From NCBI GenBank assembly GCA_017513085.1, contig JAFWDK010000010.1:1-64000 (forward strand): a stretch of 64,000 nt of DNA, written 5' to 3'. This document shows, piece by piece, positions 1-64,000 of this stretch. A model generated the notes under the pieces. That model was not told the origin of the DNA. It was given only the letters and a program-made list of their open reading frames with translations, and did no database searches. Every line of letters starts with the position of its first letter. Within the stretch, counting starts at the first letter, position 1. The stretch comes from Clostridiales bacterium. Its GTDB lineage: Bacteria > Bacillota > Clostridia > Saccharofermentanales > Saccharofermentanaceae. The position numbers were made by a program, and so were the translations under genes.

Positions 1-94
1 AGCATCTAGAAGAGATATTATCTGGTGTTTTGGGATATTCTCCTTGCCGGTATAATTTCACACACTTTAATTTGAATTCTTTACTGTAACGCAT

Positions 95-133
95 AAAAAT
101 ACCCTCCTTACTGTTTGTCCAGTAAGGAGGGTA
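95..133 (-). terminator. Intrinsic terminator after the ABC-2 permease gene
   Basis: Perfect 14-bp inverted repeat TACCCTCCTTACTG (100-113)/CAGTAAGGAGGGTA (120-133) with a 6-nt loop, followed on the minus strand by TTTTT. Confidence 0.8.
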
Positions 134-181
134 CATATCACTTTGTTCGCCTCTCTTTTTATATGTTGTTGGGTAGATAGG

Positions 182-1321
182 TTACTCGTTAACGATCTTT
201 TCGTTATTAAACAATCTGCTGACGATCGCAAGGCAGAGGAGACCGAATGCAAGGTTGATGACGCAGGTGAGCAGAACTTCTGTTATGGAAACACCGCTCA
301 AAAGGATCTGCTTGGTCAGGTATGTTGCATTCCACAAAGGAATCAGGCAGTTCTTGAAGCCGAACTTAGCAAGCATGGAAGACATACCGTCATTTGATGT
401 CAGGAAAGATCCGATGAAGAGGACCATGATCGGAATGACTGCCAATGTCTGCGCGGAACGGGAAGTCTTAGCAAGCGTAGAGATGATCAGGATGAGTCCG
501 ACGAGAGCGAAAGCTACGCAAAGAATAACTACGAAAACAAGAGCATAATCCGAGATAGCGTAGGTAACTGCCCCGTCTCCCATCATCTCCTGGAAAACAT
601 TCATGAGATAGACCAGACCGATGGAAGCGGAAATGGAACTGATGAATGCGGCTGTCATAACGGCAAGTGCTTTTCCGATGGCAACGCTGCTACGGCGGAC
701 AGGTGTGATGAGAACAGTATTAAGGAAGTTGCTCTCTTTGTCGCCGGCGATAATGTTACTTGCCAGAGACATGAAACCGTAGACGATCGTCATGATCAAA
801 AGACCAGGAACCATACTTGCAATCATGTTCTTCGCTACATAACTTTCATCGCCGAGATCGTAGGTGACATTGGTGTCTGCGTTGATCGTGAAAACGACCG
901 GACGGAGAGAATCGAGGAGAGTAGAAACCTTCTCGCGAATCTTCAACGAGTCTACGTTGGATGAATTGTAGAAGATTTCGATGTTGGAGAGATTCTGGCC
1001 ATCAAGAGCAACCTTGAAATCTTCAGGGAAGATGAGCAGCATTTCTGCGTCTTTGTTCTTGATGTCTTCTATGCAGGCGGCTTTATCGACTTTATGATCG
1101 GAAAAACCGATGGCTTTTAATCCCGGGATCAATTCCTGCGGGGCATTGATATAATAAGCATTATAGGTCTTACTATCATCCGTATCGGCCATATTTTTTG
1201 TCAGAAAGCCTTCCATGAACATGATCATGAAAGGAAGAAAGATACACATCATAAGGATGGCCTTATCTTTCAAGATCGACTTGATCTCTTTTTTATATAC
1301 AGTGGATATATCATTAAACAT
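182..1321 (-). CDS. ABC-2 type exporter permease (NatB-like)
   Basis: N-terminal TM, extracytoplasmic loop, five or more C-terminal TMs, IAGDKE...LITPV motif; directly downstream of an ABC ATPase. Confidence 0.8.
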   Translation of the reverse strand: MFNDISTVYKKEIKSILKDKAILMMCIFLPFMIMFMEGFLTKNMADTDDSKTYNAYYINAPQELIPGLKAIGFSDHKVDKAACIEDIKNKDAEMLLIFPEDFKVALDGQNLSNIEIFYNSSNVDSLKIREKVSTLLDSLRPVVFTINADTNVTYDLGDESYVAKNMIASMVPGLLIMTIVYGFMSLASNIIAGDKESNFLNTVLITPVRRSSVAIGKALAVMTAAFISSISASIGLVYLMNVFQEMMGDGAVTYAISDYALVFVVILCVAFALVGLILIISTLAKTSRSAQTLAVIPIMVLFIGSFLTSNDGMSSMLAKFGFKNCLIPLWNATYLTKQILLSGVSITEVLLTCVINLAFGLLCLAIVSRLFNNEKIVNE

Positions 1322-1361
1322 AATTCTTTTTCACCTTATTTTCATTTCAAACTTGTATTCA

Positions 1362-2129
1362 TTATTTGTTCTGATACTGTAGATAGATGTCGTAGAAGGA
1401 ATCTTCCAAAGAACGTCCATTCATCAGGTTTTCGAGAGTGTCATTGACGACGATCTTACCATTGACGATCATCGCTGCACGGTCACAGATCTTTTCGACC
1501 AGATCGAAAAGGTGAGTCGAGATGATCATGCATTTTCCTTCTTCCTTCATGCGAAGAATGAAATCACGTACATCTCTGGAAGCGATAATATCAAGACCGT
1601 TTGTCGGCTCATCAAAAATAATGAAATCCGGATCATGAATTACGGAAACGGCGAGAGAAACTTTCTGGCGCATGCCCTGTGAGAGTTTGCTGATCTTGGT
1701 GTCGGCAAAAGCATCTACGCCAAATGTAGAGAAGAGGTCTTTCTTCCGCTGAGCTGCTTTTTCTTTCGGAACATGGTAAAGACCTGCGAAGTAGTCGAAC
1801 ATGTCATTAGCAGTGGACTTTTTGTCCAATTGAAGATCTGTAGTCAGGAATGCAAAGTGATTCTTGATCTCAAGCTGGTCTTTCTTGATGCTCTTTCCAT
1901 CGTAAAGAACGTCTCCCTGATCCGGAGCAATCAGAGTGGCCAGCATTCTCATGGTCGTGGTCTTACCTGCGCCGTTCGGGCCGAGAAGACCGAATACTTC
2001 TCCGGAGTGTGCGGTAAAACTGATATCGTCTACCGCGATCTTCTTTCTGCTCGGAAGATCCTGTGCGCGTCTTTGCGCTTCGCTAAGCCGGAAAGACTTG
2101 CTAAGATTCTTTGCTTCAAGTGTGTGCAT
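1362..2129 (-). CDS. ABC exporter ATP-binding protein (NatA-like)
   Basis: Walker A GPNGAGKTT, LSQGM signature, IIFDEPT; start moved to the ATG at 2129 behind GGAGG. Confidence 0.88.
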   Translation of the reverse strand: MHTLEAKNLSKSFRLSEAQRRAQDLPSRKKIAVDDISFTAHSGEVFGLLGPNGAGKTTTMRMLATLIAPDQGDVLYDGKSIKKDQLEIKNHFAFLTTDLQLDKKSTANDMFDYFAGLYHVPKEKAAQRKKDLFSTFGVDAFADTKISKLSQGMRQKVSLAVSVIHDPDFIIFDEPTNGLDIIASRDVRDFILRMKEEGKCMIISTHLFDLVEKICDRAAMIVNGKIVVNDTLENLMNGRSLEDSFYDIYLQYQNK

Positions 2130-2380
2130 TTGTTTGTAACCCTCCATAATGCGTTTTCCTATAGTTTAGGATACATTCGTTAAAAGAATGCTAATTCGTC
2201 CGGATATTATCTAAAGAAACAGTTAAGATTCTGAAGATTAAACCCTAAAGACGCCATAGTATAGCAGAAACAAGTTTTAAGAGTCTAACAAAATTTTGAT
2301 CTGCATAACAGATTTATGATGTGTATGTTAGAATATGAATCATTATATGTTTTCCTTCGCAAGAATACAGGAGTACCACT

Positions 2381-4318
2381 ATGAAACGAGTCGAAATAAA
2401 CGATGTGCGGATCAAAGATCCTATTTGGCAGAAGAAAGCTAAACTTAATGCGCAGTTCCTTGACGAGATGGATCCGGAGCGAGTTCTTGCAGGTTTTTAC
2501 CGTTCGTCCGGAATCCGGACGGAGGCGGAACCTTATGGTGGTTGGGAAAACAGTCTGATTGCCGGTCATGGTGTAGGCCATTTCTTTTCGGCATTGGCGA
2601 TGCGGATCGCGGTTTTGCGAGGCGAGATCCTCGATGCCGAGGTTAAGGATCTTCCTGCCGGTCACTTGCAGGAGGCTCTTGCACACAGCCTCTCCCAAGC
2701 ACAAACGATCGTTTGTGGACTAAAGAAGTGTCAGGAAGAAACCGGAAGTGGATTCCTTAGTGCGGCAACGGTTCAGGATCCGAAACGACCGCAGATCCAG
2801 TTCGATGCACTCGAGGGACTTGCTGAAGTGCAGACTTGGGTACCTTGGTATGCGCTTCATAAGGTCCTTCAAGGACTTCTTGATCTTTGGCGCTATGCAG
2901 AGATCCCTTCCGCCCGTGAGGTTACGATTTCGTTGGCGGATTGGGTATGTGAACGTGTAGGCACATGGAGTAAAGAAACCCGTTCACGGGTACTTGCTGT
3001 TGAATATGGCGGAATGAATGACTCACTCTACCAGATATACATGTTGACAGGGCAGAAGAAGTATTTTAGTGCGGCGCAGATCTTTGACGAGCCGGAACTG
3101 TATGAAGATCTTCTAAGTTTCACTAACCGGCTCCGTGGTGTACATGCCAATGCCACCATACCGAAGATCGTCGGGTATCTTCAGGGCGCTGCCGCTCTTT
3201 GTACTTCGGCTACGATAGCGACGGAGGATGAAAAAAAGCGTATCGCCATAGCGGAACGTTTCTGGAAAACCGTTGTCGATCGGCAGAGTTATGCCACCGG
3301 CGGCATAGGCGATATGGAACACTTTTTTGAAGACGGAAAAACCGATGCATCCCGTACGCAATGTAATGCCGAAAGCTGCTGCACGTATAATATGATGAAG
3401 CTTTCCCAGATGCTTTATGAACTGACCGGAAAGGTCTGTTACCTGGAGTATATTGAACGGGCGCTTTGGAATGCGAAACTCGGTTCGGTCGGCCCTTGTG
3501 GCGGATATACGTATTTTAATCCTATGGCAACCGGTTACTATCGCCTGTATTCTCCGAATCATCCGGCAGAAAACCCGTTCTGGTGCTGTGTGGGGACAGG
3601 ATTAGAGGATTTCGTTAAGTTCGGCGATCAGGTGTTCTACCACAATGAAGACTCGATCGTGATCGCACAGTGGCTTTCTTCAGAGATGACGATGCCGGAT
3701 GGAACTAAGTTGGCGCTTGTTGTGGATCACTTTGCCGGAAATCTGACGCTTACATGCCGAAAGGCCAAGGATAAGGCAAGTGTGGATCTGAGGATTCCAC
3801 GATGGATCAAGGCGCGTGAGAAACTGCTCCCGGAAGATCAGGATCTTTTACATCTCACACTTTCCGAAGGCGAGCGATATGATCTTTCCTTTGAGATGGA
3901 ACTTTCAGTTATCCGTTTGCAGGATGAATCTTCTGCTATGGGTTTTATGTATGGCCCGTTTGTGCTTTGCGTACCGCTTGGAAAAGAAAAGTGGGGGCTT
4001 AGCACGGGTGCCGGGATCGAAGTGTATGCGCCTTCGTGGAAGGTCGTTTTTGACGCGGCGGTGAAAAGCGATATTTCCTATGGTCGTACGCAAAAGAGTA
4101 TTCTTGACCGAGAGTATCTGATGCTGCCTTCCTGTGAGACAGTAGAAAGCTTCCCGTTTCATTTATCTTCGTATCTGAAGAAGACGGGAAGCTGTGAGTT
4201 CCATCTGACCGGCGTTCGGAACGGAAAAGGAGAGACTGTCGATCTTCCTCTTGTTCCGTATTATTCGACCGGGGATGAACGCTATGGTATCTACTGGTAT
4301 TTTGTGCAGGAAAAGTGA
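2381..4318 (+). CDS. Glycoside hydrolase family 127/146 (beta-L-arabinofuranosidase-like)
   Basis: YGGWE, GHxxGHxxSA, VPWYxxHK, EYGGMND, HANxxIP, AESCCTYNM and FWCCVGTG motifs. Confidence 0.85.
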   Translation: MKRVEINDVRIKDPIWQKKAKLNAQFLDEMDPERVLAGFYRSSGIRTEAEPYGGWENSLIAGHGVGHFFSALAMRIAVLRGEILDAEVKDLPAGHLQEALAHSLSQAQTIVCGLKKCQEETGSGFLSAATVQDPKRPQIQFDALEGLAEVQTWVPWYALHKVLQGLLDLWRYAEIPSAREVTISLADWVCERVGTWSKETRSRVLAVEYGGMNDSLYQIYMLTGQKKYFSAAQIFDEPELYEDLLSFTNRLRGVHANATIPKIVGYLQGAAALCTSATIATEDEKKRIAIAERFWKTVVDRQSYATGGIGDMEHFFEDGKTDASRTQCNAESCCTYNMMKLSQMLYELTGKVCYLEYIERALWNAKLGSVGPCGGYTYFNPMATGYYRLYSPNHPAENPFWCCVGTGLEDFVKFGDQVFYHNEDSIVIAQWLSSEMTMPDGTKLALVVDHFAGNLTLTCRKAKDKASVDLRIPRWIKAREKLLPEDQDLLHLTLSEGERYDLSFEMELSVIRLQDESSAMGFMYGPFVLCVPLGKEKWGLSTGAGIEVYAPSWKVVFDAAVKSDISYGRTQKSILDREYLMLPSCETVESFPFHLSSYLKKTGSCEFHLTGVRNGKGETVDLPLVPYYSTGDERYGIYWYFVQEK

Positions 4319-4324
4319 CCCGTC

Positions 4325-5071
4325 TCAGTTTTCTTCGTCGATATCACCCGGCAAGCAATATTCCCATGAGGGATATAGAGAGAAGATCTTGTCCTGATCA
4401 TTTTTGGCGAGATAATAGGTGCCCATGGCATCGACCTGATTATACACGAAACTATCTACGGAGAGACGCGTGCCATTTTTCAGATAAATGTAATAATATG
4501 TTACGGTACTTCTTCTTTTTCCGGAATGTTTCGTGACCTTTTCGGTGTCTTTAGACGTGACTTCGCAAATAGATAGTTTAAACGTTGCCTTGTCTTTTTC
4601 AGTAGCTCTCATGGAGCCGGTCGATAATAATCCTGATCCAAGTATGAATGCCCCGAAAATCAGAATAATACTTATGACAACTAAACCTGCGATCCTTATG
4701 ATCAGATTCGTACCGCTTTCCCCGGCCCGTAACGACTTGATGAGAGAAAAAACAGAGGTACCGATCCCAAATAAGAAAAGGGCAGCCATACCGACCAGTA
4801 GTGCAAAGAAAATGTTGGTGCTGATTTCTGTGGTTCTGGCAAATACAGAATAGTCGCTTCGCAGTAATTCATCTGTCAGAACGATTTTCCCGCCTTCTTC
4901 AATAATGGAGATCTCTTGTCTGGCGGTCTGGGTATCCCTTTCTCTGTTACTGTTCTGGCTCATGCCATAGATCATGGCACCGGCCATTAAAAGAGCAAAG
5001 ATTAAAAATCCAATAAGATAGATCTTCTTGCCAAGACGGCTACCGGCGCCGGAATAATTACGGGTAAACAT
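4325..5071 (-). CDS. Hypothetical membrane protein (about 3 TM)
   Basis: 248-aa ORF with GGAGG RBS and three hydrophobic segments. Confidence 0.7.
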   Translation of the reverse strand: MFTRNYSGAGSRLGKKIYLIGFLIFALLMAGAMIYGMSQNSNRERDTQTARQEISIIEEGGKIVLTDELLRSDYSVFARTTEISTNIFFALLVGMAALFLFGIGTSVFSLIKSLRAGESGTNLIIRIAGLVVISIILIFGAFILGSGLLSTGSMRATEKDKATFKLSICEVTSKDTEKVTKHSGKRRSTVTYYYIYLKNGTRLSVDSFVYNQVDAMGTYYLAKNDQDKIFSLYPSWEYCLPGDIDEEN

Positions 5072-5239
5072 AGGAATCCTCCGATATATGGAAAAAAGTA
5101 TTCGCTTGCAACATTATAACAATAACTTTGACTATAGAGAAATAACATTACTGCGATATAGAACATTATATTCTTCTGTTTTTTACGGATAAAAATGTAT
5201 GCTATAATCAAAAAAACGTCGAAAGCTGAGAACAGAACG

Positions 5240-6151
5240 ATGACATTAAATCAGTTAAAATACGTGATCGCTTTATCGGAAGAAAACTCGATCAATGAGG
5301 CCGCCAAGAAACTGTTTATTTCGCAGCCGGCGCTTACTGCTGCGCTCAAAGCACTGGAAGAGGAAATCGGTTTTGATATTTTCCTTCGCACCAAGAGTGG
5401 TATATCGCTGACGGTGAAGGGAAGTGAATTCCTCGGATATGCCAAGTCGGTCATCGAACAGTATGATATGCTCGATGCCAGATTTATTTCCGGTAGAAAT
5501 GCCAAGCGTTCATTCCATGTTTCCATGCAGCACTATACTTTTGCGGTCAATGCTTTTGTCGAAGTGATCAAACAGTACGGAATGGAAGAGTATGAGTTTG
5601 AGATCCATGAGACCAAAACACATGAAGTGATCGAGAACGTGAAGAATCAGAAAAGCGAGATTGGAGTGCTTTATCTGAACGATTTTAACAGAAGTGTTCT
5701 TACTAAGATCTTCAGCGAAGCCGGACTCGAGTTCACACCACTGTTCGAATGCGGCATCTATGCCTATATGAGTAAAAGCAATCCGCTCTCCAAGAGAAAG
5801 AGCATAACCATGAAGGATCTGGATAAATATCCATGTCTGGTATTTGCGCAGGGCGATTATAATTCGTTCTACTATGCGGAAGAGGTGATGAGCACTTACG
5901 ATTATAAGCAAGTCGTGCGTGCCAACGACCGCGCCACGCTTCTGAATCTTATGGTGGGTATCAACGGATACACACTTTGTTCCGGAATCATCTGTGAGGA
6001 TCTCAATGGCACCGATTATTGCGCAGTAAAACTGAAGACGAAAGAGACGATGACCATCGGATATATCTCAAGAAAGTCGGCTGTTTTGAGCGAACTGGCT
6101 GAAAAATACGTCGCTGAACTTGCGAAATACAAAGAGAATGTTCTCGAATAA
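5240..6151 (+). CDS. LysR-family regulator (MtaR/MetR/CmbR-like), paralog 1
   Basis: MTLNQLKY...SINEAAKKLFISQPALT HTH; SMQHYTF and DRATL motifs shared with the two other LysRs here; TGnTATAAT at 5200-5208. Confidence 0.9.
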   Translation: MTLNQLKYVIALSEENSINEAAKKLFISQPALTAALKALEEEIGFDIFLRTKSGISLTVKGSEFLGYAKSVIEQYDMLDARFISGRNAKRSFHVSMQHYTFAVNAFVEVIKQYGMEEYEFEIHETKTHEVIENVKNQKSEIGVLYLNDFNRSVLTKIFSEAGLEFTPLFECGIYAYMSKSNPLSKRKSITMKDLDKYPCLVFAQGDYNSFYYAEEVMSTYDYKQVVRANDRATLLNLMVGINGYTLCSGIICEDLNGTDYCAVKLKTKETMTIGYISRKSAVLSELAEKYVAELAKYKENVLE

Positions 6152-6177
6152 TAAGCGGGTCGATTCAAAAAGCCCAT

Positions 6178-7044
6178 TTAATTCTTTAGAAAGGCGATCA
6201 GCTCAGGAAGGATCTGTGTCGCTTCCTTTCTCCCGATCTGATAGACACGCTCAAGTTCATCCGGCTTTTTGCAAGTGCGGCTGATCCCAAGGTCGGCCGG
6301 AGGACGGATAACGAAAGAAGCACCATTTCTTTCACGTTCTTCGATCTCTTCCATTTGTCGGTTATACATCTCGTGCCGGGAACACATTGCTGCATATATG
6401 GCCGGATATTTACTCAACGTCATGCGGAAAAAGAACTTGCCTCTGCTTTTTTTCTTTCTGTAGCCTTTGGGCTGTGTCAGGACGATCACGTTCCGGCGAT
6501 ATCCCTGGCTTTCCATATAGGCATAGGGGACCGAGTCGGAAATTCCACCATCAAGAAGACGATGAGAATCGATAATGACCGGCTTGGAAAACACCGGCAT
6601 GGAGGCTGAAGCGCGCATCCATGTAATGTCATTTGCTTGTCCATCAGAACAACAGTGGTAGACCGGTTTTCCGGTGTCGACATCGGTGGCGCCGACATAA
6701 AAGGTCATGGGGTTTTTGCGGAAGGCATCGCGGTCGAAGATATCCAATTCATCAGGGATCTCTCTGTAGCAGAAATCCGCTCCGAAAAAGTCGCCGGTCC
6801 GGATAAGAGAACGGAAACTGCTGTATCTCGGATCACGACAGTATTTCTTGTTATATCGGATCGGACGTCCGATCTGACGGGATTTGTAGTTGCAACCGAA
6901 AACCGCGCCGGCGGATATGCCTGCCGAACCGTCAAATTGAATGTTATTTTCCATCAGAACATCGATCACACCGCATGTGAACATGCCACGCATGGCTCCG
7001 CCTTCCATGATCAGGGCGGAGAGGACTGCATTATCTTTATCCAT
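6178..7044 (-). CDS. Patatin-like phospholipase
   Basis: EGGAMRG, GISAG nucleophile elbow and DGG motifs; start at MDKDN behind GAGG. Confidence 0.9.
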   Translation of the reverse strand: MDKDNAVLSALIMEGGAMRGMFTCGVIDVLMENNIQFDGSAGISAGAVFGCNYKSRQIGRPIRYNKKYCRDPRYSSFRSLIRTGDFFGADFCYREIPDELDIFDRDAFRKNPMTFYVGATDVDTGKPVYHCCSDGQANDITWMRASASMPVFSKPVIIDSHRLLDGGISDSVPYAYMESQGYRRNVIVLTQPKGYRKKKSRGKFFFRMTLSKYPAIYAAMCSRHEMYNRQMEEIEERERNGASFVIRPPADLGISRTCKKPDELERVYQIGRKEATQILPELIAFLKN

Positions 7045-7124
7045 ATTTTCCTCGTTTCCAATCGTCAATTCATTATAGCAGAATTTGGCGTATAACAAGC
7101 ATAAGGCTGAAAGAAGGCTTCCAG

Positions 7125-7153
7125 TTGATAGCATTTCGAGAATAACATATAAT
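7125..7153 (+). promoter_or_regulatory. SigA-type promoter for the lipoprotein-rSAM pair
   Basis: TTGATA-N17-TATAAT followed by AAGGAGG RBS and the ATG at 7188. Confidence 0.65.
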
Positions 7154-7187
7154 AAGTACTAAGTATGATCAGTAAGGAGGTCCGCAT

Positions 7188-7526
7188 ATGAAAAAGCCAA
7201 ATGATAAAGCAATTACAGCGGCGAAGATCGTAGCAGGTGTTGCAGCAGCGCTTGCTTTGGGATGCAATATGACCGGTTGTGTGTACGGACCGCCACCGAC
7301 GTCCTCTGATGCTTCCGACGCGACAAAGAAGCAGACAACTACGGCTTCCGAAACGGAAGAGTCGATTGATCCGTCGGATAATCAGAATGCGGATGTATAT
7401 GGTCCGCCGGAGTTCTTCGAAACGGATAAGAATGAAGTACCGGCAGTATACGGACCACCGGAAGATTTCACTTCTAACGAGAGCGCGGCAGGTTCCGAAA
7501 CCAGCCGTGCCGGTGATAACGGATGA
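7188..7526 (+). CDS. Small lipoprotein with three VYGPP motifs; putative radical SAM substrate
   Basis: Signal peptide ending MTG-C31; VYGPP at residues 32, 70 and 87; ATGA overlap with the rSAM gene. Confidence 0.8.
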   Translation: MKKPNDKAITAAKIVAGVAAALALGCNMTGCVYGPPPTSSDASDATKKQTTTASETEESIDPSDNQNADVYGPPEFFETDKNEVPAVYGPPEDFTSNESAAGSETSRAGDNG

Positions 7527-8614
7527 ATCCGATCGACCCGAATATAGAAAGATTAAAGAAAGATCACCTCGATCAGCTTTCCGGTTATATAGACGGACTT
7601 TACGGAAAGCCTGAGTTGAGGCATCTTTTTTTTGAACTGACTTCCGCCTGTAATGAGCGGTGCTTCCATTGCGGTAGCAATTGCTCGGTCCCAGGAAAGG
7701 ACGAACTTACTACCGACGAGTTTAAGCGCATCCTTGACCAGGTCAAGGAAGACTTTGATATCAGAAGGCTTCAGCTTTGCATCACCGGCGGAGAACCGCT
7801 TCTTCGGAAAGATTTCTTCGAGATCATGAACTATGCCCATAAGCTCGGTTACAGATGGGGAATGACCAGTAACGCGACACTGATCACGAAAGAAGTAGCG
7901 CATAAACTGGCCGAGGCCGGCATGGGAACGATCTCTGTCTCCATCGACGGACTTGCGGAAACACACGACAAACTCCGCGGCATGAAGAGAGCATATGAAC
8001 TGGCCATGCAAGGCGTACAGAACCTGATCGACGAAGGTGCTTTTCAAGCAGTACAGATCACGACAGTTTTCAATCATGAGAATCTTAAAGAGATCGATGA
8101 ACTTTTCGAGATCATGAAGGGGATCGATATCGATTCATGGCGAGTGATCAATCTTGAACCGATCGGAAGAGCGCTTACCCGGCCGGAGCTGATGTGCACG
8201 CCTGAGGATCTTCGGAAAATGTTCGAGTTTATCCGTAAGGCGAGGAAGGACGATTATCCGGTCGTGTACGGATGCAGCCATTATCTTGGTCTTGACTATG
8301 AAGTCGAAGTGCGTGACTGGTACTGGCTTTGCAATGCCGGAGTCTATACTGCCAGCATTATGAGTAACGGGGATATCGGTGCCTGTCTGGATATTGAGCG
8401 GAACGAAAGAACGATCCAGGGTAATATCCGGAGCGACCGTTTTAAAGAGGTTTGGGAGAACAGGTTCGAAATCTTCCGCAGAAACAAAGCGGAAGATGCC
8501 TCTATGTGCCGTAGTTGCGAGCATAAGGAGTACTGTCGGGGCGACGCGTACCATTCCTGGGACTATGTCAAAGACGAACCCATCGTGTGCATGAAAAATA
8601 TCCTGTTTGATTGA
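7523..8614 (+). CDS. Radical SAM/SPASM peptide or protein maturase (rSAM/lipoprotein or splicease-like)
   Basis: CNERCFHC (CX3CX2C), ITGGEPLL, SPASM CNAG...GDIGAC...GNI...CRSCEHKEYCRG. Confidence 0.88.
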   Translation: MNPIDPNIERLKKDHLDQLSGYIDGLYGKPELRHLFFELTSACNERCFHCGSNCSVPGKDELTTDEFKRILDQVKEDFDIRRLQLCITGGEPLLRKDFFEIMNYAHKLGYRWGMTSNATLITKEVAHKLAEAGMGTISVSIDGLAETHDKLRGMKRAYELAMQGVQNLIDEGAFQAVQITTVFNHENLKEIDELFEIMKGIDIDSWRVINLEPIGRALTRPELMCTPEDLRKMFEFIRKARKDDYPVVYGCSHYLGLDYEVEVRDWYWLCNAGVYTASIMSNGDIGACLDIERNERTIQGNIRSDRFKEVWENRFEIFRRNKAEDASMCRSCEHKEYCRGDAYHSWDYVKDEPIVCMKNILFD

Positions 8615-8631
8615 TCGATCGGGAAGTGTGT

Positions 8632-8699
8632 TATAACTTTTCCTTATAATTGATGATACGAAAAGACAATTATCCAAAAAACTGATCGTCTGCTATATT
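8632..8699 (+). promoter_or_regulatory. LysR-type box plus extended -10 promoter (trans-sulfuration operon)
   Basis: TATAA-CTTTTCC-TTATA (8632-8648); TGcTATATT with the hexamer at 8694, 62 nt after the box start. Confidence 0.75.
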
Positions 8700-8759
8700 C
8701 CTATACAAAAGAACTGCTCTGCTGCTATATGCAGAATTTAGGGATATGGAGAAACACAA

Positions 8760-9911
8760 ATGGATAGAGGAATCAATACACGATGTTTACATCTAGAAGA
8801 GACAGAAGGAAAGTTCGATAACTATGGTGCACTGAGTTATCCGATCTACCAGACGGCGACATATGCACATCCGGCTGTCGGACAAAGTACAGGATACGAT
8901 TACAGCCGTCTTCAGAATCCGACACGAGAGAACCTCGAGAAGATAGTAGCTTCACTGGAGCACGGAACGGATGCATTTGCGCTTTCAAGCGGAATGGCGG
9001 CGATCTCGTTGCTTTTTGAGCTTTTTAAGCCGGGTGACCATATTGTTTCGGAAGCGGATCTTTATGGTGGAAGTATCCGTCTGTATGACCATGTTTCCAA
9101 GAAGAACGGATATGCGTTTACTTTCCTGAATTGTGCCAAGGATGATGTGGAAGCGGCGATCCGGTCGAATACCAAAGCTATTTATATTGAGACGCCCACG
9201 AACCCGATGATGAATGTGTCGGATATCCGTAAGATATCGGAGATCGCGAAGCGGCATGATCTTCTTCTTATCGTGGATAATACATTCCTCTCACCATATT
9301 TCCAGAATCCATTGGATCTGGGTGCGGATGTTGTGATCCACAGCGGGACAAAGTTTTTAGGCGGCCATAATGATACTTTGGCGGGCTTTATCGTTACCAA
9401 TAAAACTGAGATCGCGGAAAAACTACGTTTCCTGATCAAGACGACCGGCGCAGGACTTGCACCATTTGACAGCTGGCTTTTGCTGCGTGGTATCAAAACT
9501 TTGGGCCTTCGTATGGAAAAAGCCCAAAAAAATGCACAGGAACTTGCTGCATGGCTTAAGAAACAAAAGAATGTAACAGATGTTTTTTATCCGGGTCTTC
9601 CGGAACACCCGGGATACGAGATCATGAAAAAACAGGCCAGAGGTTTCGGTTCCATGATCACATTCAATGTGGATACGAAAGAGCATGCCCTGGCTATTCT
9701 TCAGGAAGTCCGGATGATAAAATATGCAGAAAGCCTTGGCGGAACCGAGACGCTCATTACCTATCCGACTACCCAGACCCATGCGGATGTGCCGGAGGAA
9801 GTGCGATTGAAAAACGGAATTACTCCCAGAACGCTTCGGCTGTCGACAGGCATCGAAGATGTAGAGGATCTGATCTTCGAATTGGAAAAAGTTTTTTCAA
9901 AGATCGTTTGA
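8760..9911 (+). CDS. PLP-dependent trans-sulfuration enzyme (cystathionine gamma-synthase/beta-lyase family)
   Basis: YSRLQNPT, SSGMAA, ETPTNP, DNTF, HSGTKFLGGHND and ESLGG motifs. Confidence 0.9.
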   Translation: MDRGINTRCLHLEETEGKFDNYGALSYPIYQTATYAHPAVGQSTGYDYSRLQNPTRENLEKIVASLEHGTDAFALSSGMAAISLLFELFKPGDHIVSEADLYGGSIRLYDHVSKKNGYAFTFLNCAKDDVEAAIRSNTKAIYIETPTNPMMNVSDIRKISEIAKRHDLLLIVDNTFLSPYFQNPLDLGADVVIHSGTKFLGGHNDTLAGFIVTNKTEIAEKLRFLIKTTGAGLAPFDSWLLLRGIKTLGLRMEKAQKNAQELAAWLKKQKNVTDVFYPGLPEHPGYEIMKKQARGFGSMITFNVDTKEHALAILQEVRMIKYAESLGGTETLITYPTTQTHADVPEEVRLKNGITPRTLRLSTGIEDVEDLIFELEKVFSKIV

Positions 9912-9924
9912 GAAGGAGAATAAT

Positions 9925-11112
9925 ATGCCGGAACGGAATTTGAATTTTGACGAGGTTATAGAAAGAAGAAACACGGATAGCTTAAAATACGACTTTGCCG
10001 AGCGCAGAGGCAGACCGAAGGATGTTCTGCCATTATGGGTGGCAGATATGGATTTTAAGACGAGTTCGTATGTAGAAGACGCCGTGGTGGAACGGACAAG
10101 ACATGCTATATTCGGATATACCGAAACCGGTGACGAGTATTTTCAGGCAGTAGCCGGCTGGATGAAGCATCACCATGACTGGGAGGTCGATCGAAAATGG
10201 CTGATCAAGACACCTGGCGTGGTCTTTGCACTGGCCATGTCGGTAAAAGCTTTTACCAAGGAAGGTGATCCGGTACTGATCCAGCAACCGGTCTATTATC
10301 CATTCTCGGAAGTGATCGAGGATAATAAGAGGAGAATCGTAAGTAACGATCTCGTTTTGGGTGATGACAACCGTTATCATATCGATTTTGAAGATTTCGA
10401 GAAGAAAATCGTGGACAACGGGATCAAATTATTCCTTCTTTGCAATCCCCATAATCCCAGCTCTCGCGTGTTTACCAGAGAGGAACTGACGAAACTGGGA
10501 GATATCTGTCTGAAACACGATGTGCTTGTGGTCAGTGATGAGATCCATAATGACTTTGCTTTGTTTGGGGAACATACCGTATTCGCAAAAGTGAAAAAAG
10601 AGTATGAAAACCACTGTATTGTATGCACTTCGGCCAGTAAGACCTTTAATCTTGCCGGCATGCTGATCTCGAATATTTTCATACCGGATCCGACGATACG
10701 GAGAGCCTTCCGCAGACAGGTGGATGCGGCCGGAATCAGCCAATTAGCGACTCTTGGTCTGACCGCTACGAAAATTGCTTACGAAAAGGGTGAAAAATGG
10801 TACGAAAACATGATATCCTATGTAAAGGAAAACATTGCTTTCGTTAAGCGGTACACGAAGGAGAACCTGCCCGGCATCAAAGTGATCGACGGCGAGGGTA
10901 CATACCTTATGTGGCTGGACTTCCGCGGGACAGGGCTTTCTTGTGAAGAAATCGACAGAAGGCTTATCTATGATGCCCGGCTTTGGCTGGATAGCGGAGT
11001 GATCTTTGGTAAGACGGGCGATGGATTCCAGCGCATCAACGTGGCCGCGCCCAGAAGTATCGTGGAAGAATGCTTGAACCGTATACGGGACCATGTTGTG
11101 AACAAAGCGTAA
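9925..11112 (+). CDS. MalY/PatB-family C-S lyase (cystathionine beta-lyase)
   Basis: LPLWVADMDF, LCNPHNP, SDEIH, SKTFNLAG and EGTYLMWLDF motifs. Confidence 0.92.
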   Translation: MPERNLNFDEVIERRNTDSLKYDFAERRGRPKDVLPLWVADMDFKTSSYVEDAVVERTRHAIFGYTETGDEYFQAVAGWMKHHHDWEVDRKWLIKTPGVVFALAMSVKAFTKEGDPVLIQQPVYYPFSEVIEDNKRRIVSNDLVLGDDNRYHIDFEDFEKKIVDNGIKLFLLCNPHNPSSRVFTREELTKLGDICLKHDVLVVSDEIHNDFALFGEHTVFAKVKKEYENHCIVCTSASKTFNLAGMLISNIFIPDPTIRRAFRRQVDAAGISQLATLGLTATKIAYEKGEKWYENMISYVKENIAFVKRYTKENLPGIKVIDGEGTYLMWLDFRGTGLSCEEIDRRLIYDARLWLDSGVIFGKTGDGFQRINVAAPRSIVEECLNRIRDHVVNKA

Positions 11113-11130
11113 TGGATAAGGAGAGAACAC

Positions 11131-12081
11131 ATGGGACAGTATATAGATCCGAAGATAAGCGGGGTTGTGGATCTGATCCTCAATGATTATGAGGATGATA
11201 GGACCGTCAATCAGATCGATATGCACAACCAGCCGGATAAGACAGCTATCATTGACGTGGTGGAAAAGCTTTTTAAGATCCTGTATCCCGGCTATTACAG
11301 TGATAAGGTCTATAAGATCTACAGTTTGAAAAACAGCATTTCCGCAATCATCGAGGACGTTATCTACCGATTGAAAAGACAGGTGGCTATCGTACTGAAA
11401 TACACCGATAATAACGAGACGGCTTCGGAGGTGGAGCTGGATAAGAAAGCAGAAGAGATCACGCTTGCGTTTATGCGTAAGATCCCGGATATCCGCGCAG
11501 TTTTAGAAACGGATATCGAGGCTGCTTTTGAAGGCGATCCGGCGGCCAAGAGTAAAGAAGAGATCATTTTCTCCTACCCGGGCCTTTATGCCATTACAGT
11601 ATACCGCCTGGCACACGAACTGCAGCTTCTGAAAGTTCCTATGATCCCTCGTATGATGACCGAACATGCACATGGCCTTACCGGTATCGATATTCATCCG
11701 GGTGCAACGATCGGAAAGTATTTCTTTATCGATCATGGTACCGGCATCGTAATCGGAGAGACGACGATCATCGGCGAGCATGTCAAGATCTATCAAGGTG
11801 TGACACTGGGTGGTCTTTCTACACGTGGCGGACAGAAGCTTAGCGGCGTGAAGCGCCATCCTACGATCGGAAATAACGTGACGATCTATTCCGGCGCGTC
11901 TATCCTTGGTGGTGAGACCGTGATCGGTGACGATGTTGTGGTAGGTGGTAATACATTCCTGATCAATTCTGTTGAGAAGGGAACGAGCGTCACCGCCAAA
12001 AAGCAGGAACTGAAATACAGAACAAGAAAGAATGATTCGGCCAAGGGTGCAAAGAACGAGGGAGACGCTTCAAAAGAGTGA
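11131..12081 (+). CDS. cysE: Serine O-acetyltransferase (long EpsC-type)
   Basis: GDPAAKS, TGIDIHPGA, IDHGTGIVIGET, YQGVTLG and KRHPT hexapeptide-repeat motifs. Confidence 0.92.
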   Translation: MGQYIDPKISGVVDLILNDYEDDRTVNQIDMHNQPDKTAIIDVVEKLFKILYPGYYSDKVYKIYSLKNSISAIIEDVIYRLKRQVAIVLKYTDNNETASEVELDKKAEEITLAFMRKIPDIRAVLETDIEAAFEGDPAAKSKEEIIFSYPGLYAITVYRLAHELQLLKVPMIPRMMTEHAHGLTGIDIHPGATIGKYFFIDHGTGIVIGETTIIGEHVKIYQGVTLGGLSTRGGQKLSGVKRHPTIGNNVTIYSGASILGGETVIGDDVVVGGNTFLINSVEKGTSVTAKKQELKYRTRKNDSAKGAKNEGDASKE

Positions 12082-12121
12082 AGAACTTCTGTGAAACGAA
12101 TCGGGAGAAAGGGAGAATGCC

Positions 12122-13024
12122 ATGACGATCCTACAATTAAAGTATGTGATTTCCATTGCTAATTCCAAGTCGCTTCGAGAAGCGGCAAGCCGTCTTTTTG
12201 TTTCGCAGCCGGCGCTTTCCACGGCGATCCGGGAACTTGAGGAAGAACTGGGCATACGTCTTTTTGAGAGGACGAATAAAGGAATACGTCTGACTGATCA
12301 GGGCAATGAATTCCTTGCATATGCCAAAGAAGCGGTCAGCCGTTACGAATTGATCGAAGACCGGTATCTCGATCAGGATAAGGAAAAGATCCATTTCAGT
12401 GTTTCCATGCAACACTATGTTTTTGCTGTTCATGCTTTTATCAATGTGACGAAGGAAGCGGACCCAGAGAAATACGTGTTTTCTGTACATGAGACACGCA
12501 CCGATGAGGTTTTGAACAATGTAAGAAGCCTCAAAAGTGAGGTGGGTGTTATCTCTTTTTCAAGAAGCAATGAGAAGGTCATGAAGAAGCTTTTCCGCGA
12601 ATATCAGTTAGAGTTTACACCGCTTCTGACAAGAGAAACTTTTGTCTATGTATGGAAGGATCATCCGCAAGCCCATAAGAAAGAACTGTCGCTCGAGGAT
12701 ATGAAGAATTACCCGTGCATTTCCTTCGACCAGAGCAGCGAAAGTGAATTCTATCTGACTGAAGAAGCACTGGGCGATCACGAATTCGATAAACTGATCA
12801 AGACGAATGACCGTGCCACTTCGGCTGAACTGATGGCTGCTCTGAACGGCTATTCGATCGGAACCGGCATTATGATCAACAGTTTGACTTTGAAAGAGGG
12901 GTTTGTCAGCATAAAACTGAAAGAAGAAGACCCTCTTACGATCGGGTACATCGTGCGAAGCAATCATAGTTTAAGCGGGATTGCACAAAGATATGTGGAG
13001 GAGCTTCTAAAATATCGAGAATAA
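12122..13024 (+). CDS. LysR-family regulator (MtaR/MetR/CmbR-like), paralog 2
   Basis: MTILQLKY...SLREAASRLFVSQPALS HTH; SMQHY and DRAT motifs. Confidence 0.9.
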   Translation: MTILQLKYVISIANSKSLREAASRLFVSQPALSTAIRELEEELGIRLFERTNKGIRLTDQGNEFLAYAKEAVSRYELIEDRYLDQDKEKIHFSVSMQHYVFAVHAFINVTKEADPEKYVFSVHETRTDEVLNNVRSLKSEVGVISFSRSNEKVMKKLFREYQLEFTPLLTRETFVYVWKDHPQAHKKELSLEDMKNYPCISFDQSSESEFYLTEEALGDHEFDKLIKTNDRATSAELMAALNGYSIGTGIMINSLTLKEGFVSIKLKEEDPLTIGYIVRSNHSLSGIAQRYVEELLKYRE

Positions 13025-13057
13025 GCGGTTATAGGCCAATGACAAGGTCGAAAGTGC

Positions 13058-13094
13058 AGCGTTTCTGTGGTATACACAGAGCGCTTATTTTTTT
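13058..13094 (+). terminator. Intrinsic terminator after the trans-sulfuration/cysE/LysR operon
   Basis: AGCGTTTCTGTG-gtata-CACAGAGCGCT hairpin followed by TATTTTTTT. Confidence 0.65.
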
Positions 13095-13113
13095 CTTGTC
13101 CGGTGCTTTTGGT

Positions 13114-13181
13114 GATAAAAACACCTTATTGCAAACGATAAAACATAAGCATTTTTCAAGCTGACGGCCTCATGCTATGAT
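13114..13181 (+). promoter_or_regulatory. LysR-type box plus extended -10 promoter (ABC importer operon)
   Basis: GATAA-AAACACC-TTATT (13114-13130); TGcTATGAT with the hexamer at 13176, 62-nt spacing. Confidence 0.7.
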
Positions 13182-13269
13182 TTTTTCAGGTAAGAAAAAA
13201 CGAACCGGAGCGAAAGGATCGACCGGCATAAATGTATTCTTAACTGAAATCAAAGGGGAGGAAACAAAG

Positions 13270-14352
13270 ATGAAAAAAACACGAATGAGAATGATTTCTA
13301 CGTTGCTTGCTGCGACGTTAAGTATTGGTGGTTTGTCAGCATGTAGCAAGAAGGAAAACGCAGGTTCTTCTTCTTCGGACGGATCGCAAAGTTCAGGGAA
13401 GGCCGATATCGTGATCGGCACGGCTAATGGGTCGCTCTGTCTGGCCCCTCTTCATATCGCCATAGATAACGGTTATTTCGAAGAGGAATTTAAGGCGGCA
13501 GGTGTGACTTGGAGAGTGGAAGAAATCGACCTGGGAAATATCTCAGAACTGGTGGCATCGAATAAGATCGATGCTTCCACTCAATTGGCCGGTGCCATGA
13601 TCCCGCAAGTGGATAACGGACTGGAGATCACTTTTACAGCAGGTCTTCATACCGGATGTACCAAGTATTACACCAAAGACGGATCCGGGATCGAGTCAGT
13701 CGCAGATCTGAAAGGAAAGAAGATCGGTGTTCCTGGTATCGGAGATTCATCGGTGATCGCACTGAAGAGATTGCTTCATGATAACGGAATCGGCGTGACG
13801 ACTGAGAATCTCGAAGTGGAATGGGTCGTATACGGCTTAACGGATCTGCCTCTGGCACTTCAAAATGGCGCAATCGATGTTGCGGCGCTTCATGATCCGG
13901 TCGCCTACAGCGCAGAGCAGGAATACGGCTTTAAGAAGATCCTCGATCTCAGCACAGATGAGAAGTTTGCCAATGAATATTGCTGTATGGCATTTGTGAC
14001 CAGCCGGCTTGCCAAAGAAAATCCAAAAGCGGCAGCTGCGTATACAAGAGCCATGTTGAAGGCAAGTGCTTTTGTACAGGCAAATCCAAAAGAAGCCGCC
14101 AAGATCCAGATCGATAATAACCAGTGTTCGGGAGATCTGGAAGTGAATGCCAAGCTTCTCGGATCGTATAACTACTCGCCATCTGTCAGCATCGCTTCGA
14201 AAACGATCATCGACGCGGCAAGTGAACTGATTAGGATCGGTGAACTAAAGGCGGATGATCCTTCAGAATTTGTTTCTAAAGCATTTACTACCTTTGAGGG
14301 TGTGCCGGACAGTTACAAATATGAAAACGGTAGCTTTACCGAGGTGAAATAG
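13270..14352 (+). CDS. ABC substrate-binding lipoprotein, SsuA/TauA/NMT1 family, Cys-rich
   Basis: Lipobox LSAC; DLKGKKIGV motif; SLCLAP, HTGC and YCC cysteines; start at 13270 behind GGGGAGG. Confidence 0.85.
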   Translation: MKKTRMRMISTLLAATLSIGGLSACSKKENAGSSSSDGSQSSGKADIVIGTANGSLCLAPLHIAIDNGYFEEEFKAAGVTWRVEEIDLGNISELVASNKIDASTQLAGAMIPQVDNGLEITFTAGLHTGCTKYYTKDGSGIESVADLKGKKIGVPGIGDSSVIALKRLLHDNGIGVTTENLEVEWVVYGLTDLPLALQNGAIDVAALHDPVAYSAEQEYGFKKILDLSTDEKFANEYCCMAFVTSRLAKENPKAAAAYTRAMLKASAFVQANPKEAAKIQIDNNQCSGDLEVNAKLLGSYNYSPSVSIASKTIIDAASELIRIGELKADDPSEFVSKAFTTFEGVPDSYKYENGSFTEVK

Positions 14353-14375
14353 TAAATTGTGAAAAGAGGTCTCGT

Positions 14376-15338
14376 ATGAGAAATAAACTTTTTACAGTAT
14401 CGAAATTGCTATTGCCGTTTATTGCAATAGCAATTTCAGTTTTACTGTACTACTATATTCCGAATAACGGAAAACAAAAACAGACTGCGCATCCGTACTA
14501 CCTGTTTTTTCTGGCAGTGATCGGCAGCGTGATCCTGATCGAGATCCTGATCGGGCTATTCGTTCAAAGCATCAGAAAGCGAGTCATTCATAAGGCTCCG
14601 TTTCTTACCGGCGTGATCGTATTTCTGGCTTTGCTCAACTTTGTGACAAGCAAGACAACACTTCTTCCGACACTATATTTTCCGTCGTTGGATCGCATCA
14701 TCAGTCTTCTGGTCGAAAGCCGTGTTTTTCTTTTGCGAAACATCGGAGATTCGCTGAAACTTCTGGCGACAGGATTTGCATGGGGTGCTGTGGTAGGCTT
14801 TTTTACCGGCTTGGCTTTGGGATATTTTAAAGTTGTCGGTTATTGGCTGAATCCGATCACCAAGATCATCGGACCGATCCCGACGACGGCCTGGATCCCG
14901 CTGGCTTTGTCAACATTTCCGACGACGCATAGCGCCAACGTTTTCCTGATTGCTTTTGCGGTATGGTTCCCGGTCACGCTGATGACTTCGAGCGGTATCC
15001 AAAGCATCAGTAATGTTAACTTTGAAGTATCAAGAACACTTGGTGCTTCTACGATCTACCAGATCGTGCATGTCGCGATCCCGGCAGCTATGCCGAGTAT
15101 CTTTCTCGGTGTTTTCTATGGAACGGTTTCATCTTTTGCTACCTTGATGGCCGTTGAGATGAACGGAAATTCCAGCGGAATCGGATGGTATATCAACTGG
15201 CAGAAATCCGTCATGATGTATGACGGCGTGTATGCAGGTCTGATCCTCATTGCCTTGATCTGCTCGCTGTCTCTGACACTTTTGTTTAAGGTGCGTGACC
15301 GTGTTCTTACCTGGCAGAAAGGAGTCATCAAATGGTAG
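14376..15338 (+). CDS. ABC permease, SsuC/TauC family
   Basis: Multiple TMs, PIPTTAWIP, EVSRTLGAS (EAA loop) and GIGWYI motifs. Confidence 0.88.
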   Translation: MRNKLFTVSKLLLPFIAIAISVLLYYYIPNNGKQKQTAHPYYLFFLAVIGSVILIEILIGLFVQSIRKRVIHKAPFLTGVIVFLALLNFVTSKTTLLPTLYFPSLDRIISLLVESRVFLLRNIGDSLKLLATGFAWGAVVGFFTGLALGYFKVVGYWLNPITKIIGPIPTTAWIPLALSTFPTTHSANVFLIAFAVWFPVTLMTSSGIQSISNVNFEVSRTLGASTIYQIVHVAIPAAMPSIFLGVFYGTVSSFATLMAVEMNGNSSGIGWYINWQKSVMMYDGVYAGLILIALICSLSLTLLFKVRDRVLTWQKGVIKW

Positions 15339-16117
15339 GCGAAATCAATATCAAAGACGTACACAAGAAGTTTCCGAATACAGACCCGACAAAAGAAGAT
15401 ATTGTTGCCTTGAACGGTTTCTCGCTGGACATCAAGCCGGGATCCTTTGTTAGTCTCATCGGCCCGTCAGGTTGTGGCAAATCGACACTGCTGCGTATTA
15501 TCGGAGGCTTGGATAAAGCAACTTCCGGTGAAATCTATCTTGATGGGATAAAGATAAGAAAACCAGGAAGTGACAGAGGTTTTGCTTTTCAGGGATCGAA
15601 TCTTTTTCCTTGGCTGACGGTGGAGAAAAACATCGCATTCGGACTTAAGGCGCGTCATATCTTTAAGGAACAAAAAGCATCGGTGCAGGAGTTCATCAAA
15701 CTGGTTGGACTGGAGGGCTTTGAAAAGTCTTTCCCGCATCAGCTTTCAGGTGGTATGCAGCAGAGAGCTTCTCTTGCCCGTGCCCTTGTGGGACATCCAT
15801 CCGTTTTGCTGCTCGATGAGCCGCTCGGTGCGCTTGACGCATTTACCAGAATGAATCTTCAGGATGAGATCATTAGTATCTGGAAAAAGCACAATATGAC
15901 CATGGTGATGGTTACGCACGATGTTGACGAGGCCATCTATATGTCGGACCAGGTCGTCGTCATGTCAGCCAGACCATCTAAGGTGGAAGCAATCATTGAC
16001 ATTGATCTTCCAAGACCGAGAGCACGTGCTCAGGATACATTCCAGGAATACCGTACAAAGATCCTGAATGTGCTGAATCTTGGCGGTAAAGTGGATGAAG
16101 TCGAATACTATCTGTAA
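15332..16117 (+). CDS. ABC ATP-binding protein, SsuB/TauB family
   Basis: GPSGCGKST, LFPWLTV, LSGGMQQR, LLLDEPLGALDAFTR and VTHDVDEA motifs. Confidence 0.92.
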   Translation: MVGEINIKDVHKKFPNTDPTKEDIVALNGFSLDIKPGSFVSLIGPSGCGKSTLLRIIGGLDKATSGEIYLDGIKIRKPGSDRGFAFQGSNLFPWLTVEKNIAFGLKARHIFKEQKASVQEFIKLVGLEGFEKSFPHQLSGGMQQRASLARALVGHPSVLLLDEPLGALDAFTRMNLQDEIISIWKKHNMTMVMVTHDVDEAIYMSDQVVVMSARPSKVEAIIDIDLPRPRARAQDTFQEYRTKILNVLNLGGKVDEVEYYL

Positions 16118-16170
16118 ACACTACATAAGATAAAAACACGAATTAAACAAAAAATGAGAGGAAATGAAAA

Positions 16171-16569
16171 ATGAAAAACAGAACAGTTTTTGCTGCGGCA
16201 TTTGTCCTTATTGGACTCTTAGTGATACTCGCTCCGACAGTGCTTTTTGCGGTGTGCGAAAGTGAGAAAAAAATGGCCTGCTATTATACCGGAAAGGCTG
16301 TGATCGGAATCGGTATTTTGATCGTGGCTTTGGGTGTTGTGTATTTCTTCCTGAAGAACAAAGGCACCCGTCTGGGAATTGCCATCGCCGAATTCTTCAC
16401 ATCCGGACTTGTGCTGGCTTTCCCTTTGAAATTGACCGGACTTTGCAAGATGAGTGACATGGCCTGCCGTGTAAAAACACTTCCGGCTTTGATCGTCGTT
16501 TCGATCCTTCTGGTCATCGTCTCCCTGATCGACATATTCTTCCTGGCAAAAGGTGAGAAGAGCGAATGA
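16171..16569 (+). CDS. DUF4418-like four-TM membrane protein
   Basis: Four TMs with two loops carrying C-x5-M-x-C type motifs (VCESEKKMAC, LCKMSDMAC). Confidence 0.7.
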   Translation: MKNRTVFAAAFVLIGLLVILAPTVLFAVCESEKKMACYYTGKAVIGIGILIVALGVVYFFLKNKGTRLGIAIAEFFTSGLVLAFPLKLTGLCKMSDMACRVKTLPALIVVSILLVIVSLIDIFFLAKGEKSE

Positions 16570-17768
16570 ATCTCCAGAGAAGAAAAAGCATTCTGAAAGA
16601 TATTCGAAGACACGGATTTTTTAATGCGTGCCTTCTTGCTACCATTGTTCTTCTGTCTGTGATGCTTCTTTCCGGGACAGTTGTCAGCACGAGCCTTCGG
16701 AAAGGTATGAAAAACATGCAGCAGCGTCTTGGTGCGGATATCATGCTGGTGCCGAAGGGTTCGAAAGAAAAAGCGGAGAATATGCTCCTGGAAGGAAGCC
16801 GCAGTACGTTCTATTTTGATGACTCAGTCTATGAGAAAGTAGAGAGCATAAATGGAATCTCACAGGTGACATCGCAGTGCTTTCTGAAGTCACTTTCGGC
16901 GGATTGCTGCAGCAGCGAGGTAGAAATCGTTTTCTTTGACCCGGAAACGGATTTTGTCGTTGCGCCATGGATCGAGACCGAGTATAAGTCCGGTCTTTCC
17001 GGAGATGCCGTCATAGTCGGAAGTGATATTTCAAGCGAGGACGGAACGATCAAGCTTTTCGGTCAGGATTATCCGGTCGTCTCTAAGATGGCCAGGACCG
17101 GAACCGCGCTGGACAGCTCCGTGTATTTTTCATCGGAGGCGAAAGACGGATTGCTGAAAAATGCCGAGGAGAAAGGTTCTTTTCTAACTGAAGACCAGAA
17201 GAAAAGCGGAGTGCTTTCTTCTATTTTTATTAATGTGAAAGAAGGTCATGCCGTAGATGACGTGATTGAGGATGCGCATAAAAGCATTGGTGACATTTTC
17301 GATGTGGTCTATCCGAAAAAACTTCATGCATCCCTTGCCGGCAGCCTTGTCAAAATAACCGGTGTCGTCAACGTCATCTCGATTTCTTTGGGTGCATTTC
17401 TGGTGGCGATTTTACTGATTATCAACAGCATCATTATGAGGTCCAGAAAGCATGAGGTGGCACTTCTCCGGGTACTTGGTCATACGAAAAAGCGCCTGGT
17501 CGGAAAGCTTGTCACCGAGATGGGACTGATCTGCCTGGCCGGATCGTTTTCAGGATGTACACTCGGAGCGCTGGTCGTGATCCCGTTCGGAAGATATATC
17601 GGTATGTCTTTGAACATGCCTTATCTGGGACCTGGATTCTACGGCACGGTCCTGACGGTCGCCTTGATCATTTCCAGTGTATTCCTGATCGTGTTCCTGG
17701 CATCCATTTTCTTTATCATTCACACTACCAATATCGAACCCTATCTGGCACTTCGGAGAGAGGAGTAA
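16566..17768 (+). CDS. FtsX/MacB-type ABC permease
   Basis: RLGADIMLVP, ADCCS and RKHEVALLRVLG motifs; TM-loop-3TM layout. Confidence 0.85.
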   Translation: MNLQRRKSILKDIRRHGFFNACLLATIVLLSVMLLSGTVVSTSLRKGMKNMQQRLGADIMLVPKGSKEKAENMLLEGSRSTFYFDDSVYEKVESINGISQVTSQCFLKSLSADCCSSEVEIVFFDPETDFVVAPWIETEYKSGLSGDAVIVGSDISSEDGTIKLFGQDYPVVSKMARTGTALDSSVYFSSEAKDGLLKNAEEKGSFLTEDQKKSGVLSSIFINVKEGHAVDDVIEDAHKSIGDIFDVVYPKKLHASLAGSLVKITGVVNVISISLGAFLVAILLIINSIIMRSRKHEVALLRVLGHTKKRLVGKLVTEMGLICLAGSFSGCTLGALVVIPFGRYIGMSLNMPYLGPGFYGTVLTVALIISSVFLIVFLASIFFIIHTTNIEPYLALRREE

Positions 17769-17772
17769 GTTA

Positions 17773-18426
17773 ATGCTAACTGCAAAGAAGATAAGTAAGA
17801 GTTATACCCAGAAGCGGAGAAAGATACTTGATTCTCTGGAGATCACTATAGACGAAGGTGAATTTGTTGCCGTCATGGGAGAATCCGGAAGCGGCAAAAG
17901 CACTTTGCTTGCCGTTCTGGCCGGTATCCTTTCTCCTGACGAGGGAGAAGTGCTTTTTGAAGGGGAAGATCTGTACTCTCTTTCGGATGAGAAGCTGGCC
18001 GATGTGCATCGTAATAAAATAGGATATGTGCCACAGAGCAACTTTTTCTTGAAGAACTATACGATACTCGAAAATATTGTGGAAGCATTTCTCTCTTCAA
18101 AAGAGAAAACGGAGGAGGAACTGACCGAAAAAGCGAAATCCTATCTGACCGATCTTGGCATTTCTGATCTCGCTGACCGTTTTCCACATGAGCTGTCCGG
18201 CGGGGAACTGAAACGCGCCGCGATCGTACGTGCTCTTCTTAGTAGTCCGGTTCTATTGATTGCCGACGAACCAACCACCGGACTGGACAGCAATACAGGA
18301 AACATCATTCTCTCGTATCTTTCCGGGTATGCTAAATCCGGGAACTCCGTGCTTGTTGCCACCCACGATGACCATGTGAAGGAGTATGCCGATTGGATCG
18401 TTGATATCAGGAAAGATCTGGAATAG
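17773..18426 (+). CDS. ABC ATP-binding protein (LolD/MacB-like)
   Basis: GESGSGKST, LSGGE, ADEPT and ATHD motifs. Confidence 0.9.
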   Translation: MLTAKKISKSYTQKRRKILDSLEITIDEGEFVAVMGESGSGKSTLLAVLAGILSPDEGEVLFEGEDLYSLSDEKLADVHRNKIGYVPQSNFFLKNYTILENIVEAFLSSKEKTEEELTEKAKSYLTDLGISDLADRFPHELSGGELKRAAIVRALLSSPVLLIADEPTTGLDSNTGNIILSYLSGYAKSGNSVLVATHDDHVKEYADWIVDIRKDLE

Positions 18427-18440
18427 AGCTTTGACAGGGT

Positions 18441-18508
18441 TATAAGCAAAACTTATCACAAACGATAAAAAGTAACGATTTTTCAAACGTGGAACGTCAT
18501 GGTACTAT
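18441..18508 (+). promoter_or_regulatory. LysR-type box plus extended -10 promoter (leader-cysK-nif-like operon)
   Basis: TATAA-GCAAAAC-TTATC (18441-18457); TGgTACTAT with the hexamer at 18503, 62-nt spacing. Confidence 0.75.
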
Positions 18509-18561
18509 TAACTCATCCCGAACAGGGAAAGCAAAAACTCATCAAAAGGGAGGTAATGAAC

Positions 18562-18648
18562 ATGAAGAATATGATGGATCGAAACAATATGCAGATGTGT
18601 TGCATGTGTTGTATGTGTTCGACATGTTTAACTACAGAATCGAAATAA
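18562..18648 (+). CDS. Met/Cys-rich leader peptide [28 protein letters not shown] (28 aa; not in the ORF track)
   Basis: GGGAGGT RBS 7 nt upstream; 7 Met plus 6 Cys in 28 codons; an alternative in-frame ATG at 18556. Confidence 0.8.
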
Positions 18649-18650
18649 AA

Positions 18651-18712
18651 CTTTTGGTGAAAACAACATTTTGAAAGTAGTTGTTACCAAAAGGGTAGCA
18701 GCTAATTTTTTT
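18651..18712 (+). terminator. Attenuator: overlapping antiterminator and terminator hairpins
   Basis: Terminator TAGTTGTTACC-aaaag-GGTAGCAGCTA (18678-18704) plus A-T7; competing stem CTTTTGGT-gaa-AACAAC (18651-18667) pairs with GTTGTTACCAAAAG (18680-18693). Confidence 0.8.
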
Positions 18713-18730
18713 GTCAAGGAGGACATAACA

Positions 18731-19666
18731 ATGAGTGAGATTAAACAAAGTGCTTTGGAACTGATCGGCAATACGCCGTTACTTCAATTGAATGGTTATT
18801 CCAAAAAGAGAGAGATTACAGAGGCAACCGTTCTTGCCAAACTTGAATACCTGAATCCGGCCGGATCCGTAAAAGACAGAATCGCACTGGCCATGATCGA
18901 GGATGCAGAGCAGAAGGGTCTTCTGAAGCCGGGCGCAACGATCATCGAGCCGACATCCGGTAACACAGGTATCGGACTTGCTGCAGTAGCTGCGGCGAAG
19001 GGTTATAAAGCAGTTCTGACACTCCCGGATACGATGAGTGTTGAAAGAAGAAACCTTCTTAAAGCTTACGGTGCTGAACTGGTTCTCACAGAGGGCGCTA
19101 AGGGCATGAAGGGTGCTATCGCCAAAGCTGAAGAACTGAATAAAGAGATCGAAGGATCGATCATCCTTGGACAGTTTGTCAATCCGGCAAACCCGAAGGT
19201 GCATAAGGAAACAACAGGACCGGAGATCTGGAAGCAGACAGACGGTAAAGTAGATATTTTCGTAGCAGGTGTTGGTACCGGCGGAACAATTACCGGTACA
19301 GGTGAATACCTGAAGTCACAGAATCCTAACGTAAAGGTCGTAGCTGTTGAGCCGGCTACAAGTGCCGTGCTTTCTACAGGCGTTGCCGGCGCACATAAGA
19401 TCCAGGGAATCGGCGCAGGTTTCGTACCGGATGTCCTGAATACCAAGGTATATGACGAGATCATCCCGATCGCAAATGAAGATGCTTTTGCAGAAGGTAA
19501 GGCATTTGCTCTTTCCGAGGGTATCCTGGTTGGTATCTCTTCCGGTGCAGCTCTTAAGGCAGCTGAGATCCTTGCTAAGCGTCCGGAGAATAAGGGCAAA
19601 GTTATCGTAGCGCTTCTTCCTGATTCCGGTGACCGTTATCTCTCTACACCTCTGTTCAATTCCTGA
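18731..19666 (+). CDS. cysK: Cysteine synthase A
   Basis: [33 protein letters not shown] and GDRYLST motifs; start at 18731 behind AAGGAGG. Confidence 0.95.
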
Positions 19667-19681
19667 CAGAAACAGAAGACG

Positions 19682-20546
19682 ATGAGTCATACTTATCAAG
19701 ACTTACAAAACTCCCACCCGTGTTTCGGGGGCCAGAAAAACAACGCCGGAAGGATCCACCTTCCGGTGAGCCCCGGGTGCAACATCGCTTGCCGATTCTG
19801 TGACCGGACCATAAACGATGTTGAGGAACGGCCGGGAGTGACATCCAAGGTGTTAAAGCCAGCTGAGTGCGAAGATATTTTGACAAAAGCACTGGAGATC
19901 TGTCCTGATATCAAAGTGGCCGGTATTGCCGGTCCCGGAGATACACTGGCATCCGATAATGCACTAGAGACCTTTCAAATCATCAAACAGAAATTTCCAC
20001 AGTTGATCAAGTGCATGAGTACGAACGGACTTCTTCTGAATGAAAGGGCGGAAGATGTGATCCGGGTAGGGATAGATTCGTTAACTGTGACCGTAAATGC
20101 AGTAGATCCTGAGATCGAATCAAAGCTTAATGCGTATATCATCTATCATGGTGAAAAGATCGAAGGCGTGGAGGGCGCGAAGATACTTATCCAAAACCAA
20201 CTGGAAGGTATCAGGAAAGTATCTTCCGCCAAAATCACGGTCAAGGTCAATACAGTGCTTGTTCCGGAAATCAACGGAGATCACATCGAAACGATCGCCA
20301 AGACGGTAAAAGAAGCAGGAGCGACGATCTACAATATCATTCCATTGATACCGCAGCATGAGTTGAAGGATGTAAAAGCCCCGACATGCGCACAGATCGA
20401 CGAAGCCCGAACCAAAGCATCGAAATACATCGATGTATTCAGACACTGCCAGCACTGCCGCGCGGATGCGGTAGGAGTACCGGGAAAGAGTGAATATGGT
20501 GATCGGATCTACCAGAGAAGACTCGGTGTGAAGGAGACATTTTCAC

Positions 20547-20554
<8 letters not shown>
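19682..20554 (+). CDS. nifB: NifB-type radical SAM cofactor-assembly protein (SAM domain only)
   Basis: HPC, RIHLPV, CNIACRFC, ERPG, IAGPGD, STNG and CQHCRADAVG NifB motifs. Confidence 0.88.
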
Positions 20555-21769
<1,215 letters not shown>

Positions 21770-21805
21770 TTATTTAAATATCACATATTACAGGAGGAAC
21801 ACATC

Positions 21806-22822
21806 ATGGGAAAGATTTATAATTCCATCACAGAACTGGTCGGACATACCCCGATCGTTGAATTTAAAAGACTTGAAGAAAAACTTGGCTTGAAGGGTCG
21901 CATTGCCGGAAAACTCGAATACTTTAATCCGGCCGGATCCCATAAGGACAGAATGGCTCTGGAAATCATCGAGGCAGCGGAAAAGCGAGGTGAAATCAGC
22001 CCGGATAAAACAACGCTTGTTGAGTTCACAAGCGGTAATACCGGAGTAGCAATGGCTGCTTTTGCCGCGGCAAAGGGTTATAAGTTCAAGATCGGTCTTC
22101 AGAATGGTGTATCGGTCGAAAGACTGAAGCTGCTGCAGGCATATCAGGCAGATATTGCCGATGTACCGCAGGAGCTGATCGCAGGCGTTTTTGAAAAAGG
22201 TATTGCTGCATTTGCAGATGTTATTGAATACATGGAAAAGGGCGTGGAGCATCCGTTCTCTACGCGTCAGCTCGATAACCCGGATAACATCAATGCACAC
22301 TATAAGCACACCGGTCCGGAGATCTGGGAAGATACTGACGGAAAAGTAGATATCTTTGTCGGTGGCGTAGGTACAGGCGGATCCACACATGGCGTAAGTA
22401 AGTTCCTGAAGGAAAAGAACCCGAACGTAAAAGTCGTTATCACACAGCCGCAGCCGGAAGACGTTGTCAATTCAAAGGTAGAAGGTGCGGAGGACGGCGG
22501 TTTCCATGGTATCCATCAGGTACATAACGACGACGGCCTGACCCCGATGGCTCCGACAAACTTTAATGGAAATCTGTCGGATGAATATTCGTTCATAAGT
22601 TATGCAGAGACACTCCGTGCGATCCACCTGCTTGCAAAGTACGAAGGAATCTTCGTCGGTGCTTCTGCCGGCGCATCCCTGGCTGTTGCCATCAAGCTGG
22701 CGCAGAAAGAGGAGAATGCAGGAAAACTGATCGTACCGCTCTTGCCGGATAACGGTGAGCGCTACCTGTCTGAGGATCTTCAGAATATCCGTCCGGAACT
22801 GGAAGAAAATCTTGCTTTCTAA
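21806..22822 (+). CDS. Divergent cysteine-synthase-family PLP enzyme
   Basis: NPAGSHKDR, EFTSGNTG, GVGTGGS and GERYLS motifs; HKIQGIG replaced by FHGIHQV. Confidence 0.85.
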   Translation: MGKIYNSITELVGHTPIVEFKRLEEKLGLKGRIAGKLEYFNPAGSHKDRMALEIIEAAEKRGEISPDKTTLVEFTSGNTGVAMAAFAAAKGYKFKIGLQNGVSVERLKLLQAYQADIADVPQELIAGVFEKGIAAFADVIEYMEKGVEHPFSTRQLDNPDNINAHYKHTGPEIWEDTDGKVDIFVGGVGTGGSTHGVSKFLKEKNPNVKVVITQPQPEDVVNSKVEGAEDGGFHGIHQVHNDDGLTPMAPTNFNGNLSDEYSFISYAETLRAIHLLAKYEGIFVGASAGASLAVAIKLAQKEENAGKLIVPLLPDNGERYLSEDLQNIRPELEENLAF

Positions 22823-22839
22823 GAAAAGGAAAAAAACAC

Positions 22840-24306
22840 ATGGCTATTAATCTTTCTAATTCGAATGTCGCCACCAGAGAAAACCGTATCGGTTCCATCA
22901 CAGGTTATGTAGGAACTCTTAAGGATCTGGCGACACAGAGTGAATGTGGAACATTGAAAGGCTGTTCCCGCTGTTTCTCACAGTCCAGTACATGTCTTTC
23001 TTCCTGCGCACTCGGACAGCTTTGCGGTATCCGTGATGTGGCTTTGATCCATCACGGTCCGGCAGGATGTTCCGTAGCGGCAGCCGGTGCCTATTACATG
23101 TCGAAAGTTATGTCAAAAAAGCGCGGCGTGACCAGTAATACGATCTATGTCGGAACCGACATGAATGAGAACGATACGATATTCGGATCGACCAATGCTC
23201 TTCGCAACGTTATCCTTGAAGTCAACAAGAGATATTCACCGAAAGCAATCTTCGTATCCAGTTCCTGTGCAACAGGTATCATCGGTGAAGATATCGACAG
23301 TATCGTAGATGAAGTCAGAGATGAAGTAGGTGTTCCAATTGTTGCGGTACACTGCGAAGGTTTTAAGTCCCGTATCTGGGCGACCGGTTTCGATATTTCC
23401 GATCATGCTGTCCTTCAGTCGATCGTACAACCACCGAGAGAGGGTGTAAAAACCAATAAGATCAACTTCAAAAACTTCTTCGAAAGCGCCCGTCCGGAGA
23501 TCATCGAAATGTTTAAAAAGTTCGATCTGGATCCGGTATTCCTTTACTGTAATTCTACTGTCGAAGAACTTTCCCATATTTCTGAGAGTCTTGCTACCAC
23601 ATGTATCTGCGGAACCTTAGGTAACTACCTGGGTAATGCTCTGGAAGAGAAGTATGGTGTTCCTTATGTAAGATCGATTAACCAGTGTGGTATCGTTGGT
23701 TTTGAAGCTTGGCTCCGTGAGATCGGTAAAGTAACAGGAAGATCCGAGCCGATCGAGAAATATATCGAAGAGCAGCGCGCGATCTATCTTCCTCAGATCG
23801 AAGAGGTCAAGAAAAAACTTCAAGGAAAGACAGCTGTTCTGGGCATGGGTCCCGGTTATACATTCGAGGTATCCCGTGTACTCAATGAGCTTGGCATCAA
23901 AGTCGTTTGGGCTCTGGCATGGCACTATGATAAGAAGTATGAAAACGGTGATGTACCGCCGTCCATGAAGTATCTTCTGGATAATGACATCGATTTTGAG
24001 GCAAGTGTTGCCGACCAGCAGAATTATGAGGTTATGAATGTACTTCATAAGTATCAGCCGGATATGTATCTTTCCCGTCATCCGGGTTCCACGGTATGGG
24101 CGATCAAGAACGGCACACCGGCTATATATGTTGCAGATGAATACATGATCTTCGGCTATAAGCATACACTTGAATTTGCCAAAACGATCGTAGATGCAAT
24201 CGAGAATAGAAGCTTCGAAGAGAATCTTGCGAAGCGTACAAAACTTCCTTACACCGACTGGTGGTATCAGCAGAATGTGGATAAATTCCTGGAGGAAACG
24301 AAATAA
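22840..24306 (+). CDS. Nitrogenase component 1 alpha-like subunit D1 (MarD-like)
   Basis: P-cluster-type Cys in FSQSSTC, HGPAGC and SSCATGIIGEDID; CEGF; cofactor-type Cys in CICGTLG. Confidence 0.85.
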   Translation: MAINLSNSNVATRENRIGSITGYVGTLKDLATQSECGTLKGCSRCFSQSSTCLSSCALGQLCGIRDVALIHHGPAGCSVAAAGAYYMSKVMSKKRGVTSNTIYVGTDMNENDTIFGSTNALRNVILEVNKRYSPKAIFVSSSCATGIIGEDIDSIVDEVRDEVGVPIVAVHCEGFKSRIWATGFDISDHAVLQSIVQPPREGVKTNKINFKNFFESARPEIIEMFKKFDLDPVFLYCNSTVEELSHISESLATTCICGTLGNYLGNALEEKYGVPYVRSINQCGIVGFEAWLREIGKVTGRSEPIEKYIEEQRAIYLPQIEEVKKKLQGKTAVLGMGPGYTFEVSRVLNELGIKVVWALAWHYDKKYENGDVPPSMKYLLDNDIDFEASVADQQNYEVMNVLHKYQPDMYLSRHPGSTVWAIKNGTPAIYVADEYMIFGYKHTLEFAKTIVDAIENRSFEENLAKRTKLPYTDWWYQQNVDKFLEETK

Positions 24307-25604
24307 TGGCGAAACTATTAGACAAGCAAAGATATAAATGCGCACTCGGCGCGATGCAGACCGTTCAGGCGATCGACCGGGCACTTCCGATCCTTCACTC
24401 CGGTCCGGGCTGCGCACAGAAACTTTCTGAATCCACAGGAAGCTCCGGTTATTTCTCTCCGAACATTTTCCCTTGCACCAGTATCAACGAAAAAGACGTT
24501 GTATTCGGCGGTGTAAAGAAACTGGATTCCACGATCCAGAATGCTTTGAAGGTTATCGATGCAGATCTCTATGTGGTATTGACCGGTTGTATCCCTGAGA
24601 TCGTAGGTGATGATTCCGGTGAAGTCGTATCACGGTACGAAGACGCGGAGAAGCCGGTGGTCTATGCTCCGACAGCAGGCTTTAAGGGTAATAACTACCG
24701 AGGTCATGAACAGGTCGTGGATGCAATCATTGACCAGTATCTCAAGAAGTCCGATAAGCAACAGAAGGGACTGATCAATATCTGGGCAGATGTACCTTAC
24801 CAGGATCTTTTCTGGCTCGGAAATCTCCGTGAACTGGAAAAACTCATCTCTGAACTCGGACTTACCCCGAATACGATCTTCGGCTATAAGCGTGGTATCG
24901 AGAATATCAATAAGATCCCGGAAGCGGAATTTAACCTCCTCGTATCTCCATGGGTCGGATTAGGCAACGTGAAGAAGATGGAGAGAAAATTCGGTACGCC
25001 GTATCTTCACTATCCGACTCTTCCGATCGGTGCAACCGAGACCAGCAAATTCCTCCGCGAAGTCGGAAAGTTTGCCGGCGTAGCAGAAGAAAAAGTGGAA
25101 GCCGTCATCAAGGAACATGAGGATTACTACTACTACCTGATCAGCCGATATGCAGATCTTTTCCTTGAGAACCGCGTTATCAACAAGCAGTTTACGGTGG
25201 TGGCAGATGCCCAGTATTCTCTGGCGATTACCAAGTTCCTGGTCAACGACTTAGGATTGATCCCGGCAAAGCAGTTCGTCGTGGATGATACCCCGAAGAA
25301 CTATCGTGAGGCGATCACAGAGGAATTCAAAAAACTGAATTTCGGTATCGAAGCAGAGGTTTCTTTCGAAACTGACGGATATAAGATCCATGAAGAGATC
25401 AAGTCGCACGATTATCACGGTTATCCGCTTGTGTTTGGTGGATACTATGAGAAGGAAATCACAGAGGACCTTAAAGGTAACTTTCTGAACATTTCCTGGC
25501 CGGTTCAGGATAAAGTCGTTCTTGACCGGTTCTACGCCGGATATGAAGGCGGAATCCGCTTGATCGAAGATATTTATACCGTTGCTGTTTCAAGATTCAA
25601 CTGA
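24306..25604 (+). CDS. Nitrogenase component 1 beta-like subunit K1 (MarK-like)
   Basis: RYKCALG, HSGPGC, EKDVVFGG, TGCIPEIVGDD and YAGYEGG motifs. Confidence 0.85.
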   Translation: MAKLLDKQRYKCALGAMQTVQAIDRALPILHSGPGCAQKLSESTGSSGYFSPNIFPCTSINEKDVVFGGVKKLDSTIQNALKVIDADLYVVLTGCIPEIVGDDSGEVVSRYEDAEKPVVYAPTAGFKGNNYRGHEQVVDAIIDQYLKKSDKQQKGLINIWADVPYQDLFWLGNLRELEKLISELGLTPNTIFGYKRGIENINKIPEAEFNLLVSPWVGLGNVKKMERKFGTPYLHYPTLPIGATETSKFLREVGKFAGVAEEKVEAVIKEHEDYYYYLISRYADLFLENRVINKQFTVVADAQYSLAITKFLVNDLGLIPAKQFVVDDTPKNYREAITEEFKKLNFGIEAEVSFETDGYKIHEEIKSHDYHGYPLVFGGYYEKEITEDLKGNFLNISWPVQDKVVLDRFYAGYEGGIRLIEDIYTVAVSRFN

Positions 25605-25624
25605 GAAATATTGCGTGGGAATAG

Positions 25625-25655
25625 GCCGGATACATGGAAGAAAAGTGTGTCCGGC
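25625..25655 (+). other. Intra-operon stem-loop between K1 and the second nifX-like gene
   Basis: GCCGGATACAT-N9-GTGTGTCCGGC 11-bp stem with G-U pairs and no long U-tract. Confidence 0.55.
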
Positions 25656-25689
25656 ATATTCTTAAAACAGAAAAGAAAGGAGTCCGAAT

Positions 25690-26154
25690 ATGGCTTATTA
25701 CATCGCAATCGCTTCTTCCAACGGGAAAAATGTGGATCTGAAGTTCGGTGAGACAAGACAGTTCTATGTTTACGAGATAGAAGGAAAAGATCTGGCGCTT
25801 AAAGAGATCCGATATGCGAAGGAGAAAGATGCACAGGCCGACGGAGCTTCTTCATGTAACGAAGGCGGAAATGGCGGATGCTCCGGTTCCGGCGGAGGAT
25901 GTTCCGGAAACGGAGGAGGCTGCGGTGGCGGAGCTGAGGTGATCGGTAAAGTTGCCTTGATCGAAGATTGCCGTGCTGTAGTTTGCAAGAAAGTTGGATT
26001 TCAGGCACAAAAGCAATTTGAGAAAAAAGCCATCTCGGTCTTCGATGTCGAGTGTAGTGTCGAAGAAGCGCTCGAAAAGATCACTTCCTACTATTATAAG
26101 ATCGATAACCGTCAATCACTTCGCTCTCGTGAAGTGCCGACGGAAGAAGTATAA
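25690..26154 (+). CDS. NifX/NifB-C family protein with a Gly/Cys-rich insertion
   Basis: IAIASSNG...KFG; insertion SCNEGGNGGCSGSGGGCSGNGGGCGGG; DCRAVVCKKVG. Confidence 0.8.
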   Translation: MAYYIAIASSNGKNVDLKFGETRQFYVYEIEGKDLALKEIRYAKEKDAQADGASSCNEGGNGGCSGSGGGCSGNGGGCGGGAEVIGKVALIEDCRAVVCKKVGFQAQKQFEKKAISVFDVECSVEEALEKITSYYYKIDNRQSLRSREVPTEEV

Positions 26155-26181
26155 AGCAGCAAGCAGAAAGGAGTTTTATAC

Positions 26182-27636
26182 ATGGCGAACGTGACGTATT
26201 CCGGTGTCAGAGAAAGCAAGCCTGGACGTCTTAACGACTTGGGTTCGACCGGACAAGAGGTCAGTGAAAACTTTAAAAAGGGATGCCTGAAGAGAGCGGA
26301 CAGAAGTTTTGCACAAGGACTTCAGTGCCAGCAGATCAACAGCCTGGCGGCTCTGATGTCACTGGAAGATGCAGTCTTCATTTCCCATTCACCACAAGGC
26401 TGTGTGGGATGTGCGATCATGGCGATCGATATGTATCGTGTCGGTCAGATCCATCGAGGCATCCGTAACGTGAAGAATCCGCGTCTGATCGTGTCCAATA
26501 TCGATCAGAAAAGCGTAGTATTCGGAGGCGAGAAGAAACTTCGTGAAGCCGTGAAAAAAGCAGTCGAGAGATACTCTCCGAAACTGATTTTTGTCTTTGC
26601 CTCCTGCGCATCCGGTATTATCGGTGATGATATCGATGCGATCTGCTCGGATCTTCAGACAGAATACCCGGACCCATTGATCATTCCGATCCATTGCGAA
26701 GGATTTAAATCGAAGATCTGCGCATCCGGATTTGATGCGGCATTTATTTCGATCAACAAGTATATCCTGAAGCATAAGAAGATCGAGAAGGAAGCTGGAT
26801 TGATCAATCTTTTTGCACCGACAACAGTCAGCTATGCTGACCAGAAAGAGATGGAGAGAATGCTTCAGCTTCTCGGTGCCAAGGTAAACTATATCCCGTT
26901 TTACAGTTCTCTTGAAAAGATCAAGAGGATCCCTGCAGCAGAAGCTTCGACTTCGATATGCAAAGTATTCGCAGATGAGTTCATGAAGACTCTTTATGAA
27001 GATTACGATATTCCTTATTCACATACGGTCATGCCGATCGGTATCCGTAACACGGATAAGTGGTACAGAGGTATTGCTAAGGTCATTGGAAAAGAGAAGG
27101 AAGTGGAGGAGATCATCGCCAAAGAACATGAGAGGATCGAACCACTTGTTAAGAAGCTTCGTGACCGTCTTAACGGAAAGCGTGTATTCATCTGTGGCGG
27201 TACAGGACGTTCTTTTGCCGCAGCAGCCCTGATCGATGACTTCGGCATGAAACTTGTCGGACTGGAAACCCCTACTTACGATGACGATGCACAGGTCGAT
27301 ATCGAATATCTCAATGGGATCCATAAGGACTTCGTCGTGGATATTGCGAACATGCAACCGTTTGAACAAGTCAATCTGGTCAATAAACTGAAGCCGGATG
27401 CTTTCATCGGCGTACCGGAATGGGCGGCAAAGCTCGGTATACCTACGACACATGTTCTGGATGGTAAACGTCCTACCATGGGTTACGACGGTCTTTTGTT
27501 CCTGGGAAACAAGATTGCCGATCAGTTGGAGAACCCGGGATTTAATAAGAAACTGTCCGAGCACGTCAAACTTCCGTATAAGGAATCCTGGTATCAGGAA
27601 GATGCATTTAAGTATATTACGAAAGGAGAAAACTGA
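26182..27636 (+). CDS. Nitrogenase component 1 alpha-like subunit D2
   Basis: FAQGLQC, HSPQGC, VVFGG, ASCASGIIGDDID, HCEGF, SICKVF and MGYDG motifs. Confidence 0.85.
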   Translation: MANVTYSGVRESKPGRLNDLGSTGQEVSENFKKGCLKRADRSFAQGLQCQQINSLAALMSLEDAVFISHSPQGCVGCAIMAIDMYRVGQIHRGIRNVKNPRLIVSNIDQKSVVFGGEKKLREAVKKAVERYSPKLIFVFASCASGIIGDDIDAICSDLQTEYPDPLIIPIHCEGFKSKICASGFDAAFISINKYILKHKKIEKEAGLINLFAPTTVSYADQKEMERMLQLLGAKVNYIPFYSSLEKIKRIPAAEASTSICKVFADEFMKTLYEDYDIPYSHTVMPIGIRNTDKWYRGIAKVIGKEKEVEEIIAKEHERIEPLVKKLRDRLNGKRVFICGGTGRSFAAAALIDDFGMKLVGLETPTYDDDAQVDIEYLNGIHKDFVVDIANMQPFEQVNLVNKLKPDAFIGVPEWAAKLGIPTTHVLDGKRPTMGYDGLLFLGNKIADQLENPGFNKKLSEHVKLPYKESWYQEDAFKYITKGEN

Positions 27637-27637
27637 C

Positions 27638-28927
27638 ATGTCTGAGATCATGGAAAATCCCAAGGGTGGATGTGTACTGGCCGGTATCAATTCGGTCCTT
27701 GGTGCCATTGAAAGAGTGTGCCCAATCTATCACAGCGGCCCCGGCTGCTGCATGCAGACATCTGCATCCGATCAAGGTCAGTCAGGACACAAATCATCCT
27801 GCTTTGTAAGCAGTGTGTCGATCCCTTCGAGTAATATGCTGGAGAAAGAAGTAGTCTTTGGAGGAACCAACAAGCTTCGTACGACGATCCAGGGTGCTAT
27901 CGATATTATCGATGCAGATGCATACTTTGTTCTGACAGGCTGTACGGCAGGTATTATCGGAGACGATATTGCCAGCATAACGAATGAATTTTCTGAAAAA
28001 GGTATCCCGGTCTATCCGATCGAAACACCTGGTTTTACCGGTGACAGCAATCTCGGATATGAGACGGTCTGGAATACATTCCTGGATAAGGTCATCGACA
28101 AAAATGTGCCGAAGGATGATAAACTCGTCAATATTTTCGGTATCATTCCGTATCATGACCCGTTCTGGAGCGGCACACTGGAAGAGATCGATCGTATCCT
28201 TTCCCGTCTGGGTCTTCGCGTCAATACGTTCTTTACTAAAGGACAGGGTATTGAAGATGTGAAGAAGAGTTCCGCTGCAGCGCTGAACATTATTGTTAAT
28301 CCGTGGCTTTTCAAAGGGCCTGCCGCAAAATACGAAAGCAAGTTCGGTGTACCGAGTCTTCGGATCCCAGGTTTGTTTGTCGGTGCGACAGATACGACCA
28401 GATTCGTCAGAAAGGTCGCAGAAACGCTGAATCTGGATAAAGATCTGGTGGAGTCGGTAATTGCTTCTGAAGAAAAATATGTATATCACTACCTTGAACA
28501 GTCTATTGGCGTATTGAGCTGGAAGCGCTTCGCTGTGGTGGCGGATGCGAATAATGCTATCGGATTTACCCGGTATCTTGCCAATGACTATAGTTTTACA
28601 CCGGTGCTGGTCATTGTGTCTGAACCGATCTTCCGTCCGGAAGATAAGGAGAGGATCATCAAGGAGATCACTGACCTTGAATATGCCCGCCCGCCGAAAG
28701 TTCTTTTCCTTACGGACCAGTATGAGATCAATAAAGCGATCCGTGAAGAAGAACAGGAGATCACGCTTCTTGTTGGTTCAAGTAACGACAGGGAGATCGC
28801 TCTGGAAAAAGATATCCAGTTCATCCTGGGAAGTTTCCCGATGAGCGAGCGTTTGATCTTCAACCGAACATATGCAGGTTATCGTGGCAGTCTGACGTTT
28901 ACGGAAGACATCTACGACAACAACTGA
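27638..28927 (+). CDS. Nitrogenase component 1 beta-like subunit K2
   Basis: ENPKGGCVLAG, HSGPGCC, EVVFGG, TGCTAGIIGDD and YAGYRG motifs; start at 27638 behind AAGGAG. Confidence 0.85.
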   Translation: MSEIMENPKGGCVLAGINSVLGAIERVCPIYHSGPGCCMQTSASDQGQSGHKSSCFVSSVSIPSSNMLEKEVVFGGTNKLRTTIQGAIDIIDADAYFVLTGCTAGIIGDDIASITNEFSEKGIPVYPIETPGFTGDSNLGYETVWNTFLDKVIDKNVPKDDKLVNIFGIIPYHDPFWSGTLEEIDRILSRLGLRVNTFFTKGQGIEDVKKSSAAALNIIVNPWLFKGPAAKYESKFGVPSLRIPGLFVGATDTTRFVRKVAETLNLDKDLVESVIASEEKYVYHYLEQSIGVLSWKRFAVVADANNAIGFTRYLANDYSFTPVLVIVSEPIFRPEDKERIIKEITDLEYARPPKVLFLTDQYEINKAIREEEQEITLLVGSSNDREIALEKDIQFILGSFPMSERLIFNRTYAGYRGSLTFTEDIYDNN

Positions 28928-28963
28928 CGGAACGATCCATCCGTCGTTTAATCTCACTTTGGG

Positions 28964-28993
28964 GAAAGAGACTGCTGTTCTGCAGTCTCTTTC
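28964..28993 (+). terminator. Hairpin (possible terminator) after K2
   Basis: GAAAGAGACTGC-tgttct-GCAGTCTCTTTC perfect 12-bp stem with a weak U tail. Confidence 0.55.
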
Positions 28994-29019
28994 TCTATGA
29001 TGTCTTTCGAGGTGAAATT

Positions 29020-29454
29020 ATGAGTGAATGTGAATATGAGATCATCGATTCGTGCGAAAACATCGATTTTGCAGAAGTCAGTGAACTGTTGAAGTTCTAT
29101 GGTCTTAGTGACCTGGACGGCGACACGCAGAAACGCGTCTTTCAGAACAGCTATGTGACGATTTTTGTGAAGAAAGAGAACGAACTGATCGGCGTGGGAA
29201 GGGCCATTTCAGACGGCATTACCCAAGGCGCGATCTATAACATTGCAGTGAAGGACGAATACAGGGGAAGAGGACTTGGAAAACGTATAGTAGATGAGAT
29301 CCTAACCAGGCTTGCCGGCTGCAACGTGGTCTTGTACACACATCCTAAACATATCGGACTATACGAACACTGGGGCTTCCGGAGAATGCGCACTTCGTAT
29401 GCCAAATTCGAAAGAGAAGAATACTTCGAACAGGAAGGCTTTTTCGTAGAGTAA
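29020..29454 (+). CDS. GNAT-family N-acetyltransferase
   Basis: LIGVGRAISDG, IAVKDEYRGRGLG (motif A) and LYEHWGF. Confidence 0.9.
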   Translation: MSECEYEIIDSCENIDFAEVSELLKFYGLSDLDGDTQKRVFQNSYVTIFVKKENELIGVGRAISDGITQGAIYNIAVKDEYRGRGLGKRIVDEILTRLAGCNVVLYTHPKHIGLYEHWGFRRMRTSYAKFEREEYFEQEGFFVE

Positions 29455-29460
29455 ATATGT

Positions 29461-29528
29461 TATAAGTTATGCTTATAGCTAACCATATAATCAAACGATT
29501 ATTCAAGAACGCTTTCCTCTGTTATCAT
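29461..29528 (+). promoter_or_regulatory. LysR-type box plus extended -10 promoter (lanC-like operon)
   Basis: TATAA-GTTATGC-TTATA (29461-29477); TGtTATCAT with the hexamer at 29523, 62-nt spacing. Confidence 0.75.
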
Positions 29529-29562
29529 GTGCGTAATAAGTGAGAAGAAAGAGGATACGACT

Positions 29563-30954
29563 ATGAGCAAGCTAGGATTTATAAGAAGATTTGAACCCCT
29601 CACACCTTCCCGGCTGATCGAGAAAGCAGTCGAGACCGCGGAGTGGATCGAACAATATGCACATGAAGAGGGCGATGCAAAATACTGGGACGTGCTTCCC
29701 GGAGGGGAACAGGAAGGATCATTCCTTCTGAGAGAAACGGGTATCTACGGTGGCGCCCCGGGACTCGCACTTTTCTATCTCCGTCTATATCAGGTGACCA
29801 ATGAAGAAAAGTATCTTCAGAATGCCAAGGCCGGAGTGAATTATGCGATCTCAAAATACAAAGGAAAGGAAGACTACGTTGCGCATACGGATTTCCTTCC
29901 GGGCGCATCCATCGGTTTCCTGAACGGTCCGGCAGGTGGTGCCTACGTGGCAAGCCGCCTCTATGAGATCACGGAAGAAGAAAAGTACAAGGAGTACGCT
30001 CTTCGTGTTACGGACGATCTCATCGCGAGCGCCAAAGAAGAGGACGGGAAAATCTTCTGGTACGGAGATTACGGCATTATCGGAGAGGGCAGCCTGATCT
30101 TGTATCTGGTGGATGCCTACGAGACGTATGGGGAACAGCGGTTCATCGAGGCCGCGAATAAGGGCGCCAAGTATATCGTCAGCAAGAGAGAAGAAGCACC
30201 GGTCGGCGGATACCGCTGGTATGCGATGGACACAGAGAAGTTTCCGACCATCGGAAAAGCCGGCGGATATTTCCCGGGCTTCGAATATGGTGCGGCCGGA
30301 TCCGGATATATCCTTGCCACAGTATATGTGCATACCAAGGATGAAGAATTGCTGGAGACCGCAAAAGGTGCCGCCACATATATCCAGAACGTTGCCGTGT
30401 ATTCGGAGGATCACGAAGCCGCGCTGGTGCCGTATAACGACACATATCTGCAAGGACTGTATTATCTAGGTGTATGCCAGGGACCGGTCGGTACTTCGCG
30501 TCTGTTCTATAAGCTTTACGATATCACGGTGGATGAGACTTATAAGAAATTCATCCTTGCGCTCACAAACGGAATCCTTGCGACCGGCGCACCGGCAAAA
30601 CATTCGGAAGGTTATTGGAGGACGAACTGCTATTGCTGCGGTGCGGCAGGAATGTTGGAGCACTTTATCAATATCCATAAGCTTACCGGAAACGGTGACT
30701 ATCTGAAAGCGGCAAAAGATGCAGCCGAGACTTTGATCGGTGAGTCGACACATGATTTCATCAAGAACCATACCAACTGGTACACGCAGTGGAACCGTCA
30801 TGAACCATGGAAGTCGGAAGCGTATACCGGCCTGTATCACGGAAGTGCAGGTTGTGCGTCCTCGCTCATTGCGCTGGCCCAATATCTTCTCGGTGGAACA
30901 TATGGACCATCGTATCTGGAAGATCCATACCGGAATCTATACGCAAGGATCTGA
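29563..30954 (+). CDS. Stand-alone LanC-like (lanthionine synthetase C family) protein
   Basis: Repeated GxxG helical-toroid motifs GIYGGAPG, GFLNGPAG, GFEYGAAG, GVCQGPVG, CYCCGAAG and GLYHGSAG. Confidence 0.8.
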   Translation: MSKLGFIRRFEPLTPSRLIEKAVETAEWIEQYAHEEGDAKYWDVLPGGEQEGSFLLRETGIYGGAPGLALFYLRLYQVTNEEKYLQNAKAGVNYAISKYKGKEDYVAHTDFLPGASIGFLNGPAGGAYVASRLYEITEEEKYKEYALRVTDDLIASAKEEDGKIFWYGDYGIIGEGSLILYLVDAYETYGEQRFIEAANKGAKYIVSKREEAPVGGYRWYAMDTEKFPTIGKAGGYFPGFEYGAAGSGYILATVYVHTKDEELLETAKGAATYIQNVAVYSEDHEAALVPYNDTYLQGLYYLGVCQGPVGTSRLFYKLYDITVDETYKKFILALTNGILATGAPAKHSEGYWRTNCYCCGAAGMLEHFINIHKLTGNGDYLKAAKDAAETLIGESTHDFIKNHTNWYTQWNRHEPWKSEAYTGLYHGSAGCASSLIALAQYLLGGTYGPSYLEDPYRNLYARI

Positions 30955-30997
30955 GAGGCGTAGGATTGAAAACAAAAGGTAACAGGAGGAAAAGATT

Positions 30998-31225
30998 ATG
31001 CCACATGTAGAAATCAAGTGTTATCCAGGACGTAGTGAAGAAGTGAAGAAGAAATGCGCCGAGAAAGTCGCAGCAGAAGTTGCAGAGCTTCTCGGATGCA
31101 ATATCTCATCAGTATCGGTAGCTATCAAGGAAGTTGAAAAGGAAAACTGGAAGGAACAGGTATACGACGGACAGATCTTTGCTGATGAAAAAGCTCTGTA
31201 TGTTAAACCGGGATATACCTGCTGA
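30998..31225 (+). CDS. 4-oxalocrotonate tautomerase-family protein
   Basis: 75 aa, catalytic Pro after Met (MPHVEIKCYPGRSEEVK), SVAIKEV..W. Confidence 0.85.
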   Translation: MPHVEIKCYPGRSEEVKKKCAEKVAAEVAELLGCNISSVSVAIKEVEKENWKEQVYDGQIFADEKALYVKPGYTC

Positions 31226-31232
31226 GGGATGT

Positions 31233-31718
31233 ATGCTGATACGAAGCGCAAGACCGGAAGATCTGGAGGCAGTTTCTGCTTTGGAGGCTGAGTGTTTTCC
31301 AGCGCAGGAGGCGGCGACAAAAGAAAGTTTTGAAGAAAGGATCCGTTATTACGGTGATTGCTTTCTGCTTCTTTTTATCGACGGGCAGCTGATCTCGTTT
31401 GTGGATGGCATGGTGACTAAACATAGGGACCTTGAAGATGAGATGTATGACCATGCGGATATGCACGATCCGCATGGAGACTGGCAGATGATCTTCGGCG
31501 TGAACACAAAGCCGGAATTTCAGAAGAAAGGCTATGCTGCGATCCTGATCCGAAAGATGATCGAAAAGGCGAGAGAAGAAGGAAGAAAAGGTTTAGTCCT
31601 GACCTGTAAAGATGCACTTGTGCATTACTATGCAAAGTTCGGTTTTCAAAGCGAGGGCAGAAGCGAAAAGTCTTCCCATGGCGGTGTGGAGTGGAATCAG
31701 ATGCGCCTTTCTTTCTGA
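31233..31718 (+). CDS. GNAT-family N-acetyltransferase
   Basis: LEAECFP.QEAA, GVNTKPEFQKKGYA, LTCK and YYAKFGF motifs. Confidence 0.88.
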   Translation: MLIRSARPEDLEAVSALEAECFPAQEAATKESFEERIRYYGDCFLLLFIDGQLISFVDGMVTKHRDLEDEMYDHADMHDPHGDWQMIFGVNTKPEFQKKGYAAILIRKMIEKAREEGRKGLVLTCKDALVHYYAKFGFQSEGRSEKSSHGGVEWNQMRLSF

Positions 31719-31754
31719 TGCTTTTCAAGAAAAGGTGTCATGGAGAATAGGACC

Positions 31755-32672
31755 TCACTTGGATTGCTTTACCGGATGACAGATCCTCTTGAGCGCGAGT
31801 ATGTACTCTTCCGTTAATGTGGAAGGGTGGATCTGAGTGGGCAGAATATAGCCGATCTGCATGTAGTCTTCGACTTTTAATGGTTTAGCGATGATGTTCG
31901 GACCATTAAGTTCTTCGCTGATGACACCGCTACAGATCGTATATCCATTCAGACCGATAAGCAGATTAAAGAGCGTGGCACGGTCGCGGACGATCAGTTC
32001 TTTGTCACAGTCAACGGTGCTCAGGATCTCTTCGGAAAAGTAAAAAGAGTTATGGCTTCCCTGTTCGTAGGACAGGCGAGGGTAGGGCTTGAGATCGGCT
32101 AGACTCAGGCTCTTCTTTTTTGCAAGCGGGGAACCTTTGCCGATAAAAACATGTGGTTTCGCCGTGAATAAAGGTTCAAAGATAAGGTTGTTATCTCGAA
32201 GAGTCTTGCGGATGATCGTCTCATTAAACTCATTCAAATAAAGGATACCGATCTCGCTTCGAAGACGGGCAACATCTTCGATAATGTCATATGTCTCGGT
32301 TTCGCGCATATGGAATTCGTATTTTTCTCCACCATACTTTTTCAGTAATTCTACAAATGCTTCCACGACAAAAGAGTAGTGCTGGGAAGATACACAGAAT
32401 CGGACTTTTCCTTGCGTTTTTCCTGTATAGCGCTCGTTAAAAAGATCGGCCTGGTCGAGGATCTGCCGGGCATAACCCAGGAATTCCTCTCCCTCTTTGG
32501 TGACCTCGATACCTTTGTTGCTTCGGGAAAAGATGGTGATCGAGTATTCTTTTTCCAATTCCAGGATAGCGGAAGTAAGGCTCGGTTGAGCGATGAAGAG
32601 TCGCTTGGCGGCTTCGGTCATATTTCCTGTATCGGCTACGGTCACGGCGTAGCGGAGCTGTTTGAGTGTCAT
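31755..32672 (-). CDS. LysR-family regulator (MetR/MtaR-like), divergent from metE
   Basis: MTLKQLRY...MTEAAKRLFIAQPSLT HTH; SSQHYSF and DRATLFNL motifs. Confidence 0.9.
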   Translation of the reverse strand: MTLKQLRYAVTVADTGNMTEAAKRLFIAQPSLTSAILELEKEYSITIFSRSNKGIEVTKEGEEFLGYARQILDQADLFNERYTGKTQGKVRFCVSSQHYSFVVEAFVELLKKYGGEKYEFHMRETETYDIIEDVARLRSEIGILYLNEFNETIIRKTLRDNNLIFEPLFTAKPHVFIGKGSPLAKKKSLSLADLKPYPRLSYEQGSHNSFYFSEEILSTVDCDKELIVRDRATLFNLLIGLNGYTICSGVISEELNGPNIIAKPLKVEDYMQIGYILPTQIHPSTLTEEYILALKRICHPVKQSK

Positions 32673-32731
32673 AACGTTATAATTTCTCCTTATTACGTGC
32701 AATAGGCGGCACCTATAATTATATCATTGGT

Positions 32732-32799
32732 TATAGAAAAAATCTATGGTAAAGACACTAAAAGATGTATTTTACCTATCACATACGTAGGTCTATACT
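32732..32799 (+). promoter_or_regulatory. MetR/MtaR-type box plus -10 of the metE promoter
   Basis: TATAG-AAAAAAT-CTATG (32732-32748); TATACT at 32794, 62-nt spacing. Confidence 0.7.
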
Positions 32800-32832
32800 T
32801 CGCTTAACAACAACGAAAGCGAGAGGAAAAAT

Positions 32833-35088
32833 ATGAAAACGTCAGTTATTGGTTTTTCGAGAATCGGAAGAAATAGAGAATTAAAGTTTGCATCTGAAAA
32901 GTTCTTTAAAGGTGAGATCCAGGAGACAGAACTTCAGGATGTGGCCCGTGAGATCCGTGAGTTAAATCTGACTACCCAGAAGCACGCAGGCATTGACCTG
33001 ATCGCAAGTAACGATTTTTCTTTTTACGATAATGTTTTGGATACAGCATTTCTTTTCAATATTATCCCGCAAAGATACAAAGATCTGGGCCTTTCGGAAC
33101 TCCAGACGTATTTTGCCGCCGCACGCGGTTACCAGGGCGAAAAGGGTAATGTAAAAGCACTGGCCATGAAGAAGTGGTTTAACACAAATTATCACTATAT
33201 CGTTCCGGAGTTTGAAGATGATACCAAGATTCAGCTTGTCGGAAACAAGCCGGTTGACGAATATGTTGAAGCACGTAATCTGGGTGTAGAAACAAAAGTG
33301 CAGATCGTAGGTCCTTTTACTTTCCTGAAGCTTACCAAGTTTGTGGGAAACAAGAAAGCAGAGGATATCGCGGAAACTCTGACGGCAGAGTATGGAGCAC
33401 TTTTTTCTAAACTCTCTTCGGCCGGCGCCTCGTGGATCCAGATCGATGAACCGTACCTTGTACGCGATCTGGATGAGCAGGACAAAGTGCTTTTCAAGAA
33501 GATCTACGGGCAGCTTCTTTCCGACAAGAAGGGACTTAAGGTTTTGCTTCAGACGTATTTCGGTGATGTGCGCGATGTTTATGAGGAGATCACTTCTTTG
33601 GATGTGGATGCCATCGGACTTGATTTTCTCGAGGGTATCAAGACATTGTCTCTTCTGAAGGAGAAGGGTTTCCCGAAGGAAAAGATCCTTGTGGCAGGTG
33701 TCGTGAACGGAAAGAATATCTGGAAGAACAGCTACGAGAAAACAAACGGGATCTTGAACGAGATCAAGACTTCGGTTAATGAGGACAACCTTTATATCGG
33801 AACTTCCTGCTCACTTTTGCATGTTCCGTATACTCTCGAAAGTGAGACAAAACTTCCGGCGGAGTACAAGAAACACTTTGCTTTTGCGGAAGAAAAACTG
33901 GTTGAACTTCATGAACTTTCCGGCCTCTCAAAGGAAACTCTTGCAGCAAATCAGGCACTCTTTGAAACGCGCGTGGATAGTGTGGATGAAGATGTGCGCC
34001 AGAGAGTCGCGGCTATAAAGGAATCTGATTACACAAGACTTCCGGTATTCGAAGAGAGAGAAGCGATTCAGAAAAAAGCACTGGGGCTTCCGATTTTCCC
34101 GACAACGACGATCGGTTCTTTTCCGCAGACCGCGGATGTCCGTAAAAACAGAAGTGATTTCAGAAAAGGTGAGATCAGTAAGACAGAGTATGTGGAGTTT
34201 AACCGAAAGAAGATCGAAGAGTGCATCCGTCTTCAGGAAGAACTCGGATTGGACGTTCTTGTTCATGGCGAATTTGAAAGAAACGACATGGTCGAGTATT
34301 TCGGCGAACATCTGTCCGGCTATGTATTTACCGAAAAAGCGTGGGTGCTTTCCTATGGAACCAGATGCGTGAAGCCGCCGATCATCTGGGGCGATGTTTC
34401 CAGAAAAGAGTCTATCACGGTCGAATGGTCACGATTTGCCAAGAGCTGCACAGATAAGCCGGTTAAGGGCATGCTGACCGGTCCGGTGACGATCCTGAAC
34501 TGGTCCTTCCCGAGAGAAGATATTACGATCAAGGAGAGTGTGCTGCAAATTGCATTGGCCATCCGGGATGAGGTTCTGGATCTGGAGGCGAATGGTATCA
34601 ACATCATCCAGATCGATGAGGCTGCGCTTCGTGAGAAACTTCCGCTTCGTAAATCGGACTGGTACAGTGAATACCTTGATTTTGCCATTCCTGCATTCCG
34701 GCTTGTGCATAGCGGCGTGAAAGCGGAAACCCAGATCCACACGCATATGTGCTATAGCGAATTTACGGATATTATTCCGGCAATCGATTCTATGGATGCT
34801 GACGTGATCACTTTCGAAGCTTCCCGTTCCGATCTGCAGATCCTCGATGCACTGAAAGAGAATCACTTTAAGACAGAAGTCGGACCTGGCGTATACGATA
34901 TTCACAGCCCGCGTGTTCCGTCAGTAGAAGAACTGGTCGGTCAGCTTACCAAGATCCGTGAAAAGACTGAGGACAGCAAACTGTGGGTCAACCCGGACTG
35001 CGGTCTCAAGACACGTGGAGAAGAAGAAACGGTGAAGAGCCTTAGAAATCTTGTGGAAGCAGCTAAGATCATCAGAGAAAAAGCATAA
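32833..35088 (+). CDS. metE: Cobalamin-independent methionine synthase
   Basis: [39 protein letters not shown] and [11 protein letters not shown] motifs. Confidence 0.97.
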
Positions 35089-35100
35089 GAATCGGAAGAG

Positions 35101-35140
35101 CACGGTTGGGGATGGTCAAGTGATCGACCATTCCACCGTG
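35101..35140 (+). other. Stem-loop between metE and metF
   Basis: CACGGT..GGATGGTC-N8-GACCATTCC-ACCGTG imperfect inverted repeat. Confidence 0.5.
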
Positions 35141-35161
35141 TTTGGATCGGAGTGAGAAAAA

Positions 35162-36022
35162 GTGAAGATCAAAGATATTTACAAACAGAATAAGAAGAGC
35201 TTATCTTTCGAGATCTTTCCGCCGAAGAAGGATACGGAACTGGAAAGCATCGATGAGACTTTGGAAGTGCTCTGTGAACTTGATCCGGATTTTATCAGTG
35301 TAACTTTCGGCGCAGGCGGAAGCAGCAATAGTAACCGCACGATCGAGATTGCAAAGAACATTAAGAAACGATATGGTGTGGAACCGGTAGTACACTTGAC
35401 TTCACTTCATTACGACAAATCGGAGATCGATGAGTTTGCCAAAGTCATGGAAGCGGAGGGGATCGAAAATATCCTTGCTCTCCGCGGAGACCGTACGCCG
35501 AAGGTTGCTGAAAAAGATGACTTTCACCATGCATCAGATCTGATCTCCTATCTCTCCGAAAAACATGATTTCTGCTTTTTAGGCGCATGCTATCCGGAGT
35601 GTCATCCGGAATCGGATGGCAATGTGAATGACATCAAAGGATTAAAAAAGAAGGTTGATTCCGGTGCATCAGTACTTCTTTCCCAACTCTTCTTCGATAA
35701 TGAGAGATTTTACGATTTCTGCGAACGCTGTAAGATCGCAGGTATCGACGTGCCGATCATTCCGGGCATTATGCCGGTGATCAATGCCGCTCAGATCCGA
35801 CGCATGCTTTCCATCTGTAATGCTACTTTCCCGGAACGGTTTAAGCGCATCATCAAGAAATACGATGACAGAAAAGAAGCGCTCTTTGATGCAGGTTTGT
35901 CATATGCACTTAGTCAGATCATCGATCTTCTTACCAGCGATATCCCGGGTATCCATCTTTATACGATGAATAACCCGGTCGTGGCCAGACGTATCTGCGA
36001 AGGAATACGGAATATCGTCTGA
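35162..36022 (+). CDS. metF: 5,10-methylenetetrahydrofolate reductase
   Basis: SFEIFPPK, SVTFGAGG, LALRGD, YPECH, SQLFFD, PGIMP and HLYTMN motifs. Confidence 0.93.
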   Translation: MKIKDIYKQNKKSLSFEIFPPKKDTELESIDETLEVLCELDPDFISVTFGAGGSSNSNRTIEIAKNIKKRYGVEPVVHLTSLHYDKSEIDEFAKVMEAEGIENILALRGDRTPKVAEKDDFHHASDLISYLSEKHDFCFLGACYPECHPESDGNVNDIKGLKKKVDSGASVLLSQLFFDNERFYDFCERCKIAGIDVPIIPGIMPVINAAQIRRMLSICNATFPERFKRIIKKYDDRKEALFDAGLSYALSQIIDLLTSDIPGIHLYTMNNPVVARRICEGIRNIV

Positions 36023-36031
36023 ATCTTGCGC

Positions 36032-37879
36032 TTACATATCTTCCATCTGCGAAACATAAAGGTGATAGTAATCGCCTTTTTTCGCTATCAACTCATCGTG
36101 CGTGCCACTCTCGGTGATTCCGCCGTGATCGATATACATGATCCTGTCGCAATTCCTGATCGTAGAGAGGCGATGGGCGATAATGAATGAAGTCCTACCC
36201 TTCAGCATGGCATCCAAGCCCTTCTGAAGGGCTTTTTCTGTCTGCACATCAATACTTGAAGTTGCCTCGTCCAGTACGAGAAGAGCCGGATCGGAAAGAA
36301 GTGTTCTGGCAAAAGAAATCAACTGCTTCTGTCCCTGGGAAAGTGTAGAGCCACGCTCTTTGACTTCAGTCTGATATCCGTTAGGCATTTTAGCGATGAA
36401 TGCATCGGCACAGACGGCTTGGCTGGCGGAGCGGATCTCTTCCTTGGTTGCGGAAAGTTTTCCGTAGCGGATGTTGTCTTCGACCGTTCCGGAGAAGATG
36501 AAACTGTCTTGGAGCATGATGCCCATCTGAGAGCGCAACGACTTAAGCGTGACATCGGAGATGTCCTGTCCATCGATAAGGATCTTTCCGGAATCCAGAT
36601 TATAGAAGCGGGAGATCAGACTGACGATAGTGCTTTTGCCGGCACCGGTCGGACCTACGAGAGCGATGCTCTGTCCGGGTGTAACTTTGAATGAAACATC
36701 GTGCAAGACTTCTTCGCCTTTTTCATAAGAGAAGCAAACATTCTGAAACTCCACTTCGCCCTTGATCTGAGGCATCTCTACAGCATTATCTTTGTTCTTG
36801 ACTTCGACCGGTTCGTCGATGGTCTCGAAGATGCGCTCCAGATAGGCCATATTGTTGATGAAGTTGTTGAAGATGTTTCCGAGATTCATGATCGGCTGCC
36901 AGAATCTGGCCGCATAACTGGAGATTGCGACAATAGAACCGAGCGTTTCCTGTCCGTTCTCAAAAAGGATCAGACCGACTACGAAGATCGATGCGCGTAC
37001 CAGGACAGAAATACTGTCGATGCCCGGCCAGACAAGGTTCGTGTAACGGACGGCGCCCATCCAGGTGCTGCGGCAATCGTTGGAGAGATGTTCAAATATA
37101 TCGGCGTTCTCATCCTCGCGGGAGAAGATCTGGGTGATCTTGGCGCCAACGATGTTCTCCTGAAGATATGCATTAAGATTGGAGTTCTTGTTGGAGACCA
37201 TACGCCATGCTTTTCTTTGCCTGTTCTTGATCCAGAACAGGAAGAAAGCGAGGATCGGAACTCCGGTCATAACTACCAGCGAAAGCTTAACATCCGTAGT
37301 AAACATAAAGATCACTATGAAGATCAGATTGATGATCTCTAAGATCGCATTGATCAGACCGTTCGAAAGCATATCACAAACTGAGTTGACATAGTTTACG
37401 ACACGGATCAGGATCTTACCATGTGGACGGTCGTCATAGTATCGGAAAGGCAGTTCCTGCAGATGCGCGAAAAGATCTTTCCGGATGTCGTATACGATAT
37501 CCTGCGATGTGCGCTCCATAATGTGGGAACGTATTGTATAGAAGATGATGCTGATACCGTAGGCAATGATCAGAAGAAGGATCAGACGCTGGAGCATCGG
37601 CTTGTCTTTATTCGGAATGACCACATCCAGTGCTTCCTTCGTGATCTTCGGCGCAAAAAGCGCTGCGATCGCGCCGAGTGCGCTTAGAATCAGTGCGATG
37701 ATCATCTTTAACGAATATTTCTTGATGTATTTCCAGGCGCGCAGAAGGTGTCTGAAACTGAATGGCTCTTCCAGCGTCTCGTCTACACGGTATGTGTTAC
37801 GCTTAGGCTGCTTCGGATCCTGTGCGGGTTCTCTTTCCGGAACTTGTTTCGGATCAGGATTGTTTCTTTGTTTAGCCAT
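36032..37879 (-). CDS. ABC multidrug-type exporter, fused permease/ATPase (heterodimer subunit B)
   Basis: TM domain plus GPTGAGKST, LSQGQKQL, LDEATS and IAHRLST. Confidence 0.92.
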   Translation of the reverse strand: MAKQRNNPDPKQVPEREPAQDPKQPKRNTYRVDETLEEPFSFRHLLRAWKYIKKYSLKMIIALILSALGAIAALFAPKITKEALDVVIPNKDKPMLQRLILLLIIAYGISIIFYTIRSHIMERTSQDIVYDIRKDLFAHLQELPFRYYDDRPHGKILIRVVNYVNSVCDMLSNGLINAILEIINLIFIVIFMFTTDVKLSLVVMTGVPILAFFLFWIKNRQRKAWRMVSNKNSNLNAYLQENIVGAKITQIFSREDENADIFEHLSNDCRSTWMGAVRYTNLVWPGIDSISVLVRASIFVVGLILFENGQETLGSIVAISSYAARFWQPIMNLGNIFNNFINNMAYLERIFETIDEPVEVKNKDNAVEMPQIKGEVEFQNVCFSYEKGEEVLHDVSFKVTPGQSIALVGPTGAGKSTIVSLISRFYNLDSGKILIDGQDISDVTLKSLRSQMGIMLQDSFIFSGTVEDNIRYGKLSATKEEIRSASQAVCADAFIAKMPNGYQTEVKERGSTLSQGQKQLISFARTLLSDPALLVLDEATSSIDVQTEKALQKGLDAMLKGRTSFIIAHRLSTIRNCDRIMYIDHGGITESGTHDELIAKKGDYYHLYVSQMEDM

Positions 37880-37880
37880 G

Positions 37881-39689
37881 TCAGATCACCTCCTTTTCTG
37901 AAGTGTGGTGCAGGGGATCGGTGCCGGTCTGCAGTTTTACCAGTTCGGCATAATAGCCGTTCTTGGCGAGTAGTTCATCATGAGTGCCGGATTCTGAGAT
38001 CTTCCCATTCTGCAGGATCAGTATTTTGTCTGCCTTTTTGGTCGTGGAAATACGCTGCGCAATGATGATCTTTGTGCAGGGGAAATCCAACTCGGAAAGA
38101 CTTTTCTGAATCTGCTTTTCGGTTTCCATATCGACGGCGGATGTTGTGTCATCCAGGATCAGGATCGAAGGACGGACAGCCAGAGCACGTGCCAAGGAGA
38201 TGCGCTGCTTCTGACCGCCGGATAGTCCGACGCCGCACTCGCCGACGATCGTCTCATAGCCTTCCGGCATTTTAGAGATGAATTCATCTGCTGCAGAATA
38301 GCGGGCAAATTTGATCACGTTTTCTTTTGTGATGTTAGAGTTACCGTATGCGATGTTGCCATCGATCGTATCAGAGTAGAGAAGTACATCCTGGGTGGCC
38401 ATTCCGATGCTTGTCCGCAATTGCTTGAGTTTAAGTTTGCTGACATCCAGGTCATCGATCAGGACCTGTCCCTTTGTCGGTTCATAAAACCTCGGGATAA
38501 GCTGGATCAAAGAAGTTTTTCCGCAGCCTGTCTCGCCCATGATCGCGATCGTCTCACCGGGGTTAGCGGTAAAACTGATGTCGGTAAGAACCGGAAGATC
38601 AGCATCCTCATACTGAAAACTAACGTTTTTGAATTCCACTTTACCTTTGAATCGATCCGGATGATCGAGCGCATCCTCGGCATCCACGATCTTCGGTTCG
38701 CTATAGTAGATCTCCATTACTTTATCTGCAGCAGCGGAGAAACGCTGGAATTCGTTGAGAATATTGCCGAGAAGTCTCATCGGGTTGGCGATTGCCCACA
38801 TCAATCCGGAGAAGGCGACAAATTCACCCATGGTCATCTCGTCTTTCATGAGAAGCGTACCGCCGACCCAGAGAAGAACGACCGGGAGAAGGTTGGCACA
38901 TGTTTCCACAAAGGGGAAGAACTTGATCCAAACCAAGCGGGTCTTCTTGTTTGTTTCGGCGTAGTCTTTGTTGCTCTCGTCAAATTTGCTGATCTCATAG
39001 TCTTCCCGTGAGAATGCTTTCACGACACGGTTGCCGGAGATGTTTTCCTGCGCTGCAGTATTCATCTGCGCGTGCTTTTCGCGAAGAAGCGCATGCATCG
39101 GAGCAACTTTCTTGCGGAACGTGAAAACGATCAGAAAAATGACAGGTGCCAGTGCGACGATACAGATCGCGAGTTTCCAGTTCATGTAGAAAAAATAGAT
39201 CGAGACAACGGTGAAGAGGGCGAAACACTCGATGATCATGCGGACGACCCAGGCTACGTTATGCCGGACAGCATCGAGGTCGCCGGTGAGACGGGTCATG
39301 AGGTCGCCGGTCCGGTACTCATTGTAGAAGTGCATGTCCTGATGTTCGATCTTGGCAAACAGAAAATTACGAATTCTGTAGAGTGCTCGCTGTGAGACGT
39401 GCTCATAGGCCATGCAATCGAGATAAACGATCAGGGCGCGAAGCATAGTAAAGCCCACCATGCAGCCGATCAGTGTGTAAAATTCCTTCTTGTTGGATTG
39501 AAAATGCGCCGCCGCGTCTTCTCCGGAAAGAAAGCGGTCTACGATCATTTGTGAAAAGAAGGGGACGGATAGCTGCAGGATGTTGTAAAGCAGGGTTCCG
39601 ATCATGGCAAGGATAAAGACTCCCCGAAGACCGGCAATGTTGTCCCAGATCCAGTGAAGTTTGGTCCGTGGAAAGTTCTTTTTCGACAT
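37881..39689 (-). CDS. ABC multidrug-type exporter, fused permease/ATPase (heterodimer subunit A)
   Basis: TM domain plus GETGCGKTS, LSGGQKQR and degenerate LDD/AQR motifs typical of heterodimeric exporters. Confidence 0.92.
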   Translation of the reverse strand: MSKKNFPRTKLHWIWDNIAGLRGVFILAMIGTLLYNILQLSVPFFSQMIVDRFLSGEDAAAHFQSNKKEFYTLIGCMVGFTMLRALIVYLDCMAYEHVSQRALYRIRNFLFAKIEHQDMHFYNEYRTGDLMTRLTGDLDAVRHNVAWVVRMIIECFALFTVVSIYFFYMNWKLAICIVALAPVIFLIVFTFRKKVAPMHALLREKHAQMNTAAQENISGNRVVKAFSREDYEISKFDESNKDYAETNKKTRLVWIKFFPFVETCANLLPVVLLWVGGTLLMKDEMTMGEFVAFSGLMWAIANPMRLLGNILNEFQRFSAAADKVMEIYYSEPKIVDAEDALDHPDRFKGKVEFKNVSFQYEDADLPVLTDISFTANPGETIAIMGETGCGKTSLIQLIPRFYEPTKGQVLIDDLDVSKLKLKQLRTSIGMATQDVLLYSDTIDGNIAYGNSNITKENVIKFARYSAADEFISKMPEGYETIVGECGVGLSGGQKQRISLARALAVRPSILILDDTTSAVDMETEKQIQKSLSELDFPCTKIIIAQRISTTKKADKILILQNGKISESGTHDELLAKNGYYAELVKLQTGTDPLHHTSEKEVI

Positions 39690-39922
39690 GGATATCTGCC
39701 TCTCTTTCGTTAAAGTGTTTGAACATTATAGCACTTTGGATGCGGAAGAAAATACTACCGTTAGTATATTTATATCAATTTGCAAACTGTGTTTATTCTT
39801 TGGAAAAATGATCAAAAACGAAATAGAATAAATCGGACATTGGAAACACTTCAGCTATTTATAAAATTGCTCGATTATTATACAATAGTAAGTGTCAAAT
39901 CAGGGGCAGGGGAAAGCATCAT

Positions 39923-41665
39923 ATGATTCTTGTGGATAAGTTCAAGAGTTTTACTACGAAGACGAAGATCATCCTTTTATGCGGGATCTTGGCTCTTATT
40001 GCGGCTGCGGTCGCGATCTATTTCATTTTCTTCAGCGGCGGATACTATGCAACTACGATGAGGCTTCTGCGTGTTGAGGGAACTGTCAGTATTGAAGACT
40101 CCAAAGGTAAATCCAAACCGGTGATCGATAATATTCTTTTTCATACAGGTGACGCGCTGAATACCGGAGCTGATGGTTTGGCGTCTGTCGGTCTGGACGA
40201 CACGAAGGTCGTAACGCTGGAGTCCAACAGCCGGGCGGAGTTTGTAAAAAGAAGAAAACAGCTTGAATTGAAACTTACAAAGGGTGCGCTGTTCTTCGAA
40301 GTCACAGAGCATCTGAAAGATGATGAGAAGTTTGAGATCAAGACTTCAACCATGACCGCGGGTATCCGCGGAACATCCGGTTACATTTTCTATGATGTGG
40401 ACGGAAGGGAATCCCTGGTCGTTACGGATGGGTTGGTGCATGTAGTCGCGGTCAATCCGCAGACAGGTGAAGTAAAAGAGACTGATGTTCCTGCAGGTCA
40501 GAAAGTGAAAGTCTATCTATATTCCGAAGACAGACCGGAGGGAAGTATCGAATTCTTCCTGGATCAGTTGCAGGAAGATGAGATTCCTGTATTTTCATTG
40601 AAGATGCTTGCGGAAAATCCGAAACTTCTTGCCAAAGTTTGTGAATATACAGGTTGGGATCCTCAGGTGATCCTTGATCTGGCATCGGGTAAAATCAAAC
40701 CTGAACAAGAGCCTGATACAGAAGTAACACCGACGCCGTCTCCGGCTCTGACAGATACGCCGACTCCAAAGCTGACGGCAACTCCGTCACCGACACCGGA
40801 TACGACTGTTACTCCGACACCGCCTGCCCAGACGACGATCACGCCGACCAGGGGTGCGGCACCTACTGATACTCCGGTACCTTCTCCGACTCCGACAGAT
40901 GTACCGACGCAGTCGCCGACACCTTCTCCTGAGGTGACGTTAACACCGACTGTTGCACCTACGTTGACTCCGACACCGGTCCCTGTACCGCCGACTCCTT
41001 CACCGGAACCGACGCTCAGTCCGACACCGGCTCCTGTTCCGACACCGACGCCTGAACCGGATCCGACTTTGACGCCGACTCCTGTACCGACGATCACACC
41101 TACTCCGGTTCTGACGCCGACTCCGACTCCAACGACGGAGCCGACACCGACGTTGACACCAACACCTGAACCGACAGCGACACCAACACCGACTCCGGCC
41201 CCGACGCTTACCTCGACTCCTACTCCGAAGCCGACGTTGACTCCGACGCCAACGTCCACGCCGACACCAACGTCCACGCCGACGCCAACGTCTACACCGA
41301 CGCCAACGTCCACTCCGACACCAACGTCTACACCGACACCAACGTCTACACCGACACCTACGTCTACACCGACGCCAACATCCACACCGACGCCAACGCC
41401 GGAATTGTCGCCGACCCCGACGCCGGAACCGATTCCAGACATTGAGAATCTGCCGGAAGGCTATGGCGAAACGATCGAGTGGGATGAAGAGAACCTTGTC
41501 TTTATCCTTTGGGGATTGAATGATGAAGAGGAAGAAACGTTTATCGGATATGTGGATGGTGAGTGGATCGAACTGACGTATACAGAGGAGGAAGTCGGCA
41601 GTGATATTGTTGAGACCTTCTCTTATGTGAAGAACGGGGAGACGATCATATATTATAAGAGATGA
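39923..41665 (+). CDS. Membrane-anchored FecR-domain protein with a long Pro/Thr stalk
   Basis: N-terminal TM; [10 protein letters not shown]...[15 protein letters not shown] FecR-like motif; about 235-aa P/T region; acidic C-terminal domain. Confidence 0.8.
41243..41386 (+). repeat. Eight tandem 18-bp units CCGACRCCWACRTCYACD encoding PTPTST
   Basis: Units counted directly; they differ only at synonymous positions. Confidence 0.9.
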
Positions 41666-41679
41666 TCTGGTAAAAACGC

Positions 41680-43476
41680 ATGAACGAGAAATATAAGAAT
41701 CTGATTTTTTCTCTGGCCGGAGCCCTGATCGTAACATTCTTATGCGGAGTCGGCATTTTCGACCGACCGGATAAGTGGGTTCAGGATGCTTTGTTTCAGA
41801 CACCTTATGCCGTTCCGGGAGACATCGTCATTGTCGGTATCGATGATAACGACCTTCGTAATTTCGGTCCGTATAACACGTGGGACCGTAGTATCATGGC
41901 GTCGGCGCTTGAACAGCTCGCCATTGATCCGAATAACAGGCCGGCTGTAGTGGCTATAGACTGTGTCTATACCGGATATACGAATGAAGAGTCCGACGCA
42001 AGACTTGTCGAGGCGGCTAAGAAACTCGGAAATGTAGTTACGGCAGGAAGCGCTGTTCTTGGTACGACCAGAACTTTCGGACCTCGTTCGGTTCTCTATG
42101 ATGATTATGCAGTCATAAATTATGACGCGCCTTACGATGAATTAAAAGCTGTGACCACCACAGGACACATCAATGTTATGTACGATACCGACGGTGTCCT
42201 TAGACATAGTGCTCTTTATCTGGAACCATACGGTGAACGTGTATATTCGTTTGCTTATGAAGCTGCAAGACTTTATGCTCAACAGAATGGACATGTGATC
42301 AAGGAACCTCCGCTTGATTCCCGTGGACAGTTTTTTGTGTCATACTCTGCCGAACCTTACGGATTTTACGAGGATATCACACTTGGAAAACTTATCCGTG
42401 GTGAAGTGTCTCCGGAATATTTCGCAGGTAAAGTGGTCCTTATCGGACCTTACGCAACAGGTATTACCGATTCCTATATTACGCCGATCGAGCATGCTGA
42501 CATGATGTACGGCGTAGAATTCCACGCCAACGTGATCCAGTGCCTGCTGGATGGAAACTATAAGGAAGAAGTACCGGACTATATCCAGCTCAGCGTGATG
42601 GGCCTGGTGTGCCTGGCGTTCTTTTATTTCTGCAATGACAAACGCCTTCTGATCGCTGTTCCGCTGCTTGTTGTTTTTGAAGCGCTGAGTATCGGCGGTT
42701 CGCTGCTTCTTTACCATTCCGGTTTGATCACTCATGCACTATGGCTTCCTGCAGGTATATTCCTTCTGTTCGTTGTCGCGGTGGCTACCAACTATATCCG
42801 CGCCGCGATCGCCCGGCAGAACGTAACTAAAACTTTTGAAAGATATGTTGCGCCGAATATCGTGAACGAGATCCTGAAAGAAGGTACGGACAGCCTGAGA
42901 CTGGGCGGAAAGCTTTGTAATATCGCAGTGCTTTTCGTGGATATACGTGGATTTACGACCATGTCGGAAAGACTTTCTCCGGAAGAAGTGGTGCATATCC
43001 TGAACCAGTATTTGTCCATGACCAGTGCCTGTATAGAGAATAACAAGGGGACACTCGATAAATTCGTAGGCGACGCCACGATGGCATTTTGGGGAGCTCC
43101 GCTTCCGGAAGAAGATCCGGTATATCTCGCTGCAAAGACGGCGCTCGACATTGTGGAAGGTGCAAAAGCTCTTTCTGCAAAGTTGAAGGCCGAGATCAAC
43201 GAAGAACTCAACGTCGGCGTCGGTGTTCACTATGGACCTGCGGTCGTCGGAAACATGGGTTCCGAAAAAAGAATGGACTATACTGCCATCGGCGATACGG
43301 TGAATACGGCAGCGCGGCTTGAGGCGAATGCACCGGGCGGCACAGTATATATCAGCCGTTCTGTGGCAAAAGAACTGGAAGGCCGCATGCGTTTTACTTC
43401 GCTGGGCGATTCCATCAAACTAAAAGGTAAGGCGGAAGGTTTTGAAGTGCTCCGTCTTATCGGTAAGGAGGAATAG
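41680..43476 (+). CDS. CHASE2-domain class III adenylate cyclase
   Basis: IVIVGIDD, DTDGVLR, GKVVLIG and YGVEFHAN (CHASE2); three TMs; FVDIRGFT, DKFVGDA and YTAIGDTVNTAARLE. Confidence 0.92.
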   Translation: MNEKYKNLIFSLAGALIVTFLCGVGIFDRPDKWVQDALFQTPYAVPGDIVIVGIDDNDLRNFGPYNTWDRSIMASALEQLAIDPNNRPAVVAIDCVYTGYTNEESDARLVEAAKKLGNVVTAGSAVLGTTRTFGPRSVLYDDYAVINYDAPYDELKAVTTTGHINVMYDTDGVLRHSALYLEPYGERVYSFAYEAARLYAQQNGHVIKEPPLDSRGQFFVSYSAEPYGFYEDITLGKLIRGEVSPEYFAGKVVLIGPYATGITDSYITPIEHADMMYGVEFHANVIQCLLDGNYKEEVPDYIQLSVMGLVCLAFFYFCNDKRLLIAVPLLVVFEALSIGGSLLLYHSGLITHALWLPAGIFLLFVVAVATNYIRAAIARQNVTKTFERYVAPNIVNEILKEGTDSLRLGGKLCNIAVLFVDIRGFTTMSERLSPEEVVHILNQYLSMTSACIENNKGTLDKFVGDATMAFWGAPLPEEDPVYLAAKTALDIVEGAKALSAKLKAEINEELNVGVGVHYGPAVVGNMGSEKRMDYTAIGDTVNTAARLEANAPGGTVYISRSVAKELEGRMRFTSLGDSIKLKGKAEGFEVLRLIGKEE

Positions 43477-43477
43477 A

Positions 43478-45190
43478 ATGCTTCGTTTTCTGGGAAGAGG
43501 GTCGGCATTTACAGATGAACATAACTGTGCTTTCTTTGAATCCGGACGGGATCTGGTGCTCCTGGATTGCCCGATGAGTGCTTACGTCAAATTGAAAAGA
43601 AAAGATCTCTCCTCATATGCACGTATTTTTGTTCTGGTGACGCATACACACGGCGACCATATCAGCGGAATCGGCATGCTGATCGACTATTGTTATTTCG
43701 TGATAAAGAACCAGGTGACGATCGTGGCCCCATCGAAGGAAGTGATGGAGGATCTATCCTATTTGCTTAGAAGGATCGAGGGATGCGGGGATGCCTGGTA
43801 CAGCCTGATCGAAACTGCAGATCTTCATGAACCCTGGTTTGACACGCAGATCGCAACCGTACATACGGAAGAACTTGCCGGTAAATGTTTCGGTTACAGT
43901 CTGAAGGTGGAGGGCGAAAGTGTAGTTTATACCGGAGATACCGGGGTGCTTGAGCCGTTCGAAAAATATGTAACGCAGGGTGGATACTTGTATATGGAGA
44001 TCTCCTCGGTTCAAACTCCGGTGCATCTTTATGTGGAAGACATAAGACCCAAAGTCGTTGATATGGTAAATGCGGGCGTGCATGTATTTCTCATGCACCT
44101 GGATGATGAAGGTAAGATCGAGACCATGATGAAAGGAACCGGCGCACAATTTGCGCCGCTGGATGAGATGAGTATGGAAGATAACGGAAAACTTTTGAAT
44201 GATATTTTCGGAATCACGGATAGCCTTTATAAGGATATGTGCATGAATGACAGGAAGGATCATGCGCTGATATTCTCCTACTTGACGGAGCTGGGAAAGA
44301 CGATCGTTGACGCGGATCGTGCAAGTTTCTGGAAGTGGGATAAGCGCAAGGGTGTCCTGTGGACGATGTCCGCAACGGGTGTGGATAAGATCGTGATCCC
44401 GGACAGTGCCGGTCTTGTCGGAAAGTCTCTTCGTGAAAAGAAGACGGTGATCACCAATGATCCGTACTCGGATCCGGACTTTAACAGAGAGGTCGATTTG
44501 AAGACAGGATACCGTACCAGATCTGTACTGGTCCTGCCGGTGGCAGATATCAACGGCAATTTCATCGGTGCACTTCAGCTTCTCAATAAAAACGATCCGA
44601 AAGGGTTTGACGAAGTGGAGGATTCGAAGAAACTCTCTTTGGCCGCGCTTGTCTGTGGTATCGCGCTTGAGTCGGAAACATTCCTTGAAGAATCACATCA
44701 TGATAAGCTTACGGGTTTGAAAAACCGAATGGGCTTCTATTACGATTTTGGCGGAAAGTTCAAGGAATACCTTCTCCCGCAATCCGGAAAGACAATGTCC
44801 GTCTTTATTTGCGATATCGATAAGTTCAAGAGAGTCAATGACACATATGGACATAACGCCGGAGACGATGTGCTGGCTTTTGCCTCTCATCTTGTCGAGT
44901 CTTTGTGTTCGGAGAACGATTCCGTCTATCGCTGGGGCGGAGAAGAATTTGTAATGGTGATGCGCGATACCGATCTGGAAGGCGCCGCAAAGAAAGCGGA
45001 AGAGGTCCGCGTGAAACTGATGAACTCGGATATTGACGCTGATGGTACTACGATCCGTTGCACGATGAGCTTCGGTTGTGCGCTTTTTGATCCGAATAAG
45101 TCGATCGAAGAAAATATCAGTGTAGCCGACGGGCGCCTGTATATCGCTAAAGAAACAGGACGTAACCGCGTCTGTAAAGAAGATTCGTAA
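43478..45190 (+). CDS. Metallo-beta-lactamase-fold hydrolase / GAF / GGDEF fusion protein
   Basis: FLGRGSAF, THTHGDH and YTGDT (MBL); DPYSDPDFNREVDLKTGYRT and QLLNK (GAF); DIDKFKRVND and RWGGEEF. Confidence 0.88.
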   Translation: MLRFLGRGSAFTDEHNCAFFESGRDLVLLDCPMSAYVKLKRKDLSSYARIFVLVTHTHGDHISGIGMLIDYCYFVIKNQVTIVAPSKEVMEDLSYLLRRIEGCGDAWYSLIETADLHEPWFDTQIATVHTEELAGKCFGYSLKVEGESVVYTGDTGVLEPFEKYVTQGGYLYMEISSVQTPVHLYVEDIRPKVVDMVNAGVHVFLMHLDDEGKIETMMKGTGAQFAPLDEMSMEDNGKLLNDIFGITDSLYKDMCMNDRKDHALIFSYLTELGKTIVDADRASFWKWDKRKGVLWTMSATGVDKIVIPDSAGLVGKSLREKKTVITNDPYSDPDFNREVDLKTGYRTRSVLVLPVADINGNFIGALQLLNKNDPKGFDEVEDSKKLSLAALVCGIALESETFLEESHHDKLTGLKNRMGFYYDFGGKFKEYLLPQSGKTMSVFICDIDKFKRVNDTYGHNAGDDVLAFASHLVESLCSENDSVYRWGGEEFVMVMRDTDLEGAAKKAEEVRVKLMNSDIDADGTTIRCTMSFGCALFDPNKSIEENISVADGRLYIAKETGRNRVCKEDS

Positions 45191-45218
45191 AGCGGCAAGC
45201 GGAAAAAAATAAACCCGA

Positions 45219-45261
45219 GAAAGTGACTGCGTTCATAGTTACATATGACTGCAGTCACTTT
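45219..45261. repeat. Palindromic element after the GGDEF gene
   Basis: AAAGTGACTGC...GCAGTCACTTT arms; nearly identical to the hairpin at 28964. Confidence 0.55.
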
Positions 45262-45325
45262 GTCATGTAAAGAGAAAAACTTATCATTTAAGGTGAAAAA
45301 ACCGAAACAGAATGTTAAGAGGTAA

Positions 45326-45763
45326 ATGACAATGAGAAAAAAGATGATGATCGTGAGTGCTTTGTTTTTGTGCCTGTTAAGCTTCGCTCTTTCTGGGTGT
45401 GACAAGTATGTTTCCAGTTGCAGAGTAATGGCCTGTGTGCAGACAAATACGTCGTCAAAAGCATCTGTAAGTTTCAGTAAGCTGACGGGTAAGATGGTGT
45501 ACAAATTGAAGACCGATACTACGAAAGTCATACACTACACAGGAGAACTGAATTCCGGCAGTATCACGGTTTACTATGATACGGACGGAACAAAGAAGGA
45601 AATGTTTACCATCAAAGCGGGAGAAAATGTAGATGCAACGCTCGGTTCGCTTCAGAAAGGAACGACTTATGTCATTCTCGAGACGAATGAGAAGAGCTCG
45701 AACGGGTCTTTCTGTTTCGAGGTCGAGTCTTCGGGAAGTGCCGAATCTGAGAATGACGATTGA
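45326..45763 (+). CDS. Hypothetical lipoprotein
   Basis: Lipobox LSGC after a hydrophobic signal. Confidence 0.75.
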   Translation: MTMRKKMMIVSALFLCLLSFALSGCDKYVSSCRVMACVQTNTSSKASVSFSKLTGKMVYKLKTDTTKVIHYTGELNSGSITVYYDTDGTKKEMFTIKAGENVDATLGSLQKGTTYVILETNEKSSNGSFCFEVESSGSAESENDD

Positions 45764-46018
45764 CTGATCCCCTCGCTTTCCTTGATAAAAAACGGACGAA
45801 ACGATATACTGATTTTGTTAGGAATAATGACTGTCCGGACGAAAAAGGCATAGACGATCATGGCGCATTTCGTTTGTGAATGGTTCACGGACGGATGCGC
45901 TTTTGACTATAAAACAGAACAAAATCTGATATACGCAAAGTCGATTTATAAGAAGTTAACAGTAGTGTGAAATGCTAGGATTAACTTAGTATGTAGATGT
46001 CGAGGAAAGGATGCTCAT

Positions 46019-47194
46019 ATGGAAAATTTTGAGTTTTATTCTCCAACATGTTTTGTATTCGGAAAAGAGACGGAAAACCGTGCCGGTGAATATGTTAAGC
46101 GTTTTGGCGGTACGAAAGTGCTTATCCATTATGGTGGTGGCAGCGTCGTTCGTTCCGGCCTTTTAGATCGTGTCAAAGCTTCTCTTGATCGCGAGTCGAT
46201 TCCTTATGTGGAACTCGGTGGCGTTAAACCCAATCCGAGAAGCGGACTTGTTTATGAAGGCATTGAGCTTTGCAGAAAAGAGAAAGTTGATTTTGTATTG
46301 GCTGTAGGTGGCGGAAGTACGATCGATTCTTCCAAGGCGATTGCAGCCGGAGTGGTATATGACGGTGATTTCTGGGATTTTTACCAAGGCAAGCGGATCG
46401 AGAAAGCGTTGAGTGTGGGTACGATCCTGACTATTGCGGCTGCCGGAAGTGAAGGAAGCCCGGATACCGTCATTACCAAAGAAGAAGGTATGTTCAAGCG
46501 GGGAGCCAGCGGCGATGCCATTCGCCCGAAATTCAGTATTCTCAATCCTGCTCTGACACAGACGCTTCCTGCTTATCAGACTGCAGCAGGTATCACGGAT
46601 ATCATGGCTCACTTATATGAGCGCTATCTGACGAACAGTGAGGAAGTCGAGGTGACTGACCGGCTGATCGAAGCTTTGCTTCTGACAATGGTTCATGAAG
46701 GACCGAGAGTTATCGCGGATCCGGATAACTATGATGCCAGAGCGAATATTATGTGGGCCGGAATGGTGGCACATAATAATACATGCGGTGTCGGACGCAG
46801 CCAGGACTGGCTGAGCCATACGATCGAGCACGAGCTTTCTGCATTATACGATTGTGCGCATGGCGCAGGTCTTGCAGTAACCATGCCCGCTGTTTTTACC
46901 TATGAAATGTCTCATAATGTGATGCGCTTCGCCCAGGTTGCTGTACGTGTCTGGGGATGTCAGATGGATTTTGCGCATCCGGAAGTCACTGCTAAAGCGG
47001 GAATCGAAGCGTTCCGCAATTTCCTGATCTCTATCGGGATGCCGAAGAACTTCGAGGAGCTTGGTGCGAAGGAAGAGGATATTCCGAAACTGGTGAATGT
47101 CCTCTGCAGAGGTGATGGCCGTGACGGAACGATTTCCGGCTTCATCACTCTTAACGAAGATGACTGCACTAAAATCTATAAGATGATGGTGTAA
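46019..47194 (+). CDS. Iron-containing alcohol dehydrogenase (BdhA/YugJ-like)
   Basis: GGGSV, AVGGGSTIDSSK, AAGSE, DIMAH, HTIEHELS and HGAGLA motifs. Confidence 0.92.
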   Translation: MENFEFYSPTCFVFGKETENRAGEYVKRFGGTKVLIHYGGGSVVRSGLLDRVKASLDRESIPYVELGGVKPNPRSGLVYEGIELCRKEKVDFVLAVGGGSTIDSSKAIAAGVVYDGDFWDFYQGKRIEKALSVGTILTIAAAGSEGSPDTVITKEEGMFKRGASGDAIRPKFSILNPALTQTLPAYQTAAGITDIMAHLYERYLTNSEEVEVTDRLIEALLLTMVHEGPRVIADPDNYDARANIMWAGMVAHNNTCGVGRSQDWLSHTIEHELSALYDCAHGAGLAVTMPAVFTYEMSHNVMRFAQVAVRVWGCQMDFAHPEVTAKAGIEAFRNFLISIGMPKNFEELGAKEEDIPKLVNVLCRGDGRDGTISGFITLNEDDCTKIYKMMV

Positions 47195-47199
47195 GTTAT

Positions 47200-48093
47200 A
47201 TGGATTACAGCCATTACGAAAACTTTGATTTTGACAGAATTAGTGCCTTTAACATGTCCACGGGTTTTAAGGACAGGAGCTATAAGATGCACTGGCATTC
47301 TTATGGCGAAATCCTTCTCGTTGGTCCGGGCGAAACGAACATCTTTAGGGTAAATCAAAGTACCTACAACCTCAAGGAAGGGGACTTCGTATTGGTTTGG
47401 CCGATGGAAATGCATGCTATCCTTGATGCGGATCGGGAACACTCACTAGTGATTCAGTTCAGTAATGCCTTTATGAATTCGCTACTCGATCTTCAGAGGA
47501 TCATGCATTTCTATCGTAATCTCCACGTGATCGAGCGAAGCGCGCATCCTCATCTTTCTGCAAAACTTCTGACTTTAGTCTATAAGATGAGAGATGTATT
47601 CTTTTCGGAAACTCCCGATCGGGAATTACGGTGCTGTATGCTGTTCATGGAGTTTGTGCTTGCTATGGATGAGCATCGTGAAGAGTTTTCTTCCGAGCTG
47701 GCTCCGGGTGGCAGAAACAGTTTTAACGATGATGTGATGCGTCGTATGCTTATGGTTACCGAATACATAAAGAATAATCTTACTTCGGATGATCTTTCCC
47801 AGCAGACTATGGCTGATATGGCCGGTATCAGCAAGGATTATTTTTCCAGAATATTCAAGAATGTGACCGGCATGAATTACAGTAAGTGGCTGAATATGAT
47901 CCGCTTGGAGAAAGCAACGGAGCTTCTTTCCCAGAATGATATGACACTTACGCAGGTGGCCATGCTTTCCGGATTCCGTAGTATTCCCAGCTTTAACCGG
48001 GTTTTTTACGAAGAAAAAGGTATGGCACCGGGAGAATACAGAAGTCTTTTCGTGAGTGGCCGAAATCCTGAACAGGAAACAAATCAGAGATAA
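47200..48093 (+). CDS. AraC-family regulator with a cupin sensor domain
   Basis: MHWH cupin motif; YFSRIFK, IRLEKA, SGF.SIPSFNRVF and PGEYR motifs. Confidence 0.92.
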   Translation: MDYSHYENFDFDRISAFNMSTGFKDRSYKMHWHSYGEILLVGPGETNIFRVNQSTYNLKEGDFVLVWPMEMHAILDADREHSLVIQFSNAFMNSLLDLQRIMHFYRNLHVIERSAHPHLSAKLLTLVYKMRDVFFSETPDRELRCCMLFMEFVLAMDEHREEFSSELAPGGRNSFNDDVMRRMLMVTEYIKNNLTSDDLSQQTMADMAGISKDYFSRIFKNVTGMNYSKWLNMIRLEKATELLSQNDMTLTQVAMLSGFRSIPSFNRVFYEEKGMAPGEYRSLFVSGRNPEQETNQR

Positions 48094-48132
48094 GACCGTT
48101 CTAGACCCAAATATACGAAACGGGGTACATAT

Positions 48133-49335
48133 ATGGATATTTCGCACAGAAAAGTCAGTAAACGAGTGCTTTTTAAATCGTCGACCGGTGAGCCGCTGGT
48201 GAATAAAAAAGTGCATGTACAGCAGACAAAGCATGATTTCCTGTTCGGATGTGGTGCTTTTGTTTTCCTGCCGTATCTTATAAAGGATGAACAAGAATAC
48301 CAAAAAGTAACCGAGAGTTGGCTGGATATCTTCAATTACGGGACGTTGCCTTTTTACTGGGGACAGTTTGAAAAAGAAGAAGGAAACCCGAATACCGAGA
48401 CGTTGATGAAGACAGCGAAGTATCTTCAGAGTAAAGGCGTAACGGTGAAGGGACATCCGTTATGCTGGCACACGGCCTGTGCAGACTGGCTGATGAAGTA
48501 TGACAATAAGACGATCCTGGAGAAACAACTGGCACGTATCGACCGTGAAGTCATCGGATTTAAAGGTGTGATCGATATGTGGGATGTCATTAACGAAGTC
48601 GTGATCATGCCGATCTTTGACAAATATGACAATGCCATTACCAGACTCTGTAAAGAGCATGGAAGAGTCGGTCTGATCAAGAAAGTTTTCGATGAAGCGC
48701 ACGCGGCAAATCCTAATGCTGTGTTGCTCATCAATGATTTCAATACGTCTACGAATTATGAGATCCTTATTGACGGATGTTTGAATGCGGGTGTACCGAT
48801 CAGCGCGATCGGGATCCAGTCTCACCAGCATCAGGGATACTGGGGAAAAGAAAAACTTGAAGAAGTCCTCGCGCGTTACGAACATTTCGGTCTTCCGATC
48901 CATTTTACGGAAAATACATTGATCTCCGGAGAGATCATGCCACCGCATATTGTCGATCTTAATGACTGGAAAGTCGAGAAGTGGCCGACAACTCCGGAGG
49001 GAGAAGAGAGACAGGCACGGGAAATCGAAGAGATGTACCGTATTCTTTTTTCTCATCCTCTTGTTTCTGCCATTACAACGTGGGATTATCGTGACGGCGC
49101 ATGGCTGCATGCACCGAGTGGTTTTATCCGCGAGGATAATACACTGAAACCGTCTTATACCATGTTGAAGGACCTGGTCAAGAAGGAATGGTGGACCGAT
49201 ACAGACGTAGTAACTGATAAAAACGGCTACGCTGTGGTGGATGCTTTTAAAGGTGAATATGATCTTTCTTCGGAAGGACACACTGCAAAAGCTGTTTTGA
49301 CAGACAATGAGGGTATGGAAATCACGCTTGCCTAA
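48133..49335 (+). CDS. Glycoside hydrolase family 10 (xylanase-like), no signal peptide
   Basis: KGHPLCWH, WDVINE (acid/base), INDF, GIQSH and HFTE (nucleophile). Confidence 0.88.
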   Translation: MDISHRKVSKRVLFKSSTGEPLVNKKVHVQQTKHDFLFGCGAFVFLPYLIKDEQEYQKVTESWLDIFNYGTLPFYWGQFEKEEGNPNTETLMKTAKYLQSKGVTVKGHPLCWHTACADWLMKYDNKTILEKQLARIDREVIGFKGVIDMWDVINEVVIMPIFDKYDNAITRLCKEHGRVGLIKKVFDEAHAANPNAVLLINDFNTSTNYEILIDGCLNAGVPISAIGIQSHQHQGYWGKEKLEEVLARYEHFGLPIHFTENTLISGEIMPPHIVDLNDWKVEKWPTTPEGEERQAREIEEMYRILFSHPLVSAITTWDYRDGAWLHAPSGFIREDNTLKPSYTMLKDLVKKEWWTDTDVVTDKNGYAVVDAFKGEYDLSSEGHTAKAVLTDNEGMEITLA

Positions 49336-49376
49336 GCGGACAGGAAACAGTTTTCAAGAAGAAAAGGAGAATCACT

Positions 49377-50495
49377 ATGAGTATCGATCTTTCCAAAATG
49401 CCGAAATTAGGATTCGGTCTGATGAGACTTCCGGAAAATGAGGGAGTCATCGATCACGAACATGTCTGCCGTATGGTGGATAAGTATATGCAGGCTGGTA
49501 TGAATTATTTTGATACCGCATATGTTTATCACGGAGGAAAGTCCGAGGTGGCGGCCAGAGAGGCTTTGGTGAAACGTTATCCGAGAGAGAGCTTTATGCT
49601 CGCAACCAAGCTTCCGGCATGGGAAATCAAGAAAGAAGAGGACATTGAACGGATCTTTGAAGAGCAGTTGGCACGTGCAGGTGTCGACTATTTTGATTTC
49701 TATCTCCTTCACTCCCTTGAAGACGGAAACAACTACGATACATATGTGAAGTATGACTGCTTTGACTGGTGTATGAAGAGAAAAGCCGAAGGGAAGATCA
49801 AACATTTCGGTTTTTCCTTCCATGGCAGCCCTGAGCTCCTTTCGGAAGTTTTGGATCTTCATCCGGAAGTGGAATTTGTTCAGATCCAACTGAATTATCT
49901 GGATCGGAGCAATCCGGTGGTTCGTTCTCAGGAGCTCTACGATATCCTTCATGAAAGAAATATCCCGATCATCGTCATGGAGCCGATCCGTGGAGGAATG
50001 CTGGCGAATATGGCGCCTGAGATCGAAGAAAAGTTTAAAGCAAGACGACCGGATAAATCAGTGGCTTCCTGGGCCTTACGCTTTGTCGGCTCTTTGCCCG
50101 GTGTAATGACGATCCTTTCCGGAATGTCTAGCGAGGAGCAGATGGACGATAATATCGGCACGTTTACCGGTTTTGAGAAATTGTCTTCAGATGAAATGGA
50201 AATCGTGGATCAGGTTACTTCGGATCTTCTCAGTATGCCTCAGATTGGTTGCACGGCCTGTAAGTATTGCTGTGACGGCTGTCCGATGCACATCAGTATT
50301 CCGGATGTGTTCCGCACGATCAATACGCTCCGCCGTTATCCGGATGATTGGAGATCGAAGAATTTTTATTCCGGAGTGGTTTCCCGTTCCGGAAAAGCAT
50401 CCGACTGTATCGGATGCGGACAGTGTGAGGGTGTATGCCCGCAGCATCTGCCTATCATAGAACTGTTGAAAGAAGCAGCGTCGATCCTGGATTGA
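49377..50495 (+). CDS. Aldo/keto reductase with a C-terminal 4Fe-4S dicluster domain
   Basis: LGFGLMRLP, YFDTAYVY, ATKLP, YLLH; CTACKYC..CP and CIGCGQCEGVCPQ. Confidence 0.92.
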   Translation: MSIDLSKMPKLGFGLMRLPENEGVIDHEHVCRMVDKYMQAGMNYFDTAYVYHGGKSEVAAREALVKRYPRESFMLATKLPAWEIKKEEDIERIFEEQLARAGVDYFDFYLLHSLEDGNNYDTYVKYDCFDWCMKRKAEGKIKHFGFSFHGSPELLSEVLDLHPEVEFVQIQLNYLDRSNPVVRSQELYDILHERNIPIIVMEPIRGGMLANMAPEIEEKFKARRPDKSVASWALRFVGSLPGVMTILSGMSSEEQMDDNIGTFTGFEKLSSDEMEIVDQVTSDLLSMPQIGCTACKYCCDGCPMHISIPDVFRTINTLRRYPDDWRSKNFYSGVVSRSGKASDCIGCGQCEGVCPQHLPIIELLKEAASILD

Positions 50496-50533
50496 TCCTT
50501 GAAAGACATGGAAGCAGTGAAAAGGGTGTAATT

Positions 50534-51565
50534 ATGAAAAAGAGAGCTTTATTTATCGGTGGTACAGGAACGATCAGCACAGCGATCGTAAAAAGACTTG
50601 TCAAGGATCTTGACTGGGACGTATGGGTATTGAATCGTGGAAATCGTGCAAGTGTGCTGCCGGAAGAGGTTCACCAGATCATCGTGGACATTAACGATGA
50701 AAAGGCGGTGCTGGACAAATTAGGTGACATGACGTTTGATTCGATCTGCGAGTTTATCGGCTTTACAGTACCGCAAGTCGAGCGGGATTTCCGACTGTTT
50801 AAAAGAAGGACCAAACAGTATATCTATACCAGTTCTGCTTCGGCCTACCATAAGCCTGCTTCCGGTTACATCATTACGGAAGGAACTGCGCTTAGCAACC
50901 CGTATTGGCAGTATTCCAGAGATAAGATCGCCTGTGAAGAATTCCTTATGAAGAAATATAAAGAAGACGGATTCCCGGTAACGATCGTACGTCCGAGCCA
51001 TACCTATGATGAGAGAAATGTTCCGCTGGGCGTACATGGAAAGAACGGTTTTTGGCAGGTCATTAAGAGAATGCAGGAAGGAAAGCCTGTCATTATTCAA
51101 GGAGACGGTTCCAGCCTTTGGACGCTGACCTGGAATGCAGATTTTGCTATCGGTTATACCGGCCTAATGGGAAATCGTCATGCTATCGGAGAAGCTTTTC
51201 AGATCACTTCGGATGAGGTGCTCACCTGGGATCAGGTCTATGCGACGATAGCCGATGCACTGGGCGTCGAGCTGAATGCATATTATGTATCCACCGACTT
51301 CCTGCGTGCGGTGGGGGATCCTTGCGGATTCGATTATACCGGATCGCTTCTGGGCGATAAATCTGTTTCTGTGGTTTTTGATAATGCAAAACTTAAACGA
51401 GTCGTCCCGGACATGCAAACGAATGTAAGGTTTGATATGGGCGTACGTATTGCTTTGGATTATGTTCTTTCCCATCCGCAAGAGTGTCAGATCGAAGATC
51501 CGGAATTTGATTCCTGGTGTGATAAGGTGATCGATACGATTGAAAAAGCAAAAGCGTCTTTTTGA
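50534..51565 (+). CDS. Atypical SDR / NAD-dependent epimerase-dehydratase
   Basis: FIGGTGTIS, NRG, SSASAY, YSRDKIACE and VRPSHTY motifs. Confidence 0.88.
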   Translation: MKKRALFIGGTGTISTAIVKRLVKDLDWDVWVLNRGNRASVLPEEVHQIIVDINDEKAVLDKLGDMTFDSICEFIGFTVPQVERDFRLFKRRTKQYIYTSSASAYHKPASGYIITEGTALSNPYWQYSRDKIACEEFLMKKYKEDGFPVTIVRPSHTYDERNVPLGVHGKNGFWQVIKRMQEGKPVIIQGDGSSLWTLTWNADFAIGYTGLMGNRHAIGEAFQITSDEVLTWDQVYATIADALGVELNAYYVSTDFLRAVGDPCGFDYTGSLLGDKSVSVVFDNAKLKRVVPDMQTNVRFDMGVRIALDYVLSHPQECQIEDPEFDSWCDKVIDTIEKAKASF

Positions 51566-51584
51566 TGAAAGGAGTGTGCCGGTT

Positions 51585-52568
51585 ATGCAGAAAGTAAAGT
51601 GGGGTATTCTTGGAACCGCCAATGTAGCCAGATGGGGGACGATTCCGGGTATGAAACAATCGCCGAGCTGTGAACTCTATGCGATCGCCGGCAGAAATCC
51701 GGAAAAAGCGGAAAGCTATAAGAGAGACTATGGCTTTGAAAAAGCTTATGGCAGCTATGACGAACTGATCAACGATCCGGATGTTCAGGCTATTTATATA
51801 CCATTGCCGAACGATCTTCATCTGAAGTGGGTAAAAGCTGCGCTTCAAAGCGGGAAACACGTTCTTTGCGAAAAACCATTGGCACTGAACGCCAATGAGG
51901 CAAAGGAGATGTTTCAAACCGCAAAAGACTGTGGAGTATATCTCATGGAAGCATATGCGTACCTGCATAGCCCCTATGTTGAGAGCCTGAGAAATGATGT
52001 GAAGAGTGGGTTGATCGGAGATGTGGATTATATCGACACGGCATTCGTCACGCAAGGGTATAAGGAAGATTTCCGGCTTCACAAAGAGCATGGTGGCGGT
52101 GCCATGTATGATCTCGGTTGCTACTGCACGACGATGATCCTGTCTTTGATCGATTCGGAACCGGTTTTTGTTTCCGGAAGTGCTGAATATTCCGACCTTG
52201 ATGTGGATCTGAATACTGCTGCGATCATTCGATTTAAAAACGGAGCAAGAGCATCTTTTAATGTCGGCATGATCCTTGGCGAAAACACAAATTCGCGTTT
52301 TGACAGGCTTTTCATTCATGGATCGAAAGGCTCGATCCGTTCGGATGTTGAGTATAACCAGGAAGGAAAAGTCAGCTATAAGGTGTTTTCGAAGGAAAGA
52401 GTTTCGGAGAATACGATTTCCGTTCCACATAATTATTCTCTTGAGATCGAACAGTTCAGCCGGTGCATCCTTTATGGGGAAAAACCATTTGTCACGCCTG
52501 AGTTTTCAATTAAAAACGCAGAACTAATGGATATGGTTTTTGATGCGATCGGATTTTATAAGAGATAA
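51585..52568 (+). CDS. Gfo/Idh/MocA-family oxidoreductase
   Basis: WGILGTA, YIPLPNDLH, HVLCEKP and GGGAMYDLGCY motifs. Confidence 0.92.
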   Translation: MQKVKWGILGTANVARWGTIPGMKQSPSCELYAIAGRNPEKAESYKRDYGFEKAYGSYDELINDPDVQAIYIPLPNDLHLKWVKAALQSGKHVLCEKPLALNANEAKEMFQTAKDCGVYLMEAYAYLHSPYVESLRNDVKSGLIGDVDYIDTAFVTQGYKEDFRLHKEHGGGAMYDLGCYCTTMILSLIDSEPVFVSGSAEYSDLDVDLNTAAIIRFKNGARASFNVGMILGENTNSRFDRLFIHGSKGSIRSDVEYNQEGKVSYKVFSKERVSENTISVPHNYSLEIEQFSRCILYGEKPFVTPEFSIKNAELMDMVFDAIGFYKR

Positions 52569-52666
52569 GAATTCAGCGCCTAAAAGATAAAAATAGTTGA
52601 ACTCGAGAAGGTTATATGAGTTATAATTATTTGAGAGGGTGATTTGTTTATTGGAGGGCGAGGGGT

Positions 52667-53260
52667 ATGAAAATCTACGATATTTCGCAAGAGGTATTCG
52701 GATGTCAGGTCTATCCCGGCGATCCGTCTCCGGAAAGAGAAATCAAACTTCGAATTGAAGATGGCGCAGTCTGCAACCTTAGCGCACTTCATATGTGTGC
52801 GCACAATGGTACGCATGTGGATGCGCCATATCATTTCTTGAATGAAGGTAAAAAGATCGATGAGATCGATCTTTCAAAGTTTGTCGGGTATGCTTACGTG
52901 GCGGAACACCAGGGTGATATTACCGCTTCGGATGCTGCCAGTATCCTCGAAAAGGCTCGAAGATCTGATGCAGAAGCGGCACGGCGGATCCTGGTCAAAG
53001 GAGACGCTACCATGACGGTTGAAGCGGCTTCGGTTTTCGCTGACGCAGGGATCCTTCTTTATGGTAATGAGTCGCAGACGGTTGGACCGATGGATGCGCC
53101 TATGGCTGTTCATCTTATTATGCTTGGCGCACAGATCGTTCTTCTTGAAGGGATCCGTTTGCAAGATGTTCCAGAGGGTGTGTATATTCTTCATGCCGCG
53201 CCACTGAATCTGGGAGGTGCCGAAGGAGCCCCTTGCCGGGCGACGCTTATGCAGATATAA
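52667..53260 (+). CDS. Cyclase-family metal hydrolase (kynurenine formamidase-like)
   Basis: YPGDP, HNGTHVDAPYH, LEG and GAPCRA motifs. Confidence 0.88.
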   Translation: MKIYDISQEVFGCQVYPGDPSPEREIKLRIEDGAVCNLSALHMCAHNGTHVDAPYHFLNEGKKIDEIDLSKFVGYAYVAEHQGDITASDAASILEKARRSDAEAARRILVKGDATMTVEAASVFADAGILLYGNESQTVGPMDAPMAVHLIMLGAQIVLLEGIRLQDVPEGVYILHAAPLNLGGAEGAPCRATLMQI

Positions 53261-53274
53261 CGCAGGAGTGCTTT

Positions 53275-55587
53275 ATGAGCGGGAAGAGAAGATTTCATAT
53301 TGACGAGCGATATGTTACGGTCAATCTGACACTGAGTATTATCCTCTATTCGATGGTCGTTCCTTTCTGCATCTATCTTTGCGTGGATAATTATATACAC
53401 GGGAATAAAGTGGTGGCGAGATATGCATTGTTTTGTGCATCCATGACAGCGATAGCTACGGTTCTTTTTGCTATCTGCAAGTTCGGAAAGAAGAGACGCC
53501 GATGGCTGATGCATCTGGCGATCAATATCCAGTGTTTTGTCTACTGGATCACATTTACCTTCTTCCTTTATACCGGCGGAACAGGAGGAACAAGTATTTT
53601 CCTGTTTTTCCTCGCTGTTCCGGTCGTTTTCTACTTCTTTAATCTGTCCTATGGTCTGTATTTTAATATGGTTTTCTTCCTGATCATGGTTGTATATATG
53701 AATACACCGCTTCGGGAAATGGGGTATCAGTTTCCTAAGGTGTACTATTCACGTTTGCCCATGATGTATCTTGTGAATGTCATTATGTGTGGTATTGCGC
53801 AGTATGAAACCGTGAAAGCGAAGATCAAGCAGGATCGGGCTTTGGATGAAGCAAAGCGGGCTAACGAGGCGAAGACGGATTTTTTGGCGAATACCAGTCA
53901 TGAGATACGAACACCGATCAATGCGGTCCTCGGCATGAATGAAATGATCCTTAGAGAGTCCACCAAAGCGGAGAAGCTCGCCAATGCGGACCCGACACTG
54001 TATAAAGAAGTTTTCAGTAAGATCCGTCACTATTCCGGAAATGTAGATAGTGCAGGAAGTAACCTGCTTTCCATCATCAACGATATCCTGGATTTCACCA
54101 AGATCGAAGAGGGAAAGATGGATATCGTGCCGGTCGAATACCAGTTGAGCTCTTTGATCAATGATTTGAGCAATATGATCAGTTTTAAAGCCAAAGAGAA
54201 AAATCTGGTTTTTACTACGGATGTCGACGAGACGCTTCCGGATCGTCTTTATGGTGATGTGGTTCGTGTCAGACAGGTCATTACCAATATCCTGAATAAT
54301 GCCGTCAAATACACGGATTCGGGCAGTGTTACGCTGAAGATCGCCGGAAAGCGTGAAGGGGAGAAACAGGATGGAAAACCTGTCATAAACCTGATCGCTG
54401 TTGTGACAGACACAGGTATTGGCATCCGGAAGGAAAACATCGAAAAGCTTTTCGGTAAATTCGAAAGAGTGGATCTTGAGAAAAACAGTACCAAGGAAGG
54501 TACAGGACTTGGTCTGGCTATAACCAAAATGCTTCTTGAGATGATGAACGGAGATGTGAAAGTTGAGAGTACATATGGTGCCGGATCCGTTTTTACGATC
54601 GTTATTCCTCAAGTCGTGCTGGCAGAAGATCCGGTGGGTGATTTTGCGGTAAAATTCGAAAAAACACTTGGTGAAAAGAAAAGCTACCATGAGAGTTTTC
54701 ATGCGCCTTCAGCCGAGATCCTAATCGTTGATGATACCAAGATGAACCTGATCGTAGTCAAAGAGTTTTTAAAGGAGACGCAATTAAGCATCGACACTGC
54801 CGGAAGCGGTAAAGAGGCTGTGGAGATGGCAGATTCGAAAAAATATGATGTGATCCTGATGGACCAGCGGATGCCGGAAATGGACGGGGAAGAAGCTCTG
54901 CATGAAATCAGGAAACGGGAGGATGGCCCGAATCTTCATACCCCGGTGATCTGCCTGACTGCAGATGCGGTGGTGGGTGCCAGAGAACGTTATCTGTCTA
55001 AGGGTTTTGACGATTATCTGACAAAACCGATCGATAGCACGTCTTTGGAAATCATGCTGAAAAAGTATATTCCGTCGGAAAAAATCGAGAGTGCGAATGT
55101 GGAATCCGAGAAAGAGGATAAATCGATAACAGAAGAGAATTCTTCCCAAACGGAATTATCGAACCTGACAAAGTGCGGGATCGATACGAACAGCGGAATC
55201 CAAAATTGTGGAGGTGACGAAGCGTTCTATCGTACGATCCTGCATGAGTACGTCAGAAGTTCCGAAGAGAAAACATCGAATTTAAATGCTTATCTCAATA
55301 ATGAAGATTTGAAGGACTACTCGATCCTCGTACATGCATTGAAAAGCACTTCCGCGACGATCGGTGCACAGGGGCTTGCCAAGCGCGCGTCGGAACTTGA
55401 AGAGGCTGCGGCAAAAGGGAATATGGAGTTTGTGAGAACGCATCACGAGACGCTCTTGAACGAATATGAGCAGGTCTTGAAAGCATTACGAAATATGGTA
55501 CCGGAAAATGAGACATGCGCGCCTTTAAGTGCCGATGAAAACGAGGTATTAGAGTTTTTTCCTGAAAATGACGAGAATTCCTTGTAA
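53275..55587 (+). CDS. Hybrid sensor histidine kinase with receiver and Hpt domains
   Basis: About 6 TMs; FLANTSHEIRTP, NAVKYT, DTGIG and GTGLGL; VDD, MDQRMP and KP (receiver); HALKS (Hpt). Confidence 0.93.
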   Translation: MSGKRRFHIDERYVTVNLTLSIILYSMVVPFCIYLCVDNYIHGNKVVARYALFCASMTAIATVLFAICKFGKKRRRWLMHLAINIQCFVYWITFTFFLYTGGTGGTSIFLFFLAVPVVFYFFNLSYGLYFNMVFFLIMVVYMNTPLREMGYQFPKVYYSRLPMMYLVNVIMCGIAQYETVKAKIKQDRALDEAKRANEAKTDFLANTSHEIRTPINAVLGMNEMILRESTKAEKLANADPTLYKEVFSKIRHYSGNVDSAGSNLLSIINDILDFTKIEEGKMDIVPVEYQLSSLINDLSNMISFKAKEKNLVFTTDVDETLPDRLYGDVVRVRQVITNILNNAVKYTDSGSVTLKIAGKREGEKQDGKPVINLIAVVTDTGIGIRKENIEKLFGKFERVDLEKNSTKEGTGLGLAITKMLLEMMNGDVKVESTYGAGSVFTIVIPQVVLAEDPVGDFAVKFEKTLGEKKSYHESFHAPSAEILIVDDTKMNLIVVKEFLKETQLSIDTAGSGKEAVEMADSKKYDVILMDQRMPEMDGEEALHEIRKREDGPNLHTPVICLTADAVVGARERYLSKGFDDYLTKPIDSTSLEIMLKKYIPSEKIESANVESEKEDKSITEENSSQTELSNLTKCGIDTNSGIQNCGGDEAFYRTILHEYVRSSEEKTSNLNAYLNNEDLKDYSILVHALKSTSATIGAQGLAKRASELEEAAAKGNMEFVRTHHETLLNEYEQVLKALRNMVPENETCAPLSADENEVLEFFPENDENSL

Positions 55588-55648
55588 AAGATATATGATT
55601 ATATTACTATTTTATAGGAAAAGAAAGGAAAAGAGGTAGTAAAGTATT

Positions 55649-56431
55649 ATGTGTCCACAGTATCAAGAAGATGAAGTCGATCGTTATTTTCGAATGCAAG
55701 AACAAGGCATTTCCGAAGACGAACCAAAAGAAGAACATACATATGTTGATGAGGAAGACCGGTTGCGCAGACAGCTTGTGCATGATGAGAAGGTGGTTCA
55801 ATGTGCGGAATACTCGAAGAAGTATATGTCCATTTTTTCTCTGATGGTTATCAACATAGTGCTCGCGGTGGGTTCTTTGGCGATCGCGATCCTCGCGATT
55901 GCAAATATTCGGTTTACTATAAAACATTATCAGTTGATCACAAATATCCTATATGGTATTTCCCTGACCACTTTTGTCTTGTACATTTTACAGGGTGTGA
56001 TCATATTATCATTGGGTAAATTTGTGTACGACTTTAGAACAGCAGGCATGCTGTTGATGCTTCGTGGCGCGCTTGTTGCACTAAGAACGTCTTTTGGCGG
56101 TGTTTTTGGTTCGCTGTGTGGAATCGGAGTAGCAGTCACATCCATTCTGTACATTTTGAAGTTTGTAACTGCTTTGAGTTCCAGTTTCGATAATGTGGCA
56201 ACATATATGGCGATCACTTGGGATAACTTCAAAAAACTATATACATACTTTTATATTGCCTGGGGTATTGCCATGGCGGTAAGTCTGGCTCCGATCTACG
56301 GAATGATTGGCCAGTTGTTTCTTGCTATTCTTGAGATCCTGGAGATCGTTCTCATTATTTGGGAAGTCGTTCTTATCTTCCGGTCAGCTTTGGTCATGAA
56401 GCAATATTCCCAATCCATATTTGCCGGTTAA
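55649..56431 (+). CDS. Hypothetical membrane protein
   Basis: Acidic N-terminus followed by about 6 hydrophobic segments; GAGG RBS. Confidence 0.7.
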   Translation: MCPQYQEDEVDRYFRMQEQGISEDEPKEEHTYVDEEDRLRRQLVHDEKVVQCAEYSKKYMSIFSLMVINIVLAVGSLAIAILAIANIRFTIKHYQLITNILYGISLTTFVLYILQGVIILSLGKFVYDFRTAGMLLMLRGALVALRTSFGGVFGSLCGIGVAVTSILYILKFVTALSSSFDNVATYMAITWDNFKKLYTYFYIAWGIAMAVSLAPIYGMIGQLFLAILEILEIVLIIWEVVLIFRSALVMKQYSQSIFAG

Positions 56432-56566
56432 AAGGTTTTCAATTCCGGCCGGAAAACAAGTGCATATTGTTTTTTTCTTCAGATGAGAAATCTGTCATTT
56501 AGTTTTCCCTGAAAACGGGTATAAATAGAGCGATTAATTGTTCTTGCCGAAAGAGGGAGAGTCTTT

Positions 56567-57916
56567 ATGAAACGACAAATTGCGACCATGCTTGTGCTTT
56601 GTATATCCGCTTCCGTTTTGACTGGTTGCAAAGAAAAAGAAGTGACCGGCCCGGAGTCGGAGACGACGTTACACGATAGCGTGCAAACGACGGAAACGTC
56701 TGCTGTATTTATATCGGAAACGACTTCTGCGACGAATGAAGAGAATACGGAAACAACGATTGTCGAAACGAAGGAGAGTACCACTGAAGAGACCTCGGAA
56801 GAAACGTCGCAGAAACCGGGGGATGAACTGTTTCAGAAGTTTTCCGAAACGGTCGAAAGCAATCCTGGACTTTCAGATTATAAGGACTATGTTTACCTGA
56901 TGTTCCCTGTAGTCTCGGATGCAGAGGCATTCATTGACGAAGAGTATTTTTACTCGCGTCTTTCGACACTTACGATCAAGCCGGCGCATTTTGAAGATGG
57001 AAAGAACGGGGAGTATGACCCGTCAAATGTCATTACGTTCAATGCTGATCTAAAGACAAATTGCCCGGAAAGAATAGAGGGTGTTCTTTTTCATGAACTG
57101 ATGCATTTTGTGGATTGGAATATCAATGGCCCTTGGGAGACGACGCTGATTTTAGACGACCAACATATCCGTATGTCGGATTTTCAGACGTTATCGACAG
57201 AAGAAATGCAAAAAACGGAACTGTGTCCGGAGTCTTGGATCATTACGGAAGGTGGCGCCGAGTATTGGACGTCCAAATTCCTGACGGGTGCACCGGATGC
57301 TTATACGGATTGTGTCAGCTTTCTTTCCGGAATGGAGTATATTCTGGGAGAGGACTATATGAAAAAACTGTTCTATAGTTGGGACACCGATGCTTTTTTT
57401 GAAGAACTGTTTCTTGAAATCGGATATACTCCGGATCAATTCGTCCAGGCGAGTATTGCACTGAATTGCATTGCCCGTCCTGATGTTTTTGATATGCCTG
57501 ATGCTACGATATCCGCAGATGATATGCTGATCGAATTATATACGCAACATAAGGGCGAAAACTGGAAAGAAGATGCCAAGTTTTTGGCGATCCTGAAAAA
57601 CTTGAACGGCATTGGCCTTCAGGGATGGAGACGGTCGAAAAATGCGGATTTCCTGGAAGGAATCGTCTATCAGACATGGGATCAGTTTGAAGAATTGGAG
57701 AAGAAATTCACGGAAGGGATCCCTGAAGATCCGAATCTGGTTCACCCGTACCCGACGCTCTTTATGAAAAACGGGAAGCTTTTGTACGGAACATATGGAA
57801 GCTTTACCGATACGAAGAGTAAGGAAACATATATGGGCTATATCACATACGAGTGGGATTTTGAAACGGATACCCGATCAAACTATACCATTACGCATGC
57901 GGAAAAACTTACGTAA
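56567..57916 (+). CDS. Lipoprotein with a gluzincin-type metallopeptidase motif
   Basis: Lipobox LTGC, Thr/Glu-rich linker, HELMH plus downstream ITEGGAE. Confidence 0.7.
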   Translation: MKRQIATMLVLCISASVLTGCKEKEVTGPESETTLHDSVQTTETSAVFISETTSATNEENTETTIVETKESTTEETSEETSQKPGDELFQKFSETVESNPGLSDYKDYVYLMFPVVSDAEAFIDEEYFYSRLSTLTIKPAHFEDGKNGEYDPSNVITFNADLKTNCPERIEGVLFHELMHFVDWNINGPWETTLILDDQHIRMSDFQTLSTEEMQKTELCPESWIITEGGAEYWTSKFLTGAPDAYTDCVSFLSGMEYILGEDYMKKLFYSWDTDAFFEELFLEIGYTPDQFVQASIALNCIARPDVFDMPDATISADDMLIELYTQHKGENWKEDAKFLAILKNLNGIGLQGWRRSKNADFLEGIVYQTWDQFEELEKKFTEGIPEDPNLVHPYPTLFMKNGKLLYGTYGSFTDTKSKETYMGYITYEWDFETDTRSNYTITHAEKLT

Positions 57917-58691
57917 AGCTCAGTATCTCTTTGACGAGCGAAAGGAAAACGGAATCATCGACTGTATTTAAGAAGCGGATGGCATGGTAACTTGTACCAT
58001 CGGTAAAAATGGCGGTCTGCATACTGTTTTCATCGGGACCGAAAAGTTCGACCGTTACACCGTCATCTGTTTTCAGCGTACGGGATGAGGTAAAGTTTTC
58101 AGCCAGCGCATAGATCTCTTCTTTGATCGGGTTGATATTCCACAGGCATTCTTCGCTGTCTGTGCTATAGCTGATCTCTGCAAAGTTGTCATAGGTGACA
58201 TAGCTTTTCATTGTAGGTGTAAAAGGAAGACAGCAAAGGTCGGAAAGAGTAAGGCCGAGTGAACTGTTGAGTTCCGAAATATCACTGAACGTAAATATTC
58301 CACCGGAAACTCCGGTCTGTGACGGATCCGGAGTAATCAAACCACCGGCAATGATGCTCTCGCTGGTTGGAGAAACCGAAGAAGTATTTGTAACGGTTGT
58401 TTTATGAGTGTTTCTCCAAGCAAAGAAGATGCCACCACCGATAAGTAGTGCGGTGGCTGCCAGCGCAAGACTTCCGATAAGCGCAGGACGCTTGGCATTA
58501 CGGACAGGTATAAGGGAAACAGGAGTACGCGCCGATGGACGGGAAGATGTCTTTTCTGTTTGCGCGTGCTGTTGTTCAGCCGTCGGGGAAACGGATTCGT
58601 TATTTGTGCGTGCTTTTACGTTTTTCAGCACACGCTCGCGCATCTCCTCAGTAAGTTCAATGTTTTCCATAATGTTTTTGTACTTACTCAT
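57909..58691 (-). CDS. Putative anti-sigma factor (single TM)
   Basis: Overlaps the ECF sigma gene; short cytoplasmic N-terminus, one TM, extracellular domain. Confidence 0.65.
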   Translation of the reverse strand: MSKYKNIMENIELTEEMRERVLKNVKARTNNESVSPTAEQQHAQTEKTSSRPSARTPVSLIPVRNAKRPALIGSLALAATALLIGGGIFFAWRNTHKTTVTNTSSVSPTSESIIAGGLITPDPSQTGVSGGIFTFSDISELNSSLGLTLSDLCCLPFTPTMKSYVTYDNFAEISYSTDSEECLWNINPIKEEIYALAENFTSSRTLKTDDGVTVELFGPDENSMQTAIFTDGTSYHAIRFLNTVDDSVFLSLVKEILSFT

Positions 58692-59223
58692 CGAAATCGT
58701 ACTCCTCTCGTAGTATTTCCTTCAGTTTCTTTCTTGCTCTCTTTAAACGCGTCCGTATATTGGCTCCGCTCTCGTTCAGGATCGCTGCGATCTCTTCGGT
58801 TTGGTAACCTTCTTCGTAAAACAGGTGAATGACTTCACGATAACTTTCCGGCAATGATCTGACAGCTTCCCAGATATAGGAGAGATCTTCTTTCTTTTCT
58901 GCGACGAGTTCCTCATTCAGTTCATCCGTGTCGCGGAGTTTGTTATATTCGATCCTGTTTTTGCTGAGATTAGCCGTCACGCGGAGGATCCACGCTTTTT
59001 CGTGTTCGCTGCTTGCGAAAGCAGGAGCCTGGCTGATCAGTTTGATCAGCACGTCCTGCAGGATCTCTTCGCTGTCTTCCATATTATGCACGTAGGAGTA
59101 AGCCAGACGCAGGATTCGATTGCCATGCTTGCCCAGGATCCCACGCAGGTACTCGTCCTGGGTGAGATCCTGGGATCTTTCGGAATCACTGTTTTCTGCT
59201 GTATGTCGAAGATGAAACGGCAT
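58684..59223 (-). CDS. ECF RNA polymerase sigma factor
   Basis: DSEEILQDV, AWILRVTAN, LPESYREVIHL and IRTRLKRARKKL motifs. Confidence 0.9.
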   Translation of the reverse strand: MPFHLRHTAENSDSERSQDLTQDEYLRGILGKHGNRILRLAYSYVHNMEDSEEILQDVLIKLISQAPAFASSEHEKAWILRVTANLSKNRIEYNKLRDTDELNEELVAEKKEDLSYIWEAVRSLPESYREVIHLFYEEGYQTEEIAAILNESGANIRTRLKRARKKLKEILREEYDFDE

Positions 59224-59277
59224 ATACTACTCCTGCTTGTCACTTATGCTTTCATTATACACCTATGCCGGAGCGGG

Positions 59278-60102
59278 TCAGGATTCGGAATCTGCTGCTA
59301 CGGAAGTCTCGGAAGCTTCCGGACTTCCTTCCGGATATTCCGGGTTGAAAGTCACGTCGTCAGTTGATATCTCAGCTGTTCCGTCAGATTTTTTGGTGAT
59401 CGTCATCAGCGTGAGTTCGGTGGATGGATCGTCGATGACAGCTTTCACACGGCAAAGAACCAGATACTTGGTACCATCCTTCGTGTTCAAACCAAGATAC
59501 GCGACCGGTTCATTCTCGCCACCGGCTAAAATCATGCTGGCCAGCGCTTTTTCATAGGCATCCTTGACCTCCTGGTTTTTAGCAAAAGCAACTTCTCCGG
59601 AGTTTGCGGTCCAGTCGGCGTTCTGGTTCTGAGGATCGAGAAGCGGATCGATCTTCAGGACAGATGCAGCTCCTTGCAGATCCTCGTATACGTATACGAG
59701 ATAGTAACCAGGGTTCGCGCCCGGAACTGTGGCTGTGCCTTTACAAAGAATGCAGTAGTTAGTACCTGAGACGATCTGCTTGCCGAGAAGATAAACGGCT
59801 TCGAAATCCATACCGGTCAGGGCAGAAGTTGCTTTTTCAAATGCGTCTTTCGCTTGCGGATTCTTCTCGATTTCGATGTTCTCGATGTTTCCGTCCCATC
59901 CGCCTACATGACCTAGCATATTCGGTCCCTCCGATCTCTTAATGCTCATCAGCCGGACAAGCTGTCCTTCGTCAGACGGCACCTGGGAGATTGTAGCAAG
60001 GGATCCGGCTACATCGTTCTTCGTTGTGTCTTTAGAGTTCTTGCAGCCTGCCATCGCCATGACTGTTGTTAATGTAAGTAAAATTGCAACTGACTTTTTC
60101 AT
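59278..60102 (-). CDS. Lipoprotein with an internal duplication
   Basis: Lipobox MAGC; two similar units AKDAFEKA...YLLG...GTNYCILC and VKDAYEKA...YLG...GTKYLVLC. Confidence 0.75.
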   Translation of the reverse strand: MKKSVAILLTLTTVMAMAGCKNSKDTTKNDVAGSLATISQVPSDEGQLVRLMSIKRSEGPNMLGHVGGWDGNIENIEIEKNPQAKDAFEKATSALTGMDFEAVYLLGKQIVSGTNYCILCKGTATVPGANPGYYLVYVYEDLQGAASVLKIDPLLDPQNQNADWTANSGEVAFAKNQEVKDAYEKALASMILAGGENEPVAYLGLNTKDGTKYLVLCRVKAVIDDPSTELTLMTITKKSDGTAEISTDDVTFNPEYPEGSPEASETSVAADSES

Positions 60103-60354
60103 TTTTCGTTACCTCGTTTCTTTTCTTTTTGGTGAATCAGCTCTTGGCCTTTTCACCCTATATACAGCCCGGCCGGGAAAATTGTGACACGGAAAATGTT
60201 GTTTTTAATGAAAAAATGTCTGATAAACGAATTAATAATCGGTTTTATAGGCTTTAGGCACAATTATATAGTCGTTTTTTTGTTTTTATATTTCTACAGT
60301 TGAGACGAATTAAAATGGTATAATTATCTAAAAATGTTGGAAAAAGGAATTTGT

Positions 60355-60963
60355 ATGATCAAAAATATAGTTTTGGACATGGGAAATGTTCTTCTCGACT
60401 TTAATCCCGAGTTCGTCTTAAGTCAATTCTGCTCTTCGGAAGAAGAAAAAGAAGTGATCCGCCAAGAGCTTTTTCATGGGCCGGAGTGGAAGATGGGAGA
60501 TCGTGGTCTCATCAAAGATAAAGACCGTTTTGATTTGGTGAAGGGACGTGTTCCGGAAAAATACCACCAGGCGTTACGGAATTGCGCGGATCACTGGGAT
60601 ATTTGCATGAAGGAACTTCCGGGTGCCAGAGAATTCTGTGAGAAGGTAAAAGCACTTGGTTTTGGGGTATATATCCTTTCGAATGCGAGTGATCTGTTTT
60701 ATTCATACTTCCCACGATTTATGCCGCTTGACTTTTTTACAGGTGTGTTTGTTTCTGCAGACCATCTTATGCTCAAGCCGGAAGTGGAAATTTTCGAAAC
60801 ATTCCTTAAAGAGTATGGTTTAAAAAGCGAGGAGTGCTTGTTTGTTGATGATCGGCAGGATAATGTCGGGGGGGCAAGACAGGCAGGTATGCAGGCGGTT
60901 TGTTTTAAGGGCGACTATGAAGAAGTGATCAGATTGGCACAAGGTGATAGGATAGCGCAATAG
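60355..60963 (+). CDS. HAD-superfamily phosphatase
   Basis: IVLDMGNVL, LSN, KP and FVDD motifs. Confidence 0.9.
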   Translation: MIKNIVLDMGNVLLDFNPEFVLSQFCSSEEEKEVIRQELFHGPEWKMGDRGLIKDKDRFDLVKGRVPEKYHQALRNCADHWDICMKELPGAREFCEKVKALGFGVYILSNASDLFYSYFPRFMPLDFFTGVFVSADHLMLKPEVEIFETFLKEYGLKSEECLFVDDRQDNVGGARQAGMQAVCFKGDYEEVIRLAQGDRIAQ

Positions 60964-60989
60964 CGTGTATCCGAGGAGGGTATGGGAAT

Positions 60990-62228
60990 ATGGCAAAGAA
61001 TTGTCCCGGTTGTGGGGGCATAATGGAGTATGATCCGGGTTTTGACGCATTGGTCTGCAGATCTTGCGGTAATATCATCGACCCGAAAACGCTTCCGGAT
61101 GCGAGGAGCTTTTATAATGGCGACTACGATGCGGATGGCCCGGAAGATATAGCCGACACACTTTCCGAGTTTGAGGAACTGACAGGCGAAATGTACGATA
61201 CACATGTGTACACTTGCAGTCAGTGTGGTGGTAAAGTCTTGGTTTCCGGAACCGAGATCAGTACACGGTGTGTGTATTGTGGCTCAACTGCAGTGGTTTT
61301 TTCGAGAATTGCGAAGGCAAATCGGCCGGATAAGATCATTCCTTTTTCGATTACAAAGGAAGAAGCAATTACGGCTGTTAAAGAGAACATTCTATCCGGT
61401 GCTTTTATGCCGAGAGGGTTTAAGAAGATCGATCCGGATTGTGTTCGTGGAATCTATATTCCATACTTTACTTATGATGGAGCGATAACGGATACGCAGC
61501 GCCACGTAGTCGGCGTTTCGAACAAGCAATATATCTTTGACGGAAGCGCCGAATTTAAAGACTTGCTTGTGGAATGCTGCGAGATCCTGGATGACCGTTC
61601 GACGGGGTTACTCGAGCCATATAACATGAATGCTGCAGTTGATTTTGATACTTCATATCTAATGGGCTTTTATTCCAATATTCAGGACGTGGAGCCGAAA
61701 AAAGCAAAGATGACTGCAGAGCTTAAGGCGCGTACGATCTTTCATTCGCAAATGCGCCGCCTTTCTCCGAAATCTTTTTTGAAGACGGTTTCATCAGCGC
61801 CAAAACTGGAACTTCATCGCACAGGATATGTGTTGCTCCCGGCTTGGTTTGTTACGATCAATACCAATACTGCGCCATATACATTTCTTGTCAACGGACA
61901 GACGGGAAAGACGACCGGAACCGCTCCGTGGAGCCGTTTCAAAGTGTTCGGAACGATTGCTGCGGCCTCGATAGCTTTTTGTACACTTTTTTTCTATTTG
62001 CTTATATCTGTGGTATTACCATATATCAACGATCAGTCGGTCGATGAACTACAGAGAATGACTCAAGATTCCATGTATCTGATCATTCCAACGATACTCT
62101 TTATTGCTCCGTTCTTCTTGTTGAGTTACGGCATCAGTAAGATGGTGCGTCTGTATAAAAAAATGATGCGCACAGGTTCCGTAACGACTCAGATATTTGC
62201 AAAAAAGAGACAAGGAGGTGTCCGATGA
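60990..62228 (+). CDS. Zn-ribbon-containing membrane protein
   Basis: CPGCGG/CRSCG and CSQCGG/CVYCG, PDKIIPF, LLPAW and VNGQTGK motifs; two C-terminal TMs. Confidence 0.75.
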   Translation: MAKNCPGCGGIMEYDPGFDALVCRSCGNIIDPKTLPDARSFYNGDYDADGPEDIADTLSEFEELTGEMYDTHVYTCSQCGGKVLVSGTEISTRCVYCGSTAVVFSRIAKANRPDKIIPFSITKEEAITAVKENILSGAFMPRGFKKIDPDCVRGIYIPYFTYDGAITDTQRHVVGVSNKQYIFDGSAEFKDLLVECCEILDDRSTGLLEPYNMNAAVDFDTSYLMGFYSNIQDVEPKKAKMTAELKARTIFHSQMRRLSPKSFLKTVSSAPKLELHRTGYVLLPAWFVTINTNTAPYTFLVNGQTGKTTGTAPWSRFKVFGTIAAASIAFCTLFFYLLISVVLPYINDQSVDELQRMTQDSMYLIIPTILFIAPFFLLSYGISKMVRLYKKMMRTGSVTTQIFAKKRQGGVR

Positions 62229-62557
62229 TCCGTTCTATACCTATGTTTCTTTTCGATAATGATTGGCACGATAAATGGCAGAAAGACATGAAAGACATTT
62301 GGGCAAATGATGTCAGCGATTTTGCCGTAGCGATGACGGTGATGCTGTGTATCCTTGCCGTGTCCATTGTCCTGATCGTTGTTGGGCATATTCTATCCAA
62401 GAAAAACGATTTTGGAGATGAAGATTTTGAGGAGATTCGTAAGAATACAGGCGGTAAGGCTGAATATGCCGGCTCCGATCTGGGCGCCGAAATCTCATCC
62501 GGAAGCCTGATATGTATGAAGAATTTTCACTATGAAGAAGTGAATAAGGATAGATGA
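62225..62557 (+). CDS. Hypothetical single-TM protein
   Basis: AGGAGG RBS and ATGA overlap with the upstream gene. Confidence 0.6.
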   Translation: MIRSIPMFLFDNDWHDKWQKDMKDIWANDVSDFAVAMTVMLCILAVSIVLIVVGHILSKKNDFGDEDFEEIRKNTGGKAEYAGSDLGAEISSGSLICMKNFHYEEVNKDR

Positions 62558-62577
62558 GGATAAGAGCGTAAAGCAAT

Positions 62578-62733
62578 ATGTCGAGCAAAGAACAAAGACA
62601 TCAGTTATATTTAAAGCAGAAGGAACTCCTGGATACTTTTCTGGAGAAACATGCAATAACACGGGCACAGTATGAGAAGAGCCTTCATGATCTTACGGAG
62701 AAAATGGGAGAAGAGCCGATCGCCAAGAAGTGA
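62578..62733 (+). CDS. Small 51-aa protein with a SHOCT-like motif (not in the ORF track)
   Basis: MSSKEQRHQLYLKQKELLDTFLEKHAITRAQYEKSLHDLTEKMGEEPIAKK; the L..hl....AIT..QY pattern resembles SHOCT. Confidence 0.6.
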   Translation: MSSKEQRHQLYLKQKELLDTFLEKHAITRAQYEKSLHDLTEKMGEEPIAKK

Positions 62734-62779
62734 TGTATCCGATTCATCGAAAAAAGGATACATCATTCCCGGCAGATAT

Positions 62780-64000
62780 TTATCGGTACATGTTCTGTTG
62801 CGTACGATACATCTTTGAATACAGACTGTCTTTATGATCCAGCAGATCGCGGTGGGTGCCGCGTTCTACGATTTTTCCTTCATTAAAGACCAGTATTTTA
62901 TCGCAGATCTTGCAAGATGCCAGACGATGGGAAATAAAGACGGCAGTCTTACTTTGTACCATCGAGTGAAACTGTTCATAGATATCTTTCTCGGCAATCG
63001 GATCCAGAGCTGCAGTCGGTTCGTCCAGAATCAGGACAGGCGCATCTTTATACAGCGCTCTGGCCATGGCGATCTTCTGCTGTTCGCCGCCGGAAGGCTC
63101 AAACCCGCTTTGGTCATAGTAACGGAAGACCGGAGTGAGAAGACCTTGGGACAGAGAATCGACTTTGTCCTTTAGGCCGACTCGTTTAAGTAACGGAGTA
63201 AGCTCTTCATCGCTGATTCTTTCGGGACTGTTGCAGATCAGGTTTTCCTTGATCGAGAAGTTTAAAAGACAGAAATCCTGGAATACAACAGAGAGAATCT
63301 TCATGTATTGTGAGTACTCATACTCCAGAATGTTTACGCCGTTTAACAGTATCTCGCCTTCAGTACACTCATAGAGACGGCACAAAAGCTTGATGAAAGT
63401 GCTTTTGCCGGCGCCGTTTAGACCGACGACAGACCAGTGTTCGCCACTTTGTAATACAGCGTTGATGTTTTTCAGCGCGTACTCTTTGCTGCCGGGATAC
63501 CTGAAGGATACATTACGGAATTCGATCACAAAATCAGAGGAAAGGTTCGTATCTTTGTCGCCTTTCTCGACATAGGTGTCTCCTTCAACATATTCAATGT
63601 ATTTTTCGGAGTAGCCGCAGAATTTCTTCAGTGCGAGGAGCTGCTTCATGATGGTGTTCAGTGCGGTCACGATTACGGTCACGGCCGTGGAGAGCATGGT
63701 GAAGTCACCGATGCTTATGCGATGGCCGATCACCATCAGGGCGAAGATCATATAGGTGCAAGCGGCAGTCAGCGCCAGATTGATCTTTGAGCCGATGATG
63801 TATTTTTGGGATTTGGCTGCATGGATACGGTTGATCCTGGACTGTTCATCGTTGAATTGGTCGACCCGGTCAAGCATCATCTCCTTGGCATCAAAAAGGC
63901 GGATATCCTTGCCGTAACGGATGTCGGAAAGACCATGGACGAGAAAATAGTATGCACGGTCCGTGATGGCCAGCCGCTGGATCTGTTCCATCTTCAAACG
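62780..64000 (-). CDS. ABC transporter permease/ATPase (5' end outside the window)
   Basis: GLNGAGKST, SGGEQQK, LDEPTAALD and ISHRL motifs. Confidence 0.9.
   Translation of the reverse strand, partial: RLKMEQIQRLAITDRAYYFLVHGLSDIRYGKDIRLFDAKEMMLDRVDQFNDEQSRINRIHAAKSQKYIIGSKINLALTAACTYMIFALMVIGHRISIGDFTMLSTAVTVIVTALNTIMKQLLALKKFCGYSEKYIEYVEGDTYVEKGDKDTNLSSDFVIEFRNVSFRYPGSKEYALKNINAVLQSGEHWSVVGLNGAGKSTFIKLLCRLYECTEGEILLNGVNILEYEYSQYMKILSVVFQDFCLLNFSIKENLICNSPERISDEELTPLLKRVGLKDKVDSLSQGLLTPVFRYYDQSGFEPSGGEQQKIAMARALYKDAPVLILDEPTAALDPIAEKDIYEQFHSMVQSKTAVFISHRLASCKICDKILVFNEGKIVERGTHRDLLDHKDSLYSKMYRTQQNMYR

Follow-up and report, generated by a model that had tools for sequence, protein, structure and literature searches.

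The trpL and hisL attenuators of E. coli and Salmonella, as well as thrL and ilvL, begin with a short ORF led by a Shine-Dalgarno (SD) sequence and rich in codons for the end product. Those of the trpL/hisL type further carry a terminator before the first structural gene, an antiterminator that excludes it by sharing its 5′ arm, and a stop codon positioned such that an antiterminator arm is covered by the ribosome terminating there. In the thr and ilv leaders, two amino acids are sensed within one run of codons. In Bacillota, leader-peptide attenuation is rare, and sulfur genes are normally under the control of an S-box (SAM-I), a T-box or CymR, which shut them when Cys, Met or SAM is plentiful; S-box and Cys/Met T-box RNAs also rely on a choice between terminator and antiterminator.

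Leaders with Cys codons have been reported in other lineages. Upstream of cysS (cysteinyl-tRNA synthetase) in Rhodobacterales, uORFC-8-2 is a predicted ribosome-mediated attenuator in which a uORF that lacks a Met run and has tandem Cys codons at positions 14 and 15 is followed by a stem and a U-run, as described in the accessible part of PMC8632094. In mycobacteria, polycysteine short ORFs, leaderless and sequestering the downstream SD, precede cysteine and sulfur genes, and for Ms5788A the response to cysteine is experimental (accessible part of 10.1101/834739). A 2005 survey found no conserved terminators behind the Cys leader ORFs of Actinobacteria, in the part of its text at hand (PMC1262725). 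Finally, a His leader peptide before hisS/hisZ paralogues of bacilli is a predicted Firmicutes attenuator at a place where a T-box is expected, and the accessible part of that paper names no Cys/Met leader (PMC2965389).

The leader analysed here was found in a window of 64,000 nucleotides (the whole stretch of DNA that was analysed) from a member of the Clostridia, between a putative promoter and a cysK-like gene. Its parts are the following.

18438-18486, forward strand: operator-like DNA (GTTATAAG..CTTATCAC..CGATAA..CGATTTTTCAA), conserved in 13 orthologues
18480-18508, forward strand: putative promoter, with a -35-like TTTTCA (18480-85), a 17-nt spacer and an extended -10
18516-18528, forward strand: 5′-terminal hairpin TCCC-GAACA-GGGA, seen in the fold
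18539-18548, forward strand: candidate anti-antiterminator segment R1, TCATCAAAAG, paired with 18651-18660 in the full-length minimum-energy fold
18545-18553, forward strand: SD AAAGGGAGG of the leader ORF, whose ATG (18562) follows after 8 nt
18562-18648, forward strand: leader ORF read from the sequence, 28 codons (ATG 18562) and a TAA stop (18646-18648)
18595-18618, forward strand: MCCMCCMC codon run, proposed ribosome stalling zone, with a further Cys codon at 18625-18627
18651-18667, forward strand: antiterminator 5′ arm R2, CTTTTGGT-gaa-AACAAC, beginning 2 nt past the stop
18678-18693, forward strand: shared segment R3, i.e. terminator 5′ arm TAGTTGTTACC and loop AAAAG, whose partner is R2 or R4
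18694-18712, forward strand: terminator 3′ arm R4, GGTAGCAGCTA, then A and T7, from the fold and the terminator scan
18716-18722, forward strand: SD of cysK, AAGGAGG, with the ATG at 18731
18731-19666, forward strand: cysK-like PLP enzyme (O-acetylserine sulfhydrylase family), first gene past the switch (PALP, E 1.4e-75)

This arrangement shares with the trpL/hisL type the SD-led ORF, the terminator before the first structural gene, a predicted exclusive antiterminator built on the terminator 5′ arm and, in the window, the position of the stop; sensing of two amino acids in one run, as in the thr and ilv leaders, is what we propose. It differs from that type by the proposed sensing of Cys and Met, by its Clostridia host, by an antiterminator arm lying wholly downstream of the stop, by the lack of a region 1 in the ORF (the sole candidate is upstream of the SD), and by a variable spacing between stop and arm. 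Compared to uORFC-8-2, the ORF has 6 Cys and 7 Met codons, its targets are cysK and nitrogenase-like genes, and the sequence is unrelated. Unlike the mycobacterial ORFs, the present one is led by an SD, mixes Met with Cys codons and is followed by a canonical terminator; the His leader of bacilli differs by amino acid, genes and lineage. Whereas an S-box or T-box senses through its RNA, the proposed sensor here is a ribosome on a coding run, and no Rfam match was found; as for CymR, the operator upstream of this leader is more likely of LysR type.

The earlier note on this DNA knew of no description of such an attenuator. This novelty is supported only in part, since a Cys-codon uORF with a terminator was already predicted before cysS of Rhodobacterales (accessible part of PMC8632094), and leader peptides were predicted in Firmicutes too (accessible part of PMC2965389). 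A Met/Cys leader attenuator of this kind was not found in print in open-access full text and bioRxiv, the supplements of these two papers listing many more candidates that could hold one. Nor did a word search of a 2026 review and a 2026 survey of nitrogenase-like enzymes return any mention of leader peptide, riboswitch, T-box or attenuation. Relative to the known Cys-uORF attenuators, it is notable that the host belongs to Clostridia, that the run mixes Met and Cys, and that the target is this operon.

The leader ORF and its strong SD are present where the earlier note had placed them, with 13 sulfur residues out of 28 (7 Met and 6 Cys) including the MCCMCCMC run. In the long ORFs of this genome, 4.4% of all codons are for Cys or Met, and with such a background the binomial probability of at least 12 Cys/Met among the 27 non-start codons is ∼5×10−10. 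A six-frame scan of the 3.06-Mb genome yielded 7 Cys/Met-rich mini-ORFs, among which only this one combines an SD with a downstream T-run. An in-frame ATG at 18556, just 2 nt from the SD, would lengthen the peptide by two residues. TGT is used for five of the 6 Cys codons and has a genome-wide share of 43%, a difference that is not significant (P ∼0.06, own arithmetic). The ORF has the same orientation as the operon, lies ∼47 nt from the putative transcription start, and ends 82 nt before cysK. Searches of Pfam and NCBIfam (E up to 10) with the peptides of the window and of two other loci, L110 and L037, gave no match, and no tRNA gene was found in the window.

Upstream of the ORF, the extended -10 consists of TG (18500-01) and TACTAT (18503-08), both invariant in a 14-sequence alignment, and transcription would start near 18513-18516. 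A consensus promoter scan did not list this promoter, whose -35 is weak. A second copy of the operator-like DNA (78% match) is located at 13111-13159, before an Ssu/Tau-like ABC transporter operon. The element TTATCACNNNCGATAA has 7 matches with at most 2 mismatches, for 2.07 expected, one being exact (18453) and one, with 2 mismatches, at 13126. Genes for LysR-type regulators are found at 12122-13024 and 5195-6151, and such a regulator, probably sulfur-related, may bind the upstream operator.

Transcripts were looked for in public runs. Six runs matched, none with at least half of the words, and 4 were examined, as contigs only. One 151-nt metatranscriptome contig (library X2) spans 18532-18682 without any difference, DNA carry-over being possible. 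Contigs of RNA libraries carry no ends, strand or levels, and stretches that they leave uncovered, such as 18670-18903 in library X1, are no evidence. X1 is only guessed to be an RNA library, and its contig spanning 18159-18620 may be DNA.

The genes behind the leader are the following.

19682-28927, forward strand: nitrogenase-like operon
19682-20554, forward strand: radical-SAM protein, MarB/NifB-like
20547-20903, forward strand: NifX-like protein
20900-21769, forward strand: NifH-like protein
21806-22822, forward strand: second PALP enzyme
22840-24306 and 24306-25604, forward strand: D/K-like pair
25690-26154, forward strand: NifX-like protein
26182-27636 and 27398-28927, forward strand: second D/K-like pair, the listed ORF of the latter probably having a later true start

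Both D-like proteins were closest to chains 9fmg_A and 9d9u_A (E 2.6e-88 and 7.2e-69), and matches to NifD were at 7e-37 or weaker. Entry 9FMG is named in the text of a methylthio-alkane reductase (MAR) paper. These similarities suggest that the operon encodes MAR-like relatives of nitrogenase, which would be expected to supply reduced sulfur.

The hairpin pair described in the earlier note was found exactly as it had been laid out. The terminator, TAGTTGTTACC / AAAAG / GGTAGCAGCTA at 18678-18704, has 11 pairs, is followed by A and T7 (18705-18712) and stands between the leader ORF and the SD of the first structural gene; the competing antiterminator 5′ arm, 2 nt past the stop, is complementary to GTTGTTACCAAAAG at 18680-18693. 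Folding of the leader region, a check that the note had proposed, gave a minimum-energy structure of 221 nt at -54.4 kcal/mol (z -3.78, none of 200 shuffles being equally stable) in which the terminator is present, and a terminator scan also picked it up. Rfam gave no match over positions 10000-35000 of the window (E up to 1), nor at gathering score in 13 and 19 related loci; no T-box or SAM (S-box) riboswitch fold was thus recognised by the covariance models.

Conservation was examined within the genus. The full leader was recovered in 13 of 23 genomes searched, and the operon marker, the MarB-like gene, in 14, the contig of the 14th ending inside cysK. Leader and operon are strictly linked: every genome in which the operon start is assembled has the leader, and none of the 9 genomes lacking the marker has it. 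All 14 genus-level copies retain the ORF with its start signals, the terminator and an alternative pairing. In each of them the reading frame is open (24-28 codons, 5-6 Cys and 5-7 Met), so that enrichment in Cys/Met codons is seen in the window and in its orthologues alike. One copy, L013, has an in-frame 3-nt (one-codon) deletion, the tail of the ORF is variable, and a purine-rich SD is present in all orthologues. The MKNMMDR N-terminus and the QMC[CG]MCCMCS[TA]C core are nearly invariant, and only one synonymous change was seen in the first 7 codons of 13 orthologues. This near-absence of synonymous change suggests an extra constraint, on peptide or RNA, for which the attenuator model has no need.

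All 11 pairs of the terminator stem are kept in 11 of 14 sequences, 10 in two others and 9 in the last. Compensatory double changes were found at pair 1 (T-A in 4, C-G in 9), and pairs 2, 8 and 9 have them too. Conservation is much stronger in the shared 5′ arm than in the 3′ arm, which fits a segment having two partners, with GTTGT of R3 invariant in 14/14 and GTTGTT in 13; on the R2 side, the motifs CCTTTTG and AACAAC are conserved. The 5′-terminal hairpin also has double changes, at 4 pairs (GC 9/UA 3; CG 9/UA 2; UA 8/CG 5; CG 6/UA 3).

The antiterminator was found in pre-terminator folds of 13 of the 14 genus-level copies, the copy L016 reaching -11.3 kcal/mol in the shuffle test, and its energies range from -7.7 to -12.5 kcal/mol across the genus copies and L110. 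It was better than shuffled spacers in only 2 of 14 copies, the window (-12.5 kcal/mol, 0/300 shuffles equally stable) and L004 (5/300); for the remaining 12, 14 to 125 of 300 shuffles were as stable. The terminator is more stable than the antiterminator in every orthologue, and read-through must therefore be kinetic. Masking 10 nt past the stop in the window weakened the antiterminator from -12.5 to -4.1 kcal/mol. When 10-13 nt were masked in 15 orthologues, a strong weakening was observed in only three (window, L110 and L079), a loss of 3.3-4.6 kcal/mol in four, and a change of at most 2.1 kcal/mol in eight. The stop-to-arm spacing varies from 2 to 15 nt, and the first antiterminator-paired nucleotide is 10-16 nt past the stop in 10 of 15. 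The uneven effect of the mask and this distant first pair mean that stop-masking is not a general step.

A region 1 within the ORF was rejected, since of the duplexes between R2 and codons 9 to stop, none out of 15 had 10 or fewer of 200 shuffles as stable. The segment R1, upstream of the SD and outside the footprint of a ribosome stalled at codons 12-22, may possibly serve as an anti-antiterminator. Its cognate duplexes with R2 have energies of -7.4 to -18.4 kcal/mol and non-cognate pairs score alike, because purine-rich SD regions pair with any CCUUUU-type arm. The 5′ half of the ORF and the Cys run can form an internal hairpin that buries the start codon; it never varies among orthologues, so that it receives no covariation support.

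Outside the genus, a search upstream of homologous operons, as the earlier note had suggested, brought out Met/Cys-rich short ORFs at three diverged loci (L079, L110 and L127), in addition to those of the genus with their compensated terminator. Each has its own start signals and the orientation of the operon downstream, and the layout and the richness in Cys and Met are kept while peptide and stem sequences differ. Their leader peptides read as follows.

L079: MKNTAYMKETMCQMCCMCCTSGSEL
L110, another genus: MNKRLMCRGMCMRMLMCRCSRHKT
L127, a third genus: MKRMCRCMEMNDHC..., the MarB-like gene following immediately after a hairpin and T7

The terminator of L110 is unrelated in sequence (-17.8 kcal/mol), and its antiterminator begins 4 nt past the stop. 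The filter that retrieved L110 and L127 gave these 2 in 29 loci (∼110 kb), compared to 2 distinct ORFs in the whole 3.06-Mb genome. No Cys/Met mini-ORF with SD and T-run was seen in L128 or in another 16 loci with a MarB-like gene (L111-L126), from other families of Clostridia, which does not show that it is absent. Among them, L120 and L124 show a plain promoter ahead of cysK-marB and lack a mini-ORF, and L115 carries a structured leader of another kind. A further 7 loci were inspected. In 6, the DNA ahead of the MarB-like gene is coding, which places the operon start outside the locus; in the seventh, L111, it is non-coding and contains no mini-ORF.

The codon run was also searched on a broader scale. 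The pattern MCxMCCMC occurs in 86 stretches of 185,579 species genomes, for ∼4 expected in random sequence (own arithmetic). Of 80 loci fetched, 57 had the run in an open frame of at most 70 codons, with a hairpin and a T-run behind 32 of these. Downstream genes were tested in 9 cases, and 6 are unambiguous sulfur-assimilation genes (Cys_Met_Meta_PP twice, NIR_SIR twice, PAPS_reduct and Rhodanese). In unrelated phyla, MCCMCCMC mini-ORFs with terminators precede genes for MetY-like proteins, sulfite reductase, PAPS reductase and rhodanese. The tail of the ORF pairs with the terminator 5′ arm in Ferruginibacter, Saprospiraceae, Acidobacteriota and Longimicrobium. A tentative reading, about which we are slightly more doubtful than confident, is that leader peptides of alternating Met and Cys, with an intrinsic terminator behind them, make up a class of "sulfur attenuators" not yet described. 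These would have arisen several times and, in Bacillota, Bacteroidota, Acidobacteriota, Gemmatimonadota and Actinomycetota, would gate genes for sulfur assimilation and scavenging; in Clostridia, the genes so controlled would be MAR-like nitrogenase relatives.

The leader may be explained otherwise. A real switch could be set by something else than stalling on Cys/Met codons, such as an RNA-binding protein, an unrecognised ligand- or tRNA-binding fold, or the segment upstream near the SD, translation of the mini-ORF merely tuning or coupling it. The stop-masking geometry missing in 8 of 15 orthologues, the lack of a region 1 in the ORF, the very strong conservation at the nucleotide level of the ORF 5′ half and Cys run, and the invariant hairpin able to bury the start codon all speak for this, as does the pairing of the SD-proximal segment with R2, apparently compensated in L015 and L016. 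That hairpin nevertheless has no covariation behind it, no Rfam family matched even at E up to 1, and what L079, L110 and L127 preserve, like the convergent leaders of other phyla, is richness in Cys and Met and not RNA sequence; we hold this explanation to be unlikely. Somewhat less likely still is that the mini-ORF encodes a functional Cys-rich micro-protein (metal- or cluster-binding, sulfur carrier, or RiPP precursor), the terminator only setting the ratio of peptide to enzyme mRNA; between genera, the peptide sequence is lost and Cys/Met richness kept. The near-invariance of the two peptide motifs in the genus would fit such a product, and partial terminators after precursor genes are common in RiPP clusters. 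A LanC-like gene (29527-30954) and a radical-SAM/SPASM gene (7523-8614) are present in the window, the former being syntenic ∼11 kb downstream in the genomes G020 and G009, with a partial match in G008. This link is weak, however: synteny concerns 2 of 5 genomes checked and the partial one, while in G002 and G375, which have the leader, the only LanC paralogues, at 31-33%, are on other contigs. Next to cysK, the radical-SAM gene encodes the MarB/NifB-like maturase that belongs to the nitrogenase-like system. The peptide had no match in Pfam or NCBIfam (E up to 10), and in other phyla the run recurs in mini-ORFs that precede unrelated sulfur genes and have classical antiterminators in their own coding tails. 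The marks of a RiPP precursor, a conserved peptide tied to a maturase, were not found, the peptide having no family match and no conservation between genera.

Least probable of all, to the point that we give it very little credit, is an action on translation or mRNA stability, in which occupancy of the leader would alter access to the cysK SD or protect the transcript. Mycobacterial polycysteine ORFs provide an experimental precedent of cysteine-responsive translational attenuation (accessible part of 10.1101/834739), and the covarying 5′ hairpin resembles a stabiliser. But the cysK SD is located past the T-run, and the fold does not pair it with the Cys run. A canonical hairpin and T-run are present in every orthologue, with compensatory changes, and are rebuilt from other sequence in L110 and L127. 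An attenuator of the mycobacterial type was also set aside, given the strong SD, the transcript that is probably not leaderless, and the cysK SD free of the Cys tract in the fold.

We consider it probable that the leader is a ribosome-mediated transcription attenuator sensing the supply of charged tRNA-Cys and elongator tRNA-Met before the cysK/nitrogenase-like operon; translation of the ORF, stalling, a kinetic choice between hairpins and the response to sulfur are what we infer from its layout. Transcription would start near 18515, at a promoter carrying the shared operator, probably bound by a LysR-type protein, and a ribosome would load at the strong SD and translate the 28 codons. With Cys and Met plentiful, it would pass MCCMCCMC, reach the stop at 18646 and cover 18651-18660, so that the 11-bp terminator (18678-18704 and T7) would form and transcription would end before cysK. 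With sulfur amino acids scarce, it would stall on the Cys/Met codons at 18595-18627, leaving 18651-18667 to pair with 18680-18693; the antiterminator would then preclude the terminator, and RNA polymerase would enter cysK and the MAR-like genes. If the ORF is untranslated, 18539-18548 may pair with 18651-18660 and enforce termination. Of the attenuator claimed in the earlier note, the leader ORF with its terminator/antiterminator switch is supported by conservation in the genus, co-occurrence with the operon, diverged relatives and convergent leaders, while its stop-masking geometry was clear only in the window, L110 and L079.

The switch most likely turns on a sulfur-scavenging operon of a gut anaerobe only at shortage of sulfur amino acids, and would open a way into the regulation of the nitrogenase-like, MAR-type operons by which gut and rumen anaerobes scavenge sulfur. 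In Bacillus subtilis, RNA polymerase has been reported to outrun the ribosome, which would disfavour ribosome-mediated attenuation in Bacillota. A conserved Cys/Met attenuator in Clostridia bears on transcription-translation coupling in that lineage, and the broader class, if true, would imply that ribosome and polymerase are functionally coupled in one lineage of Bacillota, a group in which this coupling is regarded as weak. Mini-ORFs this short fall below routine gene callers and stay unannotated; the recurrence of a Met/Cys run with terminators suggests that sulfur-regulated operons of uncultured bacteria have a general signature that is easy to annotate.

The leader upstream of cysK and the nitrogenase-like operon agreed base for base with the description in the earlier note: Shine-Dalgarno sequence (SD), 28-codon ORF, stop, antiterminator arm, and 11-bp terminator with A-T7 before cysK. 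Its elements are the following:

18545-18553, +, SD of the leader ORF, AAAGGGAGG, 8 nt upstream of the ATG
18562-18648, +, leader ORF, 28 codons, start ATG 18562, stop TAA 18646-18648
18651-18667, +, antiterminator arm CTTTTGGT-gaa-AACAAC, two bases past the stop, complementary to GTTGTTACCAAAAG
18680-18693, +, GTTGTTACCAAAAG, partner of the antiterminator arm, doubling as 5′ arm and loop of the terminator hairpin
18678-18704, +, terminator hairpin, 11 bp, then A and seven T (18705-18712)
18716-18722, +, cysK SD, with the cysK ATG at 18731

The hairpin was reported by a terminator scan of the window, and the folding check that the earlier note had proposed also recovered it, in the minimum-energy fold of 18515-18735 (−54.4 kcal/mol, z −3.78). 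With 12 Cys/Met codons out of 27, against a background of 4.4% in the long ORFs of this genome, the content of the leader ORF is far from chance (P about 5e-10). Scanned in all six frames, the complete 3.06-Mb genome yielded seven Cys/Met-rich mini-ORFs, and the window leader is alone among them in combining an SD with a T-run. Within 18560-18632, pairing is possible between the start-codon region AACATGAAGAATATG and the last part of the Cys run, TGTGTTCGACATGTT, and the resulting hairpin might limit translation to a co-transcriptionally loading ribosome. As both its halves are invariant within the genus, covariation neither supports nor refutes it.

Classical attenuator logic fits the window well. 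The antiterminator (−12.5 kcal/mol, a stability reached by none of 300 shuffles) falls to −4.1 when the 10 nt past the stop are held single-stranded. A ribosome terminating at the stop would cover these 10 nt and abolish the antiterminator, while one held at codons 12-22 would leave the arm free. The Cys+Met attenuator proposed in the earlier note is supported in its core, but its geometry only in part: the effect of masking the stop was strong in 3 of 15 sequences (the window and the diverged relatives L110 and L079), 3.3-4.6 kcal/mol in 4, and little in 8. The antiterminator was more stable than shuffles in only 2 of 14 sequences. The terminator was more stable than the antiterminator in every orthologue, so that read-through has to be decided kinetically. 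In both copies measured (window and locus L010), the last Cys codon lies 23 nt from the arm while the stop position floats, a hint that the position of the stalled ribosome is more important than the stop codon. A partner for the arm was looked for inside the leader ORF, and none was found. The full-length fold contains a 10-bp helix between 18539-18548 and 18651-18660, and 18539-18548 would stay uncovered by a ribosome stalled in the Cys/Met run; the L015 and L016 sequences look compensated, yet non-cognate combinations score equally well. Also outside the attenuator model are the scarcity of synonymous changes at leader codons 1-7 among orthologues and the invariant internal hairpin over the start codon. 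Judged from sequence, ribosome-mediated Cys/Met attenuation at the window leader nevertheless appears likely.

Met/Cys-rich ORFs with covarying stems, which the earlier note had suggested searching for at homologous operons, were indeed recovered. The whole leader with the cysK start was present in 13 of 23 same-genus genomes (76-85% identity), and the MarB-like gene, our operon marker, in 14. In the sole genome with this gene and no leader, the contig ends 250 bases past the gene start, and the leader is absent from all 9 of the 23 genomes lacking the gene. We concluded that leader and operon go hand in hand. In 14/14 copies the ORF is uninterrupted (24-28 codons, 5-6 Cys, 5-7 Met), and it varies mostly in codons 8-10 and the tail; L013 has one in-frame codon deletion. 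Stems were analysed in 14 sequences (window, 12 orthologues and L079), leaving out L006, identical to L005 in leader peptide and stems. All 11 terminator pairs are kept in 11 sequences, 10 in two, and 9 in L079, with compensatory double changes at pairs 2, 8 and 9 as well as at pair 1 (T-A 4, C-G 9). Hardly any variation is seen in the 5′ arm, whereas the 3′ arm alternates A/G opposite U, a pattern that would be expected of a segment with two obligatory partners.

Three further lineages retain the plan and not the sequence:

L079 (uncultured Clostridia record): MKNTAYMKETMCQMCCMCCTSGSEL, then CCTTTTGTTGAACAAC, terminator, cysK
L110 (another genus of the family): peptide MNKRLMCRGMCMRMLMCRCSRHKT behind AAAGGAGG, cysK downstream
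L127 (third genus): MKRMCRCMEMNDHCDPNMQLM..., an ORF of 40 codons, with a long hairpin and T7 immediately ahead of the MarB-like gene, no cysK

The L110 terminator (−17.8 kcal/mol) is unrelated in sequence to that of the window, and its 14-bp antiterminator starts 4 nt past the stop. A uniform filter (at least 7 Cys/Met in 20 residues, at least 3 Cys, SD, T6 run) applied to 29 loci (about 110 kb) matched exactly L110 and L127; in the 3.06-Mb genome of the window it picked out no more than 2 distinct ORFs. What these lineages share is codon content and layout, which argues for a predicted regulatory leader and against a functional peptide. At L115:1180-1483, in another Clostridia family, a MarB-like gene lies behind a different structured leader that ends in a hairpin and T-run (AGAGGCTTACG...CGTAAGTCTCTTTTTT); it has a CGATAAGTAA-like motif upstream, no mini-ORF and no Rfam match.

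Upstream of the leader, TG-n-TACTAT (18500-18508) is invariant among orthologues, with TTTTCA 17 nt before it. A small hairpin directly after it (18516-18528), all four pairs of which show double compensatory changes, fits a transcript start near 18513-18516. Just upstream of this promoter lies a 49-bp stretch, 18438-18486, that is found again at 13111-13159 ahead of the NMT1-type ABC transporter. A LysR-type regulator gene lies directly upstream of that transporter. The operator-like element, TTAT[CT][AG]C-N3-CGATAA ... ATTTTTCAA, is kept in 13 orthologues, L079 and L110. From this recurrence we infer that the operon is probably also under promoter-level control.

The region upstream of the leader is a sulfur island. 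Downstream come, in order, a cysK-like PLP enzyme, a short NifB/MarB-type radical-SAM protein, a NifX-like protein, a NifH-like protein and a second PLP enzyme. Features of both sides are:

5195-6151 and 12122-13024, upstream, two LysR-type regulators
8760-9911, upstream, Cys/Met-metabolism PLP enzyme
13177-16117, upstream, NMT1-type ABC transporter
in the island, upstream, aminotransferase and hexapeptide-repeat (CysE-like) protein
22840-25604 and 26182-28927, +, two NifD/K-like pairs separated by another NifX-like gene

Both D-like proteins have as closest solved chains the methylthio-alkane reductase-type 9fmg_A and 9d9u_A (E 2.6e-88 and 7.2e-69), against 7e-37 or weaker for true NifD; 9FMG is named in the available text of a methylthio-alkane reductase paper. 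The two D/K-like pairs may be two enzymes, or one enzyme together with an E/N-like scaffold. According to the accessible part of a 2026 paper (PMC13753814), nitrogenase-like genes of Group IV co-localise with those for cysteine synthase, and functional methylthio-alkane reductases are present in Clostridia. The island also holds, at 7188-8614, a 112-residue ORF without Pfam match followed by a 363-residue radical-SAM/SPASM protein, which could be a sulfatase-maturase-like or a peptide-modifying enzyme. After the nitrogenase-like genes (29020-30954) lie a GNAT acetyltransferase and a LanC-like protein, the gene of the latter being syntenic in two genomes (G020, G009), partially matched in G008 and not found in G002 or G375.

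Similar runs occur in other phyla. Scanning one genome per species (185,579 species) for M-C-x-M-C-C-M-C gave 86 matching stretches, against about 4 expected for random sequence by our own arithmetic, although GT-rich repeats inflate the number of matches. Eighty loci were retrieved, 11 from the window's own genus; the run lay within an open frame of at most 70 codons in 57, of which 32 had a hairpin and T-run within about 130 nt. Distinct peptide families were found in Ferruginibacter, Saprospiraceae/Lewinellaceae, Cryomorpha, Fodinibius, Acidobacteriota, Longimicrobium and Actinotignum. Mini-ORFs with an MCCMCCMC-type run lie at these loci:

Ferruginibacter: L037:1059-1250, L047, L059, L063, L070, L090
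Lewinellaceae/Saprospiraceae: L050, L065, L094, L096
Acidobacteriota: L058, L099, L102
Longimicrobium: L030
Actinotignum: L026, L038, L043, L045, L068
further loci: L067, L101

Most MCCMCCMC-type mini-ORFs there have a hairpin and T-run behind them and sulfur-related genes downstream (MetY-like, rhodanese, sulfite reductase, PAPS reductase, amino-acid-binding protein, luciferase-like monooxygenase). Nine downstream genes were tested: six fall into clear-cut sulfur-assimilation families (Cys_Met_Meta_PP twice, NIR_SIR twice, PAPS_reduct, Rhodanese), two into SBP_bac_3 and Bac_luciferase, which include cystine-binding proteins and alkanesulfonate monooxygenases and are not specific, and one, DUF732, is unrelated. 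No Rfam match was found at any of these other-phyla loci. In several, the ORF tail itself is the antiterminator strand. The codons right after the run pair with the terminator 5′ arm in Ferruginibacter, Saprospiraceae, Acidobacteriota and Longimicrobium, whose predicted leaders have the textbook attenuator layout. L050 (Lewinellaceae, minus strand) has leader and terminator, then the start of a MetY-like gene, cut short at about 38 codons, followed by a second similar upstream region and a full MetY-like gene, which looks like a local duplication.

The earlier note knew of no description of such an attenuator. Neither a 2026 review nor a 2026 survey of nitrogenase-like enzymes mentions a leader peptide, riboswitch or T-box, nor does the review mention attenuation or CymR. 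A mixed Met/Cys leader was not found in searchable open-access full text and bioRxiv, and none in Clostridia or Bacteroidota. In the portions available of the respective papers, Cys-rich leader ORFs are predicted in Actinobacteria (PMC1262725), without terminators whereas the window leader has its 11-bp one, and shown to act at translation in mycobacteria (10.1101/834739); a Cys-Cys uORF with terminator is predicted upstream of cysS in Rhodobacterales (PMC8632094), and a His leader in bacilli (PMC2965389). With Cys and His leaders already predicted or shown elsewhere, the mechanism is of a known kind, but the family, the Met/Cys pair, the host lineage and the target operon appear to be new.
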